Assembly: GCA_030867685.1 (NCBI GenBank)
Contig: JAQOWU010000003.1
Span: forward strand, 434,001-498,000
Origin: Wickerhamiella versatilis
Taxonomy: Eukaryota
Length of the DNA: 64,000 nucleotides
Direction: 5' to 3'
Shown here: piece after piece, positions 1 through 64,000 of the stretch
How positions within the stretch are numbered: position 1 is the first letter of the stretch
Layout of the letters: each line of letters begins with the position of its first letter
Translations under genes and position numbers: made by a program
Notes under the pieces: model-generated
Seen by the model: only the letters and a program-made list of their open reading frames with translations
Database searches by the model: none
Told to the model about the DNA's origin: nothing

Positions 1-155
1 TGAACTTGAGATGCCAGTGGTGTCTGTGTAAGCAATGATAGGATTTATAGGCTGTAATAAAATTGTATTTAATGCGAGTGCGCGGGTGCTACAGAAGAAA
101 TTGAAAATCAGGATGATGCTTCAAATTATAAATACATAGCTCGAAGCCCTTGATC

Positions 156-764
156 CTAAGCTTGTATCTTATGGTGATTGGCCTCTTGGACAAATGGTAA
201 AGAGTGTTCCCAGCTGTGTGATGCCTGTTCCCTCGCCTCCTGGATCTCTTGAGACTTAGTTTCGGAGGGTTTGATAGATAGCAGAACGCTCATAAGCAGC
301 AAAGCTACTGTAATTCCTTGAGCATAAACTCGGGCTTGTACTATCTTTTGGGCTTTACTCATGTACTTATCTCGATTTACCAATGCAAAAGAACCAGCCA
401 TAGCTGCAGCCCAACCGCTGACAATCAGGCGATACTTGTGACTGACGAGAAAGTTTTTGAGTTTTGTAAAACTATCAGGTGCATCCTCTACTCTTTGTAT
501 ATTCGACACTTCAATGCCTTTTTGTTCCCTCTCAATTTTGTTTGCCCTAAGCTCAGCTAATGTTATAGCTCCAATAACAAGTGGCGATCCAAACATGATG
601 TTCTGTACCACTCCGCTCTTAAGATGCGGCAAGTAGCCACGCCTTCTCATGAAAGCGTAAACTCCGAGTGATACTAACCCACCATAAGCCGCTCCCTGTA
701 GAGCACCATGGCCCAATGTTCGGGTGTAATCTTCAAGTCCAGTGTGATTTAAATTAGCCTTCAT
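156..764 (-). CDS. RCF2: HIG1-domain respiratory supercomplex factor (Rcf2-like)
   Basis: Four hydrophobic segments; C-terminal HIG1 motif DKYMSKAQKIVQARVYAQGIT typical of Rcf2. Confidence 0.88.
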   Translation of the reverse strand: MKANLNHTGLEDYTRTLGHGALQGAAYGGLVSLGVYAFMRRRGYLPHLKSGVVQNIMFGSPLVIGAITLAELRANKIEREQKGIEVSNIQRVEDAPDSFTKLKNFLVSHKYRLIVSGWAAAMAGSFALVNRDKYMSKAQKIVQARVYAQGITVALLLMSVLLSIKPSETKSQEIQEAREQASHSWEHSLPFVQEANHHKIQA

Positions 765-1328
765 ATTGTCTAGATTGTAATTTTTTTCGAGTTATAAGTT
801 TTAGCCATATACGTTACATAAATAATTCTCCGAGTCTCAACTCCGAACTCCGAAATAGACCGTATTAGGATTTGGTGGCAATTTTCTGACCAAAACAACT
901 CAAGTTCATCATTTACAATATATTTCATCATTATAACTATATTTTACCGAATATATAAGTTCTAGAATGCTGTCGGTTATTTGTTGTTCAATACAGACAA
1001 AGAGATCTGCTGGTTCGGCTTTCGGAGTAATGACATAGTCCACCCGGCTTTACCAGAACCGACAATCCTATTTGGAAAGTCAGTCAAATTGATAAAACGA
1101 TACGCCGGAAATAAAAAACATGAAAAAAAAGGCCCCGTACATTTCTTTTAGCTGCAATTTTCTTACCATGGTCGTGTTCATTTTGACTTATGCACTGCAG
1201 CGCGTGCACTTCTTACGGATAGAGAAGATCCTTTGAGAGATAATGTACGGGTAAGGGGGGACACAGCAGTCTTTCCACTTTAAAGTTCATGTCTCATAAT
1301 AGCCTACCAAAAAATAACTTACTTCTAG

Positions 1329-3035
1329 CTATCTAGGAGATATACCGTCAGCATCTTCAACATGTTCAACATAGTTTTTCTCATTAAATTTCTCCTCGTC
1401 TGTAACCGTAACGCTATCGCCAGTGTTGTTGGCAATCCTCTTAATATCGGGTACAACTGGTTTCCATTTGCTGCTGCGCCATGCAGGAACGCCTTCGTCC
1501 CACATTTGTCCGATTTCTTCGAGGGTGAAGCCTTTGGTTTCAGGGAACATAAAAAAAATCTGGATTGCCATCACGACACAAAATGTACCAAAGATGAAGT
1601 ATGTCTTGTAAGTAATGTGTTCAAAAGCACTAGGAGTAAACATCCCAATGGCAAAATTGAAGATCCAGTTAGTAGCGGTCGATAGTCCGACTGCAGTCGC
1701 ACGCTGCTCCAACGGGAAGATTTCTGAGGTGTAGATCCAAGCTGCTGGTGCCCATGTTGGTGCATATGCACAAACACAAAGATATGACATTGCGATCGCA
1801 GCTTTAGAGGCAGCCTTTTGATCTTTGGGAATTTTAATCTTTACGGTAGATCCAAATTCATTAGGGTCTGCTGGAACAGAGACAGCAGCGAGGATAGCAC
1901 CCTCACACCACATAAAAACGCCAATGAGGATCGATCCCCAGAACATCAATCTTCTTCTACCCCATCGATCGACAAAAAATAGTGTTGGAAGCGTCATCAC
2001 TACAAAGAGGATATACTGTATACTACTCGAGACCAGAGTGACAGTTCTTTGGCCTTCAGGAGTAGAGGTATCACCTCCGAATCCACTTCCCGCCATTTGA
2101 AATATGTACACCACGTAATACATGATGATGTTCATACCTGTCAGCTGCTGCCACATCTGAGTGCACATTCCAACTATGGTGCGCCTGAGATTCGTCTTAC
2201 CTCGGAAAAGATCCAAAAAGCCAAACTTGGATGTTTGCTGAGCGATCACAACCTCTTTTATTTCTTCGAACTCCACCATAACGACCTCTGTATCCTCGTT
2301 TCCGCCGCTTTGGATCTGAGCAATTACTCGACGGCAATCATCCCATCGACCTTTCTGAGCAAGCCAACGAGGTGACTCTTCTAGGAAAAGCATTCCAATA
2401 AAGAGAATAGCACCTGGAATCATTTGGATACCCCAGGCCGTTCTGAATGACATCTGTGACTTTCGATGGCCAATGTAGCCACATCCAAAAGAGATGAAAA
2501 ACATAATCAGAATACCCCATTCGACAGCCCACTGGAATAAGCCGACAAGTCGACCACGAATATGCTTTGGTGCCATTTCGGAGACATATACGGGTACTTG
2601 GGATGACGCAAACCCGACTGACCATCCAGCGATCACGCGACCAAATATGAGCTGAACTATATTCTGTGAGGAGCATTGAATTGCGGCCCCAATAACCCAA
2701 ATTAGCGCAGAAAGCTGGATACATGTACGTCTTCCTAGCAAATCCGATGTGGAACCAGACACGAGTGAACCCAAGAAGGATCCCCCCGCCATGGATGCAG
2801 TGATTCCTGCTTGCCTTAAGGACGGCATGGTGTAGCTTCCTGTGCTGGGATCAATAACACCAAACCATTCTGTAAATGGCTCATCGCCTACGAAGCCACT
2901 CATGGAAGATATGTCAAATCCGAATAAAGATCCTCCCATTACAGCAATGATGGTTGTCAAATAAACATTGTGAATTTTTTTTGGTAGTGAAATATCGAGA
3001 CCATTCGATAAGTCAAACAGATTACGGCCAGCCAT
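1329..3035 (-). CDS. HGT1: High-affinity glucose transporter, sugar porter family (Hgt1-like)
   Basis: GSLFGFDISSMS, SDLLGRR, VYVSEMAPKHIRGRL, EESPRWL, QMWQQLTGMNIIMYY, FPETKG. Start placed at MAGRNLF (3035), not the ORF-track 3257. Confidence 0.9.
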   Translation of the reverse strand: MAGRNLFDLSNGLDISLPKKIHNVYLTTIIAVMGGSLFGFDISSMSGFVGDEPFTEWFGVIDPSTGSYTMPSLRQAGITASMAGGSFLGSLVSGSTSDLLGRRTCIQLSALIWVIGAAIQCSSQNIVQLIFGRVIAGWSVGFASSQVPVYVSEMAPKHIRGRLVGLFQWAVEWGILIMFFISFGCGYIGHRKSQMSFRTAWGIQMIPGAILFIGMLFLEESPRWLAQKGRWDDCRRVIAQIQSGGNEDTEVVMVEFEEIKEVVIAQQTSKFGFLDLFRGKTNLRRTIVGMCTQMWQQLTGMNIIMYYVVYIFQMAGSGFGGDTSTPEGQRTVTLVSSSIQYILFVVMTLPTLFFVDRWGRRRLMFWGSILIGVFMWCEGAILAAVSVPADPNEFGSTVKIKIPKDQKAASKAAIAMSYLCVCAYAPTWAPAAWIYTSEIFPLEQRATAVGLSTATNWIFNFAIGMFTPSAFEHITYKTYFIFGTFCVVMAIQIFFMFPETKGFTLEEIGQMWDEGVPAWRSSKWKPVVPDIKRIANNTGDSVTVTDEEKFNEKNYVEHVEDADGISPR

Positions 3036-3603
3036 ATCAATTTCTGTCTGAAAGGCATGCGTTATATGATAACTAGGTGCCTGCTTACTCCTGGTCAGGA
3101 GATGCATATGCAAGGTTGCCCCGCACTCCCTAGAGGATTTGAACCACGCGTCATCAATGTTTAGGGCAAGGGCACGTAGGATCCGGTCAGGACTTTCTGC
3201 TTTTATCGGAAAAACTGAGATTTTAAAGGGCCTAGTAGCAGCTATTCTATTCACCATACCACTTCAAAGTATGCAAGTGTCGGTACATGGCTGCTCGAGA
3301 CAGAGTAGCCATAATTACAAATACCCCCCGCATTAGACGTTTTAAAGCGGCAAATACGGAATCGACACATTCACATGCTTTCACTCCATTTTTTTTGACA
3401 TATTCGCATGGAAAATTTGTATTCACAGTAAATTTCAATAAGAAGACTGGTGAAGACTTCTCCTTTCACAAAAAGAGGTACCATGATCTATGGTTAGGGT
3501 AGACCCTGAGTATGCCTTGCAAATAGTGCCGTGTATACCAATTGCTGACGTCACTTATATATATATTGGTGCCGTGTTGCGGCGAAAATTACTTGGTAAA
3601 AAT

Positions 3604-5229
3604 ATGCTTAGGGGGAAAAAGCTTGTGTTAGTGATCAATGCCGTGTGCTGCACGGCAATATTTTTCTTCGGTTATGACCAAGGTATGATGAGTGGTGTCA
3701 ACAATACTCCAGACTATGTGGAATTAATGAATATTGGCACAAAAGTACCTCCGGACCACCAGAATTCGCATTATACCGTTCATGTGACAAACCAGGCACG
3801 TCTTGGTGGTATCGTCGCGGTTTATTATCTTGGAACACTATTTGGAGGAATCCTAGCGGCTTGGCTGAGTGAAAAATACGGCCGAATAAACGGAGTACGA
3901 ATGGCATGTGCATGGGTTTTAGTGGGGGCTGCGCTTCAAGCATCAGCCCAGAATATGAATTGGATGATATGCTCGAGAACGATCACTGGTCTAGGCACAG
4001 GAAGTCTTAATGCCGCCATTCCTGTATATAGTGCTGAAACTGCAGATTACGACGTTCGAGGCACTAGTATTGCCGTGGAGTTCTTTCTAAACATCGCTGG
4101 CGTTGTTGTTGCCTACTGGATTGAATATGGTCTTTCATACGTGGACCAAGGCGATTCTTCTGTACGTTGGCGTTTTCCAATAGCATTTCAGCTAGTGCCA
4201 TTGCTGATACTTGCATTTACAATTAATTTCATGCCTGAGAGTCCCCGATGGCTTGTCAGTAAAGGGAAGGATGATGAAGCCAGGAAGGTTTTGCGAAGGC
4301 TTCGTGCAGACGAAGAAAAAGCTGAAGCTGAATATCAGGATATCAAAGAGAATGTACAGGAAGACCGAGAAATAGACGACTCCTTCTGGAAAATGCCGAT
4401 TTTTTCTCAAGGTAAATTGAATATTAATCGTAGGGTCCAAATTGTATTCTGGTTTCAGATATTCCAAGAGTGGGCAGGGATAGCCGCAATCACAGTATAT
4501 CAACCTACAATTTTTGCCCAGGCAGGATTTGATGCCAATAAGTCCGATTGGCTGAGTGGCCTAAATAATGTCTGCTACATGCTTTCAACACTAGTGGCTG
4601 TTTTCACGGTAGACCGTATCGGGCGACGGAACCTGAGCATGATTGGAAGCTTTGCGCAAGCGGTGGCAATGTTTCTTATCGGCGCATTCAGTTATAAGGC
4701 TAAAACCACGGGAAATGATAGCTATGGTGCTGCCAGTGCAGCATTCGTTTTCATATATACAGCAGCTTTCGGTTCGTCCTGGCTCAGTACGCCGTGGATA
4801 TATCAGAACGAGATCTTCCCTGTTCAAATACGAGTCAAAGGTGCCGCATGGGGCGTTGCTGGCTGGTCCATTGGCAATGGATGGCTGATGCTTTTAAGTC
4901 CTGTTATGTTCAATGCGATTGCAGAAAAAACTATGTACATTTTCGGCGCAGTGAATATTTTATGTATTCCGTTGGTATACTTTTTTGTACCAGAGACTGC
5001 TCAACGTACACTGGAGGAGATCGAGTGGCTATTCTCACCGAAGAGCATATTTGCTAAGGATGCAGAAAAGGCATATATGGCGAAATCTATGGCTAAAGGT
5101 AGTCATGCCAAAGCAGTAGACATTGCGACACATGATCCAGAAACTGGAAAGCTTAAATACGAAGGAAATGCAGAGCATATTGAAAACGTAGGATCTTCAG
5201 ACTCAGCTACAAAACTGAGTTTTGAGTGA
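3604..5229 (+). CDS. Sugar porter MFS transporter, Stl1-like (polyol/glycerol or sugar:H+ symporter)
   Basis: FFGYDQG, WRFPIAFQ, PESPRWL, VDRIGRR, PETAQRTLEEI; first in-frame ATG at 3604. Confidence 0.85.
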   Translation: MLRGKKLVLVINAVCCTAIFFFGYDQGMMSGVNNTPDYVELMNIGTKVPPDHQNSHYTVHVTNQARLGGIVAVYYLGTLFGGILAAWLSEKYGRINGVRMACAWVLVGAALQASAQNMNWMICSRTITGLGTGSLNAAIPVYSAETADYDVRGTSIAVEFFLNIAGVVVAYWIEYGLSYVDQGDSSVRWRFPIAFQLVPLLILAFTINFMPESPRWLVSKGKDDEARKVLRRLRADEEKAEAEYQDIKENVQEDREIDDSFWKMPIFSQGKLNINRRVQIVFWFQIFQEWAGIAAITVYQPTIFAQAGFDANKSDWLSGLNNVCYMLSTLVAVFTVDRIGRRNLSMIGSFAQAVAMFLIGAFSYKAKTTGNDSYGAASAAFVFIYTAAFGSSWLSTPWIYQNEIFPVQIRVKGAAWGVAGWSIGNGWLMLLSPVMFNAIAEKTMYIFGAVNILCIPLVYFFVPETAQRTLEEIEWLFSPKSIFAKDAEKAYMAKSMAKGSHAKAVDIATHDPETGKLKYEGNAEHIENVGSSDSATKLSFE

Positions 5230-5437
5230 ATTGCTATCGTGCATCTGGATGATTCGACTGAAAACAACCCGAAACCTGTCAAATGCTTAAACTTAGCATC
5301 GCCAAAAATAGAATCTATCTCTATTTCCTTATCTCGTTTAAGAAATATGACAATAATATGCTTTTACAATCACATATAGTTCGAAGGAGGCTGAATGATA
5401 TAGTTACCTAATCTATATACACTTGCTGTAGTGGAAT

Positions 5438-6589
5438 ATGAGCACTGCTAGTAGTTCGAATCTTCATGATTCAGGTAGTGAAAACGCCAGGTCTACAGGC
5501 GAGCAAATTGAAGGAGCTGCAGCGGCTACTGGTGGAGATCAAGGCGGTCATGAAAGTGGTGGACCACCCAAGAAGGTGTCTGATTTACCACCTCCCCCTC
5601 CTCCTCCGTCTGCAAGTAACCGAGACAATGTTGGGTTTAATGAAGAAGCATTGCATGATATTCGGGATCCTAAATCTTTGGTGGGATATATAGTACCATT
5701 ACCAAAGCCACCAAACGCTGGTGACCTCCCAGTGAGGTTTCTTATATACACGCCACCGCCTCCCCCATTAAAGAAGCCTGAGGATGGTGAGAAGGAAGGA
5801 AAGAGGCACAAAATAGGTAGGAAGTGGCAAGAAGAAGTACGCGAAGCTAAGTCGTCTGATGCTAAGCTAACATCATGGGAAGGAGTGAAATCATCTGCAA
5901 TGAAGGGAATATCTAATGTGATGTCAAAAACAAGCTCTTCCAATGTTGACTTTCTGGGAAGACTCAACATAGGAGAAAAGGGCGAGTCTTCCACCCAGCC
6001 TGATAAACTGATTTTATTCTACCCTGCAAGTTTTCCCAGTAGCCCGGACGAAATGAGATCCGAATTTATTAATACCATGATGCGCGCTAAAAATAAAGCA
6101 CAGAGAGATGCTGTCATTGCCACGGGTCTTCTACCTGTTGCCGAAGCTGTGGATATCCTTGCAACTGTTGTATGGCCTTTTGGCGGATTAATTGAGATCG
6201 ACGGTATATGGGCATACTCAAGCATTCGTGGAGCAAAGGCTGCACATGACATTAACAAGCGTCTCGACAATGCGGGTTCTGATAGTCAACTCACACTAAA
6301 ATTCGTTCCTCTCGAACATATTGACTTACTTTCGCGTTATCTCGAATGCGTGTGTCACGATGTAGACAAAAAGAGATTTCCGACTTTTAAGATCCCCCCG
6401 AGACACTTGGAACTACTGAAAGCCATAGGATGGGCTTCTAGTGATGACAATGCTTCTGAACAAGATACTAGATACGAAACTTCAGAGGTTATCGAAGATA
6501 TGCGGAGCGTTTTCAAAAAATCTGCGAAAGAATGGGTGAAATGGCTTCATAAGTATGATGAGAATCCTGAGAAGGCTTTAAAGAAATAG
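5438..6589 (+). CDS. Hypothetical protein, Pro-rich N-terminus, one weakly hydrophobic segment
   Basis: 383-codon ATG-initiated ORF with protein-like composition; no family confidently recognised. Confidence 0.75.
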   Translation: MSTASSSNLHDSGSENARSTGEQIEGAAAATGGDQGGHESGGPPKKVSDLPPPPPPPSASNRDNVGFNEEALHDIRDPKSLVGYIVPLPKPPNAGDLPVRFLIYTPPPPPLKKPEDGEKEGKRHKIGRKWQEEVREAKSSDAKLTSWEGVKSSAMKGISNVMSKTSSSNVDFLGRLNIGEKGESSTQPDKLILFYPASFPSSPDEMRSEFINTMMRAKNKAQRDAVIATGLLPVAEAVDILATVVWPFGGLIEIDGIWAYSSIRGAKAAHDINKRLDNAGSDSQLTLKFVPLEHIDLLSRYLECVCHDVDKKRFPTFKIPPRHLELLKAIGWASSDDNASEQDTRYETSEVIEDMRSVFKKSAKEWVKWLHKYDENPEKALKK

Positions 6590-6888
6590 AATTATATATA
6601 TATGATGATTGCAATAATAACTTAAGTAAAGAAAAGTCATGAAAAAGTAAGATAGTGTCCACGATAACATGCATGAAGTTCCTGTCGATAGGAATCTCTG
6701 GCTAAACATATGGACTGTTTTGCGCAGACTTGGAGAACACGCATCTCATACACGGGCAGTCTTGCTATCAGTACGAACTAATGAGGAAACTTGATACAGG
6801 GTTTCAAGGCATATGAGGTATTGCTATACCATTTTAGGATTTAATTCCTTAACTAAAACTTTGGAGAAAGATTTAGAAAATAGGAGTA

Positions 6889-7836
6889 TCAAGAAATTGA
6901 GTCCTTGGGCACTCGTTGTTTAGACCATTCTAATATATTACCTCTGATATGGCCAACAGATCCATATGGGAAAGCAATGTTCTTACTATTATGTCCGATA
7001 GGCATACCGGAAATGACAGGAATTCCAGTGGGTCTCAGCCATTCCTCGATGATATCCTTTACAGTCATTCCATCATCCTTGTCAGTGGTGCACTGAAAAA
7101 ACTCACCGAGCACCACTGCAGTAATTTTTTTGAAGTCGAGATTCCCTAATAGTTGGATAAAACATCTTTCGAGGGCGTAGAAAGGCTCATCAACATCCTC
7201 AAGCAGTAAAAAGCTGGGATCGTTTATTTTAATTTCTGCTGCAGTGCCACATAAACTAGCCAGTACCGTGAGATTACCCCCAACTAGCAGAGATTCAAAA
7301 TCTGTGGAGAATTCTGGTTTTGAGGAGAGTGCTATATGGCCTATATTGTCCTTCAATGCAGCTGATATTGAGGATAACGATTTCCATCTCTCTGATTCAG
7401 TGACTAATGGGTCATCGAGATCAAGCTTGTTTACTTCTACAGCGACAGGTCCATGGATAGATGGTAAACCATGGCGTTGAAAATTTACGTGCAAGGTAGT
7501 GATGTCTGAATAACCAATTATTGGACGGTTTCCTGCCTTTTTAAGTCGATTCCAGTCTATGTGCTCTATCAACTGCGCTGCTCCTGTACCACCACGCAGA
7601 CACCATACTGCATCGATATCAGGACGCTCGTAAGCCTTGTATAAATCATCAATTCGCTGTGCAATAGTACCAGCACAAAAGAAGTGATGTGCGTAGACAT
7701 TGTCGCCTGGGAATGTCTCGATTCCTAACATATTCAAGCGACGGATGCATTCGTCAATGGCACCGTCTTCGGGTGGACTTGCAGGTGCCACTAACGCGAC
7801 CCGCTTAGGCCAAGGCCAAAGTGACTGCAGGAACAT
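6889..7836 (-). CDS. ldcA: LD-carboxypeptidase (peptidase family S66), bacterial type
   Basis: VALVAPAS, AGTIAQRIDDL, AVWCLRGG, catalytic Ser in GYSDIT, HGPV, GGNLTVL, Glu in LEDVDE, His in PIGH, AFPYG. Confidence 0.93.
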   Translation of the reverse strand: MFLQSLWPWPKRVALVAPASPPEDGAIDECIRRLNMLGIETFPGDNVYAHHFFCAGTIAQRIDDLYKAYERPDIDAVWCLRGGTGAAQLIEHIDWNRLKKAGNRPIIGYSDITTLHVNFQRHGLPSIHGPVAVEVNKLDLDDPLVTESERWKSLSSISAALKDNIGHIALSSKPEFSTDFESLLVGGNLTVLASLCGTAAEIKINDPSFLLLEDVDEPFYALERCFIQLLGNLDFKKITAVVLGEFFQCTTDKDDGMTVKDIIEEWLRPTGIPVISGMPIGHNSKNIAFPYGSVGHIRGNILEWSKQRVPKDSIS

Positions 7837-8741
7837 TGATATCGATAGTCAGAGCTGACGCATAAAAAACACAAACCGCCACTATTTTGCACTGGATTTA
7901 CACGGAGCCCAAGTGTAAGTAAGTAATTTTCCTGAAATAGCTTATTTGACTTCAGACTTGAATAGCTATGGCTTTCCCATAAACCTATTCAAATAAAGTA
8001 GAGAGATGACAACCAGCAGCTGGGGCTAAATTAAGCTACTATTTCCAGATGGATGCAGAGCTAAGAGCATAGAACATACGCCGTCACGATGCTCTTTCCA
8101 TATGGCATGTCAAATGTGACTTACGAAGATCAGCAAGCTTGTATCCCAAACAACGCGCTCGCAATAAGATAGCCCACTTTTTACCTCACAGTTGTAACCA
8201 AAGACAAATATAGAAGGTTTTTATTAAGTCAAATTGGCCTTTTTTTCTTTTCTTAGTTCTTTAATCAGATGCAAAATCGCCACAAATAGGTCCTATGACA
8301 ATGTATACAGTTCCAAAATTCCTGACTGTCGATCCAGCGCTCTATATACTGTCCATCGGTTCGTATGGACAAATTATATTGCACTCTCAACTTTAGCCCT
8401 TAATGAAACGATGAAATTGGACCACGATGAAATATCATGATATTTGGCTTTAACTTATCTCCTAAACCGCTATTTCGGCAGTGGGCGTAGAGACACAGCG
8501 AGAAATCAACAATCGATGTGAAATCCTATCAGCGTTTTGAGCGTATACAAATAAATAGACTCATTAACATTGACTTAAGGTACAGAAACTCGGCACTATC
8601 TTTAAAAATATGGCTATAAATATAGCACAGGAAGAAAACTGCTGCCTGAAAATATCGGATCAAGGACTCCAGAAGCATGCGTATACGCATAAAACGTGTT
8701 AAGCCGCTAAAACCTAACTCCGATGATCTGAACTTTGATTT

Positions 8742-9068
8742 CTAGCAGAACATGCGAGGAATACCACGTGACAAATGAACAGAAGGCTCTGGTGTACTCG
8801 ATGGCCTTATCCAATTAATTAAAACGTTCAAAGATGACATTTTCTGTCGGAATTTTGGCACAGCTTGTTTCAAGGGCATAGGTTTGCTGACAGGAGAATG
8901 ATGGGGTGCAACAGTGACTTGTACAGTTCCACAGCTAGAAGAAAAATCAGAGAGCGTATTTATGTCCACAAAAGCGTCGTCTTTTACACTGTCACCCATA
9001 CCGAGGATGCAGGTAGATGGATGACTAAACGGAATTCCGCGCCTCGACAGATCTTCGACCACAGGCAT
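8742..9068 (-). CDS. Possible orphan small protein (108 aa)
   Basis: ATG-initiated ORF in otherwise non-coding space; no motif recognised. Confidence 0.2.
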   Translation of the reverse strand: MPVVEDLSRRGIPFSHPSTCILGMGDSVKDDAFVDINTLSDFSSSCGTVQVTVAPHHSPVSKPMPLKQAVPKFRQKMSSLNVLINWIRPSSTPEPSVHLSRGIPRMFC

Positions 9069-9390
9069 CTCGGAATCGGAAAGATCTTAGTTGTCATGAC
9101 TACTGCATAACTGGTATCAATTCCTGGATTCATAGATATTATCTATCTCGATTATTTCAATGTTTTTTTTACTTGATTTTAGTCTTTGCGTTTTTTTCTA
9201 TCAACTGAAATCATACCTCGTATATTAAAAGCGAACATTTACTAACTTCCCTTTCACTTGGCCAGACATTTAATAATCTAGGGTTCCCAAGACTTCCAGG
9301 AAATACCGGTAATTTTGGACGAGAGTGTGAATAAAGATACCTTCCTTCTCATTAGCACAATGTAGAAGTTTATTTCATTGAAGTGCCTGC

Positions 9391-11160
9391 TCAAATCAAA
9401 GCACCACTACCATGAGGTGCAAGGAATTGATCAGGTATTTCGTGTGGATAGTGTTCCCGGTATTCGTGATATAATTCAGAGGCACGGTGTATGCTACGTC
9501 TCGACCAACTCTGTGACACTTGAGATGCCGTTTCCGACATTTCATCACCAGCAACAGCATTCTCATATGGTCTTGGATCTTCATCTCCAGGTAGTCTGGC
9601 GGCTGCGGAATGGAAGGAAGGTGCACTTCTGTCATCTGGAATATTATCTCCTGTCTCAGGCTCTTTGATTTCTGACGACTCTTTAACGCTTGCCGCCTTC
9701 CTGTGTGATTTACGTTTATCCACTGAATAGTGCATTATGCACATTATAATGGAAACAACAATTGAGGCCGCGCTCAAACCAAAGGCAAACCACATACAAT
9801 TCTTATGCACCTTTAAGATGTCCCCAGGATGATGTGCAAAAGTGCGCTCTTCCACTGTTCCAGCAAGTCCCATAAGACTTGCTTGACTGTAATTTACTAG
9901 TGCAGACGTCAGGGACCCTGCCATTCCCTGAAGGTCATGAGGAAGCAGATCACTCAGCAAAACAGCAGAGGCTGTCCAGTTCAAGTCACAGCCCCACACA
10001 ATTTCTACCCAGAATCCAAGCGACTGGCGAAAGTATGTTTGATCAACCTTCAGAGTGAGTAGCAATACATCTCCCGCAAAGAAGAAAACCATAGAAATTA
10101 CTTGTATCAAGTGAACTGGAATCCATCTAAGCACATATCCACAGGTCAACGCGGCAACCCCACCAGAGATTATAGCTGGAACGGTGCAGGCACCTGTCTG
10201 GAGGGGGTTGTAGTGGCGCAATTGAAGTACAAACACAAAAAACCTGTAAAAAGCAATGCCGAAAGAACCCCATCCAAGGAAGGTTCCAAGAATAGCCAGC
10301 AGTACCCTTGAGTTCTTTACTACTGCTCCCGGTAGAAGTGGATTACTGGGATAATGCACTTCATACCAAATAAAAAAAGCAAGCTCAACTACCGAAACTA
10401 TCAGCAATACAATAATATATGGGTTATCCCACCCGGCCACAGGTGCTTGGTTAAAAACAAAGCATAATAATACCAGTCCCACTACAGCAAGACCACATCC
10501 TATCCAATCAACCGCAGCCTTTTGATGCTCGAAATGTGGCATAGAATACCAAGTCAATGCAGCAGCTAAAGCAGTGGCAATAGAGTATGCCCAGCAAATC
10601 CAATTCCAATTCGGAGTGAACTCACCGATCAATCCAGACAAAATGGGTCCACAGCACCCCCCAATTGGAGCTGCTACACCAATTAGACCAAATGCCATGA
10701 ATTTGCGTTTGCTCCCGGCAGGGTACACACGACCAGCGGCGCCCAAAACATTTGGAAGCACAAAAGCTAGACCAATTCCTTGAAAGGCACGGGACACGAT
10801 AAAAAAGGTTGGATTTTTTACATAGAAGGCAGCACCGCTCAAAATCCCCCAAATTGTCGTCCATGCAAAGCCAAGCATGACGGTGAGCCGAAGGCCAAAT
10901 ATATCGCCGATACGGCCGCTCATTAGAATCATAGTACCACTGGTTAGGGAAAAGGAGGACATATACCAAGTTCTTTGAGCATCTGTGCTGTCGTAATAGT
11001 CGCTTAGCACGTCCAAAAGAGGTAGTGTATAGTTTGTGCCAAATTGAGTGAACAGCTGCGACATAATACAACTGAACACAAATATGTACTCTTGTGATGG
11101 ATGCTTCGCAAATAGCCGAGGGTCTTGAAACCTTGAGGACCTATCCTTGTGGTCCTTCAT
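9391..11160 (-). CDS. 14-TM MFS drug:H+ antiporter (DHA2; Atr1/Amf1-like)
   Basis: SGRIGDIFG, RAFQGIGLAFVLPN, VDWIG, NQAPVAGWDNPYII, LQGMAGSLTSALVNYS; first ATG (MKDHKD) at 11160. Confidence 0.88.
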   Translation of the reverse strand: MKDHKDRSSRFQDPRLFAKHPSQEYIFVFSCIMSQLFTQFGTNYTLPLLDVLSDYYDSTDAQRTWYMSSFSLTSGTMILMSGRIGDIFGLRLTVMLGFAWTTIWGILSGAAFYVKNPTFFIVSRAFQGIGLAFVLPNVLGAAGRVYPAGSKRKFMAFGLIGVAAPIGGCCGPILSGLIGEFTPNWNWICWAYSIATALAAALTWYSMPHFEHQKAAVDWIGCGLAVVGLVLLCFVFNQAPVAGWDNPYIIVLLIVSVVELAFFIWYEVHYPSNPLLPGAVVKNSRVLLAILGTFLGWGSFGIAFYRFFVFVLQLRHYNPLQTGACTVPAIISGGVAALTCGYVLRWIPVHLIQVISMVFFFAGDVLLLTLKVDQTYFRQSLGFWVEIVWGCDLNWTASAVLLSDLLPHDLQGMAGSLTSALVNYSQASLMGLAGTVEERTFAHHPGDILKVHKNCMWFAFGLSAASIVVSIIMCIMHYSVDKRKSHRKAASVKESSEIKEPETGDNIPDDRSAPSFHSAAARLPGDEDPRPYENAVAGDEMSETASQVSQSWSRRSIHRASELYHEYREHYPHEIPDQFLAPHGSGALI

Positions 11161-13242
11161 TTGCGATTGAAGCTGTCCGCACAAATTGGTCACTTCAAAT
11201 CTCTTACTCACCAGGCGACGAAATGAGTAATAAAATTACACGATTTCTTAGCTATATGATAGGTCATAGGAAGACACGAGATGACGTCATGATCGCTTTG
11301 CGGGGAGAGAATGGACTAAATGATTAGACTTACAGTGCATGGATCTCCACGGAATCTCCACCCTTTTTATTCAGCGTGGAGCGTACTGCTAGGACTGATA
11401 AAGTATTTAATAGCACGAATACCCTCCCAACGTTTTGATATTTTTGTTACTCGCATGCTTTGGTCGTATTATGTGAGATTCTGGGGATGAAAATTGAAGA
11501 TTTCGTGTGGACGGGGCCTCAAGAACTGAATCTCTCGACGAAGAATGCCTTGCCGGATCCTCAACCAGGGTAATCAATACCAAATATCTTCTACATCGAT
11601 ACAACCTCTGGCACGCCATGCAAGTGACCTGCTTGCTGCTACTTAGTACGATAGTATGCGGGTTTGTTGTCGAGCTAGACCCACTCTTGGACAAAATAAA
11701 GCCTATCAGAAGTCTTTCAAAAAGTATGACCGGTTTTATTTGTCCGCCATTTTTGAACAATGTCAAGAAAAGGACCACCGACAATATGATCTTCGAGCCG
11801 ATGCCACAATTCTAGTTATAGTAAAGCCTGATTCCTCGATCAACAGCGCTACGTTTTGTGTTTACTGTTCATTCCTCACTGCCGTGACCGTAATCGCAGT
11901 TTTTTAAATACATCCTGTAGGACATAAGCAACACCTCTAACCGATCTAAACATTTTTGAGCTTTTGAAATGGCCCAAAGTAAACTGGGGGGTATGTAAAA
12001 GACGACTTATATATCTTAAGCGTATCTCGTGAAAGTTTCTTGAGTGATATCTCGACGTGCTTGACATACTTGGCTAGAGAATTGATAATATAAGACTTGA
12101 GCGTTTTATTCCGGCATTTGATAAGGAAGTACTCCATTAACGTTGCTATAGACTAGGAGAAAATCAATTTTAGAGTCGCGTTGCAAGTAAATAATATCAG
12201 CATCACTGCAGTGCATACATCCATGCAAGATCGAGCCAGTACTGAATAATAGACGTGACTCGATAGAGCGAAAAAGCTCAGCTTAAGTGCATTTCTATAG
12301 AAGGCTATTGAAGTCTAATGCTGATGTCAGTTATATTTCATTTTGATGCCAAGACCTATGTCATTATGTCTCGTATTATTAACGAAGAGGTGTGCTTTTT
12401 CATCTCGCCGCTTGACTAGCTTGAGATAGAGCCCTGAAACATGTCAAACAGGCCCTCCTAACTTATTTCATTGTATTTAATCGTTTCAGTGACTCTTCTT
12501 GGAGCCTAGAAAACATCCCAACATCCCAATATGTGTGATCTATGTGTGTTTTGAGTTATTACGCTTACCAGCTATCTGATTGGGAAAATAATAATACATC
12601 AGCCAGTTTCATATGTTAGCATATGTAGACTACTACCAAAATTTTTTTTTCACACATAGCTATACTTTTACTTTGAGTGAGACAAAAAACCACATTGATG
12701 ACTCACCATAAGGGAATGTCTTATCAATAAAAAGAGGGGTTTATGACGCACAGTCACCAAAAATTCCAGCAGTGTTCTTAACCGGTGTCGACTTTAGCAT
12801 AGCTGATAAAAAAATATAAGAGCGCTATAGATCTTGAATAAAATAATGATCAATATTACTCAGTTACACTTCACGGCAAGAATTTTCCCGGTCTCGGGAC
12901 TTTTTGAATCCGGAAAAATACGGGGTCCCAAATTTTACTCCGCGGTCATGCAAGATTACCTAATCACTCCAGATTCAAGACAGGCTAGTAAAATAGAGTA
13001 TTTGTGATTTGCGGAGCTGGAGTAGTATCTGTATATAAGGGAAAAAAATAAATAATTTTTTAACCGTTTTGGGTAGGGCTCAGTTTATAGCAGAGGCGAG
13101 CATCGCTAACCATACGGCGCATGCATGATGACAAGCATGATGACGAGTTGGCTACTAAGCTTATAAAGCATGTTGGTGGGGAATTATAATTATTAAGCTG
13201 GAACTACAGAAAGTATCCTGGAGACCGGGGTACCTTACGCTT

Positions 13243-15018
13243 ATGGATAAACTCAAAGAATTTTTTGCGAAGCGGCTTCAATATGAGCCAGAGACGGCTG
13301 ATCAAAAAGCCGTCATCCGGGAGTTAGCCAGCGTTCAGCAGCATGTTGATGCTATCGGCCATGTCGACGAAGATACGAAAAATGAGAGGCAATATGATGC
13401 ATTTCTGGAGCATGCCGACGATGAAGAGCATCAAGCATCTAGATCTTCCAGTAGATCTTCTCATAGCATCGTTGTTGACGAAAAAAAGGAAGACAAGCCA
13501 GTTACGGAAGATCGTTACGAGTCTAAGGTAGTTCACTCTGGTGACAAGGAGATCATCTATATATCGTTCGGTAAGGACGATCCAGAGGATCCTTATAATT
13601 GGACTAGGGGACGGAAGGCGTTCTGTGTATTCATCATGATGTTTCTTACATTTATCGGTGGTATCGCCGGTGCTTCTCTAAGTGCGGGTACGTCGAGTAT
13701 GACTGAGGAGCTGCACACAAATGCGGAGCTAGCACGCTTTGGCTACACGATATTTATATTTGGCTTCGCAGTTGGCCCACTTGTGACCTCTCCTCTCGCT
13801 GAAGATTACGGCAGGTGGCCATGTTATATGGCAGGAATTTTTGCAATCTTAATTTTTACTGTACCGGTTGGAGCAGGACATCATATTGCTGTTATCATTG
13901 TATTCCGCTTCCTGGGTGGTTTCATTGGCTCGGTAGCGTCCTCCATGATTTCTGGAACTATAGCAGATATTTACTTGCCTAATGATCGCGGTTATCCTAT
14001 GCTTTGGCATACTGCTATTAACTTCCTTGGTAATGTTGCTTCTCCAGTCGCATTTGGATATGTTGGTTGGTTAATGTCTTTCCGTTGGATTTGTTGGATC
14101 CTCATCATGGGTTGTGGACTTACCATGCTTCTCATGTTTCTATTCATGGAGGAGACCCGTGGGCAGGTCATCCTCCAAACTCGTGCGAACAAACTGCAAA
14201 AAGCTCATGGTGGACCTAACAAGGTCTTCTTGGTTCACGGAAAGGCCTATATTCCTATGTATAAGAAACTTTCACGAACGTTGACGAGGCCTATCATATT
14301 TTTGTTTACCGAACCTGTGGTCGGGTTCTTTTCGTTATGGATGGGTTTTACATGGGGTATGATTTATATTAACTTCGCGCTGGTCCCTGCAGTAATGGAG
14401 AATGTTTACGGGATGAATGTTGGTCTAGCAAATATGACAGAGGTTTCGGAAATTGTTGGTATCCTCATAGGTTGTTTATTGGATATCGGCCAGCAATACA
14501 TGTATCAACGTGGCAAGGCGAAGCGTGGTCCAGAAGCGCGTTTGTATTCTTCATGTCTTGGTGGAATTTTGTGCTTTGTGGGCATTCTCATATTTGGTCT
14601 CACACAAAACTATGGTTGGAATGGCCAAACCGATGGTGCCGCGAGTGTTCGTCCTTGGTCAGAATTCGATGGCCACAGGCGTGGAAATGTACATTGGATG
14701 GGCCCCATTTGTGGACTTGCTATACTTCTTATCGGTGTGGTAACAATTTTCCAGGCCATTAGTTTATACTTTGCTGATTGTTATGGTACATATGCCAGCT
14801 CGGCACTGGCCGCACAATCTCTCTTGCGAAATATCTGTGGGTTTGCCTTCCCGCTTTTCACGAATCAAATGTTTGAAGGAATGGGTTATTTGTGGGCTTC
14901 TATTTTGGCAGCTCTGGTTTGCGCAGTACTGGCAATTGTGCCATTCTGGCTACTTATATGGGGCAAATCGTTGCGTGACAAATCTAAGTACACGGTAAGT
15001 GATGACGAACTTATCTGA
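13243..15018 (+). CDS. 12-TM MFS transporter of DHA1 type with an Ffz-like N-terminus
   Basis: DDPEDPYNW, SPLAEDYGR, EETRG, TEPVV, PEARL, YASSALAAQSLLRN; N-terminal QKAVIRELASVQQHVDAIG recalls Ffz fructose facilitators (from memory). Confidence 0.85.
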   Translation: MDKLKEFFAKRLQYEPETADQKAVIRELASVQQHVDAIGHVDEDTKNERQYDAFLEHADDEEHQASRSSSRSSHSIVVDEKKEDKPVTEDRYESKVVHSGDKEIIYISFGKDDPEDPYNWTRGRKAFCVFIMMFLTFIGGIAGASLSAGTSSMTEELHTNAELARFGYTIFIFGFAVGPLVTSPLAEDYGRWPCYMAGIFAILIFTVPVGAGHHIAVIIVFRFLGGFIGSVASSMISGTIADIYLPNDRGYPMLWHTAINFLGNVASPVAFGYVGWLMSFRWICWILIMGCGLTMLLMFLFMEETRGQVILQTRANKLQKAHGGPNKVFLVHGKAYIPMYKKLSRTLTRPIIFLFTEPVVGFFSLWMGFTWGMIYINFALVPAVMENVYGMNVGLANMTEVSEIVGILIGCLLDIGQQYMYQRGKAKRGPEARLYSSCLGGILCFVGILIFGLTQNYGWNGQTDGAASVRPWSEFDGHRRGNVHWMGPICGLAILLIGVVTIFQAISLYFADCYGTYASSALAAQSLLRNICGFAFPLFTNQMFEGMGYLWASILAALVCAVLAIVPFWLLIWGKSLRDKSKYTVSDDELI

Positions 15019-15189
15019 GAATTAGGTTTAGCTTGGACTGTCAAAACTTACATGTCAAAACCTACATACTCTCTATATTTACATAATGGTCAATGTATGC
15101 TTCTAGTCATCATAGTAAATTTGGAATTTCTTTCTTCCTACAGGTTCACTTAATTTCATGTCACGTTAACAATATAAACCCATCTCTAT

Positions 15190-16299
15190 TTAGGCTCCTT
15201 TCATTGGAGGTTCCACCTGAGCTGGAGGGATCCATCTCGAGCCAATCTCGGCCAAAGCCCACCGTTTGAACGGCCACTGTTGAAAAAACTTCCTAGTTTG
15301 CCATACATTCATCTCTTCGTGCACTTTCTTCCAAACATCTGGGTTATAATCATCAAGAACCTCATTACCCCGAACATCAGAATTCTTAGCTTGGCCTCCC
15401 CCCAAGCCATCTAGGTATTCCCACTGGTGGATCAACGGCGGCCACACCGTATATGCCTCAATACGCTGTTTTACAATTTCTTCGCCAATCATTATGTCCA
15501 CGGGACCAGAATTATCAGTAGATGATCGTAAAAGTAGCTTTCGCGCCCCTCTATTGCTAATGGCATACGCACCAGTGCATGCTGGGAAGCCACTATGGCG
15601 AATTACGCGTTCTCCGGGTTTTGTTTTGAAATTAACACCAGCACCGTCCCACTTATAGACAGTGGATGGTGCATTCGGATCACTGTAGACAACATACTGA
15701 TCTGCAAACCACCATCCCTCGAAGCAGGCGCCAAAATATATCATGTCCCATTCGTTGGAACCCCAAGGATCTTCCCAGGATACCTGAGGAGCACGCTCTT
15801 TAGACTTTAGAAGGTCATTCAAAGCCTTTGCAAGATAGATACTTTGGTTTCGAATGTCGACATCGAAAGTCGCATCACCCTCCAACACAAGCATCGTCTC
15901 CACGTCTTGTGTTACCATTCGGCGCCACACATTGGCATGTGACCGCGTGCAGGATGCTTCAGATACCTGGATATCTTGTTTACTGGAGGAGGGGGGAAAG
16001 CCCCTCAGCTTTTCATTCAAGTCCTTGTGATCTACGGCGGTCTCTTCTTTGTAAGTGATACCTACGAGTTTCGACTGGAGAGCCATTGCGTCCTTATGGT
16101 CAAAACGATCAGGCAAGCTAATGAGCGCAATCTCCGAGAAGCCTAGGGACGCATTGCCTGCCATGCTAAAAATATCAGCGTTAGAAGTTTTCATGTTCCC
16201 TGGCCATCGTTCGTGGGAAGAAACGGCAAACACCTGATAAGCAATAAATATGAGCAGAGCAACTAGCAGAAGCAGTATTCGTCGAATAAGTGCCCGCAT
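15190..16299 (-). CDS. Glycosyltransferase family 25, type II membrane protein
   Basis: N-terminal TM, ISLPDRFDHKD, CTRSHANVWRRMV, LVLEGDATFD, WDMIYFGAC, CTGAYAISNRGARKLL, PVD. Confidence 0.85.
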   Translation of the reverse strand: MRALIRRILLLLVALLIFIAYQVFAVSSHERWPGNMKTSNADIFSMAGNASLGFSEIALISLPDRFDHKDAMALQSKLVGITYKEETAVDHKDLNEKLRGFPPSSSKQDIQVSEASCTRSHANVWRRMVTQDVETMLVLEGDATFDVDIRNQSIYLAKALNDLLKSKERAPQVSWEDPWGSNEWDMIYFGACFEGWWFADQYVVYSDPNAPSTVYKWDGAGVNFKTKPGERVIRHSGFPACTGAYAISNRGARKLLLRSSTDNSGPVDIMIGEEIVKQRIEAYTVWPPLIHQWEYLDGLGGGQAKNSDVRGNEVLDDYNPDVWKKVHEEMNVWQTRKFFQQWPFKRWALAEIGSRWIPPAQVEPPMKGA

Positions 16300-17092
16300 C
16301 GTGAAACAGGGAGTTAACTTAGGATCCTAGACGATCGAAAACTCGCTCCTAGGTGCTATGTTCGAACAACTTCTTTCTAACCCCTACCCAGATTAAAAGC
16401 TTCGTCCTCCTGTGCCTCCTGGGCTAAATGAACGCTGTTCTTCCATTGATAAAAGACTCAGAAATATATACTGTCTTATGATATGAATTTAATACATATA
16501 TGCAATCTTGACTTACTCTGCGATAGCTTCGTGAAACTATACTGTCGTTTTTTTATTATAAAGCGTAAGATTCACGTAAACAGACGACACTAAATCCAAT
16601 TAGAGCTCATTTCAATAATTCATATTAGTCCTTTAAGGGACTTAGTTGACTTAACATTTCGAAAAGAGGGAGGTAAATAAACCCAAACCTCAGGATGCAT
16701 ATGGCTGGCTCTATGATCTAAAGATGGAAATGTGACATGGGGTGGCAAGGTAGTTTGTTCTGCATCGGTGGACCATAATGTAATAACATACTAAACAATA
16801 ATTAGGCTTTCTGCTAATTGAATGAAATTAAATCTTTTCCGGGATATTTTTTTTCTTGTGTAGAGGAACAATATTCTCTATATGTATCTTGTTAACGTCG
16901 CATTTACACCTACACCAGTAACGCAGCTCTTACATAAAAATTAGCAGGGGGTCTTGATGGGATCCAGCCGTTCTATCATCGATAGAATGGCGGGTGCATA
17001 TCCAAATAAATATAAAAGCACGTCTGACAGGTGATCAAATCCGCACTGAATTCTAAACTTTGATCTGAACAGAAGTGAACAGAAGAAGCATT

Positions 17093-18073
17093 ATGCAGTT
17101 CCAATCTACCATTCTTGCTTTTCTCGCGGTCAGTTTAGCTACAAGCTGGAGTAACACTACAGTCACCGCTAAGCCCACTGTTTATTTCACAACATATTGT
17201 CCGAGTCCAACAACTTTCACGTATGGGACAGGGACATACACTGTAACGAAGCCTACAACGCTCACCATAGAGGACTGCAGCTGCACCGACAAAGTTGGCT
17301 CATCAGCCGTCAAAACTCATTCAAGCCCTCTTGCTGCCGCCAAGTCGTCTCCAGTGGTCTTAAGCTCGCATCCTCCATCCCAGGCAGCATCATCAGGTAC
17401 CGCTGGAAAGACTGTCACCGAAGAAAAAACTAGCTTCACAACATATTGTCCAAGCCCCACTACTTTCACACATAATTCGAAAACATACACTGTGTCTGCG
17501 GCTACGACATTGACCATAGAAGATTGTGACTGTACCAAGGAACATCCCACCTCAGCTGTGGAGACGGCTTCAAAGTCTCAAACGGTACCTAAGATCGCAT
17601 GGTCGAGTAGACCGGCGGGTAGCCCTTCATCGCTAACCAATGCATCATCAAAGTCTGTTGCTGCAGTGACAGGCTCTCCCTCTGCATCTGAGGCATCAGC
17701 TTCGGGAACTGGTAAGACTGTTACCAAGGATATAACTACATTTACAACGTATTGCCCGAGCCCTACGACATTCACACATAACTCGAAAACCTATACGGTG
17801 ACAGCACCAACCACGGTATCTATTGAAGAGTGCGACTGCACAGAGACCCCAACAGAGAGTTCAGCGATTTCGATGATAACATCTACCAAAGGACCCAAAA
17901 TAACGTCTTCGGTTTCTTCTGAAGTATCTTCTTCATCCACGAGCTCCCCAATCTCCACATCTACTAGCGCTACGCCCTCAGCGTCTACCTCGCTACCGGT
18001 TGCCAATGGTGGAACCACTAACAGGATTACGGCAGTAGCGGTAATTGCTGCAGTAATTTTGCATCTTTTTTAA
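17093..18073 (+). CDS. GPI-anchored cell-wall mannoprotein with three Sed1/Ccw12-type TTYCP repeats
   Basis: Signal peptide, Ser/Thr-rich, 3x [24 protein letters not shown], hydrophobic C-terminal tail after ANG. Confidence 0.9.
17170..17845 (+). repeat. Three intragenic ~110-bp imperfect repeats encoding the TTYCP modules
   Basis: ttcacaacatattgtcc and variants recur near 17186, 17435 and 17741. Confidence 0.85.
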
Positions 18074-18365
18074 AAATAGGCCATCCCCTGAAGATTTGAC
18101 GGACGTGAAGAAACGAGAGAATTGCCATTTTCGAAGTACATCTAATCAATTTTTTAGAGCATAGCCACATATATATTAATAGCTGTTTAAGATTAATTAA
18201 ATTTATTGAATTACTCAAAATTTATTATCATTAGCAGTCATGAATTAATTTTGAAATCAGTCAGATTATTTTCGTCAAGTCAATTATGCCAGTGTCCGAT
18301 CTGACAACACAGGTACATGATAAAGAACCCGACCAAACAACATAAGGTATACTGATCGCGGAGTA

Positions 18366-19337
18366 CTAAAGTGTCCAGTAGTAGGAGCCCATTATGATAA
18401 CTGCAAGAGAGCAGCCACCAGCGAGGGTCCCAAAGCCATATATGTATGATTTTGCCAGAGGCAAGGCATGAAGTTCAGCAATAAGCGTGGATACGGTACT
18501 CAGACAACCACAGAAGCCATTAGAAACAGCATACAAAAACTGTTTTTGTAACTGTGTTGTCGATATAGCATCAGTGGTAAATATATCAAACATGGACGCA
18601 AGTGCTGTGCCCAGCATATTTGCAGCAAGAGTACCCCATTTCGCATTGCCTCTATTTAATTGGGATAAATAATAACGCACATATAGCCCTAAGGGTGAGA
18701 AAACTGCAGCCAATGGGTAGTCCCTGTTATTCAGTACGATGGCTAGTACGATCACAGCAATCCAGGAAAGAAGCCCTAGGAGAGCCAAAATTCTCTGATA
18801 CCGCGCTTCAAAAATAGAATCCCGCAAAAATCCAAGAGGAAGTATAGAAACGGTAAAAGCGCCGAGATGGCGACCTGTTTGATAACCACCGCAACATACT
18901 CCTATTTGTATAATTAACTGACCAAAAAGAAGCGGTACACCATAGCCATACGTTGGCCAGCTGGCTTTTGGTTCGGTACAGGTGTGGAAAAGACTAACGA
19001 TGAATGAACTGAAGCTGGTAAGCGTACCACAGAATCCTGTCCCGTGTAGCAAGTGGAGCGTACTACCAAATACAGTCGTAGAGAAAGCCATAATGAAGCA
19101 CCCCGTAAAATTAGGCCAAAGAACACCACCATTTTCAAAATTTGTCAAAGCGATAAGTCCTAGCCGTGCCATAGTACCACATATTGCAAAAAAACTGAAG
19201 GCAAATAGACGTTCGAAGTGGTCGAGAAACTTTAGTGGGTAAGATCGGAATATCCAAATTTTATGTGATGCCGGTTCACTCACTGTCTTCTCTAAAGACA
19301 ATGAGTTTTCTCCCGTGTCTTCATCACCTCCACTCAT
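18366..19337 (-). CDS. FEX1: Fluoride export channel, tandem two-domain Fluc/CrcB type
   Basis: GTMARLGL, NFTGCFIM, GFCGTLTSFSSF; second domain GTLAANMLG, GFCGCLSTVSTL; first ATG at 19337. Confidence 0.9.
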   Translation of the reverse strand: MSGGDEDTGENSLSLEKTVSEPASHKIWIFRSYPLKFLDHFERLFAFSFFAICGTMARLGLIALTNFENGGVLWPNFTGCFIMAFSTTVFGSTLHLLHGTGFCGTLTSFSSFIVSLFHTCTEPKASWPTYGYGVPLLFGQLIIQIGVCCGGYQTGRHLGAFTVSILPLGFLRDSIFEARYQRILALLGLLSWIAVIVLAIVLNNRDYPLAAVFSPLGLYVRYYLSQLNRGNAKWGTLAANMLGTALASMFDIFTTDAISTTQLQKQFLYAVSNGFCGCLSTVSTLIAELHALPLAKSYIYGFGTLAGGCSLAVIIMGSYYWTL

Positions 19338-19609
19338 TGACACTATAGTGTCCTCCTCTTTCAAGAAAACCGATTATATAATAACATGACTGGAAATGTT
19401 TAAATCCACATTCAAGAAACTCCGTACGTCGATAACAGAGCTGCTAAAAGCGATCCATATATATATACCATGCTGGATCAAAAAGAGATTATAACGCAAA
19501 ACTCCCGGTTTACGGCATAAACATAATGTGGATTTAGATGTCTAGATAACAGCCGGTCACATTACTCATTGATGACAATAAAGTTTATCTAGTAAATATA
19601 GAGCGATGT

Positions 19610-20803
19610 CTAGGTGCTTGGGCGGCCATGCCATTCCCGTTCCTCAGGTAGACTGGTAATACCTCGGGCCACCACTTCTACATTTCCCCAGACTCTTAAA
19701 ATATTTCCGCCCATGAGCCCAGCTAGCTGTTTGTCAGTGGCCCCACGTTTCATTAGAAGTTTGACCAATTCAGGGTACTTAGAAACATCTTCCAGACCCA
19801 CAGGTCCAGAAGGGATTCCATCAAAATCTGAACCAAGACCAACACAGTCCCATCCGGCAATGTGTGCAATATGTTCTACATGGTCAGCAACATCTTCAAT
19901 AGTTGCCATGTTATCAGCATCTCCCTGTCTGATGAACTCCGGGAAGAAATTGACTTGGACGACCCCACCATTTTTCGCAACACGAACAAGAACGTCATCC
20001 GGGACATTTCTAGGGTGCGGTGTTAGTGAGAACGCAGACGAATGACTGAATATAACAGGAGCCTCTGTAATGTCTAGCACGTCATGCATCGTTTGCTTGC
20101 TCACATGAGATAAATCCACCATCAATCCAAGTCTATTCATTTCCTTAACAGCGCGAGCCCCAGCACTTGTCAGTCCGTTATCCACTGCTCCATTAGCTAC
20201 ATTAGTGGCTGCTGTGGCGAACGGGTTATTGCAGTTGTGAGTCAAGGTGACGTACCTCACGCCAAGCTCATGAAGAGCTCTTAGCATTGCTATAGAGGAG
20301 TCCACCATATGAAGACCTTCTACTCCCATCATAGAGGCTATTTTAGCTTGAGAAAAGACTGATCTTGCCTCATCAGGTGTATAGGACATTTGAAATACAT
20401 CAGGATAAAACCCAGCCAACCTCTTCACAACGTCGATCTGCTCTAGTGTATCTCGCACAATAGTAGACGGGCGGTTTATCTCATCCAGAGTACTTCCATC
20501 GTTTTTGCAATCAAGATAGATACTCCAAAATTGGGCGCCGACTCCACCTTGCCGCAGCCGTGGGATGTCAGTCTGGGTATCCAAACCTGTTTCAATTGGG
20601 AGATCTGACTTATTATAAAGCTCGTTATGCCAAATATATCTGAAAAGCATGGGCAGATCATTGTGTGTATCTATTATTGGCTGAGCATCTAGGAGATATT
20701 TCATTCTCTCCTCATAGTCAGCCAAAGCATTGTTTTTCAACGGCTGCTGAAGAGCACTGACTATTTCCATAATCTCAATAGCAAGCACTATTATAATATT
20801 CAT
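19610..20803 (-). CDS. Membrane (renal-type) dipeptidase, peptidase family M19, with predicted signal sequence
   Basis: IDTHNDLP, TDIPRLRQGGVGAQFWS, GVEGLH, YVTLTHNCNN, VDLSHVS, FSHSSA, RNVPDDVL, GSDFDG. Confidence 0.93.
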   Translation of the reverse strand: MNIIIVLAIEIMEIVSALQQPLKNNALADYEERMKYLLDAQPIIDTHNDLPMLFRYIWHNELYNKSDLPIETGLDTQTDIPRLRQGGVGAQFWSIYLDCKNDGSTLDEINRPSTIVRDTLEQIDVVKRLAGFYPDVFQMSYTPDEARSVFSQAKIASMMGVEGLHMVDSSIAMLRALHELGVRYVTLTHNCNNPFATAATNVANGAVDNGLTSAGARAVKEMNRLGLMVDLSHVSKQTMHDVLDITEAPVIFSHSSAFSLTPHPRNVPDDVLVRVAKNGGVVQVNFFPEFIRQGDADNMATIEDVADHVEHIAHIAGWDCVGLGSDFDGIPSGPVGLEDVSKYPELVKLLMKRGATDKQLAGLMGGNILRVWGNVEVVARGITSLPEEREWHGRPST

Positions 20804-21065
20804 TCTGAGCAAACTTATCAAGAAATTTCGGCTGCTATCGAACTTTTTGACTCAACACAAGGAACCGATTCACTTTGTTGTTAGTAAGCACAATAGATAG
20901 CTATAAGAATTGTCAATGGATGATAATACCTTTTCTAACCGGGTTTGATTCCAAAACTTGCGAGTGAGGGTAAAAATCCGTGATTTCCATTATGACGGCC
21001 AAAGCCACTATTGTCATGACGATATATTTGCATAAAACGGAACAGACTAATCCAGTAAAAAAAAG

Positions 21066-21977
21066 CTAGAATGCTGAGTCTTCGATCGGGTTAGTTGCAG
21101 TTTTATTATTAGAGAGCCCACTTTTTTCAAGATTTCCAACTAATGCCGACAAGCTCTCACCAATAGGAGATGAGCACTTATGCAAATACAGATGGTCAGC
21201 GCGTGTATGACCTTGGTTCAAGCAAAGAATCGGTAAATTTAAGCTATGAGCCTCACGGGCGAATCGATAGCCTGAAAAAACCATAAGAGAACTTCCTACC
21301 ACCCATAGCCCATTGCTTTTTCTGAGCATCGACATTGATGCATCCAGGACGGAACGAGAGACATTTGACCCAAAATAAACAACATCTGGCTTCATTATTC
21401 CTTCATTACATGAGGGACATGGTGGTACTGTGAATGAAGAAAAGTCCCCCTCTATATAGGCATCACCATCCGGGGCTATAGCTACTGGACCTGAATCTGG
21501 CTTGGCCCAATGAGGATTGAGATGTGAAAGGTGGTGATGCCAACTATCCCGTTGCTCGCGGAAACCACATGTCATGCATACTACTTGGTCAGCCCTTCCA
21601 TGTAGGTCAATTACACGGGTGCTTCCAGCACGCTGATGTAGACGATCAACATTTTGTGTTATGATACCATTGATGATACCTTTTCTTTCAAGTATTGCAA
21701 GTGCTTTGTGTCCTTGGCCTGGCTTTGCATCTAACAAAGCTTGAAACCCAATAAGTGCCCTGGCCCAGTATCGTTGTCTGGCAGCGTGACTTCCCATGAA
21801 TTTCTGGTGGCTCATTGGTGGTGGCCGCTTCCACTCACCGGAAGTATCGCGATAATCTGGAATTCCTGATTCTGTACTGATTCCAGCACCAGAAACTACA
21901 CATAAGGGTGAATGGGCAGCAATGAGCTCTGCCAGTTTGTCAAAGGATTGACGGTAACAAATAGAAGAAAATTTCAT
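21066..21977 (-). CDS. NAD-dependent deacylase, class II sirtuin (bacterial CobB2/SIRT4-like)
   Basis: GAGISTESGIPDYRD, RQRYWAR, ITQNVDRLHQRAGS, LHG, CxxC...APDGDA...CxxC, KPDVVYFG, GSSLMVFSGYRF, NQGHTRAD. Confidence 0.92.
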   Translation of the reverse strand: MKFSSICYRQSFDKLAELIAAHSPLCVVSGAGISTESGIPDYRDTSGEWKRPPPMSHQKFMGSHAARQRYWARALIGFQALLDAKPGQGHKALAILERKGIINGIITQNVDRLHQRAGSTRVIDLHGRADQVVCMTCGFREQRDSWHHHLSHLNPHWAKPDSGPVAIAPDGDAYIEGDFSSFTVPPCPSCNEGIMKPDVVYFGSNVSRSVLDASMSMLRKSNGLWVVGSSLMVFSGYRFAREAHSLNLPILCLNQGHTRADHLYLHKCSSPIGESLSALVGNLEKSGLSNNKTATNPIEDSAF

Positions 21978-22359
21978 TATATTGTCTTTTGAATATTCAC
22001 AATAAATAACGCACTATAGGTACGCAATATCGTCGCCACGTGCAGAATACAAGGCAACAAGGAATAGTTAGACTTATTAGATAATGCCCTGGCAGCGTAC
22101 CCTTAACAATCGTTAAGCGCCGTTAGCAGACTTCAGCATACTTTTAAAATATGTCACAATCTGATCAGGTTCTCAATTGGTTTGAAAGTTTGGAACTTCA
22201 AAACTAAGTTCTTCTTACGAGTAAATTTGAAATATATGTAACGATCCACAGTGGAAGACCCCCTCCATCTCCAAATGGTAGGAGTTAGGTGGCCCATTTA
22301 AATGCCTGAGACTCATAAGAAATTGAGTATTTCAAAAAAGCTTAAACAAATAGGGAAAA

Positions 22360-23334
22360 TTATTTACTTTGCGGAATTAGCTTCTCCCATGGTAAGTAGG
22401 GACCCATGGGCACTATGCCATTAGGATTAAGAGCTTTGATAGAATAGTAGCCCTGTTTAATATGAGTGACATTGACAGTAGATGCAATGCCAGGTATCTG
22501 CAACATTCGCTCAATATAAGCGCTAAGTGCAGGATATTCCATGATTTTCTTTTTATTACACTTGAAAATACCATTATACGCCGGATCAAATCGTACAAGA
22601 GTCACAAAGAGGCGTATATCAGCTTCAGTTAGTATATCGCCAACTAGAAAATTGGAATTGGAGAGACGAGTCTCCAAAGTATCTAGCATCTCAAATACAT
22701 CCTTGTATGCCTCCTCATAAGCAACCTGTGTTGTTGCAAACCCCGTCCGATATACACCATTATTTAACTTTGGATATACCTGCGAATTCACAGCATCTAT
22801 TTCATCACGAAGCTGAGCGGGGTAAAGATCATACTCGTCTGAAGCTAAAATCCCGAATCCTGAATTCAGCATTCGGAGAATATCAGCCGACTCGTTATTG
22901 ACTATAGTACTGCGAGCTTTGTCCCACAGGACTGGTACTGTCGCTCGGCCAGTATAGTGTGGATCTGCTTTACTGTATACCTCATGCATGTATTCTGCAT
23001 TGTTGATATGGTCCTCGGTAGATCCAGCGATTTCACCCCCAAATTGCCAACTTTGATCTGTTGCGATGGGTCCAACTACTGACACAGATATAACATCCTC
23101 GAGCTTCTTGAGCTTTCTAGCTATAAGAGTGCGAGATGCCCACGGGCATATAAGTGCAACATAGAGGTGGTATCTATTTCTTTCGGCTGGAAACCCACCG
23201 TCACCAGTCGGACCAGGACTTCCATCTGGCGTTACCCAGTTTCTGAACGAGGAAATCTGGCGGACAAATCCTCCTTTTTCGTCCTTACTTTGAACAGGTT
23301 GCCACTTCCCTACCCATTTACCGTCAACCAGCAT
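22360..23334 (-). CDS. Glutathionyl-hydroquinone reductase (Xi-class GST, YqjG-type), bacterial-like
   Basis: MLVDGKW..GGFVRQISSFRNWVTPDG.PGPTG.GGF.AE..RYHLYVALICPWASR, TVPVLWDK, IVNNESADI, NNGVYRTGFATTQ, IKQGYY, NPNGIVP; first ATG at 23334. Confidence 0.92.
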   Translation of the reverse strand: MLVDGKWVGKWQPVQSKDEKGGFVRQISSFRNWVTPDGSPGPTGDGGFPAERNRYHLYVALICPWASRTLIARKLKKLEDVISVSVVGPIATDQSWQFGGEIAGSTEDHINNAEYMHEVYSKADPHYTGRATVPVLWDKARSTIVNNESADILRMLNSGFGILASDEYDLYPAQLRDEIDAVNSQVYPKLNNGVYRTGFATTQVAYEEAYKDVFEMLDTLETRLSNSNFLVGDILTEADIRLFVTLVRFDPAYNGIFKCNKKKIMEYPALSAYIERMLQIPGIASTVNVTHIKQGYYSIKALNPNGIVPMGPYLPWEKLIPQSK

Positions 23335-23590
23335 GTTTCGTATTTGATCTTTATTAAAGCTTGTCCACTCCCGGCTAATATACCAAACCAAAACCCCTTA
23401 CCCCGGATTATCGGGGGACCGATTGCCATTCTGACCCAACACCACACAAAGCTGTGAGCTTGATTGAGACTATGGAACGGATATGTTTGATACAGGTGGT
23501 CAATTTGCAATATAGATATGACTGATCCTCAATGAGAATAATTACGAATGACTGTTGTTATAATCAAAATTTCGACAGCCATAAATAAAT

Positions 23591-24418
23591 CTACTTGCTG
23601 CCAATACCACTGACAGACCCACCCATAGGAGCTTTATCCATAATTATTTCTTCCTCTGGTTTCCAGCATAACCACGCCACGCCCATCAAAGCTTTCAACC
23701 CTGCTGCTAACCAGAGAGGCGATGCTAAACCTCCACGGCTTCTTTGCAGCCATCCACTTATTATGATACCTACAACATGAAATATAATTGCTGCAAGACG
23801 CCTATTCCTCTTCGGATTGGCTTTAAGAGGAGCGAATAACTTGGGGTCAGAAAAGAAGTCGCAGTAAAGTGAGGTAAGAACAGTAGTTGGCACTTCATTG
23901 AACTTCAGGACTCGGCTAGCGACTACTTGGCCACCGAATTGAAAAGCAAGAAATGCCAATGGTAACAATAGAATCTCATCTTTCTTTCGATGTTGCTGCA
24001 AGGTAGCATCATCACTGGTACCAAGACTAGTGGTACCAAACGCCGGAACTCTCTTTGATTGTGCGAGAGCTGCTGATATAAATATAAATACCGCCTGTAG
24101 TAAAAACGAAAATGCCAGTGTCAACTTGCTTCGGGAGCGCACGTAACGCAATAACGCAAACATGAAGCATCCAAACCAGAAGGTAACTATAGACACTAGG
24201 GCTCTTAACCACAAAAGCCTATCATTGTATGGCAAATAAGCGGCACCTAAAGCCATAAATACCGTATTTCCTGTTTGCATTGACACAAACACTGATGCCG
24301 CATTGAAAGCGGCACTATCACATAGTCCTGAAATCAAGCAGCAGATGATTATGGGTATATCTGAGTATTTTGGATCTATATCTCGAATGAACCAATGGAT
24401 CCCCTCTTTTTTCTTCAT
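23591..24418 (-). CDS. DUF1275 (YoaK-like) multi-pass membrane protein
   Basis: SGLCDSAAF, FVSMQTGNTVF, LAFQFGGQ, EVPTTVLTSLYCD, DPKLF, NPKRNRRL. Confidence 0.85.
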   Translation of the reverse strand: MKKKEGIHWFIRDIDPKYSDIPIIICCLISGLCDSAAFNAASVFVSMQTGNTVFMALGAAYLPYNDRLLWLRALVSIVTFWFGCFMFALLRYVRSRSKLTLAFSFLLQAVFIFISAALAQSKRVPAFGTTSLGTSDDATLQQHRKKDEILLLPLAFLAFQFGGQVVASRVLKFNEVPTTVLTSLYCDFFSDPKLFAPLKANPKRNRRLAAIIFHVVGIIISGWLQRSRGGLASPLWLAAGLKALMGVAWLCWKPEEEIIMDKAPMGGSVSGIGSK

Positions 24419-24656
24419 ATCTGAGAATATGCTTATATTAGTCAAAAAAACAAGACATGCCGTGATCCTTCCGAATCAGGTATGGTTATTGAACACAATA
24501 AATTTAAACATTAGAACAGTTTGTTTTAGCACAATATAGAATTTTACAGCTAAAACCTGCCTATTAATGGTTAAAGAATAAATTGAATCATTTGGAATGA
24601 GTGAATTCGATAAAGTGATTTTTTTCGTTGGTATTAGTAACTTTCTTGTACTGTGT

Positions 24657-26438
24657 ATGGAGAAACCTGATGAGCACAATGACCTAGAGGGACCGGGTGG
24701 ACTTACCCACAAGGAACGTATAGAGGCCTCGAGGTTTCCTGATGATTATGATGATGATGATGATGCATCTGGCGAGGCGGACGAGCCTCGTAGAATTACC
24801 GACAATGATGTTTACGATGGGCTCAGTGCTAGCAGGAGAGTTCAATCGCATAGTTCAGTACGTAGTGATGCCGAATACGCTATATCAATGGATAGGGTCA
24901 TTTCCCGCGAAGTCACACGTCGTCGGGAAAGACGTTACTCGGAGCCACTCCCGCAGATCGGTCAAGATAAGGAGCTCCCACCAGAGCTCCCACCCAAGGA
25001 GCTGTATATGGTTGAATTCGAGGGCCCAGATGATCCGCTTCTGCCCTTTAACTGGTCAACCAAGAAAAAGGTATTTCAGGTATTGATATATGTCGTACCA
25101 AACATTTTGATATCTTTTATGTCAAGTATTTATGGCCCCGCGCTACCCATGATTGAGAAGGAATTCAAACTTGGTGTTACCCCAGCTGCTCTGGGTATTA
25201 GTCTCTTTGTTCTTGGTTTCGCACTAGGTCCGGTGGTATGGGGACCACTTTCCGAAGTGTATGGCCGATTTCCACCTTATATGATCAGCCAAATTGCATT
25301 CATTTGCTGTGCGTTCGCCTGTGCAACTGCACCAAATGTACAGACTCTAATGCTATCACGTTTCTTTGGTGGATCCTTTGGTGCTGGCGCTATTGCCGTC
25401 ATGCCTGCTATGATTTCTGATCAATTCACGGCGGCTTACAGAGGAAATGCAATGACATGTTTCACATTGGCCACAATCACCGGGCCACTAGTGAGCCCCA
25501 TTGTCGGTGCCTTTATAGCCTATAGCTATCTTGGATGGCGATGGACACAGTATATAATAGCGATACCCGCGTGTGCCACTACGCTTATATTTGCATTTTT
25601 CGCCAAAGAATCTTACCGTCCTGTTTTATTGGTATCTAAAGCAGAAGAGATGCGTGCACGCACCGGTAATTGGGGAATATTTGCTGCACAAGAGTCTGCC
25701 TCGTTTAATTTCAGGGAAGTGTGTACAAACAACATTGTGAGACCCATTCATATGCTGCTCACTGAGCCAGTCCTTCTAGTCATCTCAGTCTATGTTGGAT
25801 TTGTATATGGCATTCTATATATGTGCTTGGAAGCCTTTCCAATTATTTTCAGCCGCTATGAAGAAGCTGGTCGTGGATTTCATAAAGGTGTCAAATACCT
25901 CCCATACATTGGTCTGCTTGTAGGAACACTCATAGCAGGTGCCATAAACTTGATTTATTTTGGGCCGAAATTTCTCAAACTTTTGGAGAAGTATGAAACG
26001 AATAATTTACCGGAATCCCGTCTTGTACCTATGATGACTGGTGCCATTAGTTTTCCCATTGGTATATTTTGGGTGTGTTGGACGGGCGCATATGCAGAAT
26101 ATGTCCATTGGATTGTACCTTGTGTAGGGGCGGCATTCATCATGTACGGTGTATTCCAAATATTTCTGCAATCGGTGAATTACATTACAGACGTATATAT
26201 AAATTTTGCTGCCTCTGCCAATTCGGCAACTGCATTTCTACGAGCAGCGATGGCAGCAGCATTTCCTCTTTTCGCTACTCAGATGTTCAATAATTTGGGG
26301 GTCCAGTGGGCTGGTACACTAATTGGCTGTCTCAGCGTTGTAGCACTCCCGTTTCCATTCATTTTCTATAAGTTTGGAAAACATTTACGAGTGAGATCAC
26401 CATATGCTTTCAAGAGTGATTGCATTAATCAAAATTAG
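24657..26438 (+). CDS. DHA1 MFS multidrug/polyamine transporter (Tpo1/Flu1-like)
   Basis: FEGPDDPLLPFNWS, GPVVWGPLSEVYGR, LGWRWT, RTGNWGIFAAQE, TEPVL, PESRL, FPLFATQMF. An upstream in-frame ATG exists at 24597. Confidence 0.88.
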   Translation: MEKPDEHNDLEGPGGLTHKERIEASRFPDDYDDDDDASGEADEPRRITDNDVYDGLSASRRVQSHSSVRSDAEYAISMDRVISREVTRRRERRYSEPLPQIGQDKELPPELPPKELYMVEFEGPDDPLLPFNWSTKKKVFQVLIYVVPNILISFMSSIYGPALPMIEKEFKLGVTPAALGISLFVLGFALGPVVWGPLSEVYGRFPPYMISQIAFICCAFACATAPNVQTLMLSRFFGGSFGAGAIAVMPAMISDQFTAAYRGNAMTCFTLATITGPLVSPIVGAFIAYSYLGWRWTQYIIAIPACATTLIFAFFAKESYRPVLLVSKAEEMRARTGNWGIFAAQESASFNFREVCTNNIVRPIHMLLTEPVLLVISVYVGFVYGILYMCLEAFPIIFSRYEEAGRGFHKGVKYLPYIGLLVGTLIAGAINLIYFGPKFLKLLEKYETNNLPESRLVPMMTGAISFPIGIFWVCWTGAYAEYVHWIVPCVGAAFIMYGVFQIFLQSVNYITDVYINFAASANSATAFLRAAMAAAFPLFATQMFNNLGVQWAGTLIGCLSVVALPFPFIFYKFGKHLRVRSPYAFKSDCINQN

Positions 26439-26646
26439 TTGGGTATGTACTAGCTACTTGACCTTCATAAGAATCATATCAGGTTACTACTGGTAATAAC
26501 GTAGTTCACATTAAATATCGTTAATTTTGTAAATTAAAAAAAATTAATTTTGTGAATGAAGTATCAAGCCACCTTAACTGATCTTGAATTATTGTTTTAG
26601 CTACATGTTAGGAGACTGCGATACCTTCCAATTGAAATACATCAAT

Positions 26647-29600
26647 TCAATCGCCTTCATAAGACTGCACAAGATTCCAGAACACACCCTTAGCATTTAG
26701 GAGGTTTTTGGGAGTATCAAACTCAACAACTTTGCCCTCTGAAAGAACTAGAATACGATCGTAGTTCATTACTGTATTAAGGCGGTGAGCTATTGTAACC
26801 ACACTACGCCCAGAAAATTCTCGCTGTATGGTTTTTTGGACAAGGGCATCAGTCATAGCATCCACAGACGCTGTTGCTTCATCCATGACGAGAAGCCCAG
26901 ATGAACGCAAAAGCGCACGTGCGAGACAAATCAGCTGTGACTGACCCCGGCTTATATCTTCACCACCATCAGCTATGATGGTATCTAGACCTGGACCACG
27001 CTCGAACTTTTCTCGAAGGTGGCAGATATCAATAACCTGCCACAAACGAATATCCTCTATTTGAGAGAAAGGATCCAAGTTACTTCGAAGAGTTCCCTTA
27101 AATATCTGAGCGTCCTGTGGAATGATTGACAGGTGCGAGCGAAGGTCATAAAGACCAATCTCTGATATGTTAATACCGTCAATTGAAATTTTGCCTTGCG
27201 CCGCTTCGATAAGTCTGAAAAGCACGAGTGTTAATGTACTCTTCCCTGCACCAGTCCTTCCGACAATCCCAATTTTCTCACCAGGTTTTATTGATATGTC
27301 AATATTGTGTAGTACGTCTGGCAGGCCTGGCCCGTACCGAGCACAAAGCTTATCAAATGTAATTGCACCATGCTCCGGCCAGTCAGAATTAGGACGATCC
27401 TCCGTGATGGCAGCCGCTTCAGTGTCCATATCCGTATATATGTAAATTCTCTCTGCAGCTACCGCAGAAACCTCTAGATCAGTCCATGATTGAATAATCC
27501 AAGATAATCTTGAGGCTGCAAGCTGAACACTTTGTAGAACAATACCTGCTATACCGATTGCCCACCATTGTATCAATAGAATTACAGTGAATCCAGCAGC
27601 TAGAGTAAGAAGTGCCGACATTGCATTAATCCTAAATTCAAGCCAATACCTGAGGGAAGATCGTATAAATGTTGCATGCATCCATGCATCACTGCGCATC
27701 TCACTTCCCTGCATGAATAACTTTAGCATTCCAAATGCAGATATGGTGGCAACACCTTTCACACTTTCTTCCACATGGCTCAGAATAGGCCCACGAGAGG
27801 TGATAGAAATTTTCTCCATTTGACGTGTTCCAGGAACAAATAACCTTCTATAAGATTCATATTTCGGGAGCATGGGCACCAGAACAAGCAGAACAAATGG
27901 GGCACCTGCTACCGTGATCAAAAGAGCTGCACTAACGAACAGTATATTTCGCATAAACCCGTACATGGTTTCAGGCAATTTTCCATCAATAGACCCGATA
28001 TCCCCCGTGAACCGATTCATGACTTGCCCCAGCGGAGTTTTTTCAAAGAACGACATTGGTGCTCTAATTACAGTGGTCAGCATATCGTCGTGAAGTCTTT
28101 GCGTCGCAGTGTAGACGAGCGAACCATAGTAGTAATAGTTTGAAGAAAATGTTGCTATGCCGGCTCCAATGGTCAATATTAAATAGCAAACAACGTAGTA
28201 TCGTGATGCCCACAAGCCGGCCAGATCCTTGTCACTCCAATAAGTCAACCACAAAGTTATCAAATTTGGTAAAATAGCAGATATCACCATTGTTGTAAGA
28301 GAGATAGTAACCACATTGAGACCTGCATTCTTCATGAACCGACCAAATACAGAGAACATAGGAGTATCAGGGAACATCTCTCGTCGTGATGGGTGTGGTG
28401 GTTCATAAACGTATGGGGCAAGACGTGCAGGTGGATGAGAAAACTCCCTTAGTTCCTTGAACCTATCAAAACCAGGAGGAGGCAACGGACTATTCGAATC
28501 TAAGTCAGTAGTCGTGCTTTCCAGGAATGGTTTCGCCTCATCAGTAGCCTTTCCATTATAGATTATTTCTCCATTGCCAACACAGATGATTCGAGAAGCA
28601 TAGCGCAAAGGCCTCGCATTATTCGTAGCTAGTATGACAGTGCGGTCGGATAGAAGTCCATTCGGAGTGAAAAGCTGCTTCAAAAGCTTGCTACCCACAG
28701 TATCATCAACGGCACTAAGAACATCATCCAACACTAAAACGCTGGCACGACTATAAACAGCTCGCGCCAAAGCAACTCTTGCTTTTTGCCCACCACTAAG
28801 CCGGAATCCCTTTTCACCAATTTCTGTAGCGTCACCGGCATCCAGATTGTTGATATCATCCACAAGCTCACATGCCTCTAACACTTTTTCATAGAACTCC
28901 TTGTCAAATTCCAGCCCAAAAAGTATGTTATCTCTCACCGTCTGAAACTGTAGCCATTGCTCCTGTGAACAGTATGCAATTCTTTCGCTAAACACGTTTA
29001 CCTCACCCTCACTGATGGACATCTGTCCTATTAACGACTTGAGAATTGCTGATTTTCCCGTACCAACTTTGCCAATTATACAACAAAGATCACCACGTCT
29101 CAGGTTGAGGGAAAGATTCTTGATTGCACTAGGACCCTCAAGACCCCAATCCAAGTTTGCATGCTCGACAACCACTCTACCATCGTCTACATCACTGTGG
29201 TGAAAATAATTACGGAATGTTTGTTCTGGGGCATCAAAAAAGTCATTAATACGAAACTGAGCTGTCCAAACACGGCCCAAGCTCGAAATTGCCGAAGGGA
29301 GCTGAAAGAGAGGTCCCGATATAAGTGACAGCATTGAGAGGACCGGAAATACTATTTCGGGGGTCAAAGGATTCCCTGTCCAGTAGAGGAAAAATATAAA
29401 CACTGACAATGCTAGAACATTGTCCAACATTGTTGAAATGGTATTTTGCAATGTCTGTGTTTTTAAAAATTTCCGCTGCGTGTTAAGCTCATATGCTCGA
29501 TCTGACTTAACTGTATCTTCATATGGTTTTTCCCAAGCGTAGAGCTTAAGTGATTTAATGTTGCGAATGACGGACATAGTAGACTTTGCGCGACGGTCCT

Positions 29601-30804
29601 TGGCTGCCATAATTTCGGGAAACCTTCTTATAAGCCCACGAGTGGTCAACGAGATTGTTGGGACATACAAGGCGAATACAGGAATGACCGCGAGCGTTGA
29701 GGGACCCAAAAAATACCAAAGTTGCAGGATCAACACTATCAAACCCACTGGCGCAGAGATGAGGGTTGTCACAGGTGTATATACTCGCATGACTGTCGCA
29801 GAGTCGACATTGAGAAGATTCATGATTTTTGCTGAGTCCCACTCTAAGCGCTGTGAAGATTCCAAGCGCAAAGCTTTGTGGTATATGCTCTGCATTAGCG
29901 ACGTTCTCATACTTTGAAGGCAGAAAATGGTAGCAATACTTTTCAAATTGGATACAGATGCTTCGAGTATTTTAACAGCCCCAAGACCTGCTGCGAGATA
30001 TAAACATGGATAAACCAAGCCATTACCATTTTTATAATTCGTGAGGCTGCGTAAAAACAGGGATAAAATGGGAGGAGTCAAGTAACTGCTTAAACTGGCT
30101 CCAATATCTGTTACAAGAAGCATAACGAGTCTTAAACGCTCGGATTTCAGCAAAGCCAGCAAAACTTTGTATTGGTTTGTAGGGGCATAGGAGCGAAGAG
30201 CCTGATCGTAGGATGAAAAGCAATGTTTTGCTAAAAGGCTTTCAGGAACATTAGGCAGATCAGAGTTCTTGAGAACACTCCCCATTGCCAAATGAAGCAT
30301 TGGTGTCAAATAGCTTGCAGTAATTCGTCCAAAAATCGTTGCGTCTTCGAATCCAGTGGGGTTAGGCGATGAACCATAGAAATCCACTAGAAAACACAAT
30401 GTTACCGAGGAGAAGGTAACCACATTAAGGATAGTGATATGGCCCATGGTCCGTGTCAACTCAAATACGATCCGAAATGCCCAGAACAAAAGTATTTCTG
30501 GAGAAGGGACAAGAACCTTGCCACGCTGGGTTCGCTGCAGTTGAATAACCACTAGCTGCACAATTGTATCCAAAGTACTTGCCAGACTCCAGCGAAGAGA
30601 TACGGCGATTGTAGATGCCAGTGCAAACCATATAGACAGCTCTGCACTTGAATTCGGTACCACCGAGTCAATCTTTGATCTCTTGTGCAAAACTCGTATT
30701 TTATTAATAACGAATGGAAGAAATAAAACCGCTAAACAGATATCTAGCCTATCAGTCAGGCATTCTGAGGGCATGCCTGATCCATTCAAGATAGAGCAAC
30801 CCAT
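26647..30804 (-). CDS. ABCC/MRP transporter (Ycf1/Bpt1-like)
   Basis: TMD-NBD twice; GKVGTGKS, LSGGQKAR, LDDVLSAVD; GRTGAGKS, MDEATASVD, IAHRLNT; IKSLKLYAWE. Confidence 0.92.
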   Translation of the reverse strand: MGCSILNGSGMPSECLTDRLDICLAVLFLPFVINKIRVLHKRSKIDSVVPNSSAELSIWFALASTIAVSLRWSLASTLDTIVQLVVIQLQRTQRGKVLVPSPEILLFWAFRIVFELTRTMGHITILNVVTFSSVTLCFLVDFYGSSPNPTGFEDATIFGRITASYLTPMLHLAMGSVLKNSDLPNVPESLLAKHCFSSYDQALRSYAPTNQYKVLLALLKSERLRLVMLLVTDIGASLSSYLTPPILSLFLRSLTNYKNGNGLVYPCLYLAAGLGAVKILEASVSNLKSIATIFCLQSMRTSLMQSIYHKALRLESSQRLEWDSAKIMNLLNVDSATVMRVYTPVTTLISAPVGLIVLILQLWYFLGPSTLAVIPVFALYVPTISLTTRGLIRRFPEIMAAKDRRAKSTMSVIRNIKSLKLYAWEKPYEDTVKSDRAYELNTQRKFLKTQTLQNTISTMLDNVLALSVFIFFLYWTGNPLTPEIVFPVLSMLSLISGPLFQLPSAISSLGRVWTAQFRINDFFDAPEQTFRNYFHHSDVDDGRVVVEHANLDWGLEGPSAIKNLSLNLRRGDLCCIIGKVGTGKSAILKSLIGQMSISEGEVNVFSERIAYCSQEQWLQFQTVRDNILFGLEFDKEFYEKVLEACELVDDINNLDAGDATEIGEKGFRLSGGQKARVALARAVYSRASVLVLDDVLSAVDDTVGSKLLKQLFTPNGLLSDRTVILATNNARPLRYASRIICVGNGEIIYNGKATDEAKPFLESTTTDLDSNSPLPPPGFDRFKELREFSHPPARLAPYVYEPPHPSRREMFPDTPMFSVFGRFMKNAGLNVVTISLTTMVISAILPNLITLWLTYWSDKDLAGLWASRYYVVCYLILTIGAGIATFSSNYYYYGSLVYTATQRLHDDMLTTVIRAPMSFFEKTPLGQVMNRFTGDIGSIDGKLPETMYGFMRNILFVSAALLITVAGAPFVLLVLVPMLPKYESYRRLFVPGTRQMEKISITSRGPILSHVEESVKGVATISAFGMLKLFMQGSEMRSDAWMHATFIRSSLRYWLEFRINAMSALLTLAAGFTVILLIQWWAIGIAGIVLQSVQLAASRLSWIIQSWTDLEVSAVAAERIYIYTDMDTEAAAITEDRPNSDWPEHGAITFDKLCARYGPGLPDVLHNIDISIKPGEKIGIVGRTGAGKSTLTLVLFRLIEAAQGKISIDGINISEIGLYDLRSHLSIIPQDAQIFKGTLRSNLDPFSQIEDIRLWQVIDICHLREKFERGPGLDTIIADGGEDISRGQSQLICLARALLRSSGLLVMDEATASVDAMTDALVQKTIQREFSGRSVVTIAHRLNTVMNYDRILVLSEGKVVEFDTPKNLLNAKGVFWNLVQSYEGD

Positions 30805-31140
30805 ATCATATAGCGTTAATAGATCGATTTATAATCCGTTTGAATAATCAAAGATTCCAGGCAATGAATCTGATGTTGTCTGCTTCTGGAAAGAACATGA
30901 TAAGGTATGAAAACTCAATAGTTAGTCTTACAATTTTATTTTTCGAAATTAGGAGCGAGGGATATCAGTGACGTTTAGAGTCCTTGAAGTATATAAATCA
31001 ATTAGGTACGTGGTTCTTTTTAAGCAACAAGAATAACTCTGCGACAACGAATGAGATAGCCAAGGCTCTAATTACAGAAAGTGTAAAATATTTGCAGGAT
31101 ATCAATAACCTTCGGTGCGCCCTTACTAAGAAATGCTAAC

Positions 31141-31515
31141 ATGGGCTGGACAGAAAGCTATCTCGCAGCATTAGATGCACGAGATGAACATGAACTTCAT
31201 TTAAAACCACTATTTGAAGCTTTCAGCGTGGCGCGAGACCGTGCAATTGCTGCGGATAGAGAAAATACGGACTCCACGCGTTTACAAGCTCAAGATGAGC
31301 TTTTGGGTTCATTGCGAAATCGGGTGCAGGTTCTAGAGGCCGAGCTGAAAACAGCGCATTCTCAGATTGATGCATCACAAACCCGAGTCCGCAATATGGC
31401 TGAGGAGCAATACTTAAAGACACATCATGTTGAGACTTTGCATGATGAAATTATGGCTTTAACTTTGCAGCTTAGCATTGCCCAGCAAAGACTCAAAGAT
31501 GATCCTCTACGGTGA
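31141..31515 (+). CDS. ATG16: Autophagy protein Atg16
   Basis: N-terminal W..SYLAALDARD..E helix, then coiled coil ending LHDEIMALTLQL. Confidence 0.8.
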   Translation: MGWTESYLAALDARDEHELHLKPLFEAFSVARDRAIAADRENTDSTRLQAQDELLGSLRNRVQVLEAELKTAHSQIDASQTRVRNMAEEQYLKTHHVETLHDEIMALTLQLSIAQQRLKDDPLR

Positions 31516-31762
31516 ACTATTGATACGGTGACAGATGACCCCAGTTAAGGTACAAGGGCCTATTTCAATTCTGTCCGTTTCACTTTCTAGCAAAAAGCTA
31601 ATGGCATCAAGATGGGAGCATTTATCAGGGTCACATTTTATTTAATTTATATATTAAAATGATTTTTATAATAGTTCTTTATTTTAAGGCGTATCTGTAC
31701 CTCTAGTAGGCATAACTGTTATCTGCATATGCCAGGATGATAAGCAAATCAATACCCACCAG

Positions 31763-32776
31763 CTACTTTCTCCCCGTATCAGGTGAAGTGCCTGGTTCAC
31801 AAGATGTATCAGGAGAAGAACCAAGCAGGTCAATTTCATCATCTTTATCTATAGAAGGTTCCCTAGAAGGTTCCCGAGAAGGTTGCCCAGAGGAGGTGGG
31901 TTTCTTCTCCTGGGTAACACTCTCTGGCTTAGAGATGGGCTTGCTCTTGGGTTTATTCGCAGAAGGAGGTACTAAAGCCCAGTCAATCTCGTCCAACCCC
32001 TGTGACTTTAACCACTCGTTTGCCTTCCGGAAATGGGCAGATCCAAACCAACCACGAGAGGCTGATAGTGGGGAGGGATGCACACATTTTAGTACACAGT
32101 GACCTTGACCCGGCTTCAATTTATCAACTCTCTTGGCTGCTGGGTTTCCCCAAGCCAAGAAACACACGTGCGGATTTGATTTCAAGGCCGCGCGAAGGAC
32201 TTGCTCTGTGAATGTTTCCCAGCCATGGTTTGCATGTGAATTGGCTTTATGTGCCTCTACGGTCAGACAAGCATTTAGGAGTAGGACGCCTTGCTCTGCC
32301 CAGGGCGTGAGGTGACCAGTGCGGGGTGCTTCGAATCCAGGCACGCAGGACGCGAGCTCTTTATACATGTTCTGGAGAGAGGGAGGAGGTGGTGTGGGCG
32401 GCTTAACCGAGAACGCGAGACCGTGTGCTTGTCCATAATTGTGATATGGATCTTGACCTAATATAACAACTTTGACCTTATTGAGTGGACAAAATCGCGA
32501 CCAGCTATAAATATCCTCAGCCGGCGGGAATACCTGAGCCTTTTGGGAACGCAAGAATCGCTTAAGGCTCAAGAAATAAGGCTTGGTCAACTCCTCGTGT
32601 AACGCCGCAAGCCATGAATCTTCGAGTGTACGCAATTCGAGATCCAGGAGGTCGCGTTCTTCAGCAGTCAAGTTGGAAGCCCATCTATCTTTGTTAAATT
32701 CAGGACAAATTCGTTTAGTGGGTGCCGGACGCTTGCCCTGGCTAGCAAAAAAGTCAGTGATGGCACGGCGTTTCAT
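31763..32776 (-). CDS. UNG1: Uracil-DNA glycosylase
   Basis: KVVILGQDPYH, AHGLAFSV, PPSL, GVLLLN, HPSPLS; N-terminal PIP-like ITDFF. Confidence 0.97.
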   Translation of the reverse strand: MKRRAITDFFASQGKRPAPTKRICPEFNKDRWASNLTAEERDLLDLELRTLEDSWLAALHEELTKPYFLSLKRFLRSQKAQVFPPAEDIYSWSRFCPLNKVKVVILGQDPYHNYGQAHGLAFSVKPPTPPPPSLQNMYKELASCVPGFEAPRTGHLTPWAEQGVLLLNACLTVEAHKANSHANHGWETFTEQVLRAALKSNPHVCFLAWGNPAAKRVDKLKPGQGHCVLKCVHPSPLSASRGWFGSAHFRKANEWLKSQGLDEIDWALVPPSANKPKSKPISKPESVTQEKKPTSSGQPSREPSREPSIDKDDEIDLLGSSPDTSCEPGTSPDTGRK

Positions 32777-32780
32777 CGCG

Positions 32781-32834
32781 ACGCGTACTAAATCACTTTA
32801 GCAGGGTTTAGGGGAAGGCAGACATCCTACGCGT
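32781..32834. promoter_or_regulatory. Two MCB (ACGCGT) elements in the UNG1 / SUN-like divergent promoter
   Basis: ACGCGT at 32781-32786 and 32829-32834 within a 92-bp gap between divergent ATGs. Confidence 0.6.
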
Positions 32835-32868
32835 GGAATGATTAGTCAAAATAACCCGCAGCAGATGA

Positions 32869-33594
32869 ATGAAGAAGAATGAAGCCTTTTATCGCAGAGA
32901 ATGGCATAGTCTTAGTCCAAAAGATGTTAAGACGCTCAACTTAATCTATAAGCAAGTAGATTTGGTTGGACCAGTTCCAGAAAGGCCACGAAATCGCTGC
33001 CGGATGTGGGTTAGGCCATTGGCGTTTTGTATCCTTTTCTGGGCGCTGTTTTTCACGGTAAGTTCAGTAGGATCAGTAAATAAAGGTGACCCCTCTCCTC
33101 CTTGTACCGTAAATCTAGCCACGCACACATACAATACTTCAATTCAGGCCCATCTTGTTGGTCCCTCCAGGTTCTCTTTGTTCTCCTCTGCATTGAGGTG
33201 GGTCGGGCTGGAAACGCTCTTCCAGCAGAGTTCTAATGATCTCTTATCAGAATCCCTTTATAAGTGCAGTCAACTTGCTGGTGATAGAGTCACAGTGCTG
33301 CTCGGCGTCCCTGCAAATATCACAGCTATTACGGTGATAGGAATACAGGAAGGTATCAGATTCTTAGCGCTACCCTTTGTCCAAGATAAAGGTCGTATCT
33401 CCTACATTAGTGCTATTCATGGCTTTACTCAAACCGTGGCCTCACAGTCAACGGGTGTGCCCATCGAACACGGTCCCGTTTCTCTCAATGGACCACGACA
33501 AGGTGTAGAAATACATTTCATTGACAATTTAGAAAACATTTGTTTACACCAGATCTGTATTTATGGCATTCCACTGACTGTGAATTTATATTAA
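32869..33594 (+). CDS. Single-pass membrane protein, probable highly divergent SUN-domain (Mps3/Sad1-like)
   Basis: Basic N-terminus, one TM, then NLA....TSI, ITAITVI, VEIHFIDN, terminal ICLHQICIYG resembling the SUN C-terminal C.YR..VHG motif. Confidence 0.5.
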   Translation: MKKNEAFYRREWHSLSPKDVKTLNLIYKQVDLVGPVPERPRNRCRMWVRPLAFCILFWALFFTVSSVGSVNKGDPSPPCTVNLATHTYNTSIQAHLVGPSRFSLFSSALRWVGLETLFQQSSNDLLSESLYKCSQLAGDRVTVLLGVPANITAITVIGIQEGIRFLALPFVQDKGRISYISAIHGFTQTVASQSTGVPIEHGPVSLNGPRQGVEIHFIDNLENICLHQICIYGIPLTVNLY

Positions 33595-33643
33595 AGGGGT
33601 ATTAGCAAAATTAGTTTTAGAAGGAAAGCCAATGATTATAATG

Positions 33644-33997
33644 TTAAATATACTGGTAGTTGTGCGGCGCTGAGAGCTCACGTCTCGCCCGATAAATCGC
33701 CTGTATTGCAACTTCCAGTACCTCGAGTCTGTCATCCTCATTATCTTTGAGTGCGGATATACTAGAACTGGATGATGAGCTGTTGATACCCTGAATTTCT
33801 CCCTCCAACTGAGACACTCGGTCGAGTGCACTTGCTGCAGTATGGGATAACTGTTTTATCTGGGCTTCGAGATCCTGTATCTGCTGTTTATCAGAAATCT
33901 CATATTTATAGCGCATTGATCCACCACTGCTAGAAGTCGTCTGGCTGTCCTCAGATATGGACCGTTCGTGTAAACGTTTGGAGGCTATTCGAAACAT
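33644..33997 (-). CDS. Small coiled-coil protein, unknown function
   Basis: Heptads IQDLEAQIKQLSHTAASALDRVSQLEGEI; fills the gap between neighbouring genes. Confidence 0.6.
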   Translation of the reverse strand: MFRIASKRLHERSISEDSQTTSSSGGSMRYKYEISDKQQIQDLEAQIKQLSHTAASALDRVSQLEGEIQGINSSSSSSSISALKDNEDDRLEVLEVAIQAIYRARRELSAPHNYQYI

Positions 33998-34151
33998 GTC
34001 TAAAACACGCGGAATCTAAATCGGGCAAACGGTAACTAATAAATGAAAAGGCCCAACCCTGGTATCGCGTTCATTACATAATAAAATAATTGATTATCAA
34101 ACTTTGTAGCGCCTCCTGCGTGGCCGAGATTGTACCGAGCCCGATGTCCCG

Positions 34152-34673
34152 ATGTCCGCATACGTTTACAGCGCGTCAGGGAACGCTATCTCAAGAGACT
34201 CTAATATCTCTGGAGCGCGATTCATCATAAATCATGGTAATTCTTTGGTTGAAGCCGGGTCTATCATTAGGGGGGATCTTAATCACGGTAAGCCAATAAT
34301 TAAGTGGGGCCATCATTGCATCTTTAAGTCTGGCTGTTCTATTGAACCCCCGGAACGAGAGGGAAAGCGATTTCCGTGTGTTCTGAATAATTTTGTTGTA
34401 GTTGGCTGTGGTACTAAGGTTGAGGCTGCGCAAATTGGGTCACATGTCGTGCTCGGAGACAATTGTGTTATAGGAAAATTTACAATAATAAAGGATTGTG
34501 TGATTGTGAAGTCAGGAACTCGTATTCCGCCATTTTCTGTTGTAAGTCCACTTAGTTTAATGGGGCCTTATGGACTTGACGACTTACCGGAATCTTCCTC
34601 AATAATGATCGAGAGATACTGCCGAGAACTACATGCTGGTATTGATTCACACTTAGAACTATCAGTGCCATAA
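34152..34673 (+). CDS. Dynactin subunit p25 (DCTN5-like, left-handed beta helix)
   Basis: SGNAISR, IIRGDL, VEAAQIGSHV.LG.NCVIGKF.IIKDCV, LPES. Confidence 0.85.
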   Translation: MSAYVYSASGNAISRDSNISGARFIINHGNSLVEAGSIIRGDLNHGKPIIKWGHHCIFKSGCSIEPPEREGKRFPCVLNNFVVVGCGTKVEAAQIGSHVVLGDNCVIGKFTIIKDCVIVKSGTRIPPFSVVSPLSLMGPYGLDDLPESSSIMIERYCRELHAGIDSHLELSVP

Positions 34674-34847
34674 GTTATGTATAACATCCCGTCTTTTTCC
34701 TGGAGCACCGTGTCGAATATTCTAAATAACTATCAAAAGGCTCATCTGTCTCGTTACAGGGAAAAAAAAGATTAAGTATTATCCAAATTTTGAATATAAA
34801 CCTAATTTATAATAACGTCAATTTAAATTAATAGGAACATGTACAGG

Positions 34848-37688
34848 TTATGATGACTTATTCTTGAGTGCCGCAGCATATGTGAGATACCAGCTCCTAG
34901 AGGCCCCGCCATCGAGCCATTCTGCCTTGAAATTGTCTTGAGAGAAGAATTTATACGAGCTATCAGGATCAAATAGGGCCTGATTACCTCGCAAAACACC
35001 CGTCCAACCTGAACTCACACTATCTATCAGGGAGGATATCTTACTCTCCCATTCTTGCTTCACAAACTCGGAGCGACGCATAAGACCAGAAGCAGGGATT
35101 AACGGAAGCATTTGAATACCCTGAATGTATTCCGTATTAGTGCCGAAGAAAGTTGTGTGGTCAAGCTTGTTCTCGTACGAAATACCAGTGACGCGGTTGG
35201 CAATGAAGTTGCTGGGTTGAATCTTGTTACTATCACGCATCAAGAAATACATGTCTAGTGATCGATGCATGATGGCAAGCATAAGATCACCCCTTGCCTC
35301 CATACTCTTATCACCGGACACTTGGCCCCATAGCTTCATTCCATAGGCGAAGTTGTAATCCTCAGATGTAGATTCTTCATTTTTGCCATCACCGGATTCG
35401 AAAAGACCAGCCGCCCACGAATGGCCGTGGTAGAAATCGAACATCCTAAAAACCGGGAAGTGACTGTCCTCTGAGCTTGGATTCGCAACATCTCTGATAA
35501 GTGAATTCACCCACTCACGGTTCTGATCTAACCATTTGCCGTCATCAACCTCCTTATCAAGTTTTGCGATTACTGCTGCAGTGTGTACGAGGTACCCGTA
35601 GTGGAAATGGTGATCATTGTAAAAAGGCGCACCAAAGTCATCATTAGGGGTACCACCCTGCTTGTTTGCTGCCGAAGAAGTTATTCCTTTCATAAGCGTA
35701 TCATAAATTAGAGGAGTTTCTTGCTGATTGGACAGCCAAGGCTGCAGGGCAGACTTCAGGGTGGATAATCCCTGCTTTGTGACACTGTTGGAACCGAGAA
35801 TGTCATGTGCAACAAGTAGTATATAGGCAAACTTATCGAAGCCCTTACCAGCTGTGTAAGTCGATGAGGAGGCAGTTTGACCGTGAATATCTTCTGATAA
35901 CTCCTGGTTAACAACTTTGGCGATAAGTTGTAGATCATCACTGGAAATACTGGATTCTGTCTGATTTTCTTGGAAGGGAAGCCACTGAAGGTCAGTGTAT
36001 AATTGCTCTTCCATCTCCAGTTTGGTGTCTAATACAGCTTGTACGTAGCCCTTAGAGGGTGAGTACGCTCGGAAATCCAGTTTGTTCACATTTTCGGTGA
36101 AAGACTCACACTGATGTGGCAGTGCGTACAAAAGAACCTTGCCACTAGTGGATGTTCCCTTTGTGTTATAGGAAATCCTGTATGTCGCGACGTCACCAGA
36201 TACTTCACCTCCAATACTAGCTGAGACAATGTATGCTCCAGCTGCACTATCAATTGACTTGTCGTCGGCACCCTCAGGAATGATACCGACCTGGACTACT
36301 ATATTGGAGCCTTGCTCTGAGCCAGTAACTTCGTAATCTGATTTCACGTTCAAATCGAAGTTGTCACTAGCGCCAGAAACATATATGTTCCACTTAACAC
36401 CATTGATAAGTGTTGCTTGCCACTTTTTGACTCCATTATTTAGAGTACCGCCAGAAACAACACGTTGGATACCTATTTGACTGAACAGGCGTGGTGTTAA
36501 ATTCGAATAGACACCCGAGACAAGACCCATTCCCAAAGCAAGGGGGAATTGGACAGAGTTACCATCGCCGCTGCTAAGAGAGAAGAGGGTGTGGAAAGGT
36601 CCCGTCTCTTGTACAGAGGGTTGCATATTGTCAATCGTGAATTCATTCGCTGATAGTACCAAACTTTGGAGCATTAAAGGATTTGTGTAGTACTCGACGG
36701 GATTGGCGCTTGCATCAGGCCCGAATACCCTCTGCGATGCGTTGGTAGCTGACACTCCCAAACCAAAATATTGTCCCTGATTAGAGTACCAAACACCGTA
36801 TGGTTGAGTGAATGATGTCAAGTTCTGACCATTCAGTAGCAGATTCGCGAAGAATTTGTTAGATTGAATAGGACCTCCGCGTTTCACGTTCTTCGGCAGA
36901 TCTAATGGGATATCTTCCCTCTTGAACATACTCGGTGGCTCATCAGTTGCGATAGCGGAGAAAATTGATGTACCAGAATATCCTTGTTCGCTAGACGTGG
37001 AGCTCGTGGAAGTCGTCGAGGCCTCATAAGAGGAAGACGTGGATGATGCTGATTCTCCTGAAGTTGTCGCATATGAGCTCGTTTCAGGGGAAGAAGTTTC
37101 TACCGAAGATGAGGACGAAGATGAAAACGCCAGTGTATTTGTCGTAGAGGTGGTACTTGTGGCCTGGGGGCTCGTTTCAGTAGATGATGCTGCTGAGCTC
37201 GCGGAGGATGAGCTTGTCTCAATGGGAGAATAGCTTGTGGTCACCAGACTGCTCTCTGCAGAGCTCGTGGATGAAGGAGTTGCGGTAGGGGATGTCTCGC
37301 TCAATCCAGAAGAAGTACTCGTGCTAGCACTAGCCTGGGATGATGATGAGCTTGAAGGCGTTAAAATCGTGAAACCAGCCGTGTAAGAGCTAGGGTCAAT
37401 CGTTTCCGTCAGCACAGTAGTGGAATATCCCGTAAATTGGGTGACTGGCGGCAATTGAGTCGATGCTGTTGTTGTCAAGACATATCCTGTCGCTATGGTC
37501 GTTGGTACAGTGGTTGCCTCATAAATAGTGGTAGACTCTGTGGTTTCCATATGATCGTGGACTGTTGATTGTTGTTGTGTTTGCTGGACAACCACGGCAC
37601 TTGGTGTGACCACATCATGGATTGTTACTGCTCGCCCGCATGTTACAGCTAGTGCTGATAATAATGTGACGATAAACGATGCTGACAT
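34848..37688 (-). CDS. ENG1: Secreted GH81 endo-1,3-beta-glucanase (Dse4/Eng1)
   Basis: Signal peptide, Ser/Thr stalk, SNKFFAN, DFGAPFYNDHHFHYGY, GHSWAAG, DGKNEESTSEDYNF, EYIQGIQMLP. Confidence 0.93.
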   Translation of the reverse strand: MSASFIVTLLSALAVTCGRAVTIHDVVTPSAVVVQQTQQQSTVHDHMETTESTTIYEATTVPTTIATGYVLTTTASTQLPPVTQFTGYSTTVLTETIDPSSYTAGFTILTPSSSSSSQASASTSTSSGLSETSPTATPSSTSSAESSLVTTSYSPIETSSSSASSAASSTETSPQATSTTSTTNTLAFSSSSSSSVETSSPETSSYATTSGESASSTSSSYEASTTSTSSTSSEQGYSGTSIFSAIATDEPPSMFKREDIPLDLPKNVKRGGPIQSNKFFANLLLNGQNLTSFTQPYGVWYSNQGQYFGLGVSATNASQRVFGPDASANPVEYYTNPLMLQSLVLSANEFTIDNMQPSVQETGPFHTLFSLSSGDGNSVQFPLALGMGLVSGVYSNLTPRLFSQIGIQRVVSGGTLNNGVKKWQATLINGVKWNIYVSGASDNFDLNVKSDYEVTGSEQGSNIVVQVGIIPEGADDKSIDSAAGAYIVSASIGGEVSGDVATYRISYNTKGTSTSGKVLLYALPHQCESFTENVNKLDFRAYSPSKGYVQAVLDTKLEMEEQLYTDLQWLPFQENQTESSISSDDLQLIAKVVNQELSEDIHGQTASSSTYTAGKGFDKFAYILLVAHDILGSNSVTKQGLSTLKSALQPWLSNQQETPLIYDTLMKGITSSAANKQGGTPNDDFGAPFYNDHHFHYGYLVHTAAVIAKLDKEVDDGKWLDQNREWVNSLIRDVANPSSEDSHFPVFRMFDFYHGHSWAAGLFESGDGKNEESTSEDYNFAYGMKLWGQVSGDKSMEARGDLMLAIMHRSLDMYFLMRDSNKIQPSNFIANRVTGISYENKLDHTTFFGTNTEYIQGIQMLPLIPASGLMRRSEFVKQEWESKISSLIDSVSSGWTGVLRGNQALFDPDSSYKFFSQDNFKAEWLDGGASRSWYLTYAAALKNKSS

Positions 37689-38592
37689 CAAAGCTAACGT
37701 ATTTTCACCAAAGTGAGGTTGGATGTATTATATTACAATAAAGAGTGGCTGGATTGGTGGTGGAACTCGATTTACTGGGTTAGGCGGCCCACATATCAGT
37801 AGGTTGGGGTGTTTAGACACACATAACAATTAAAAAGACTAGAGCCGTAATCATATGGTCAACGAATGAAGATTTTTATTACAATTTCGGCGGCCAACAT
37901 ACGTGTTGACTCGATGAAATAAACGTTGGACGCAACGGATCTGTCAAAGTGGCTGGTGAGGGCAAGGGTTGTACAGTCCACGTAAATCTTCTTTCTGCAG
38001 CCGATGGCCATGGTGGTAGGTAATGAGACAATCCTCCTATAATTAGAAGATGCATCTGGTGACGTATATGTATGATATCTGGAGTTTATTGCTCACATTC
38101 GAGTTATGTTTTGTAACCAAGAGAAGGGCCAAGTACACATCGAATTTAAATATAAACTTAGTTTTATCATAACTACATAGCTCGTAATTTGGGGTACACA
38201 GCAACGTCCGGCTACTGTGGCTGGAGTTGAAAGCCGTTGATGACACACACAACACACCCACACACCTCTCTGGCGGGGTATGCTGGCTACCACTAATGAA
38301 GACAAATTAATTGGCAAATTAGAACATGCAATTTGCTGAACGAACTCTAGATTTTTAGTAACTTTTATATTTTTCAGTGCTCTACTAGAAAAACAACAAG
38401 AAACTATTATGGATATTGTGTTTGATAAGGGTATAAAAGTATTACCATAGCTCTTATTTTGATAAGTATATCGCACTTTCCTATTGAATTAAGCAGCAGT
38501 TAATGGAAAAATAATGGGGAAGTAGTCTTTACAGAAGTCGCATTTATCAGAACCCCAAATCCTGCGACCTGCCTACCAAGTAACAAAACAAA

Positions 38593-39156
38593 ATGAGCAT
38601 TCAAGTTGAAAAAGAGAGAGTGGCTACTAAAATGACGACAAAATGGGACGAGATAGCAAAAATATCAAGTGAACTTCGAAATCGTATTACGGAGGTACAA
38701 TTTCTGCTACGTGCTTCCAATACCCATGTCGACCCCCGATATACGGCCTCTGTGAACCCACCACCAGCCGCCAACTGTTATATCTCCCCTACTCAAGGGA
38801 GGGAAGTTAACTGGAAGGCATATGACCCCCGAAAATGGCAGTTTTGTCAATCAAATATAAGTTTTAGAGAAATTTGGTCTGAATGGAGGGAAGGGACCAG
38901 AATTAAGCCAAGCGTTCAATGGATGGAACAACAGTATGGTCCACGAGATAAATGGCTGGATGCTTCACAACAGATGGCGGGAATAGTTCGCTCCAAAATT
39001 GTTCAAGAGATTGACAGAAACCTTGATTTTGGAAGGCCCTTTGCCGAGATATGTGCTGCCGGAGAGGCAGTGGCCTCCCGCGAGGGCTCTTTGATTAAGG
39101 TTGCCAAGCTTATAGTGCTAAATGAGGCGTCGAACAGGTCAACGTTTTACAGGTAG
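38593..39156 (+). CDS. GCR1_C-domain DNA-binding protein (Msn1/Hot1/Gcr1 family)
   Basis: SFREIWSEWREG...PSVQWMEQQYG...W......R.KIV.EI pattern typical of GCR1_C; short N-terminal coiled coil. Confidence 0.75.
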   Translation: MSIQVEKERVATKMTTKWDEIAKISSELRNRITEVQFLLRASNTHVDPRYTASVNPPPAANCYISPTQGREVNWKAYDPRKWQFCQSNISFREIWSEWREGTRIKPSVQWMEQQYGPRDKWLDASQQMAGIVRSKIVQEIDRNLDFGRPFAEICAAGEAVASREGSLIKVAKLIVLNEASNRSTFYR

Positions 39157-39253
39157 ACCTTCTTCAAAACAATATCCTCGCAATTATAGCCCTTAAAATT
39201 AAATATTTAAATAGGATCGTATATGAGAATTGAACATCTCATCCAATCATAAC

Positions 39254-41332
39254 TTAACTACTGTTATTAACGTATCTCAGCAGCTGCTGGATATGTGAGT
39301 CTTCTGGTTCTGGTCTTGTATCACGCAAGGCATCAAGAGCTTGGTCGAGGGCCTCTGCTGTTGGCAAGTCATCGGCCATGGGCTGGGTGGCCGCTGCACC
39401 TGCCATTTCAGGAGGGGGTGCCGAGGATAGCGTCGCTTGAACATTCCCATGTGCCTGTGTCATCCTTGCTGCCTCTGAAGCCTGCTGCTGTGCCCGCTTA
39501 CGCGCGTTTCCTCTGCGAGATCGATAGTCTCCAGTAACGTAATGGAATACTGCAGGCATCGGCAATCCACAGCGAACGAAAAACATCTTGAGATTTCTTG
39601 CCTTGTCCTTGAGTTGTATTTGCGTTCGATCCTTCAAAACTTCAGATATTATGCCACCACGTCCATACAACTTCAGGATTTCTGACCAGTGTGGACCCTG
39701 TACTTTATCCATACCCTTTAGAAGGGCTTCTTCCTCTTCCTTTGTCCATGATCTACGCGTCGTGTACAAATGGCCTCTTGGTCGTAGTGCCTCGGCTCCT
39801 TCTGGTGTATTTCTTGCACGTTCGAATGTTGCAAACGCGTCACTATTACCCACCGCATCCCTCTGCGCAAGTCGGCGACGATCACGTTCAGGAAGCTCCG
39901 GCACTTGAGGATGCGGTGCTGGCGACGGGGGAACCGGGGGTGGTCGCGACAACGCTGCAGGGGCCGGAGGAAGCGGCATATTTGGAGGTGGAGGATTGGT
40001 TGGCATTGGCGGCAATGGTGCTGGCACATGCTTAGGTGCGGGCGATGGTGGTTCAGCTTCCTCAACTACTGGCAATCTTCTACGAGGAGCAGCCTCCTTA
40101 GGAGCTTCTGACTTGTTTTCAGTCTCATCAGAGGCAACTGGCGCTGCAGGCTTCTCCTTTTCTGAGACTGGTTGGACAGCTTGGCCCGTATTTTCCTTAG
40201 GTGCCTGTTGTGACTCTTCATGCACGGGGGGCTGTACACTAACTTGGTGTGTTGGTACTACTACACGTAGGTTTGCGGTGGTTAGATTCTTCTGTACATA
40301 TTCGAACAACTCCCGAAGAAATGACACCCATTGATACTTCTTCGCAAGCTTGACCTCATCAGCCTCTTCTTTTTCTATGTTTTCTTTCCGCTTGCGAAGC
40401 CTTTGAACAAATTCTGACTCGACTGGGGTGAGCTGGCTTCGTTCATGACCCTCTAGAAGCAGTGACTCCATGTCTTCTGGGAAGAGGCTATTCAACACCT
40501 GGGCCGCATTATCCTTTTCCTGGGTAAGAGCTGAAATATAGGCCTGTGTTTTCAATTCTATTAAGAGTTCTCCTTGCGGCTTGAGTAGTCTCCCATTTTC
40601 AGGCACGAATATACTAAGGAACCACTTATTCAAGTCCGCAAAGCCCACCTCTATGGCTCCAAAAATTGCGATGCAAAAAGTTGTCAAATTGATGCGCTGA
40701 ATGACATCCCTATTTTCGATGAAGCGCGTTGTGCCTGGAATGTTGTAAGGAAGAAATGGGCCTAACTCAGTCACAAATAATTCTTTAGTGTCTTCAAAGA
40801 TACTGACCAGATGACGATAAATACGCCCACGCTCCGATTCAGGTTGCATTATCATGTTGAGCACCTCAGAGTAATGACCTTTTCCGAGAGCATCAAGTAC
40901 CTGATATGCCAACAAGTTTACCACGGGCAACATCCTCTCTCTGGTACCAATTAGCATGGCACTTTCTTTTGGTCTCTCATCTGTCTTATGCTCTTGAACC
41001 TGGGCAACCAATTGTTCTTTGTACGCGTCGCTCAACGGCTTTACTTGTGGTTCAGGAGCCTGGATAGGTGGTGGTGCTTGAGCTGGGACTTCTGGAGCAG
41101 CTTGACTTTGCATCGTGGCCAGCGCACCTTGAAGCTGTTCAGCCAGTGCTATTCCCTCATCAGCAGGAGGAGGTGTGGGTTCCGCTTCCTGTGCCGATGG
41201 TTGTGTGTGCTGTTGAAGCTGGGACACCAGGGTCTCCAAATCCAGCTCAGATGCCAAAGGTGTTTGCTGTTGCTTTTTTCCGCCTCTATCATCAGGCACT
41301 GGTCCGCCGGACCGTTTGGCACCGGTCTCCAT
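39254..41332 (-). CDS. TBF1: Telomere repeat-binding factor Tbf1 (TRFH-like plus telobox Myb domain)
   Basis: INLTTFC, LLKPQGELLIELKTQAYIS, RRSWTKEEEEALLKG, WSEILKLYGRGG.ISEVLKDRTQIQLKDKARNLK. Confidence 0.9.
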   Translation of the reverse strand: METGAKRSGGPVPDDRGGKKQQQTPLASELDLETLVSQLQQHTQPSAQEAEPTPPPADEGIALAEQLQGALATMQSQAAPEVPAQAPPPIQAPEPQVKPLSDAYKEQLVAQVQEHKTDERPKESAMLIGTRERMLPVVNLLAYQVLDALGKGHYSEVLNMIMQPESERGRIYRHLVSIFEDTKELFVTELGPFLPYNIPGTTRFIENRDVIQRINLTTFCIAIFGAIEVGFADLNKWFLSIFVPENGRLLKPQGELLIELKTQAYISALTQEKDNAAQVLNSLFPEDMESLLLEGHERSQLTPVESEFVQRLRKRKENIEKEEADEVKLAKKYQWVSFLRELFEYVQKNLTTANLRVVVPTHQVSVQPPVHEESQQAPKENTGQAVQPVSEKEKPAAPVASDETENKSEAPKEAAPRRRLPVVEEAEPPSPAPKHVPAPLPPMPTNPPPPNMPLPPAPAALSRPPPVPPSPAPHPQVPELPERDRRRLAQRDAVGNSDAFATFERARNTPEGAEALRPRGHLYTTRRSWTKEEEEALLKGMDKVQGPHWSEILKLYGRGGIISEVLKDRTQIQLKDKARNLKMFFVRCGLPMPAVFHYVTGDYRSRRGNARKRAQQQASEAARMTQAHGNVQATLSSAPPPEMAGAAATQPMADDLPTAEALDQALDALRDTRPEPEDSHIQQLLRYVNNSS

Positions 41333-41755
41333 TGCAACTACCTACAGAATTCTTTCACGTGAGGAATATTACTAAGCGGAATTCCAAAACTCTGCTGATC
41401 TCATAATTTAACGCGGCTAAAATAACGATGTCGATGTCATTGTGTATAGAGATCTTAAGTTCAGACCTGTATAAGCCTACGTAAATCAGGTTAGGATAAT
41501 TTAAAAATCTATCTTTCACGAACACTTCACTAATTCGCGAGAGTCCGTATCGCGATATTTTGAATACCGGACCGCTGGAAAAAGTCTCGGACTCTGGATT
41601 CAGATACACACACAAATATATATACATATGTATATATATATCAATAATTGACTATTAGAAAATGAATTCAGGAGTGCCTAGTTTAAATAATGATCATAAT
41701 TCGACAGTTGAGTCCTGGTCATGCATATGCAGAAATAAGTAACGGTTGGCCAGGT

Positions 41756-42643
41756 TTAGATAGTCCATCCTCGTAACCGAGAAAAAGTGGTACTAATTAC
41801 ACTGTTACTTTCTTCTTTTGACGGCTGTGTTGTCGGATGATAGCGCCATACTCGGAATCTGTGGTTTAAGCCAGCGTCTTGAAGAGCATATCCGAGTTCA
41901 CTCTCCTTCCGTAGTGAGCCTTGTGGCCTTGGGTGAAGGAATACAAGCCTACCAATACGCGAATGCAAAAGCGCCATACCGCACATAGCACAAGGTTCCC
42001 CAATAGTATAGACATCCGCATTGTATAGTAGGTACGATCCAGGTCGTTGCCTGTTTGTTTCAACAGCAAGCGAAATTGCACACATTACGCTATGAGCTAA
42101 TGGGTGTCGCTGAGTTTGATCTCCTGCTTGGGCGATAAGTTCTTCATTCTCAGAATTTACTACCATGGTAAAACTCGAGCAGCCAGTACCTTGTGACTGC
42201 GGCAGGTGAGTTGTAAGACGGGAGGCCCATTTCTCAAGAGAAGAACATTCCTGTTCCGACAACTCACCCGTATCATGGGGTCTGTGTCCCCGCCACATAA
42301 TGGGCCAGCCTTTTTCAGATGCTTTATTCGCTTCTTCCTGTGAGTATGCCGGATACTGCATTGCCCGAGATTCATAAAGCTCCAGTTGCAGGATATTCTC
42401 TGCATCCTCCTTAGAAAGACAAAGCTCACTACAAATCATGACCCGCAGGGATTCTGGCTTCATTCCATCCTCCGAAGTGTTCCAGACGCGACGAAGATGG
42501 CTCAAATCAACCGGGTCTTGTGGTAAAGATTTCCGTAGATTATCTAGAAGTGTTTTCACTTGACGAGGTTGAACCTCAGCATACCATATACGTATTACGG
42601 CAGATGGATCTCTTCTATCATGACCTGGAACAAAAAACAACAT
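41756..42643 (-). CDS. TAD3: tRNA A34 deaminase, non-catalytic subunit
   Basis: DLSHLRRV, WPIMW, HPLAHSVM, EPCAMCGMALLHSRIGR, LNHRF. Confidence 0.9.
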   Translation of the reverse strand: MLFFVPGHDRRDPSAVIRIWYAEVQPRQVKTLLDNLRKSLPQDPVDLSHLRRVWNTSEDGMKPESLRVMICSELCLSKEDAENILQLELYESRAMQYPAYSQEEANKASEKGWPIMWRGHRPHDTGELSEQECSSLEKWASRLTTHLPQSQGTGCSSFTMVVNSENEELIAQAGDQTQRHPLAHSVMCAISLAVETNRQRPGSYLLYNADVYTIGEPCAMCGMALLHSRIGRLVFLHPRPQGSLRKESELGYALQDAGLNHRFRVWRYHPTTQPSKEESNSVISTTFSRLRGWTI

Positions 42644-43019
42644 CCCCTTCCACCCTGATTCAACTTTATGTCAGCCTGATCTTGTCGTGACAATACTACA
42701 TTGATAGATGGATAGATAACTTAGAACACTGAATGAGTCACCTGTAAAGTGAATACATATGGTCCTTTAAAATACAATACTGTCTAATTGATCGATAGCT
42801 CTTCTTTACGGTTTATTCTTGATATGGCGTGAGGAACCAAGACAGAGCTAGTAAATGCTACTAGAATGTGATAGGTTCTGAAGCTCACTATGGTTTCTTC
42901 TGCAAATTATCTCTGTCTTCCTTTTTTTAATTAACTGTATATCTGAAGCTTTAGATATACAATCTTTGCTTAGCGCTTAACATATTATTAGTCACGCGAG
43001 CTGGCTACGCCAGTGTGTC

Positions 43020-43679
43020 ATGCAGTACTTAAAACGGGCCATATATGGACCAGACCCTAAAGAACAGAAGCGAAAGTGTGATGCAGCAATTCGTAAAAAC
43101 CAGCGGGAAATTGAGCGCCAAATAGCGAGTCTGAGGTCGTCAGAGACAAAGACCAAACAATTTATTCGCCAGTGTGCCACAAGAGGTGATATGGCAAGTA
43201 CAAAACTACTTGCACGCGAAGTGGCTCGGTCCCAAAATCATCGGGAACGTCTTTATAAGTCAAAAGCTCAGCTAAACAGCATTAAAATGCAAGTGGCAGA
43301 CTCATTTGCTCTCCAGAAAATCCAAGGCTCGATGGCACAATCTACATCCGTGATGCGTCAGGTTAACCATCTTATAAGGCTGCCGGAACTAATGGGTACC
43401 ATGAATATGCTGGGTCAAGAATTAATGAAGGCTGGTATCATAGATGAAATGGTAACTGATGGCCTTGATACATTGGAGGATGAGGAGGCAGACTCAGAAC
43501 TCGAAGAACAGCAGCAGAAAGTCCTAGATGACATTCTTGCTCCGCCCCGCAAAACAGGAGCTGAGCGTGTACCTCAAGCTGCTAAGGAACTGCCGGAAGA
43601 ACAAGCCATTAGTGAGCCTGAAGATGAGCAAGGTGAAATTGAGGGTATGCGAGAGCGCTTGCGCGCTCTACAGAGCTAA
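43020..43679 (+). CDS. VPS24: ESCRT-III subunit Vps24/CHMP3
   Basis: GPDPKEQKRK, SKAQLNSI, IRLPEL, ELMKAGIIDEMV, terminal MRERLRALQS. Confidence 0.95.
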   Translation: MQYLKRAIYGPDPKEQKRKCDAAIRKNQREIERQIASLRSSETKTKQFIRQCATRGDMASTKLLAREVARSQNHRERLYKSKAQLNSIKMQVADSFALQKIQGSMAQSTSVMRQVNHLIRLPELMGTMNMLGQELMKAGIIDEMVTDGLDTLEDEEADSELEEQQQKVLDDILAPPRKTGAERVPQAAKELPEEQAISEPEDEQGEIEGMRERLRALQS

Positions 43680-43840
43680 ATGTCATGAATTTTGATCTTC
43701 TTGCCATATTTTTGTCGCATCATAACATAACATGCAACAGTCCAATCGGCCTGTGAGCCTGTCCCAGTCCAACGATATATGAGGCAATATATCCTATAAT
43801 TCCTCTTATAATAGAATGAAATTTATTTAAAGAATAGAAT

Positions 43841-46800
43841 CTATGTCTTGTTAACGAGTGCTGCTTTCTTGAGCGTTCGAACTTGTTCGCGAAGCTCGTC
43901 ACGCTCTTCTTCTGTGATCACGATCTGTGCACGCAGATCGCGGATCAGAAGTTGAGCATGGCGTGCATTTACAGAACCTATTGAGCCCTGACTGGCATCT
44001 GGATCAGTTGACAATTTCATCTCTTGCATCTGTTCTTCAAGGCGTTGGTAACTTGCACGTAGATGATTGAGGTCCTCACGGGTACGCGTGAGTGCCACTT
44101 GTTGGTTATGTGAATACTCCATAGCTCGGTCATATTCTCCTTCAAGCTCCTCATGCGATCTGCGTAATTTGAGGAGTTGTTGCTCTAAATCATTATGCTG
44201 GGCAAGATGAGACTTATGTGTTGCCTCTAAGTCTCGAGTTTGAGTTTCATGGTTAGAAATCTGGGTTCGCAAAGCAGCTATATCAGCATAAGCCTTCTCT
44301 AAGTCTTTGTGTGCTGAATCTGCAGCGCCACGATGTGTTTCGTAAAGATCTTTGAAATGCGCAGTTTCATCAGGTTGGAGGGATCTGCTGCCATTCGACG
44401 GCTCTGCTGCTTGGTCGTTGAAATGCTTCCATTGTGCAGTTAGGGCAGCTACCTCAGCAACAAGGCCTGCATTCTCTGTCGAACGAGTATTCTTGCCAAG
44501 AGATTGTCGGAGCTCCGAATTTTGCTCAGTGAGTTCCTCAATCTTTTGCTCTGCAGTCTGTAGTCGTTGAGCTTGGGCTCTAAGAGCTGCAACGTGACCC
44601 TCCATAGCCGCAGTAAGTTGTTCAAGTTTAGAATTGGCGTTGCTGTACTTGCTCTGTAGTACGTCTTTCTCATACTGCAATTTTTTATTAGTATCTTTTG
44701 ACTCCAGAAGCTCGCGTTGACTTGCTGTATGAAACTGATGGAGCTTGTCACCATCTCCACTTGACATCATACCATTAGTCTGGGCAGCTGAAGGCTCAGG
44801 CGATTTTTCAGCGTTGAGCGATCTGTTTGCTGCTACGTTACCCTTTAAAGGAGTACTTGATTCTTTTGCAGCAACTGGATTATTTCCAACCACCTTTGAC
44901 TTCGAGGATATACTTGAATCCTTCTTATCATGCTGCAATGGGTGCTGCGTACTTGACTGTTTGTCGAGATCATCAGCATCGGTTGCCAAGGTGTCAGGCG
45001 ACTTCAATTTTGTGCTGGGTGTGGTAGATTTTGAATTAGGGAAAGCTGGAGATCTCAGCCCATTTGCAGCCGTTTCCGGGTTCAAACCAGGTGACTTTAG
45101 TCCCGCAAAACCATGAGCAGGATCATGCACTGGTGATCTCAGCGATTTAGAGCCACTAGTCTCATGGCCCAAATGAGAACGAGGTGTCTCGGGCTGCTTC
45201 GGTGACGATATATCTTTCTGCAATACACCCTCTGGTTGAAGTTCAGATCTGTTCCCTGAGGGAGTCGCTTTTGGTGTGTCATTTGTAGCCAAATCGTTAG
45301 TCTGAACTAGAGAAGGTGCACCTTTAGACAGCTTCTCAACCTTTAACGGAGGACTTATTTCACTTGACCCTCCTTGGAAGTCCTTTTCAGATTTTTCCAA
45401 ACCCTTCAACTCATTTTGAGGTTTCATGTGAGTGCTTGGTCCAATCGGAACTTCATAAGGCTTTTCCTTGGGGCTAACTGGGGCGTGGTCACCTTTACCA
45501 TAGTGTTTATCCACAGTTGCGTTATTGAGACGATTTTCGAATTCAGCTGCTCTAGCCTTGACAAGCGGGTTGCTGGCTCCTGTTTCTTCTATTCCGGCGA
45601 CCGGTTTCTTATCCTGTTCACCCTTAAGGTTGTGAGCAGCAACAGCAGCAGCACTAATACCTCCCCCTGCAGCAGCAGCGGCGGCAGCCTTCGCCGCATT
45701 TGGACTGGTCTGCAAGCTATGAAGATTGGCTTGTTCAGAATATCCTGGATGATTGCCACGTGATCCTGATTCGGCATCAGGGCTACCGACAGGCTTCCGC
45801 ACAGAATCACCAGGTGACTTGTCAAACCCTGCCCTTGGAGCATCACGAGATACTTGCTGGCTATACTTTTCCGGTGAAGGCGGGCCGAATTCCCGAGGTG
45901 AGAAATCCTCAGCGCCTTTGAAGTGAATTGGATATTGACGACGTGGACTGGTCTTATTGACCGGCGATGCGCTCATGTCAGACACACCAGAGGATAAGCT
46001 ACTGTTAGATTCAGGCTTAGTCCCACTCTGCGCAGAAGGGCCTCTAAAATCTCGTCCAGGTGAGATATATTCTGGACTATTTGGCATCTCCTGCAATTTC
46101 GTAGCTGAGTCTGGCTGGGCTGCTTCCTTGAAAGATGATGATTTACCAAGAGACGCTGTGTTATTCTCAGGAGAACTGGTCGATTTTGGAATATGGCTTG
46201 AATCAAGCCCACGTACTGGGTTTCCAGATATGCCTTGCTCCACATTCTCACCACCCAATGAAGTGTTAACATGACTTGCACCATGTCCATCAGCAGCCGC
46301 TCGAAGTGTTTCTTGAGGAATGCTAGCAAGGTTTGTCTGAGGCACACTTCGGGGGATCTTGGATTCATTGGTTTCAAAAGCGCTATCGGCTTTCGGAGAA
46401 CTCATACTTGGTGATGGCAAGCCACCTGGCATATTGCGAAGTTCATCTTCAAGTGACGTATCACCTTCATATTCTGGTAATGATTTAGGTAGAGGATACT
46501 GAATATCAGCAGGCTTCTTCTCATCCTTATTCATTTGAACAGTCGGCCGTTTATCTGCTTCAGAGGCCTGAGCCGGAATCTTCTCACCGGGAGACTTGTG
46601 CGATAATGATGTTGCTGCTGCTGCTGCCGCAGCTCCAGCTCCAGCAGCTCCGGCTCCAACACCAACTTCAGACCCAGGGCCGTTATCTGAGTTTATATCT
46701 GAACCTGGAGCTGAACGGACCCCTGAATATCCCTCATTTTTTGAAGGCAGATCCATAGCTGAGACATATGCATTCTCATGCTCTTCATCACTATCAGACA

Positions 46801-48310
46801 CATAAGACTTTACTTGTTCACGCATTGGAGATGCAGGAAGAATAACAGATCCGCGCTTAGAGAGCATCATAGAGTTGCGGGCAGCTGGGGTCGTTCTAGT
46901 CGAAGTTTGCTGCGGCACATCTGGAGCAGGAATCGCAGGAGGCTCCCCTACGGATTTCACGTGCTTGGGTTCCTGCTTTACCGGAGCCTCGGGCGGATAA
47001 TTTATACGACTCACATCAAGGACAAATGCAGCATTCGTCTGATCTGTGCCACCCCATACCAGTATCTTATCACCGTCAAATGCTGTCAGGGAATGACCAG
47101 AACGCGGCGAGGGCCCTGGTCCAAGGTTTTGGAAGGTATACCATTTAAGAGAAGGCAATCTTAGGGCAAAAAGTTGGTCTATCAATTGGCCTTGACTAGA
47201 CATACCCCCAAAGACATACATAACATCCCCAACAATTGTAGTGGCATGACCTTGACAAGGAGCAGGAACGTAGCCAGTACATTCCAGCTGAGTCCAGGAG
47301 CGGTCAGAAGGATCAAAAACCCAGGTATCGGAATACCAGAGATCTCCATTTGCACCCCCAAACAGATAAAGCTTATCATGCCATGTGACTACCGTATGAT
47401 TCGTTCGCGGGGGAGGTGGCGGGGTAGTAGGCGCTATTTTAACCCACTTTGCGGTAGGTGAACGCCAGGTGGTGAGATCAAAAGCCCACATATCATCAAA
47501 AAACATATCATCAACCTGGCCTCCAAATACATAGATACGGGCGCCGAGATTGCTAAGGCTATGGCCGTAGCGCCCACACGGGCGAGGCCTCACCGTCTGA
47601 GCAACTGTCCATTTCAAGCTACTGGTGTTCAGTAGGTACAGGTTGTCATCCAAAGGATCAGTCTCTTGGATCTTGGTATCACCACCAAAGACGACATGTG
47701 CATTACCCAAAACAAGGGATGCATGACCAACTCGGGGGCCAACTTTGGCACCATCAGTCACGAGCTGATAGCCAGTCAACATGTTAGTATCAATAACCCA
47801 TAGATCATCCAATATATCCATATCACGGATTCCACCCATAATAAAAAGTTCACCATCACGAGCAGCTATATAATTGGCACTATGGCCAAAGCGCGGAGAA
47901 GGGCAGGCACGCCTAATTTCCCACTCTGCCCAGGGATTATCTTGTGAGTTCTTTCGGTAGCTATGTGGCGGAGCTTGGCTACCACCAGGAGTAAGCGATC
48001 CTCTAGCCCCTGGACTGTGCTGTGCGGGTGTAGCAGTGCTCGACGGCGTAGGCGCAACATGACCAACTGGAGACTCTTGAATACTTGAACCATAACCAGT
48101 GCTTCTCTGCGGTGATGTTTCTTCCTTGACCTTCTCGGCAGCATATGGCGACTGGGCTGCAGCAGGCCTATGTGAATCTAAGGGCTCACTTCCGGCAGAT
48201 GCATTGGATGCCACCCTACGTGGGGATTTCTCTCCACTATGTGCAGAAGAGTTGTCCTCTGACTTATGACTGTCGCGTTTCTTTCGATACTTCGAGAGGA
48301 GCGACGGCAT
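43841..48310 (-). CDS. KEL1: Kelch-repeat cell polarity protein (Kel1/Tea1-like)
   Basis: Six kelch repeats (PRFGHS, PRVGHA, GRYGHS, PRTNHT, PCQGHA, FQNLGPGPSPRSGHS), long disordered middle, C-terminal coiled coil. Confidence 0.85.
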   Translation of the reverse strand: MPSLLSKYRKKRDSHKSEDNSSAHSGEKSPRRVASNASAGSEPLDSHRPAAAQSPYAAEKVKEETSPQRSTGYGSSIQESPVGHVAPTPSSTATPAQHSPGARGSLTPGGSQAPPHSYRKNSQDNPWAEWEIRRACPSPRFGHSANYIAARDGELFIMGGIRDMDILDDLWVIDTNMLTGYQLVTDGAKVGPRVGHASLVLGNAHVVFGGDTKIQETDPLDDNLYLLNTSSLKWTVAQTVRPRPCGRYGHSLSNLGARIYVFGGQVDDMFFDDMWAFDLTTWRSPTAKWVKIAPTTPPPPPRTNHTVVTWHDKLYLFGGANGDLWYSDTWVFDPSDRSWTQLECTGYVPAPCQGHATTIVGDVMYVFGGMSSQGQLIDQLFALRLPSLKWYTFQNLGPGPSPRSGHSLTAFDGDKILVWGGTDQTNAAFVLDVSRINYPPEAPVKQEPKHVKSVGEPPAIPAPDVPQQTSTRTTPAARNSMMLSKRGSVILPASPMREQVKSYVSDSDEEHENAYVSAMDLPSKNEGYSGVRSAPGSDINSDNGPGSEVGVGAGAAGAGAAAAAAATSLSHKSPGEKIPAQASEADKRPTVQMNKDEKKPADIQYPLPKSLPEYEGDTSLEDELRNMPGGLPSPSMSSPKADSAFETNESKIPRSVPQTNLASIPQETLRAAADGHGASHVNTSLGGENVEQGISGNPVRGLDSSHIPKSTSSPENNTASLGKSSSFKEAAQPDSATKLQEMPNSPEYISPGRDFRGPSAQSGTKPESNSSLSSGVSDMSASPVNKTSPRRQYPIHFKGAEDFSPREFGPPSPEKYSQQVSRDAPRAGFDKSPGDSVRKPVGSPDAESGSRGNHPGYSEQANLHSLQTSPNAAKAAAAAAAGGGISAAAVAAHNLKGEQDKKPVAGIEETGASNPLVKARAAEFENRLNNATVDKHYGKGDHAPVSPKEKPYEVPIGPSTHMKPQNELKGLEKSEKDFQGGSSEISPPLKVEKLSKGAPSLVQTNDLATNDTPKATPSGNRSELQPEGVLQKDISSPKQPETPRSHLGHETSGSKSLRSPVHDPAHGFAGLKSPGLNPETAANGLRSPAFPNSKSTTPSTKLKSPDTLATDADDLDKQSSTQHPLQHDKKDSSISSKSKVVGNNPVAAKESSTPLKGNVAANRSLNAEKSPEPSAAQTNGMMSSGDGDKLHQFHTASQRELLESKDTNKKLQYEKDVLQSKYSNANSKLEQLTAAMEGHVAALRAQAQRLQTAEQKIEELTEQNSELRQSLGKNTRSTENAGLVAEVAALTAQWKHFNDQAAEPSNGSRSLQPDETAHFKDLYETHRGAADSAHKDLEKAYADIAALRTQISNHETQTRDLEATHKSHLAQHNDLEQQLLKLRRSHEELEGEYDRAMEYSHNQQVALTRTREDLNHLRASYQRLEEQMQEMKLSTDPDASQGSIGSVNARHAQLLIRDLRAQIVITEEERDELREQVRTLKKAALVNKT

Positions 48311-48699
48311 TTTAATAGATTGCGCGAACGTGGCTAGTGGTGATGTATTACTAAGACACGCGTGCTAATAATTAAGGAACTTTTGCGGCATGGTTCGAGT
48401 TGATCTGAATCCTATCTTGCTAAATTATTTCCGGTCCATTTAAAAATATTACAATTTAGTGTAGCGAAAAGTACTATGATATCAAGCTAGTGATCATTCC
48501 ATTTTTTAATACACGGGCCTTTAAGATTGGTGATTCCAGTTTTACTAGCCATAGTTGTCCAATAAATAGCAGACGCATAGCGCGACATAGCGCACTTATA
48601 CGACAACAGACTGGTAATTATGATTTAAGTATTTTGCAACTACCCGATAGTGACAAAACCCCAGCGGCGGCCTCTAGAGGCACAAATAAATACAGTACA

Positions 48700-49602
48700 C
48701 TAATGCGTTGAGTGAGCTCGGTGATATTTTAGTCCATTCAAGTTTTTATACCGTTTGCCACATATTTCGCATTGATAGGGTTTATCTTTCTCTATCGCTA
48801 CCCCATCTGGATACGGCGTGTTTGAGAGCGGGTCAATAATAGAGAATGATCCGTCCTCGTTTTGATGTAGTGTCTGATTTTGATGACCATGTTGGCGATG
48901 ATACTTAAGCCCATTTTGATTCTTGTAACTCTTATCACAGCCGATTACAGGGCACTTATATGGCTTATGATCTGACCTTTCGATCATGTAGAGTTGTCTT
49001 GCAGGATCGTCAATCGTCATCTCATCATCTCCAGCTACTATGCTTCTCGTTGCTGCCTGTGGAGGTATGCCAGAAGCCACTGCCGCTGCCGCAGACTGCG
49101 GTGGCAAGAAAACTTCGTTTGTAGAAACCACTTCTACATTAGGTATTCGGCGAGCTACAGGTGGTTCCTCCGGTGGCGAAGGTTGAATGTGCGTTTCTTC
49201 GTAATGTCTTAAGAGGTCATGCAACGTCGGTAAATTATCACCACAACAGTGGTAGTCTCGGCAATAATCAGCCTCAAGCATAGGAAAATAAGATGGCGTT
49301 AAGTCGGGGGACATCCCAATCATGGTGTCGTCCCCTGGTATTGATCTGCCTGACTGCGTGTCGATCTGATCCTGGGGAGGCGGTTGACTTGACAAAGTCG
49401 CACCTCCCTGCCCTGAGGAGGCGGAGCCCATCCCTCCACTAGCATCCTGGCCAAGTAGCACTTCATCACGGAGCCATGAACCTACACTAACAGCACCCCA
49501 TGAAATACCACCCATCCCTAGTGAGTGCGCAAAGCTTTCGCGGTTGAATCCCGGAATCTTGGCCCCTCCTTGGTATGAGATATCTATAGGAGCCGCACTC
49601 AT
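48700..49602 (-). CDS. SFP1: Split zinc-finger transcription factor Sfp1
   Basis: [78 protein letters not shown]. Confidence 0.93.
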
Positions 49603-50390
49603 TCTAGCCGGCAATAAATCCTTATACACCTGCCACAACTACGATACGGAGGGCTTTGCGTTTGTGAGGGAAGTCCTTGCAAAGTAATCAACCAGCTTGA
49701 GGGCCACGATCGGTAAATACCCGTACCCACCACACCCATATATCCTCCGTGTGAATATGTAAACCCTCTCTGATCGCACCAATTAAGTGCGGAATAGGCT
49801 ATATTCAAGCCCAATATGAAGTCTGAATATAATATTGTTTGCCCTCCCTCTAATTGAGGCTCACTATTAATGTCTCAGGGTACGGGTACCTCTGCTTACT
49901 ACAGTAAGTGGCGAGGATCAGGCCGAAGCCGAGAAGCAGACTTGAGATGGAAAATTCTAGCATTCGCATAATTATCTATAGTTCTGCTCAGAAAAACACT
50001 ACGTACGCAAAGCTCTAAGGGCCTTCGGTTGTTGAGCAGGGCAAGGGCATCGCGAACAGTTGGCCAATCTTCGAGGGTTTTGAATAAGCGCGGAGCAACG
50101 TGACTCAAGATGTGCTTTAATGCCGCATCAATCTTGCAATAGATAAGACCGCATTGGTTATGCTATATAGAATCTGCATTTTTTATTATTTAATCAACAA
50201 TTTTATGTTGTTTTGATAGGAAGATAATTGAGCTATATAGACTTAACGAGTCAAACAGTTAAAGAGGTTTATTTGACTGTATCGTTCTTTACAAAATTTA
50301 AAGGCCTGACTCGTCACAACGGGACTTCCAGCACAGCACATGAAGCCAAAAATTAAAGAGCATTAAATTCCGATATTAGGCGCGTTTCCA

Positions 50391-53312
50391 TTAGCGTTGT
50401 TCTACGAGCACTTTATCCACAGCCACATAGGCTAGTACAAGACAGAGTATTGCTGTAACCGCAAGACCAGCTATATCTTGAGGCACTGCTTCATTATCAA
50501 AGCCAAATGCACTTAATATAGCAGCACCTGGCACTTGAATTTGAAGGCCAAATTTGTACTCAGACAGCGTGAGATATAGAACTTCATTGACTGATAGAGC
50601 CTCATAGGCGTAATGATAGATGGATACAAACTGTAGCCATCCGCTTCCTAATGGCATCGACTCACGGTTTAGAAGCAAGCCACCAAACAAAATACCAAAC
50701 AGATTGATAAGGCATCCCAGTAAGGTTGAGACGCCGACATCTGCGAATAGGATACCAATAAGAAGCATTATTGCAGCAGCACTCAAATTGAACAAAACAA
50801 GAATGAGTAGAAATTTTAGAGGGGCTTTGTCTTCCAGATTTAATCCTACTAGAGGATAGACGATGAGCCCCAATACCACAGGGGGTATAACGCGAAGCGG
50901 GATAACATCCAGTAGAACCTTTGCCGCATAATATGCAAATGGATGATAGTAACCATTTGCCCTTTCACGCAAAAACACAAGCCTTTCTGTTGTAAACAAT
51001 GACAAGGTGGTCAAGGTCGAAAATCCAAACAACGAAAGAAGAAAGAAAAATAGACCCAAGCGATTTTGAAAGCCAGAGATATCATTTGCGACATGATAGT
51101 AAAGGTAGCTGCAGATTATACCAAGCGCAATAGATATTCCATAGTGCGTGAGAACCAGCGTAGGGTCTCTATATAAATTCGTGAAGGTGCGGCGAGCCAA
51201 GACGAGAAATTGTGTAAACAGTGACGCGCCCTGAAGGTGTACCCTTGTAGGAAGCTCTTTGGGTGCGGAAATGGCGTTTTCGATTTCCTGTGTTATTTTC
51301 AGTGCATACTGACTCTCTTTATATGCCTCAACAAGCGGTTCAAGGCCAAATGGTCCAAACGTATCAGATGAAGCTGCTAACGCGACAGCAGTCGAACGAG
51401 TAATTTGCTGTCTGTGAAAAGCAAGATCCCGCCATTCCCGATCTGGGTCATCCAACATCGGTGCAGTATGGACATCAGGGTCCGCACAATCAGCATCGGC
51501 ATCGTCAGATAGGACATCGTCAGCTGGCGTGGGGGGCTCTTGTGGGGATGTTGGAGGAATATTAGCGTCTGCAGCAACCACACCTGCAGGGGCATCTGCT
51601 CGCATGGTAACATCAATCAAGAAATCTGCTATGTTATAATTCTGCGGGCAAGGCTTTCCAATTGCAGCAAATTGCGTTTTTGCTTCTTCTGGCTTTCCTT
51701 GAAAAACACAGCGGCCTTTCGCCAAAAGCATAAACCTGTCGAAAAGAGCGACAATATTAGAGCGAGGTTGGTGTATTGTGAAAACGACTGTTCGACCATT
51801 ATTTTTTGCAAGAGTCACTAAAGATTCCACGACATTATAAGCCGAATAGGAGTCAAGTCCAGATGTCGGTTCATCGAGGAACAAAATTGATGGTGAGGTA
51901 ACTAGTTCACATGCAATAGCCACACGTCTGATTTCCCCTCCACTCAAGCCACGTTTCTCCGCTGAGCCGACGATCTGATCACGCAAGTGGATTATACCAA
52001 GCTCTGCAAGAGTTTCTACCGCCCTCAATCGCTTGGCTTCAGTTGACATGGACTTGGGAAGACGCAGAAGGGCCGATGTGAGAACCGTCTCATAGACCGT
52101 GAGAGTGGGAATTAAGACATCTGATTGATCAACGAATCCAGGAGTGAAATTCTGAGAAGTTGAACCATTGAAGTAAACCTCACCGGTAACTATACCGCTT
52201 TTGTTCTTCCTTGCTAAGATATCTAGCAATGTTGTTTTGCCAGCGCCTGATCCACCAATTATTGCAAGAACGTGGCCTGCAGGAACGCTACCTGACACAT
52301 CACTTAGAATATCCTGGTTGTGAGCACGATACGAAATGTTGGTGAATTGCAAGCTAACAGGATCTGCTGCAGCAATTGTTGGCTCTGATGGGAGGGATAA
52401 GGATGTTTCCTTCTCGTGATATAAATGTCTAGCGGTGCTAAACAGTAGAAACAATAACCCCAGAACACCAAGTAAAATGGCAAGAGATGTTGCATTACTT
52501 AGAGTAGGCTGTTCTGGAGGTTGCCAACCCGGAACTTGAGATTCGTGGAGGCACTCTGCCGTGTCGCATTGAAGTTCAATAGAAGAATCCCCAAACACAA
52601 ACTTTATCAATTGGTTCATTGCTGGTTCTTCAAACCTACAAAAACCGGTGCTATCACAATCAAAGTTACCGGGGCCCTTCACGCTACGACGCAGCCATTC
52701 ACTAATATCAATCGATCCATCAGCACCACAAAGCAACCTATCTGGTACACACTCACATTGAATAGTCTCACAATTATAACTTTGCCCTTCAAAAGTACAG
52801 TCGTTTAGGCGGCAGTAAAAGCTTTCAACCTGGTCCACCCAAAGTTGGAGGTCGCAGCCTTTGGTTTCACATGTGAAAGTTACTTCAGCTGACCGACCAG
52901 CCAATACATCCAAAACCTTTCGATTAGTTACGTTACACATATGTGCATTGGATTGTACAAGGCTTCCCCCTTTATAACACACAGCGCTCTCGGACTCACC
53001 CGGTGGCATAAAGCCAGCACATGCGTTATCAGACGTACAAAGGTTGCAGTTAATCCCACTCCACCCATCATCGCAATCACATGTAGTATTCTCTGGCCGG
53101 GTAGGCCTCCTACTTCCATATATGGGGCTACCACATTGAGGTTCCGTACAATCCGGCCCTGCAAATCCTTGAGGACATTCACACCAGCCACTAAATTCAT
53201 CACAAGTACCAAAATGAGAGCATCCCAAATCTGGGCGATTGCAATTAAAGCAATCATCATAAATCGCCTGCACTGAGACTATCAACCCACATACGAATAT
53301 CCCCGTGCGCAT
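50391..53312 (-). CDS. ADP1: ABCG half-transporter with N-terminal EGF-like region
   Basis: Cys-rich EGF-like N-terminus, GGSGAGKTT, LSGGE, LFLDEPTSGLDS, TIHQPRS, ISGFQNRLG, RERANGYY. Confidence 0.93.
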   Translation of the reverse strand: MRTGIFVCGLIVSVQAIYDDCFNCNRPDLGCSHFGTCDEFSGWCECPQGFAGPDCTEPQCGSPIYGSRRPTRPENTTCDCDDGWSGINCNLCTSDNACAGFMPPGESESAVCYKGGSLVQSNAHMCNVTNRKVLDVLAGRSAEVTFTCETKGCDLQLWVDQVESFYCRLNDCTFEGQSYNCETIQCECVPDRLLCGADGSIDISEWLRRSVKGPGNFDCDSTGFCRFEEPAMNQLIKFVFGDSSIELQCDTAECLHESQVPGWQPPEQPTLSNATSLAILLGVLGLLFLLFSTARHLYHEKETSLSLPSEPTIAAADPVSLQFTNISYRAHNQDILSDVSGSVPAGHVLAIIGGSGAGKTTLLDILARKNKSGIVTGEVYFNGSTSQNFTPGFVDQSDVLIPTLTVYETVLTSALLRLPKSMSTEAKRLRAVETLAELGIIHLRDQIVGSAEKRGLSGGEIRRVAIACELVTSPSILFLDEPTSGLDSYSAYNVVESLVTLAKNNGRTVVFTIHQPRSNIVALFDRFMLLAKGRCVFQGKPEEAKTQFAAIGKPCPQNYNIADFLIDVTMRADAPAGVVAADANIPPTSPQEPPTPADDVLSDDADADCADPDVHTAPMLDDPDREWRDLAFHRQQITRSTAVALAASSDTFGPFGLEPLVEAYKESQYALKITQEIENAISAPKELPTRVHLQGASLFTQFLVLARRTFTNLYRDPTLVLTHYGISIALGIICSYLYYHVANDISGFQNRLGLFFFLLSLFGFSTLTTLSLFTTERLVFLRERANGYYHPFAYYAAKVLLDVIPLRVIPPVVLGLIVYPLVGLNLEDKAPLKFLLILVLFNLSAAAIMLLIGILFADVGVSTLLGCLINLFGILFGGLLLNRESMPLGSGWLQFVSIYHYAYEALSVNEVLYLTLSEYKFGLQIQVPGAAILSAFGFDNEAVPQDIAGLAVTAILCLVLAYVAVDKVLVEQR

Positions 53313-54045
53313 GACTAAGCCACACTAATGCTGCCTGCCTAACTTGAATGCGTTTAGGAAGACCTTATTTCTATTGACATGCTGATAGCGAGAGATAGAC
53401 ATGTACAGCTTCATAAATCATTGTGATTCAGTAGCAACGATTTGTATCGCTCACTGATTTCATAAAAAAATAAAACATGATTCTTCCGACTATAAAAATC
53501 AGTACCGCTACAGAACACTAAAAGTAACATGAAGAGGTCAATGACGAAAAAAGAGGAAATTGTAGCATGGTAGCTGCACTGTTGACCATAATACTGTGCA
53601 TCTTCTCAACGCACTGGAGTCGTAGAATAGCTTGGTAAAGCATACCTCAAATCTAGAAATTCTCGGTTTAAGATGGTTTAGTATGCATATTCAATCCTGT
53701 ATTTGCCTCGAATTTATTTGGCATGACAATGCCAACTACTACGTGAGTTGCTGATATGTTCGCAGTATAGTCATCGACATAACTTGACTAGTTCTTTTTT
53801 TTGCGCCTATTCAGTACGATACTTTATTATATTAAAAATACTAGAGTTACTAGCTCGGAGATCTATGCTGCGTCACTTTATTGTTTTCCCACATAATCTG
53901 CTTCAAGACATTAGTGGGCTATCTTGCATTGTCCAACTATTCCTCGGGGGACCCACTTGCGTGTAAGAAAAAACCTTTGGCTATTTTTAACTCAAGTTCT
54001 TTTCAAAGGGCTGTTTCCGTATATAGCGGTTAATAAGGTCATCCT

Positions 54046-55557
54046 ATGTGGTTTAGTCTATGCCCTACCCTTAGTACCACTATCTCTGTGCGAGAAAAGA
54101 CCATCAGAACTTACCTTACCAGATACCCTATGCTACCGAGTGAAAAATTCTCGGAGCTCGTTTTAGCGCTAAAATTACAAAATTCTCCGCCTCTGGCGAA
54201 AAAGGGTCCATTCTTTTTGAAACGTCGTCGTCGGGGTCCATATGCATTTACCGTTGAGGAGGTATCATATGCCTTGAAATCATCACTTGATGAAGCAACT
54301 AAAGTCTGCAATGAATTCATGAAATGTAGATTGATACATGACCCAGACGATCGAGTGGCCCACCAGATTAAATCGCATCCTCTTCGGTTTTTGCAACCCA
54401 CAGCCAAAGGCTTTGCAACAGTTCGTGATTACTGCAATGTTCGCGGCAGAATACCTCCTGGAGATGATAGGTACTGGACTATGAATTTGGTAACCCTTGA
54501 AAGAGCTCCAGGTACGCAGACATTGGTAGTGAGTCCAACGGTCGCAATGGTTTTGTGGTACAAAATGCTTGGAATCCACCCTGTTGTTTACGGAAAGGAG
54601 GACAAAAACCCCACTTTTCATCACGACGCTTGGTCACATCCCAGTACTTCCGCACTCAGTCAATACTGGTCTTCCGATGGAGTTCGTTTCTTCGAAAACT
54701 TACGATTCTTCCTAGACAATAAGAAGACTTATAGTAAAGACTTATGTCTCACGGGAAAGGCCATATGGCAATGGATTCTTGAATGCACAACAGTGGAATC
54801 TCCAGAAGAGGCTACCAATCTTGCCCAAATCATTTTGCGGCAGAAGTTCCTGGAACCCATCAATAATTGCGTGGCCGAAGCTGTAACATGCTCTGACAAC
54901 ATGCCAAGAGCCCTCAGCCGCTCGCAGTTCTACCAGCTAACTACAAGAGGAATCAGGCTTTGCCGGTGGGATGACCTTGTAAATGATGTATCGCCGACTC
55001 CACCCGACGATACTTGGAAATGGGAGCATGCCCCTCGACCACCAGGATATACACTGGATGATCTTTTCACGCAATATACCACGCTAGAACTAGTGCTCTC
55101 AGAGCCAGGTGTAAAAATGATGTTTCGGCAGAAACTGACAGAGTGGCTATGTGTCGAAAATTTGTATTTTATTGACGACTACAGACACCTACAGGCTCTA
55201 ATCGAGAGAAATACACAATCGGGCAAAAAGAGCTCAAGAATTATGGATCATATCAACTATATGGTGTCCTGTTATTTTCGTCTTGATGGCCCGCGGGAAT
55301 TGAACTTGTCATCATCATTAAAAGAGCGAGCTTGCCAGTTATTACCAAAAAAGGCCGATGATGCTATTAGGCAAATGATCCCAGTGCTACGCACCACCTA
55401 TGGGGAAACATGTGCACTTTTGTCCACCTTTTTAATACGATTTGCAGAGTGCGCAGAATGCCGCGAGGTGCCTTTGCGAAATTATGTGGTGGGCATCGCC
55501 AGCCAGGAAAACGACGACGTGCAAAGACTTACGCCGCTGACAGCAATAAAAATATAG
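54046..55557 (+). CDS. SST2: RGS protein with DEP domains (Sst2-like)
   Basis: YAFTVEE, LQPTAKG, LVTLER, DGVRF, TGKAIWQWILECT, YQLTTRG, L..VL.EPG..MMFR, CVENL.F, ELNLSSSL. Confidence 0.82.
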   Translation: MWFSLCPTLSTTISVREKTIRTYLTRYPMLPSEKFSELVLALKLQNSPPLAKKGPFFLKRRRRGPYAFTVEEVSYALKSSLDEATKVCNEFMKCRLIHDPDDRVAHQIKSHPLRFLQPTAKGFATVRDYCNVRGRIPPGDDRYWTMNLVTLERAPGTQTLVVSPTVAMVLWYKMLGIHPVVYGKEDKNPTFHHDAWSHPSTSALSQYWSSDGVRFFENLRFFLDNKKTYSKDLCLTGKAIWQWILECTTVESPEEATNLAQIILRQKFLEPINNCVAEAVTCSDNMPRALSRSQFYQLTTRGIRLCRWDDLVNDVSPTPPDDTWKWEHAPRPPGYTLDDLFTQYTTLELVLSEPGVKMMFRQKLTEWLCVENLYFIDDYRHLQALIERNTQSGKKSSRIMDHINYMVSCYFRLDGPRELNLSSSLKERACQLLPKKADDAIRQMIPVLRTTYGETCALLSTFLIRFAECAECREVPLRNYVVGIASQENDDVQRLTPLTAIKI

Positions 55558-55774
55558 CACTGGATCAGATAAAAGAATTCATAAATAATTATGGCGCTGG
55601 CGTCTTTCATCACTTTATATGTTGAATGAATCACATAGCATTAAGATATTATTATATTCCCTCAATAGTTGAAATTGGCATACAAATCTTTCAGTTCCGC
55701 AAGGCGTTTGGGCCATATAACTTCTATAACTTCTATAACATATAATATACAGGTCCTAACTTTATCTAACGGCA

Positions 55775-56593
55775 TCACATCCCGGGATAGATCATTTCCA
55801 TATATGTCGAAACGAGAGGAACCCCTTCACATTTACCTGGATGGACACCTAGCTCTCTGAATCCGGCCTTCTTATAAAAATTAACCCCCATAGGAGAAGA
55901 CATCAGCGATAACTTTGGCGGTGCGATTGTTTCTAGTGAACCATCTGATAATTTGGGGGAGAGGGGTTCCAGTCTTCTGATGCTTTCTTGAAAGAGTAAG
56001 CTACCGACACCGCGCCCTTGGCTATCCTTACGAACAACCATGGTACTACAACGAGTATAGTCATCTTCATCGTATTGTGTTTTGGCTAGCTCATCTTTGG
56101 AATAATGTGCGAGCGCTTGACGCTGGTGTGGGGTAAGTCTTGTATGCAAACACAAAGACCGTTCAATAGTCATTTCCTTCAAACTGTTTGGGGCCAAGGG
56201 CGGGCGGCTCTCTCCAATAAATAAAATAGTATCCAGAATACGACTGCATTGTTTTATCACCCAGCTACCTAATCGATGGTACCATGGAGCTTCAAGGCGA
56301 TAATCACGAGGAAGCACCCAGTGGACGTATGCATAATATACCCCACCTTTAGTGGCTACGAAAGAGCGTGTATTCACATCTCTAACGCCATTCCATATCC
56401 TGAAAGCGAGCCCTAGGCGACACCTCAAGTATGCATTCCGATATTCTGGCTGAACAGGGTGCTGGAAAATATAGTTCGGACCCTGAACGACACTGAACAT
56501 ATTGTCAGCCTGAAAACCATCCTCTATACAATCCGCAAGTCGTATCGCATCACACAATCCGAAACTATAATGGTTGACCTCCAATACTTCCAT
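55775..56593 (-). CDS. GNAT-family N-acetyltransferase
   Basis: Motif A VRKDSQGRGVGSLL and motif B SSPMGVNFYKKAGF. Confidence 0.85.
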   Translation of the reverse strand: MEVLEVNHYSFGLCDAIRLADCIEDGFQADNMFSVVQGPNYIFQHPVQPEYRNAYLRCRLGLAFRIWNGVRDVNTRSFVATKGGVYYAYVHWVLPRDYRLEAPWYHRLGSWVIKQCSRILDTILFIGESRPPLAPNSLKEMTIERSLCLHTRLTPHQRQALAHYSKDELAKTQYDEDDYTRCSTMVVRKDSQGRGVGSLLFQESIRRLEPLSPKLSDGSLETIAPPKLSLMSSPMGVNFYKKAGFRELGVHPGKCEGVPLVSTYMEMIYPGM

Positions 56594-56767
56594 GAGTCAG
56601 AACCTGAGGTAATTCGGTCTTATTCTTATTATGCTAATTCAGCTTTATATATTTAAACCCATTAGCTATTTGGAGTAGATATAATTGCATTACTGATTGT
56701 CAATAGTCTGAAGACTTTCTTGGATTGCTGCCAAGATTTGAGAGCGTGCGACAGAACCCTTGCTGTG

Positions 56768-56805
56768 CCAGGGTCCCCCAGGTCCCCCAGATCCCCCAGG
56801 TCCCA
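56768..56805. repeat. Tandem ~9-bp repeat (GGTCCCCCA, about 4 imperfect copies)
   Basis: ccagggtcccccaggtcccccagatcccccaggtccca. Confidence 0.85.
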
Positions 56806-56955
56806 AGTGCAGATCCATACTTTTTATAGCACAAGATGAATCGAGTTATCAGGGGTACGCAAGATATTTTGCTCTAGAAGCGCTCTGTAATATTGCATTC
56901 TCTAGGCATTAAATATATGTTCTGGGGCTATTGAATATGTACCACCTCACCTTTT

Positions 56956-57237
56956 TTATTTACTCAATCCAATCCAAAATGAATGCGACTTCTTAGAAAG
57001 CTCGGTAAACCCACCAATGAAGGTTCCATGACTGAATATATAGGGTACTGTCTTCTGGCGTGTGATAGCCGCTAGTTCTTTGCGCAGCTCGGGGCCTTGT
57101 GCTGTCTTGTCCAAAACAAGAACCTCTGGCTCCACATCATGATGCTCAGCTAGACGAAGAGCATTAAGGCAAAAGGGGCATGTGCTCGTGACAGCTAGAA
57201 ACAGCGGCTTTTGCACAAGTTTGGAAACCAAAGACAT
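56956..57237 (-). CDS. Dithiol glutaredoxin
   Basis: CPFC active site, QKTVPYIF, FIGG. Confidence 0.88.
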   Translation of the reverse strand: MSLVSKLVQKPLFLAVTSTCPFCLNALRLAEHHDVEPEVLVLDKTAQGPELRKELAAITRQKTVPYIFSHGTFIGGFTELSKKSHSFWIGLSK

Positions 57238-57617
57238 TGCGGTTATGACGAAAACCTAACCACAGTCGCCTTTGACCCTCTCATCTGCGAAGATCAGCCA
57301 CGCCTCCATGTTATTTATCATTTTCTTTTACATGACAATGCGGGATTGATTTGCTCACCCAGAGTTGAGATATTTCTATCGTGTCATTTATCAGGTTCAC
57401 AGTTGCATACATACATATATATTTCAGCTGTCAGATTCGGAAAAAACTGACATGTTTGATAAGATAAAAAAAATAAGAAGAAACTTGGAAACCTCATGAA
57501 TTCCAATCATTGGTAGCAGTCACCGTAGTAGCTATAAGGACTTTCCCTATTATTCGTGGCCAAAGTCGACCGATTCCAACCTATAAGATTTAAGTCAAAT
57601 ATTAAATCGAAGGTTTT

Positions 57618-58892
57618 CTATATACACTTCACGACGTGGTACTCTGTTTTACCAACACGTACAAGAAGAAGCTGATCAACAAGATCCTCTACAGTAACAA
57701 GGCGGTTATCAACTATTCGACGAGACGTACCAACGTACACACTGCGTTGCTTAAGCAGCCTGTCACACTCTGAGCCGGAGCGCTGTGTAATTGTCGCTAA
57801 AAGCTTTTTCCAAGGCATGGAAATAGCTGGTAATTTTTTCACTAGGCCCTGAGATTCAAATGCCTTAAGAATCTGTGCCGATGTAGCGTCTGCATGCTCA
57901 AAGACTACCTTGCTTACCATTGCCGCATCTTCAGCCAGCTCAGGCCCATGCACGAGCTCACAAACCTCTGAAGCGAGTCTTCTTTGTGGGATTCGTAACT
58001 CTGGTTTATGCCTCTGAAGGTCCTCAATTTCTGACATGGGTAACAAAGTGAACATTTTAAGGTATTTTCCAACGACGCTATCTGGAACGTTGAGAAAATA
58101 TTGATAGAGATGGTAGGGTGCAGTAAACGACTTGTCTAGGAATACTGCATTTCCCGCACTTTTGCCAAACTTTTCACCACTGGGTGTCGTAAGAAGAGGA
58201 ACTGTAAGTCCTTGAGGTTCCGGAGAACCTTGCTTTTTTAGGCGGTTAATGAAATCAATGCCTGCAGTAATATTCCCCCACTGATCGTGACCGCCAACTT
58301 GCACCACACAGCCTTTCTCGGAATAAAGATGCCAAAAGTCATATGCTTGCATCACTTGGTACGCAAACTCTCCAAATCCTATACCATCATGAGTATCAAG
58401 CCGCTGACGCACGCTCTCTCGAGCCAACATGGCCGAAACCCGAATGTAACGTCCGAACTTGCTCAGGAACCCAAGAAAAGTGACATCCTTCCACCAGTCG
58501 AAATTATTCACAGGAATTACAGGGCCACTATTGGTATAGCCGTACTTTTTGCCAAGTTCAGCACCGTTCTCGAAGAATTTCAGCATCTGGGCTTGAATTT
58601 GGTTAACGTTTTTTTGACGTTGTTCATCTTCGATCAATTTGCGCTCCGACACCCGACCACTAGGATCCCCAACCGACCCTGTGGCTCCTCCAACAAGGGG
58701 TATGATAGTCTGTCCGCGTAAATTAAACTGCAATAATACCATTAAAGGAAGAAGGTTACCTAGATGCAAAGACGGGGCACTTGGGTCAGCACCACAGTAC
58801 ACTGGTCCATTGATAAACTCAGAAGTAGACTGTGATATTAAAGAGCGCTGCCTCAACTCCCCTACAAATGTGGATAAGCGGCGTCTCAGCAT
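57618..58892 (-). CDS. MSY1: Mitochondrial tyrosyl-tRNA synthetase
   Basis: YCGADPSAPSLHLGNL, GDPSGR, EFAYQVMQAYDF, QVGGHDQWGNI, KFGKSAGNA; Arg-rich presequence MLRRRLST. Confidence 0.95.
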   Translation of the reverse strand: MLRRRLSTFVGELRQRSLISQSTSEFINGPVYCGADPSAPSLHLGNLLPLMVLLQFNLRGQTIIPLVGGATGSVGDPSGRVSERKLIEDEQRQKNVNQIQAQMLKFFENGAELGKKYGYTNSGPVIPVNNFDWWKDVTFLGFLSKFGRYIRVSAMLARESVRQRLDTHDGIGFGEFAYQVMQAYDFWHLYSEKGCVVQVGGHDQWGNITAGIDFINRLKKQGSPEPQGLTVPLLTTPSGEKFGKSAGNAVFLDKSFTAPYHLYQYFLNVPDSVVGKYLKMFTLLPMSEIEDLQRHKPELRIPQRRLASEVCELVHGPELAEDAAMVSKVVFEHADATSAQILKAFESQGLVKKLPAISMPWKKLLATITQRSGSECDRLLKQRSVYVGTSRRIVDNRLVTVEDLVDQLLLVRVGKTEYHVVKCI

Positions 58893-58960
58893 TTCATTAC
58901 TAGGTCTACTGTCGTCGCTTACATACACCTACTCTTTGTATTGCATTGGAAGCGAGATGG

Positions 58961-60646
58961 ATGAAAAGAGTTGGGCTGAGGCTACTTGATTACGCTCCAT
59001 CAAGTAATTTACGCACAAATCCACGGCATACATATCTACTAACCGGGAGGTATCGCCAACGTTACCTCCCTACTCCTGGCAGTGACCTGCCAGAAATTGC
59101 GACTGTTGTAGCTGCCCATTTGGATCAACCAAAGTCCAATAGTGCAAAACTAATTTCTGAAAGACTCGACATAAATCTTGCCGAAGAGCATAAGCGTTGG
59201 GCAGAACAGTCACCAAGATCGTTCCTGGTCAAGACAGGAATCCCTAGAAAAAATCTTGAACAGTGGGTTCGCTGCTTCAGAGCTCCAACCCTTTCTCGCG
59301 CTATTGATGTGATTCCGGGCACATGGCCTGGCTTCATGCTTCTGTATACCTTGCATCGAAAGATTCATAATTCTGAGGAGGCCCTGGTGGCTCTGAAATT
59401 ATGGGAAATGCAGCTGCCAGACGCACCAAAACATCTGCAACCGGAGCTCACAATTTTAGCTCTAAAGATTGCTCAAAACCATGTACTGGACGTTATACCT
59501 CAGATATGCAAGCATTTTATATCAGTTTGTTCACTTGACTCAGACGTTCTTAATGAGCTCCTATGGACTATCGCTGGGTTCGGCAAATCATGGTCATCTG
59601 TAGATATTCCGATGCTGCTTCGTGGTCAGCAGATACTTGTTGACGCCCGTCAGGGTGATCTCGATGCGAAGGGATATGCCTCACTAGGCTATACAGGCCG
59701 GTTTGCGAGCCCCGATGTAGCCAAGTCTTTTGTTGACAGGGCACCACCGAGCAGTCGAAGGGAATTTGCCTATAGGTTTGGAAAGCAAGCGATTAGAGTG
59801 CTAGCTGCTGGACCATCGGCTGCCGAGGTACTTGCGGAATTCTTCACACCGCAGCCACCAGATTCAGGACTAATGTGGGCTGTTCTGCTTTCAGCACTCT
59901 GTCATAGGGGTCTTCTTGATAGTGAGCTTACTGCAAAGCTTTGGAAAAGACACCAGACTGCTGGGGTAAGGCTGAAGACGATAACTTTGACACGCTTCCT
60001 TGAATCTGCGGACCCCACCTTGGCCTCTCAAATACTGAAGCATTGCATTTCTGTTGGTTTCAGTTTGAGAGCATCCTCTCTATCGCGGCTAGCCCGACAC
60101 CATGACTTGAGTTCGGCTAAACGCATATGGGAGCACTTCGGCGTAGCCTCATCACCAGAGTGCCTAATCGAACAACTGAAAGCGGAATCTCGTGTTGATA
60201 GAACTGGCGCGTGGACAACCTACCGTAGCCTGATCGACTTTATGCATCCATCGCGCATTGTGCTGAGATCACTTGTTCTTGCAGCAACCACCCCGAACGT
60301 TGTCTGGGACGGTCTCTATGCGCCACAAAGAGCTATTGTGGAGATAAAAAGGTGGGTTCGCTCCGAGGAGTCAGAAATAAATTTAATATATCCTGATGAG
60401 CCACTGCTTTACACGTATTTATTTATGTGTGGTCGTGCTGGTTACCACACTGAAATCAATGGATTTCTTGACTGGCTGGATAGGCTCTCGTTTAGACCAA
60501 CGAAGCGGCTACTTTTAGCGCTTTGCTACTTCAGCCCTCAACGCGATGCTTTGATGCTCATAGGACCTAAAAGTGGAGATAGCGCATGGCCATCCATGGC
60601 AGAATTCGAGGCTTATAAGGCAGGGATAGATCAGACGTCACCATAA
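58961..60646 (+). CDS. Helical-repeat protein, probably mitochondrial (PPR-like), function unknown
   Basis: 561-aa Leu/Ala/Arg-rich ORF with a basic N-terminus and PPR-like segments such as YTYLFMCGRAGY..EI..FLDWL. Confidence 0.6.
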   Translation: MKRVGLRLLDYAPSSNLRTNPRHTYLLTGRYRQRYLPTPGSDLPEIATVVAAHLDQPKSNSAKLISERLDINLAEEHKRWAEQSPRSFLVKTGIPRKNLEQWVRCFRAPTLSRAIDVIPGTWPGFMLLYTLHRKIHNSEEALVALKLWEMQLPDAPKHLQPELTILALKIAQNHVLDVIPQICKHFISVCSLDSDVLNELLWTIAGFGKSWSSVDIPMLLRGQQILVDARQGDLDAKGYASLGYTGRFASPDVAKSFVDRAPPSSRREFAYRFGKQAIRVLAAGPSAAEVLAEFFTPQPPDSGLMWAVLLSALCHRGLLDSELTAKLWKRHQTAGVRLKTITLTRFLESADPTLASQILKHCISVGFSLRASSLSRLARHHDLSSAKRIWEHFGVASSPECLIEQLKAESRVDRTGAWTTYRSLIDFMHPSRIVLRSLVLAATTPNVVWDGLYAPQRAIVEIKRWVRSEESEINLIYPDEPLLYTYLFMCGRAGYHTEINGFLDWLDRLSFRPTKRLLLALCYFSPQRDALMLIGPKSGDSAWPSMAEFEAYKAGIDQTSP

Positions 60647-60783
60647 TAGATTCAGAAAAAAACAGCGTGGGTAATTTTCTGATAATTAAAGGACTATGTA
60701 TCCTACAATGACAACCTATGATAGAAAACTATATTCTAGAGTAATTTTTTGGGGGGTAGCAAGAAGGGCATGATACCATATGT

Positions 60784-61371
60784 TCATAGATATTTATCTG
60801 CTCTCTGCATGATGTCGGTTATGTGTTTGTCGTGCTGACCAGTCAACTGAAACAAAGCTTTATCAAGCTTTCTGACATATTCTATGTTCGTTCCTGACGG
60901 TCCTATCGATTTAGCAATAAGCTTTGCTAAATCCTCGGGGTTTTGAGGGCCCACAAAGGCAGGGTTATCTGGCAAGACCATATATACAAGACAGTCAAAG
61001 GGATCTTTTCCAGATTGAGGAAAGAACTTCATTATATGATCTGTATAACCATGTTTCTCGCGATAATCCAGCTCTGCTCGGACCTCGTTTTTTTTCTCGT
61101 CACTGATGCGGTATGCCATTCCCCAAACAAGATCATCGGCACCGTAGGGATGCGGGTCATCCAACGTTCGCCAGTGATCAGCAGAAATAAGGGTAACTAC
61201 TCGGCCGGGATTTTCTGGCGTACCCCTGTGATCGTTAGAAGAAGACCAGAATCTACGAACGCACCCTTTAATGTAGCCCGGAACACTTTCAGCTACGTGC
61301 GAAGGTGGCTTCCATATAAGCGATCCATAACCAAAAATCCAAAAAGGATGGTCACTTGCCGGAGTCGACAT
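60784..61371 (-). CDS. GCG1: ChaC glutathione-specific gamma-glutamylcyclotransferase
   Basis: WIFGYGSLIWKPP, RRFW.SS.DHRGTPENPGRVVTL, LDYREK.GY, GPSGTNIEY. Confidence 0.93.
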   Translation of the reverse strand: MSTPASDHPFWIFGYGSLIWKPPSHVAESVPGYIKGCVRRFWSSSNDHRGTPENPGRVVTLISADHWRTLDDPHPYGADDLVWGMAYRISDEKKNEVRAELDYREKHGYTDHIMKFFPQSGKDPFDCLVYMVLPDNPAFVGPQNPEDLAKLIAKSIGPSGTNIEYVRKLDKALFQLTGQHDKHITDIMQRADKYL

Positions 61372-61573
61372 AGAATGTCAATTTCTTTAGTTTCTAAGGC
61401 ACGACCAATTGCAGCACTATGATCAGTAAGCCCCGATTCCCTACTGTTCCAGGACTCGGACACCGACACGGGCACATACACATACAGTGCTCTATGCACT
61501 CCGTGTTGTGGACATAGCAGATGATTAGCAATTTTAGAAACCTGGACCCTCATTGGACTGAGTGTTATATTTT

Positions 61574-62179
61574 TTAGGCAGTATTTAGCCGGGATACAAT
61601 GTCACTAAAATAGTGTCCATGCTTTTCAGCTATCTCCAGCTCTAAATTTGAAACAGGCCTCCTGATATTATCTCCTGTAATGCATCCAGCACCCCACGGT
61701 GACCCACCGTGGATTTCGTCCATGTTACACAACTGTTCAAAAGCATGACTATAGCCTAAAGGAACATACAGCATGCCATGTCGCACCAAAATTGACATGG
61801 ACTGATTTATCACATTTTCTTGGCCTCCACCCTGATCGGCTGATGAAATGAAAAGGCCTGCGAATTTTCCATGGAATGCAGAAGTGGTCCAGAGGCCACC
61901 AGTGGATGACCACCAGGCTACCCATTGTGCAGGTAAACCTTGAAATTTTGATGCGATACCAAACATATATCCATCGTAGTCCATCACCTCCCGCGCCTTA
62001 ACCACGGGATCATCGAACTTTAATGCCCCAATCTCTTTGAGCTTTTGTGGAGATACCGTTTCAGGAATTTGCAGTAAATCCGCACTTCCCCCCGCTTCCT
62101 CAATACCTACTTTTATTGCCAGCGCAAGCTGGCGCGTGTGGCCATAATGAGAATGGTATATAATGGCAATTTTGGTCAT
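61574..62179 (-). CDS. Flavodoxin-like NAD(P)H:quinone oxidoreductase (WrbA/Pst2/Ycp4/Rfs1 family)
   Basis: IAIIYHSHYGHT, QIPET, TGGLW, GGGQE, HGM.YVPLGY, HGGSPWGAG, LELEIA. Confidence 0.9.
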   Translation of the reverse strand: MTKIAIIYHSHYGHTRQLALAIKVGIEEAGGSADLLQIPETVSPQKLKEIGALKFDDPVVKAREVMDYDGYMFGIASKFQGLPAQWVAWWSSTGGLWTTSAFHGKFAGLFISSADQGGGQENVINQSMSILVRHGMLYVPLGYSHAFEQLCNMDEIHGGSPWGAGCITGDNIRRPVSNLELEIAEKHGHYFSDIVSRLNTA

Positions 62180-62571
62180 AATACCTGTGTTTGATCGGAG
62201 TTGAACCCCAGGCTCACTCTAAAGCCACACAATAGTATGCAAGGGCTAGGGTATTCATACCATCTGATGCAGAAGGGTGCTTTCGAAATAGTGAAAATTG
62301 GAAGAAAAAATGTATTTCACGATTCATCTCTGCCTATAACCAATGGAGAAATGCCCTTTTACCTGCTATTCTACCTTTAATTATATGTAACGCACAATAA
62401 TAATCAGAGTCAAGATCGTTTATTAACGAACACCTAACCCATTGGCCCACGATCGCATATGAAAATAAGTTCCCTGGTCTAATAGCATGCAAAAGGTAGT
62501 CTATAAGGAGCTTCTTTGCTAAATACTAGTTGAATTATGCAATTCATTCAGCTTAGACCAGAGTTCACCTT

Positions 62572-63222
62572 TTAGACAAGCCATTTTTTTGCCAGTTCGA
62601 CCCCATCTGCCACATTCTGCACACGAGCATCAATCAAGAACCCTTCCTCGCTCAAACGTTTCAGCTCTGCAGAGAGCGACTTAATGGGGATGCTAAATAC
62701 TTCAATGAATTCGTTCTCTTCAAGTTTGGGCTTCGGGTTCTGGTTGCGCTCATCTGTAAGATCTATATTTACCGTAACCATCTTCAAGTTGGTATTGCAA
62801 AATCCTGGATCATTAAATATCAAGGGAGTGACGCTCTGTGCTTTACCAATGTAGCCTGTTTCTTCATGTAGCTCACGTTCCGCACACGTCTCAATAGACT
62901 CATTAGGATCGAGCAGGCCCGCAGGCATCTCAATACATACGCCTCCTATAGGAGCACGGAATTGCCTTTCCAGCACAATTTCTGGATTTCCTGCCTTCTG
63001 GAGGATAGCAAGTATCCCTACACCATCACAATCCGCACCCTCAACGCGCGTGGTCCTGGACGCGTATTCCCAGTCCCTCTCCTTCCCGTGGGGATCCACA
63101 TAGTGTATACGACCTGTTGTCACCCACTTCGGCTGGGTGAGGGCTGACGTGCCGATAACATGGGCTCTACGAACAGACATTTTAGAGATCGGAAGCAATC
63201 GCCGTATTGGTCTGACAAACAT
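62572..63222 (-). CDS. YSA1: Nudix ADP-ribose pyrophosphatase
   Basis: YVDPHGKERDWE, QFRAP, Nudix box EMPAGLLDPNESIETCAERELHEETGY, DPGFCN. Confidence 0.92.
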   Translation of the reverse strand: MFVRPIRRLLPISKMSVRRAHVIGTSALTQPKWVTTGRIHYVDPHGKERDWEYASRTTRVEGADCDGVGILAILQKAGNPEIVLERQFRAPIGGVCIEMPAGLLDPNESIETCAERELHEETGYIGKAQSVTPLIFNDPGFCNTNLKMVTVNIDLTDERNQNPKPKLEENEFIEVFSIPIKSLSAELKRLSEEGFLIDARVQNVADGVELAKKWLV

Positions 63223-63580
63223 CACAGCAATGGTGCTGTAAAAGAGTGCAATGTGAGGATGACCCAATGGTAACGCAACATATTATATCATGTCTGAAGC
63301 ATCTTTCATACGCGACATTTTTTTTCAATCAGGTGGGATGAGCCGGTGGGCATCTCATAACGTCTATATTCATCCCATTAGTTGTTTTAGTGGTATAATT
63401 GGTTCGATGACGGCAAATCAATATAATAAAGTTGAATATCCTTATCAGTCCACATATGCAGGCATAAAATCTAGTCCTTTACTTGGGATATAATAATACT
63501 TTCGACGGTAGAAGGGGGTATGCGGCGGGGGCCAAGCAGTTGCCTTATTGTCTTTGCTGACTAATCAACACTTCATCAGC

Positions 63581-64000
63581 ATGAATCAAACACCACAGGC
63601 TCCACGCCTTTCGTTGGGCGAAATTGTCCAGCGGTTGGTGCAGCAAATGAAGATAGAGATGGGTAATGCAGATAGAGTCGGGCGTGGAACTCCTGTTGGC
63701 CAGCAACACATAGCGCGAGCTCAACAGATTCGAGCACAGTTAATACAATATCAACAACACGTTATACGGAACCAGCAAGCCCAGAGACCTGGTATGAATC
63801 CCCAGCAAATGGCTCAGGCTCAAGCTCAGGCTCAGGCTCAGGCTCAGGCTCAAGCTCAGGCCCAGGCTCAAGCCCAGGCTCAGGCTCAAGCCATGCGGCT
63901 ACGTGCTGCTCGTGCTGATCCACAGCAGCTGGCACAGCAACAGCAAAGAGCACAGCAGGCCCCACAGGCTGCCGCAGCTGGTGTACAGGCTGTGTCCGCA
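63581..64000 (+). CDS. Gln/Ala-rich protein, 5' part only (runs off the window); possibly a TAF12-like transcription cofactor
   Basis: Open frame from ATG 63581 (MNQTPQAPRLSLGEIVQRLVQQMK...) to the window end, with (AQ)13; missing from the ORF track because it has no stop. Confidence 0.7.
   Translation, partial: MNQTPQAPRLSLGEIVQRLVQQMKIEMGNADRVGRGTPVGQQHIARAQQIRAQLIQYQQHVIRNQQAQRPGMNPQQMAQAQAQAQAQAQAQAQAQAQAQAQAQAMRLRAARADPQQLAQQQQRAQQAPQAAAAGVQAVSA
63812..63889 (+). repeat. Coding hexamer microsatellite (GCYCAR)13 encoding poly-AQ
   Basis: gctcag/gctcaa/gcccag units in frame with ATG 63581. Confidence 0.9.

What the first reader, a model, noticed from the sequence alone, without database searches (positions are those of the whole stretch)
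6889..7836. Intact Pseudomonas-type peptidoglycan LD-carboxypeptidase in a yeast genome
Seen: an intronless 315-aa ORF with the full S66 Ser-Glu-His triad, flanked by eukaryotic genes. Known: LdcA-type S66 enzymes remove terminal D-Ala from murein tetrapeptides, and yeasts have no peptidoglycan. From memory the protein is colinear with Pseudomonas aeruginosa LdcA (RVAL.APAS, AVWCLRGG, RP.IG.SDI, RHGLP.IHGPV, PYG...GN.L.W). Inference: a bacterial horizontal transfer kept intact. Possible roles are scavenging bacterial cell-wall peptides or detoxifying peptide-conjugated toxins, as the S66 member MccF does. No signal peptide is evident, so the substrate would need to be imported.
Basis: partly seen in the sequence, partly recalled or inferred. 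Interest (0 to 1): 0.8.

Follow-up and report, generated by a model that had tools for sequence, protein, structure and literature searches.

The report
Bacterial LD-carboxypeptidase gene in a yeast
A budding yeast of the Wickerhamiella/Starmerella group carries an intact, fully domesticated copy of a bacterial cell-wall-recycling enzyme gene (ldcA), acquired long ago from a Halomonadaceae-like bacterium. It is one more example of the heavy bacterial gene uptake already known in these yeasts, and its use to the yeast is still untested.

Summary
Window 6889..7836 (-) is an intronless 315-aa ORF with both S66 domains. It is colinear with P. aeruginosa LdcA (PDB 1zl0, E 1e-66; model TM 0.85-0.94), and the Ser110/Glu213/His282 triad is in place.

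The gene lies in a 64-kb fungal contig whose mitochondrial TyrRS is closest to Wickerhamiella sorbophila. Independent metagenome contigs bridge both of its junctions.

Bacterial origin is well supported:
- All 35 organism-named hits among the best 120 are Gammaproteobacteria.
- In the tree, the yeast trio (window, a 99% variant, a 69% homologue from a sister species) groups with Halotalea and Carnimonas (Halomonadaceae) at 93/90 support.
- An AU test rejects a Pseudomonas donor (p 0.0045).

The transfer is old. GC3 is 0.39, against 0.65-0.73 in bacterial ldcA genes, and the sister-species copy appears syntenic.

Evidence for maintenance is mixed. The window keeps 38 of 41 family-conserved residues, but a conserved R-Y-L motif has become F-F-C. 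A relative about 3% divergent shows a frameshift at codon 80. I could not show expression.

Bacterial genes are already known by the hundred in this yeast clade, and LdcA xenologs are known in aphids and a few fungi. This is therefore a new member of a known kind, of moderate interest.

The parts
6889..7836 (-). Intronless ORF of 315 aa encoding an S66 LD-carboxypeptidase (LdcA type), of bacterial origin
   Evidence: ORF. Both Pfam S66 domains. PDB 1zl0 at E 1e-66. AF2 model pLDDT 95.1, Foldseek TM 0.85-0.94 to P. aeruginosa LdcA. Tree.
7507..7509 (-). Codon of the catalytic nucleophile Ser110, in the G-Y-S-D-I nucleophile elbow
   Evidence: Aligns with the Ser of PA5198 that PDB 2aum names as active-site Ser115. 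Invariant in 42 of 42 sequences. Codon read.
7198..7200 (-). Codon of the triad residue Glu213 (L-L-E-D-V)
   Evidence: Aligned with the VLEDV motif of PA5198. Invariant.
6991..6993 (-). Codon of the triad residue His282 (I-G-H-N)
   Evidence: Aligned with the His of PA5198 that PDB 2aun names as active-site His285. Invariant.
7675..7683 (-). Codons 52-54, F-F-C, where 118 bacterial relatives have R-Y-L (each at least 95% conserved) and the sister-species copy has R-Y-F
   Evidence: The same F-F-C is present in the independent variant P0001, so it is not a sequencing error.
7599..7599 (-). Site (codon 80) where a relative about 3% divergent (run X19, organism A) lacks one base. Its product would stop after 88 aa, before Ser110
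   Evidence: table 4 (one contig, depth 11.4). Consequence computed.
6590..6888 (.). 299-bp tail-to-tail spacer between ldcA and the neighbouring gene 5438..6589, with no bacterial remnant
   Evidence: no tblastn hit better than E 0.02 against 9 bacterial ldcA loci. Bridged by an X12 contig covering 6377-6994 and an X18 contig covering 6635-8132.
7837..9390 (.). 1.55-kb upstream region (presumed yeast promoter), with no bacterial remnant
   Evidence: Bridged by a 5688-nt X12 contig that covers 7032-9400 and runs on a further 3.3 kb.
5438..6589 (+). Adjacent 383-aa gene of no Pfam family. Outside this yeast and its sister species, its relatives are all Pezizomycotina, so it is probably a second xenolog
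   Evidence: 26 of 26 organism-named hits among the best 120 are Pezizomycotina by my own knowledge of their taxonomy; the 76% homologue P0388 lies on a 76194-nt contig.

Best explanation
A single bacterial ldcA gene was transferred into a common ancestor of this Wickerhamiella/Starmerella-clade yeast and one sister species. ldcA encodes the cytoplasmic S66 serine LD-carboxypeptidase of peptidoglycan recycling. The donor was a gammaproteobacterium close to the Halotalea/Carnimonas branch of Halomonadaceae. The gene landed in a region rich in transporters and other foreign genes, gained a yeast promoter, and has fully taken on host base composition and codon usage.

The protein keeps the two-domain S66 fold and the Ser110-His282-Glu213 triad, and has no targeting signal. 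The most likely activity is therefore the ancestral one, carried out in the yeast cytosol: removing the C-terminal D-alanine from L-Ala-gamma-D-Glu-mDAP-D-Ala stem peptides (free or muropeptide-bound) that come from neighbouring bacteria. This would open them to further breakdown as a nitrogen and amino-acid source in bacteria-dense food fermentations.

Shown here: the gene, family, fold and triad, the bacterial origin, the approximate donor lineage, the age of the transfer and its physical linkage to yeast DNA. Inferred: expression, activity, substrate, uptake and benefit. My confidence is about 0.93 in the transfer and about 0.45 in the proposed activity and role. The figure given is for the whole statement.
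For: Family and fold: Pfam S66 and S66C; PDB 1zl0 at E 1e-66 over residues 7-305; AF2 pLDDT 95.1, with the best Foldseek matches all P. aeruginosa LD-carboxypeptidase at TM 0.85-0.94. LdcA-type rather than MccF-type: MccF chains reach only E 4e-16, over part of the protein.

Bacterial origin: 35 of 35 organism-named hits among the best 120 are Gammaproteobacteria. In the exhaustive search of 1.84 billion representatives the best is Halotalea at 326 bits, then Pseudomonas at 241. In the careful ML tree of 70 rows the yeast trio has 100/100 support, the trio plus Carnimonas and Halotalea 93/90, and the enclosing gammaproteobacterial clades 98/89 and 100/98. The AU test rejects a clade of yeast plus Pseudomonas, p 0.0045. 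The nearest Atlas clusters are 100% Bacteria.

Host and linkage: fungal genes fill the 64 kb. The best named match of the mitochondrial TyrRS is Wickerhamiella sorbophila at 57%. The 4-kb stretch around the gene is held at half its sampled words or more by 18 of 24 listed runs, and contigs from X12 and X18 bridge both junctions.

Age: GC 0.442 and GC3 0.389, within the range of the other 25 window ORFs (GC3 0.349-0.470), against GC3 0.654-0.729 in five bacterial ldcA genes. The sister-species homologues of LdcA (69%), of the adjacent gene (76%) and of TyrRS (77%) are each listed with a longest contig of 76194 nt.

Constraint: the window keeps 38 of 41 columns that are at least 95% conserved in 118 bacterial relatives, and the sister copy keeps 40 of 41.

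Precedent: the horizontally acquired aphid LdcA is enzymatically active (PMC8689515, abstract read). A Halomonadaceae origin is already listed for two other genes of this yeast clade (PMC5897096, supplement file 5). One of these appears to be in this window.
Against: I have no evidence of transcription. The one true metatranscriptome laid (X20) has contigs only on the neighbouring gene. X19 is only guessed to be RNA.

In X19, a relative about 3% divergent, the gene lacks one base at codon 80, and 4 of the 6 listed in-ORF differences are nonsynonymous. The gene therefore looks dispensable in at least one lineage.

The window copy has lost three consecutive residues that are at least 95% conserved (R52F, Y53F, L54C). 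I could not establish their role.

Yeasts make no peptidoglycan. No uptake route for stem peptides and no downstream enzyme was identified here. No whole genome was available.

The Halotalea/Carnimonas grouping has 93/90 support, below the tool's star threshold. The AU group was tested after I had seen the tree.

Confidence: 0.55

Rival explanations
1. Passenger xenolog in slow decay. The transfer is real, but the gene gives the yeast no benefit. It persists in a low-expression, xenolog-tolerant chromosomal region and is being lost lineage by lineage.
For: A 1-nt deletion at codon 80 and 4 nonsynonymous differences out of 6 listed in the X19 relative. The conserved R-Y-L motif is lost in the window copy. 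No transcript evidence. The published picture is that many xenologs of these yeasts are weakly expressed or unexpressed and evolve under relaxed purifying selection in chromosome 'end' domains (PMC13376923: abstract, section 10 and passages read). Neighbouring genes also look foreign.
Against: The ORF has stayed open and colinear in two species that are 31% apart at the protein level, about as far as the adjacent gene (24%) and TyrRS (23%). The window keeps 38 and the sister copy 40 of the 41 conserved columns, and the triad is untouched. A relative-rate test shows no consistent acceleration: it is significant with 1 of 5 outgroups. The frameshift rests on a single contig.
Confidence: 0.27
2. 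Changed substrate. The enzyme has been recruited to another C-terminal hydrolysis, for example MccF-like cleavage of peptidyl- or aminoacyl-nucleotide antibiotics, or of other D-amino-acid-containing peptides made by co-fermenting bacteria.
For: S66 also contains the MccF detoxifying enzymes, which share the fold. The R-Y-L to F-F-C replacement in the window copy could mark a change in specificity. LdcA enzymes are promiscuous, with an additional endopeptidase activity in the aphid and E. coli enzymes (PMC8689515, abstract read).
Against: The protein sits firmly in the LdcA subfamily: E 1e-66 to LdcA against 4e-16 and partial coverage for MccF, and TM 0.85-0.94 at 39-40% identity against about 0.8 at 17-22% identity. 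The sister copy keeps R-Y. Nothing nearby suggests an antibiotic context.
Confidence: 0.1
3. Artefact: bacterial contamination or a chimeric join in the assembly.
For: Nothing positive. The protein's relatives are all bacterial.
Against: GC3 and codon usage are those of the host, not of the 57-61% GC bacterial loci. Fungal genes lie on both sides within one 64-kb stretch. Contigs from independent metagenomes (X12 at 100% identity; X18 with 18 differences in 1498 nt) cross both junctions. No known bacterial sequence exceeds 51% identity.
Confidence: 0.02
4. Vertical inheritance: an ancient fungal S66 gene that has been lost almost everywhere else.
For: S66 genes do occur in a handful of Dikarya (PMC5567314, passages read).
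Against: That paper places most fungal S66 sequences in a separate clade next to oomycetes. Here no fungal sequence appears among the best 120 hits apart from the two unnamed yeast-like ones, and the yeast trio is nested inside one gammaproteobacterial subfamily. I could not put the Pezizomycotina S66 sequences into the tree, because no tool returned them.
Confidence: 0.02

Closest known systems
P. aeruginosa LdcA (PA5198; PDB 1zl0, 1zrs, 2aum, 2aun), a cytoplasmic S66 LD-carboxypeptidase
   Same: Colinear over residues 7-305 at about 40-45% identity (E 1e-66). Same two-domain fold (TM 0.85-0.94). Same Ser/Glu/His triad and GxSD elbow. Same length, and no signal peptide.
   Different: It is encoded in a yeast chromosome with host codon usage. 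R-Y-L has become F-F-C at residues 52-54. It is not the closest lineage: the AU test rejects a clade of yeast plus Pseudomonas.
LdcA of Halotalea alkalilenta and Carnimonas spp. (Halomonadaceae)
   Same: The closest sequences known, at 51% and 45-47% identity. They group with the yeast trio at 93/90 support. They come from the same family as the apparent donors of other genes in this yeast clade.
   Different: Their genes have GC3 around 0.65 (Carnimonas) against 0.39 in the yeast. In Carnimonas the gene sits between an iron-chelate ABC transporter and a FUSC-type gene, neither of which came along. At 51% identity, no sampled bacterium is the actual donor.
Aphid LdcA (ApLdcA), a bacterial ldcA acquired by an animal
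   Same: A eukaryote-encoded, horizontally acquired S66 LdcA. It has been shown to be active on peptidoglycan substrates (PMC8689515, abstract read; PMC2662799, search listing only).
   Different: The aphid enzyme acts on a resident endosymbiont in bacteriocytes, and no symbiont is known for this yeast. It was an independent transfer from a different donor, which I recall as being of rickettsial type; I did not check this here.
Bacterial xenologs of Wickerhamiella/Starmerella yeasts
   Same: Same host clade and the same pattern: single metabolic enzyme genes, under 70% identity to any donor, shared by related species, clustered with Pezizomycotina-derived genes (PMC13376923, sections 6 and 10 read; PMC5897096, supplement file 5).
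   Different: I found no S66/LdcA gene named in the text or readable supplements of these papers. Its substrate is a bacterial cell-wall peptide rather than a sugar, cofactor or fermentation intermediate.
MccF (microcin C7 self-immunity peptidase, S66)
   Same: Same family and fold, and the same triad.
   Different: Much more distant (E 4e-16 over part of the protein, 17-22% structural-alignment identity). MccF proteins are 30-55 residues longer.

Membership tests
MEROPS/Pfam S66 LD-carboxypeptidase family | N-terminal Peptidase_S66 domain (PF02016) above the gathering score | tested here: met
   105 bits against a cut-off of 25, covering profile positions 1-121 of 121.
MEROPS/Pfam S66 LD-carboxypeptidase family | C-terminal Peptidase_S66C domain (PF17676) above the gathering score | tested here: met
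   92.2 bits against a cut-off of 23.7, covering profile positions 3-116 of 120.
MEROPS/Pfam S66 LD-carboxypeptidase family | Ser-His-Glu catalytic triad at the aligned positions, with Ser in a G-x-S-D nucleophile elbow | tested here: met
   Ser110, Glu213 and His282 align with the PA5198 triad. The PDB titles of 2aum and 2aun name Ser115 and His285 as active-site residues. All three are invariant in 42 of 42 sequences.
MEROPS/Pfam S66 LD-carboxypeptidase family | Two-domain S66 fold | tested here: met
   AF2 pLDDT 95.1 and pTM 0.92. Foldseek TM 0.85-0.94 to 1zl0/1zrs, and all of the best 46 ranks are S66 entries.
LdcA subfamily (muramoyltetrapeptide carboxypeptidase), Pseudomonas/Halomonadaceae type | Closer to characterised LdcA than to MccF, and placed inside the LdcA clade in a tree | tested here: met
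   E 1e-66 for LdcA against 4e-16 for MccF. Nested in a gammaproteobacterial LdcA clade with 100/98 support.
LdcA subfamily (muramoyltetrapeptide carboxypeptidase), Pseudomonas/Halomonadaceae type | All subfamily-conserved residues retained | tested here: inconclusive
   38 of 41 columns that are at least 95% conserved are kept. R52, Y53 and L54 are replaced by F, F and C. I did not find the role of this motif in the papers I read.
E. coli-type LdcA equivalog (NCBIfam NF008424) | Score above the curated equivalog cut-off of 378 bits | tested here: not met
   113.7 bits. The control P. aeruginosa LdcA also fails at 106.7 bits, as do Halotalea (118.3) and Carnimonas (141.5). The model is therefore specific to the enterobacterial type, and failing it says nothing about activity.
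LdcA subfamily (function) | Hydrolysis of the mDAP-D-Ala bond of peptidoglycan tetrapeptides | not testable with these tools
   Needs an enzyme assay.
Expressed, functional xenolog of a W/S-clade yeast | Transcribed in the yeast | tested here: inconclusive
   The metatranscriptome X20 has no contig on the ORF. X19, guessed to be RNA, covers it, but its nature is uncertain and its copy is frameshifted.
Expressed, functional xenolog of a W/S-clade yeast | Purifying selection (dN/dS below 1) between species | not tested
Only protein-level conservation is available.

The most novel reading that the evidence does not exclude
The yeast runs a step of bacterial peptidoglycan salvage for its own benefit. 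Stem tetrapeptides or muropeptides shed by the dense bacterial populations of its fermentation habitats are taken up, perhaps by the transporters that surround the gene, and LdcA removes the terminal D-alanine in the cytosol. Ordinary peptidases, and the bacterial-type D-amino-acid enzymes known in the clade, can then finish the job. That would be a eukaryotic, non-symbiotic use of a murein-recycling enzyme for feeding on, or sensing, neighbouring bacteria. The F-F-C change could mark adaptation to the peptides met in that niche.
Probability: 0.2. Interest if true: 0.65.

Novelty: new member of a known kind. Interest (0 to 1): 0.4.

Why it matters
The gene adds a cell-wall-peptide enzyme to the catalogue of bacterial genes in Wickerhamiella/Starmerella yeasts, which so far is dominated by sugar, cofactor and fermentation functions. 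It also points again to Halomonadaceae as donors.

If the enzyme is active, this would be a free-living eukaryote processing peptidoglycan fragments from its bacterial neighbours. The aphid LdcA case is different, because it serves an endosymbiosis. An active enzyme would also give a simple, testable handle on yeast-bacteria interactions in food fermentations, using a knockout and growth on stem peptides.

If instead the gene is decaying, it is a dated example of how xenologs are lost. An intact allele and a frameshifted allele in close relatives would make it a useful pair for studying the retention of foreign genes.

Tried and rejected
- Whole genome: none is held for this window, so I could not look for uptake systems, D-Ala enzymes or a second copy.
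- Cluster look-up for the unnamed relatives: switched off. The link between P0002, P0268 and P0388 therefore rests only on the shared longest-contig length of 76194 nt.
- Expression: the metatranscriptome X20 has contigs only at 5511-6060, on the neighbouring gene, and none on the ORF. This is no evidence either way. X19's uneven depth (32.6, 11.4 and 21.8 on three contigs) and its contig breaks between genes look RNA-like, but the run's type is a guess.
- Faster evolution in the window lineage: the tree's branch lengths suggest it (0.34 against 0.15). Tajima-type counts are significant with only 1 of 5 outgroups (27 against 10 with Halotalea; 17/18, 21/18, 23/16 and 13/18 with the others). 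The TyrRS and neighbour-gene controls are symmetric. I rejected this as unproven.
- Co-transferred bacterial neighbours: 54 six-frame pieces of the two flanks searched against 9 bacterial loci gave nothing better than E 0.02. The Carnimonas neighbours (FecCD, Peripla_BP_2, FUSC) are absent from the window.
- Other possible bacterial genes in the window: the M19 dipeptidase is only 33-35% identical to Halomonadaceae genes. DUF1275 has no match in 3 of 3 genomes. The nearest Atlas clusters of the GT25 'LPS' ORF are Ascomycota. None was followed further.
- NCBIfam equivalog cut-off: not met, but uninformative, because the P. aeruginosa enzyme fails it too.
- Role of the R-Y-L motif: not found in PMC5646250 or PMC8689515 (passage searches). 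PMC3889619 is not held. Searches gave no paper that settles it.
- Prior report of this gene: full-text searches and supplement searches (PMC13376923; PMC5897096) found no S66/LdcA/K01297/PF02016 entry for these yeasts. Two supplement files of PMC13376923 are cut, one spreadsheet is too large, and its PDF and DOC files are unreadable, so the gene may still be listed there.
- tRNA scan of the window: 0 genes.
Full report
THE OBSERVATION

The minus strand of the window holds an uninterrupted ORF at 6889..7836 (ATG to TGA, 315 aa). Pfam finds both halves of the S66 LD-carboxypeptidase architecture well above their gathering scores: Peptidase_S66 at residues 13-129 (105 bits against 25) and Peptidase_S66C at 183-293 (92 bits against 23.7).

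Against all PDB sequences the best matches are the four entries of P. aeruginosa PA5198/LdcA, at E 1e-66 to 1e-64 and aligned over residues 7-305. Ser110 (GYSDI), Glu213 (LLEDV) and His282 (IGHN) align with the triad. PDB titles name 'active site Ser115Ala' and 'His285Ala' mutants of that enzyme, and all three residues are invariant in a 42-sequence alignment.

An AlphaFold2 model built on that alignment is confident (pLDDT 95.1, pTM 0.92). Its best Foldseek matches are the same P. aeruginosa entries (TM 0.85-0.94), followed by other LdcA and MccF structures. MccF chains match the sequence only weakly (E 4e-16, over part of the protein), so this is an LdcA-type member and not an MccF-type one.

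The NCBIfam equivalog model for E. coli-type LdcA is not reached (113.7 bits against a cut-off of 378). The P. aeruginosa enzyme itself also fails it at 106.7 bits, so that failure is uninformative.

THE HOST AND THE PHYSICAL LINKAGE

The other 25 ORFs of 250 aa or more include unmistakably eukaryotic and fungal genes: a TRF-type telomere-binding factor, GH81 endoglucanase, a large Kelch protein, a tandem-CrcB fluoride exporter, full-size ABC transporters, and sugar and MFS transporters.

The mitochondrial tyrosyl-tRNA synthetase at 57618..58892 is closest, among named proteins, to Wickerhamiella sorbophila (57%), then Sugiyamaella (50%) and Trichomonascus (lineage). [quoted passage not shown] I did not determine the species.

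The ldcA ORF has GC 0.442 and GC3 0.389. Its RSCU correlation with the other ORFs is 0.54, and its window-based adaptation index is 0.773. All four values lie inside the ranges of the other 25 ORFs (GC3 0.349-0.470; correlation 0.27-0.87; index 0.752-0.801). Five bacterial ldcA genes have GC3 0.654-0.729.

The 4-kb stretch 5400-9400 is held at half or more of its sampled words by 18 of the 24 listed public runs. Most of these are food or food-fermentation metagenomes, with some sediment and surface samples.
- In run X12 (100% identity), one contig spans 6377-6994, from the neighbouring gene's 3' end into the 3' end of ldcA. A 5688-nt contig covers 7032-9400 and runs on a further 3.3 kb.
- In X18, a 1498-nt contig covers 6635-8132 with 18 differences.

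Contamination or a chimeric join is therefore not tenable.

ORIGIN

In the 5.8-billion-protein search, the two best hits are unnamed proteins from Logan assemblies. P0001 is 99% identical (2 aa differences) and corresponds to the 1498-nt contig length seen in X18. P0002 is 69% identical (318 aa) and lies on a 76194-nt contig.

Everything else is bacterial: Halotalea alkalilenta at 51%, an unnamed protein at 49%, Carnimonas at 47% and 45%, then Pseudomonas at 40-44%. Of the best 120 hits, 35 carry an organism name, and all 35 are Gammaproteobacteria (Halomonadaceae, Pseudomonas/Phytopseudomonas, Salinisphaera, Acinetobacter and one MAG labelled Stenotrophomonas). None is fungal.

The exhaustive HMMER scan of 1.84 billion cluster representatives agrees. 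It found 8499 hits; the best is Halotalea at 326 bits, followed by a Pseudomonas representative at 241 bits. The nearest ESM-Atlas clusters are 100% Bacteria.

I built a careful ML tree of 70 rows: the window, P0001, P0002, 43 other hits chosen to span the named genera, and 24 more distant representatives (P0121-P0132 and P0134-P0145). I left out the short P0133 and the remaining near-duplicate hits. The results:
- yeast trio: 100/100 (ultrafast bootstrap / SH-aLRT);
- trio plus the Carnimonas group: 87/65;
- those plus Halotalea: 93/90;
- enclosing clades of gammaproteobacterial LdcA: 98/89 and 100/98.

Forcing the trio together with the 17-row Pseudomonas clade costs 31.2 log-likelihood units and is rejected (p-AU 0.0045).

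Halotalea and Carnimonas are Halomonadaceae. The donor was thus a relative of that branch. At 51% identity, no sampled bacterium is the donor itself.

AGE AND EXTENT OF THE TRANSFER

Complete amelioration of base composition argues for an old event.

The sister-species homologues of three window genes are each listed with a longest contig of exactly 76194 nt: LdcA (P0002, 69%), the adjacent gene 5438..6589 (P0388, 76%) and TyrRS (P0268, 77%), the last lying 50 kb away in the window. The simplest reading is one syntenic contig in a sister species, which would place the transfer before the two species split.

No other yeast-like sequence appears above the bacterial hits, so the gene seems confined to this small lineage rather than present across the W/S clade.

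The transfer involved ldcA alone. In Carnimonas the gene lies between FecCD/periplasmic-binding-protein genes and a FUSC-type gene. None of these is in the window, and the yeast flanks contain no recognisable bacterial remnant.

THE NEIGHBOURHOOD

The gene sits among four MFS or sugar transporters (1329-3257, 3490-5229, 9391-11160 and 13243-15018) and next to other apparently foreign genes.
- For the adjacent ORF 5438..6589, once its 99% and 76% yeast copies are set aside, all 26 organism-named hits among the best 120 are Pezizomycotina, by my own knowledge of their taxonomy: Capronia, Exophiala, Aureobasidium and other Dothideomycetes, and lichen fungi.
- The sirtuin ORF 21066..21977 is 56% and 54% identical to genes in the Halomonas and Modicisalibacter genomes. 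The supplement of Goncalves et al. 2018 lists an 'NAD-dependent deacetylase' of Halomonadaceae origin in C. versatilis and W. domercqiae, as well as a Halomonadaceae choline sulfatase (PMC5897096, supplement file 5).

This matches the published description of W/S yeasts. They hold hundreds of xenologs from bacteria and Pezizomycotina, none more than 70% identical to any known donor. These xenologs are often shared between related species and concentrated in low-expression chromosome 'end' domains, where they evolve under relaxed purifying selection (PMC13376923: abstract, sections 6 and 10, and passages).

IS THE GENE MAINTAINED?

For maintenance:
- The ORF is open and colinear in two species 31% apart at the protein level.
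- Of 41 columns at least 95% conserved among 118 bacterial relatives, the window keeps 38 and the sister copy 40, including the triad, the RGG(Y/T)G loop and the GGNL motif.

Against maintenance:
- The window's three losses are consecutive: R52F, Y53F and L54C, inside the family-wide '(R)YLAG' motif. They are real, because the independent P0001 shares them.
- In run X19, a named but coded organism whose laid contigs are about 95-97% identical to the window, the contig covering 6893-8179 (depth 11.4) lacks one base at 7599. That is codon 80, and the product would end after 88 aa, before Ser110.
- Of the six in-ORF substitutions the truncated table shows for X19, four are nonsynonymous.

Relative-rate counts do not show a consistent speed-up in the window lineage, being significant with 1 of 5 outgroups.

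Expression is unresolved. The single true metatranscriptome covers only the neighbouring gene. X19 looks RNA-like, with depths of 32.6, 11.4 and 21.8 on three contigs and contig breaks between genes, but its type is a guess.

MECHANISM

Characterised gammaproteobacterial LdcA enzymes are cytoplasmic. They remove the terminal D-Ala from free or nucleotide- or muropeptide-linked L-Ala-gamma-D-Glu-mDAP-D-Ala during cell-wall recycling (PMC5646250, abstract and introduction passages).

The yeast protein starts at the same residue as its bacterial relatives and keeps the catalytic apparatus. The most likely activity is therefore the same reaction in the yeast cytosol, on stem peptides imported from the bacteria-rich fermentations in which the DNA is found.

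Uptake, further degradation and any benefit are inferred, not shown. I put about 0.93 on the horizontal transfer as described and about 0.45 on this activity and role. The main rival, at about 0.27, is that the gene is a tolerated passenger on its way out. A shifted, MccF-like or other substrate gets about 0.1. Artefact and vertical descent get about 0.02 each.

COMPARISON AND NOVELTY

Eukaryotic S66 genes are already on record in aphids, a handful of Dikarya, oomycetes, a moss and an amoeba, with horizontal transfer proposed to explain them (PMC5567314, passages). The aphid enzyme has been shown to be active and promiscuous (PMC8689515, abstract).

Massive bacterial gene uptake is the hallmark of W/S yeasts, and Halomonadaceae are already listed among the donors.

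Four full-text searches and the readable supplements of two W/S papers name no S66/LdcA xenolog in these yeasts. Some supplement files were cut or unreadable, so a listing there cannot be excluded.

I therefore class the finding as a new member of a known kind: real, cleanly demonstrable and biologically suggestive, but not very surprising to a specialist. Interest 0.4.

Noticed in passing
window 5438-6589 (+): A 383-aa gene with no Pfam family and a proline-rich N-terminus, tail-to-tail with ldcA. Apart from its 99% and 76% yeast copies, all 26 organism-named hits among the best 120 are Pezizomycotina (Capronia, Exophiala, Aureobasidium, lichen fungi; 43-52% identity, often labelled 'secreted protein'). 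It is probably a fungus-to-yeast xenolog.
   Followed up: partly
window 21066-21977 (-): A Sir2-family ORF of 303 aa. It is 56% identical (E 1e-94) to a gene in a Halomonas genome and 54% identical to one in Modicisalibacter muralis. Its best PDB match is 5oj7 at E 4.5e-61. It probably corresponds to the 'NAD-dependent deacetylase, Halomonadaceae' xenolog listed for C. versatilis and W. domercqiae in PMC5897096, supplement file 5. That would be a second gene of Halomonadaceae affinity, 13 kb from ldcA.
   Followed up: partly
window 1329-3257, 3490-5229, 9391-11160, 13243-15018, 24597-26438: Five MFS or sugar-transporter genes within 26 kb, four of them directly around ldcA. This density of transporters and foreign genes resembles the xenolog-rich chromosome 'end' domains described for W/S yeasts. 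I did not test their origin, which could be native or Pezizomycotina.
   Followed up: no
window 15190-16299 (-): An ORF with a Glyco_transf_25 ('LPS biosynthesis') domain and the second-lowest codon-usage correlation in the window (0.29). It looked like another bacterial candidate, but its nearest Atlas clusters are 100% Eukaryota, mostly Ascomycota.
   Followed up: yes
window 19610-20803 (-): A peptidase M19 membrane dipeptidase (E 1e-111). From memory, bacterial members of this family prefer L-Xaa-D-Xaa dipeptides, which would fit D-amino-acid peptide catabolism. It is only 33-35% identical to Halomonadaceae genes, and its origin was not resolved.
   Followed up: partly
window 17093-18073 (+) and 58961-60646 (+): Two sizeable ORFs (326 and 561 aa) with no Pfam family at E 1e-5 or better. 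I did not examine them further.
   Followed up: no
window 8166-8179 and 8021, in run X19: The X19 relative shows loose ends at 8166 and 8179 and a 7-nt deletion at 8021, in the region upstream of ldcA. This points to a small rearrangement or indel in the presumed promoter of the same strain that carries the frameshift.
   Followed up: no
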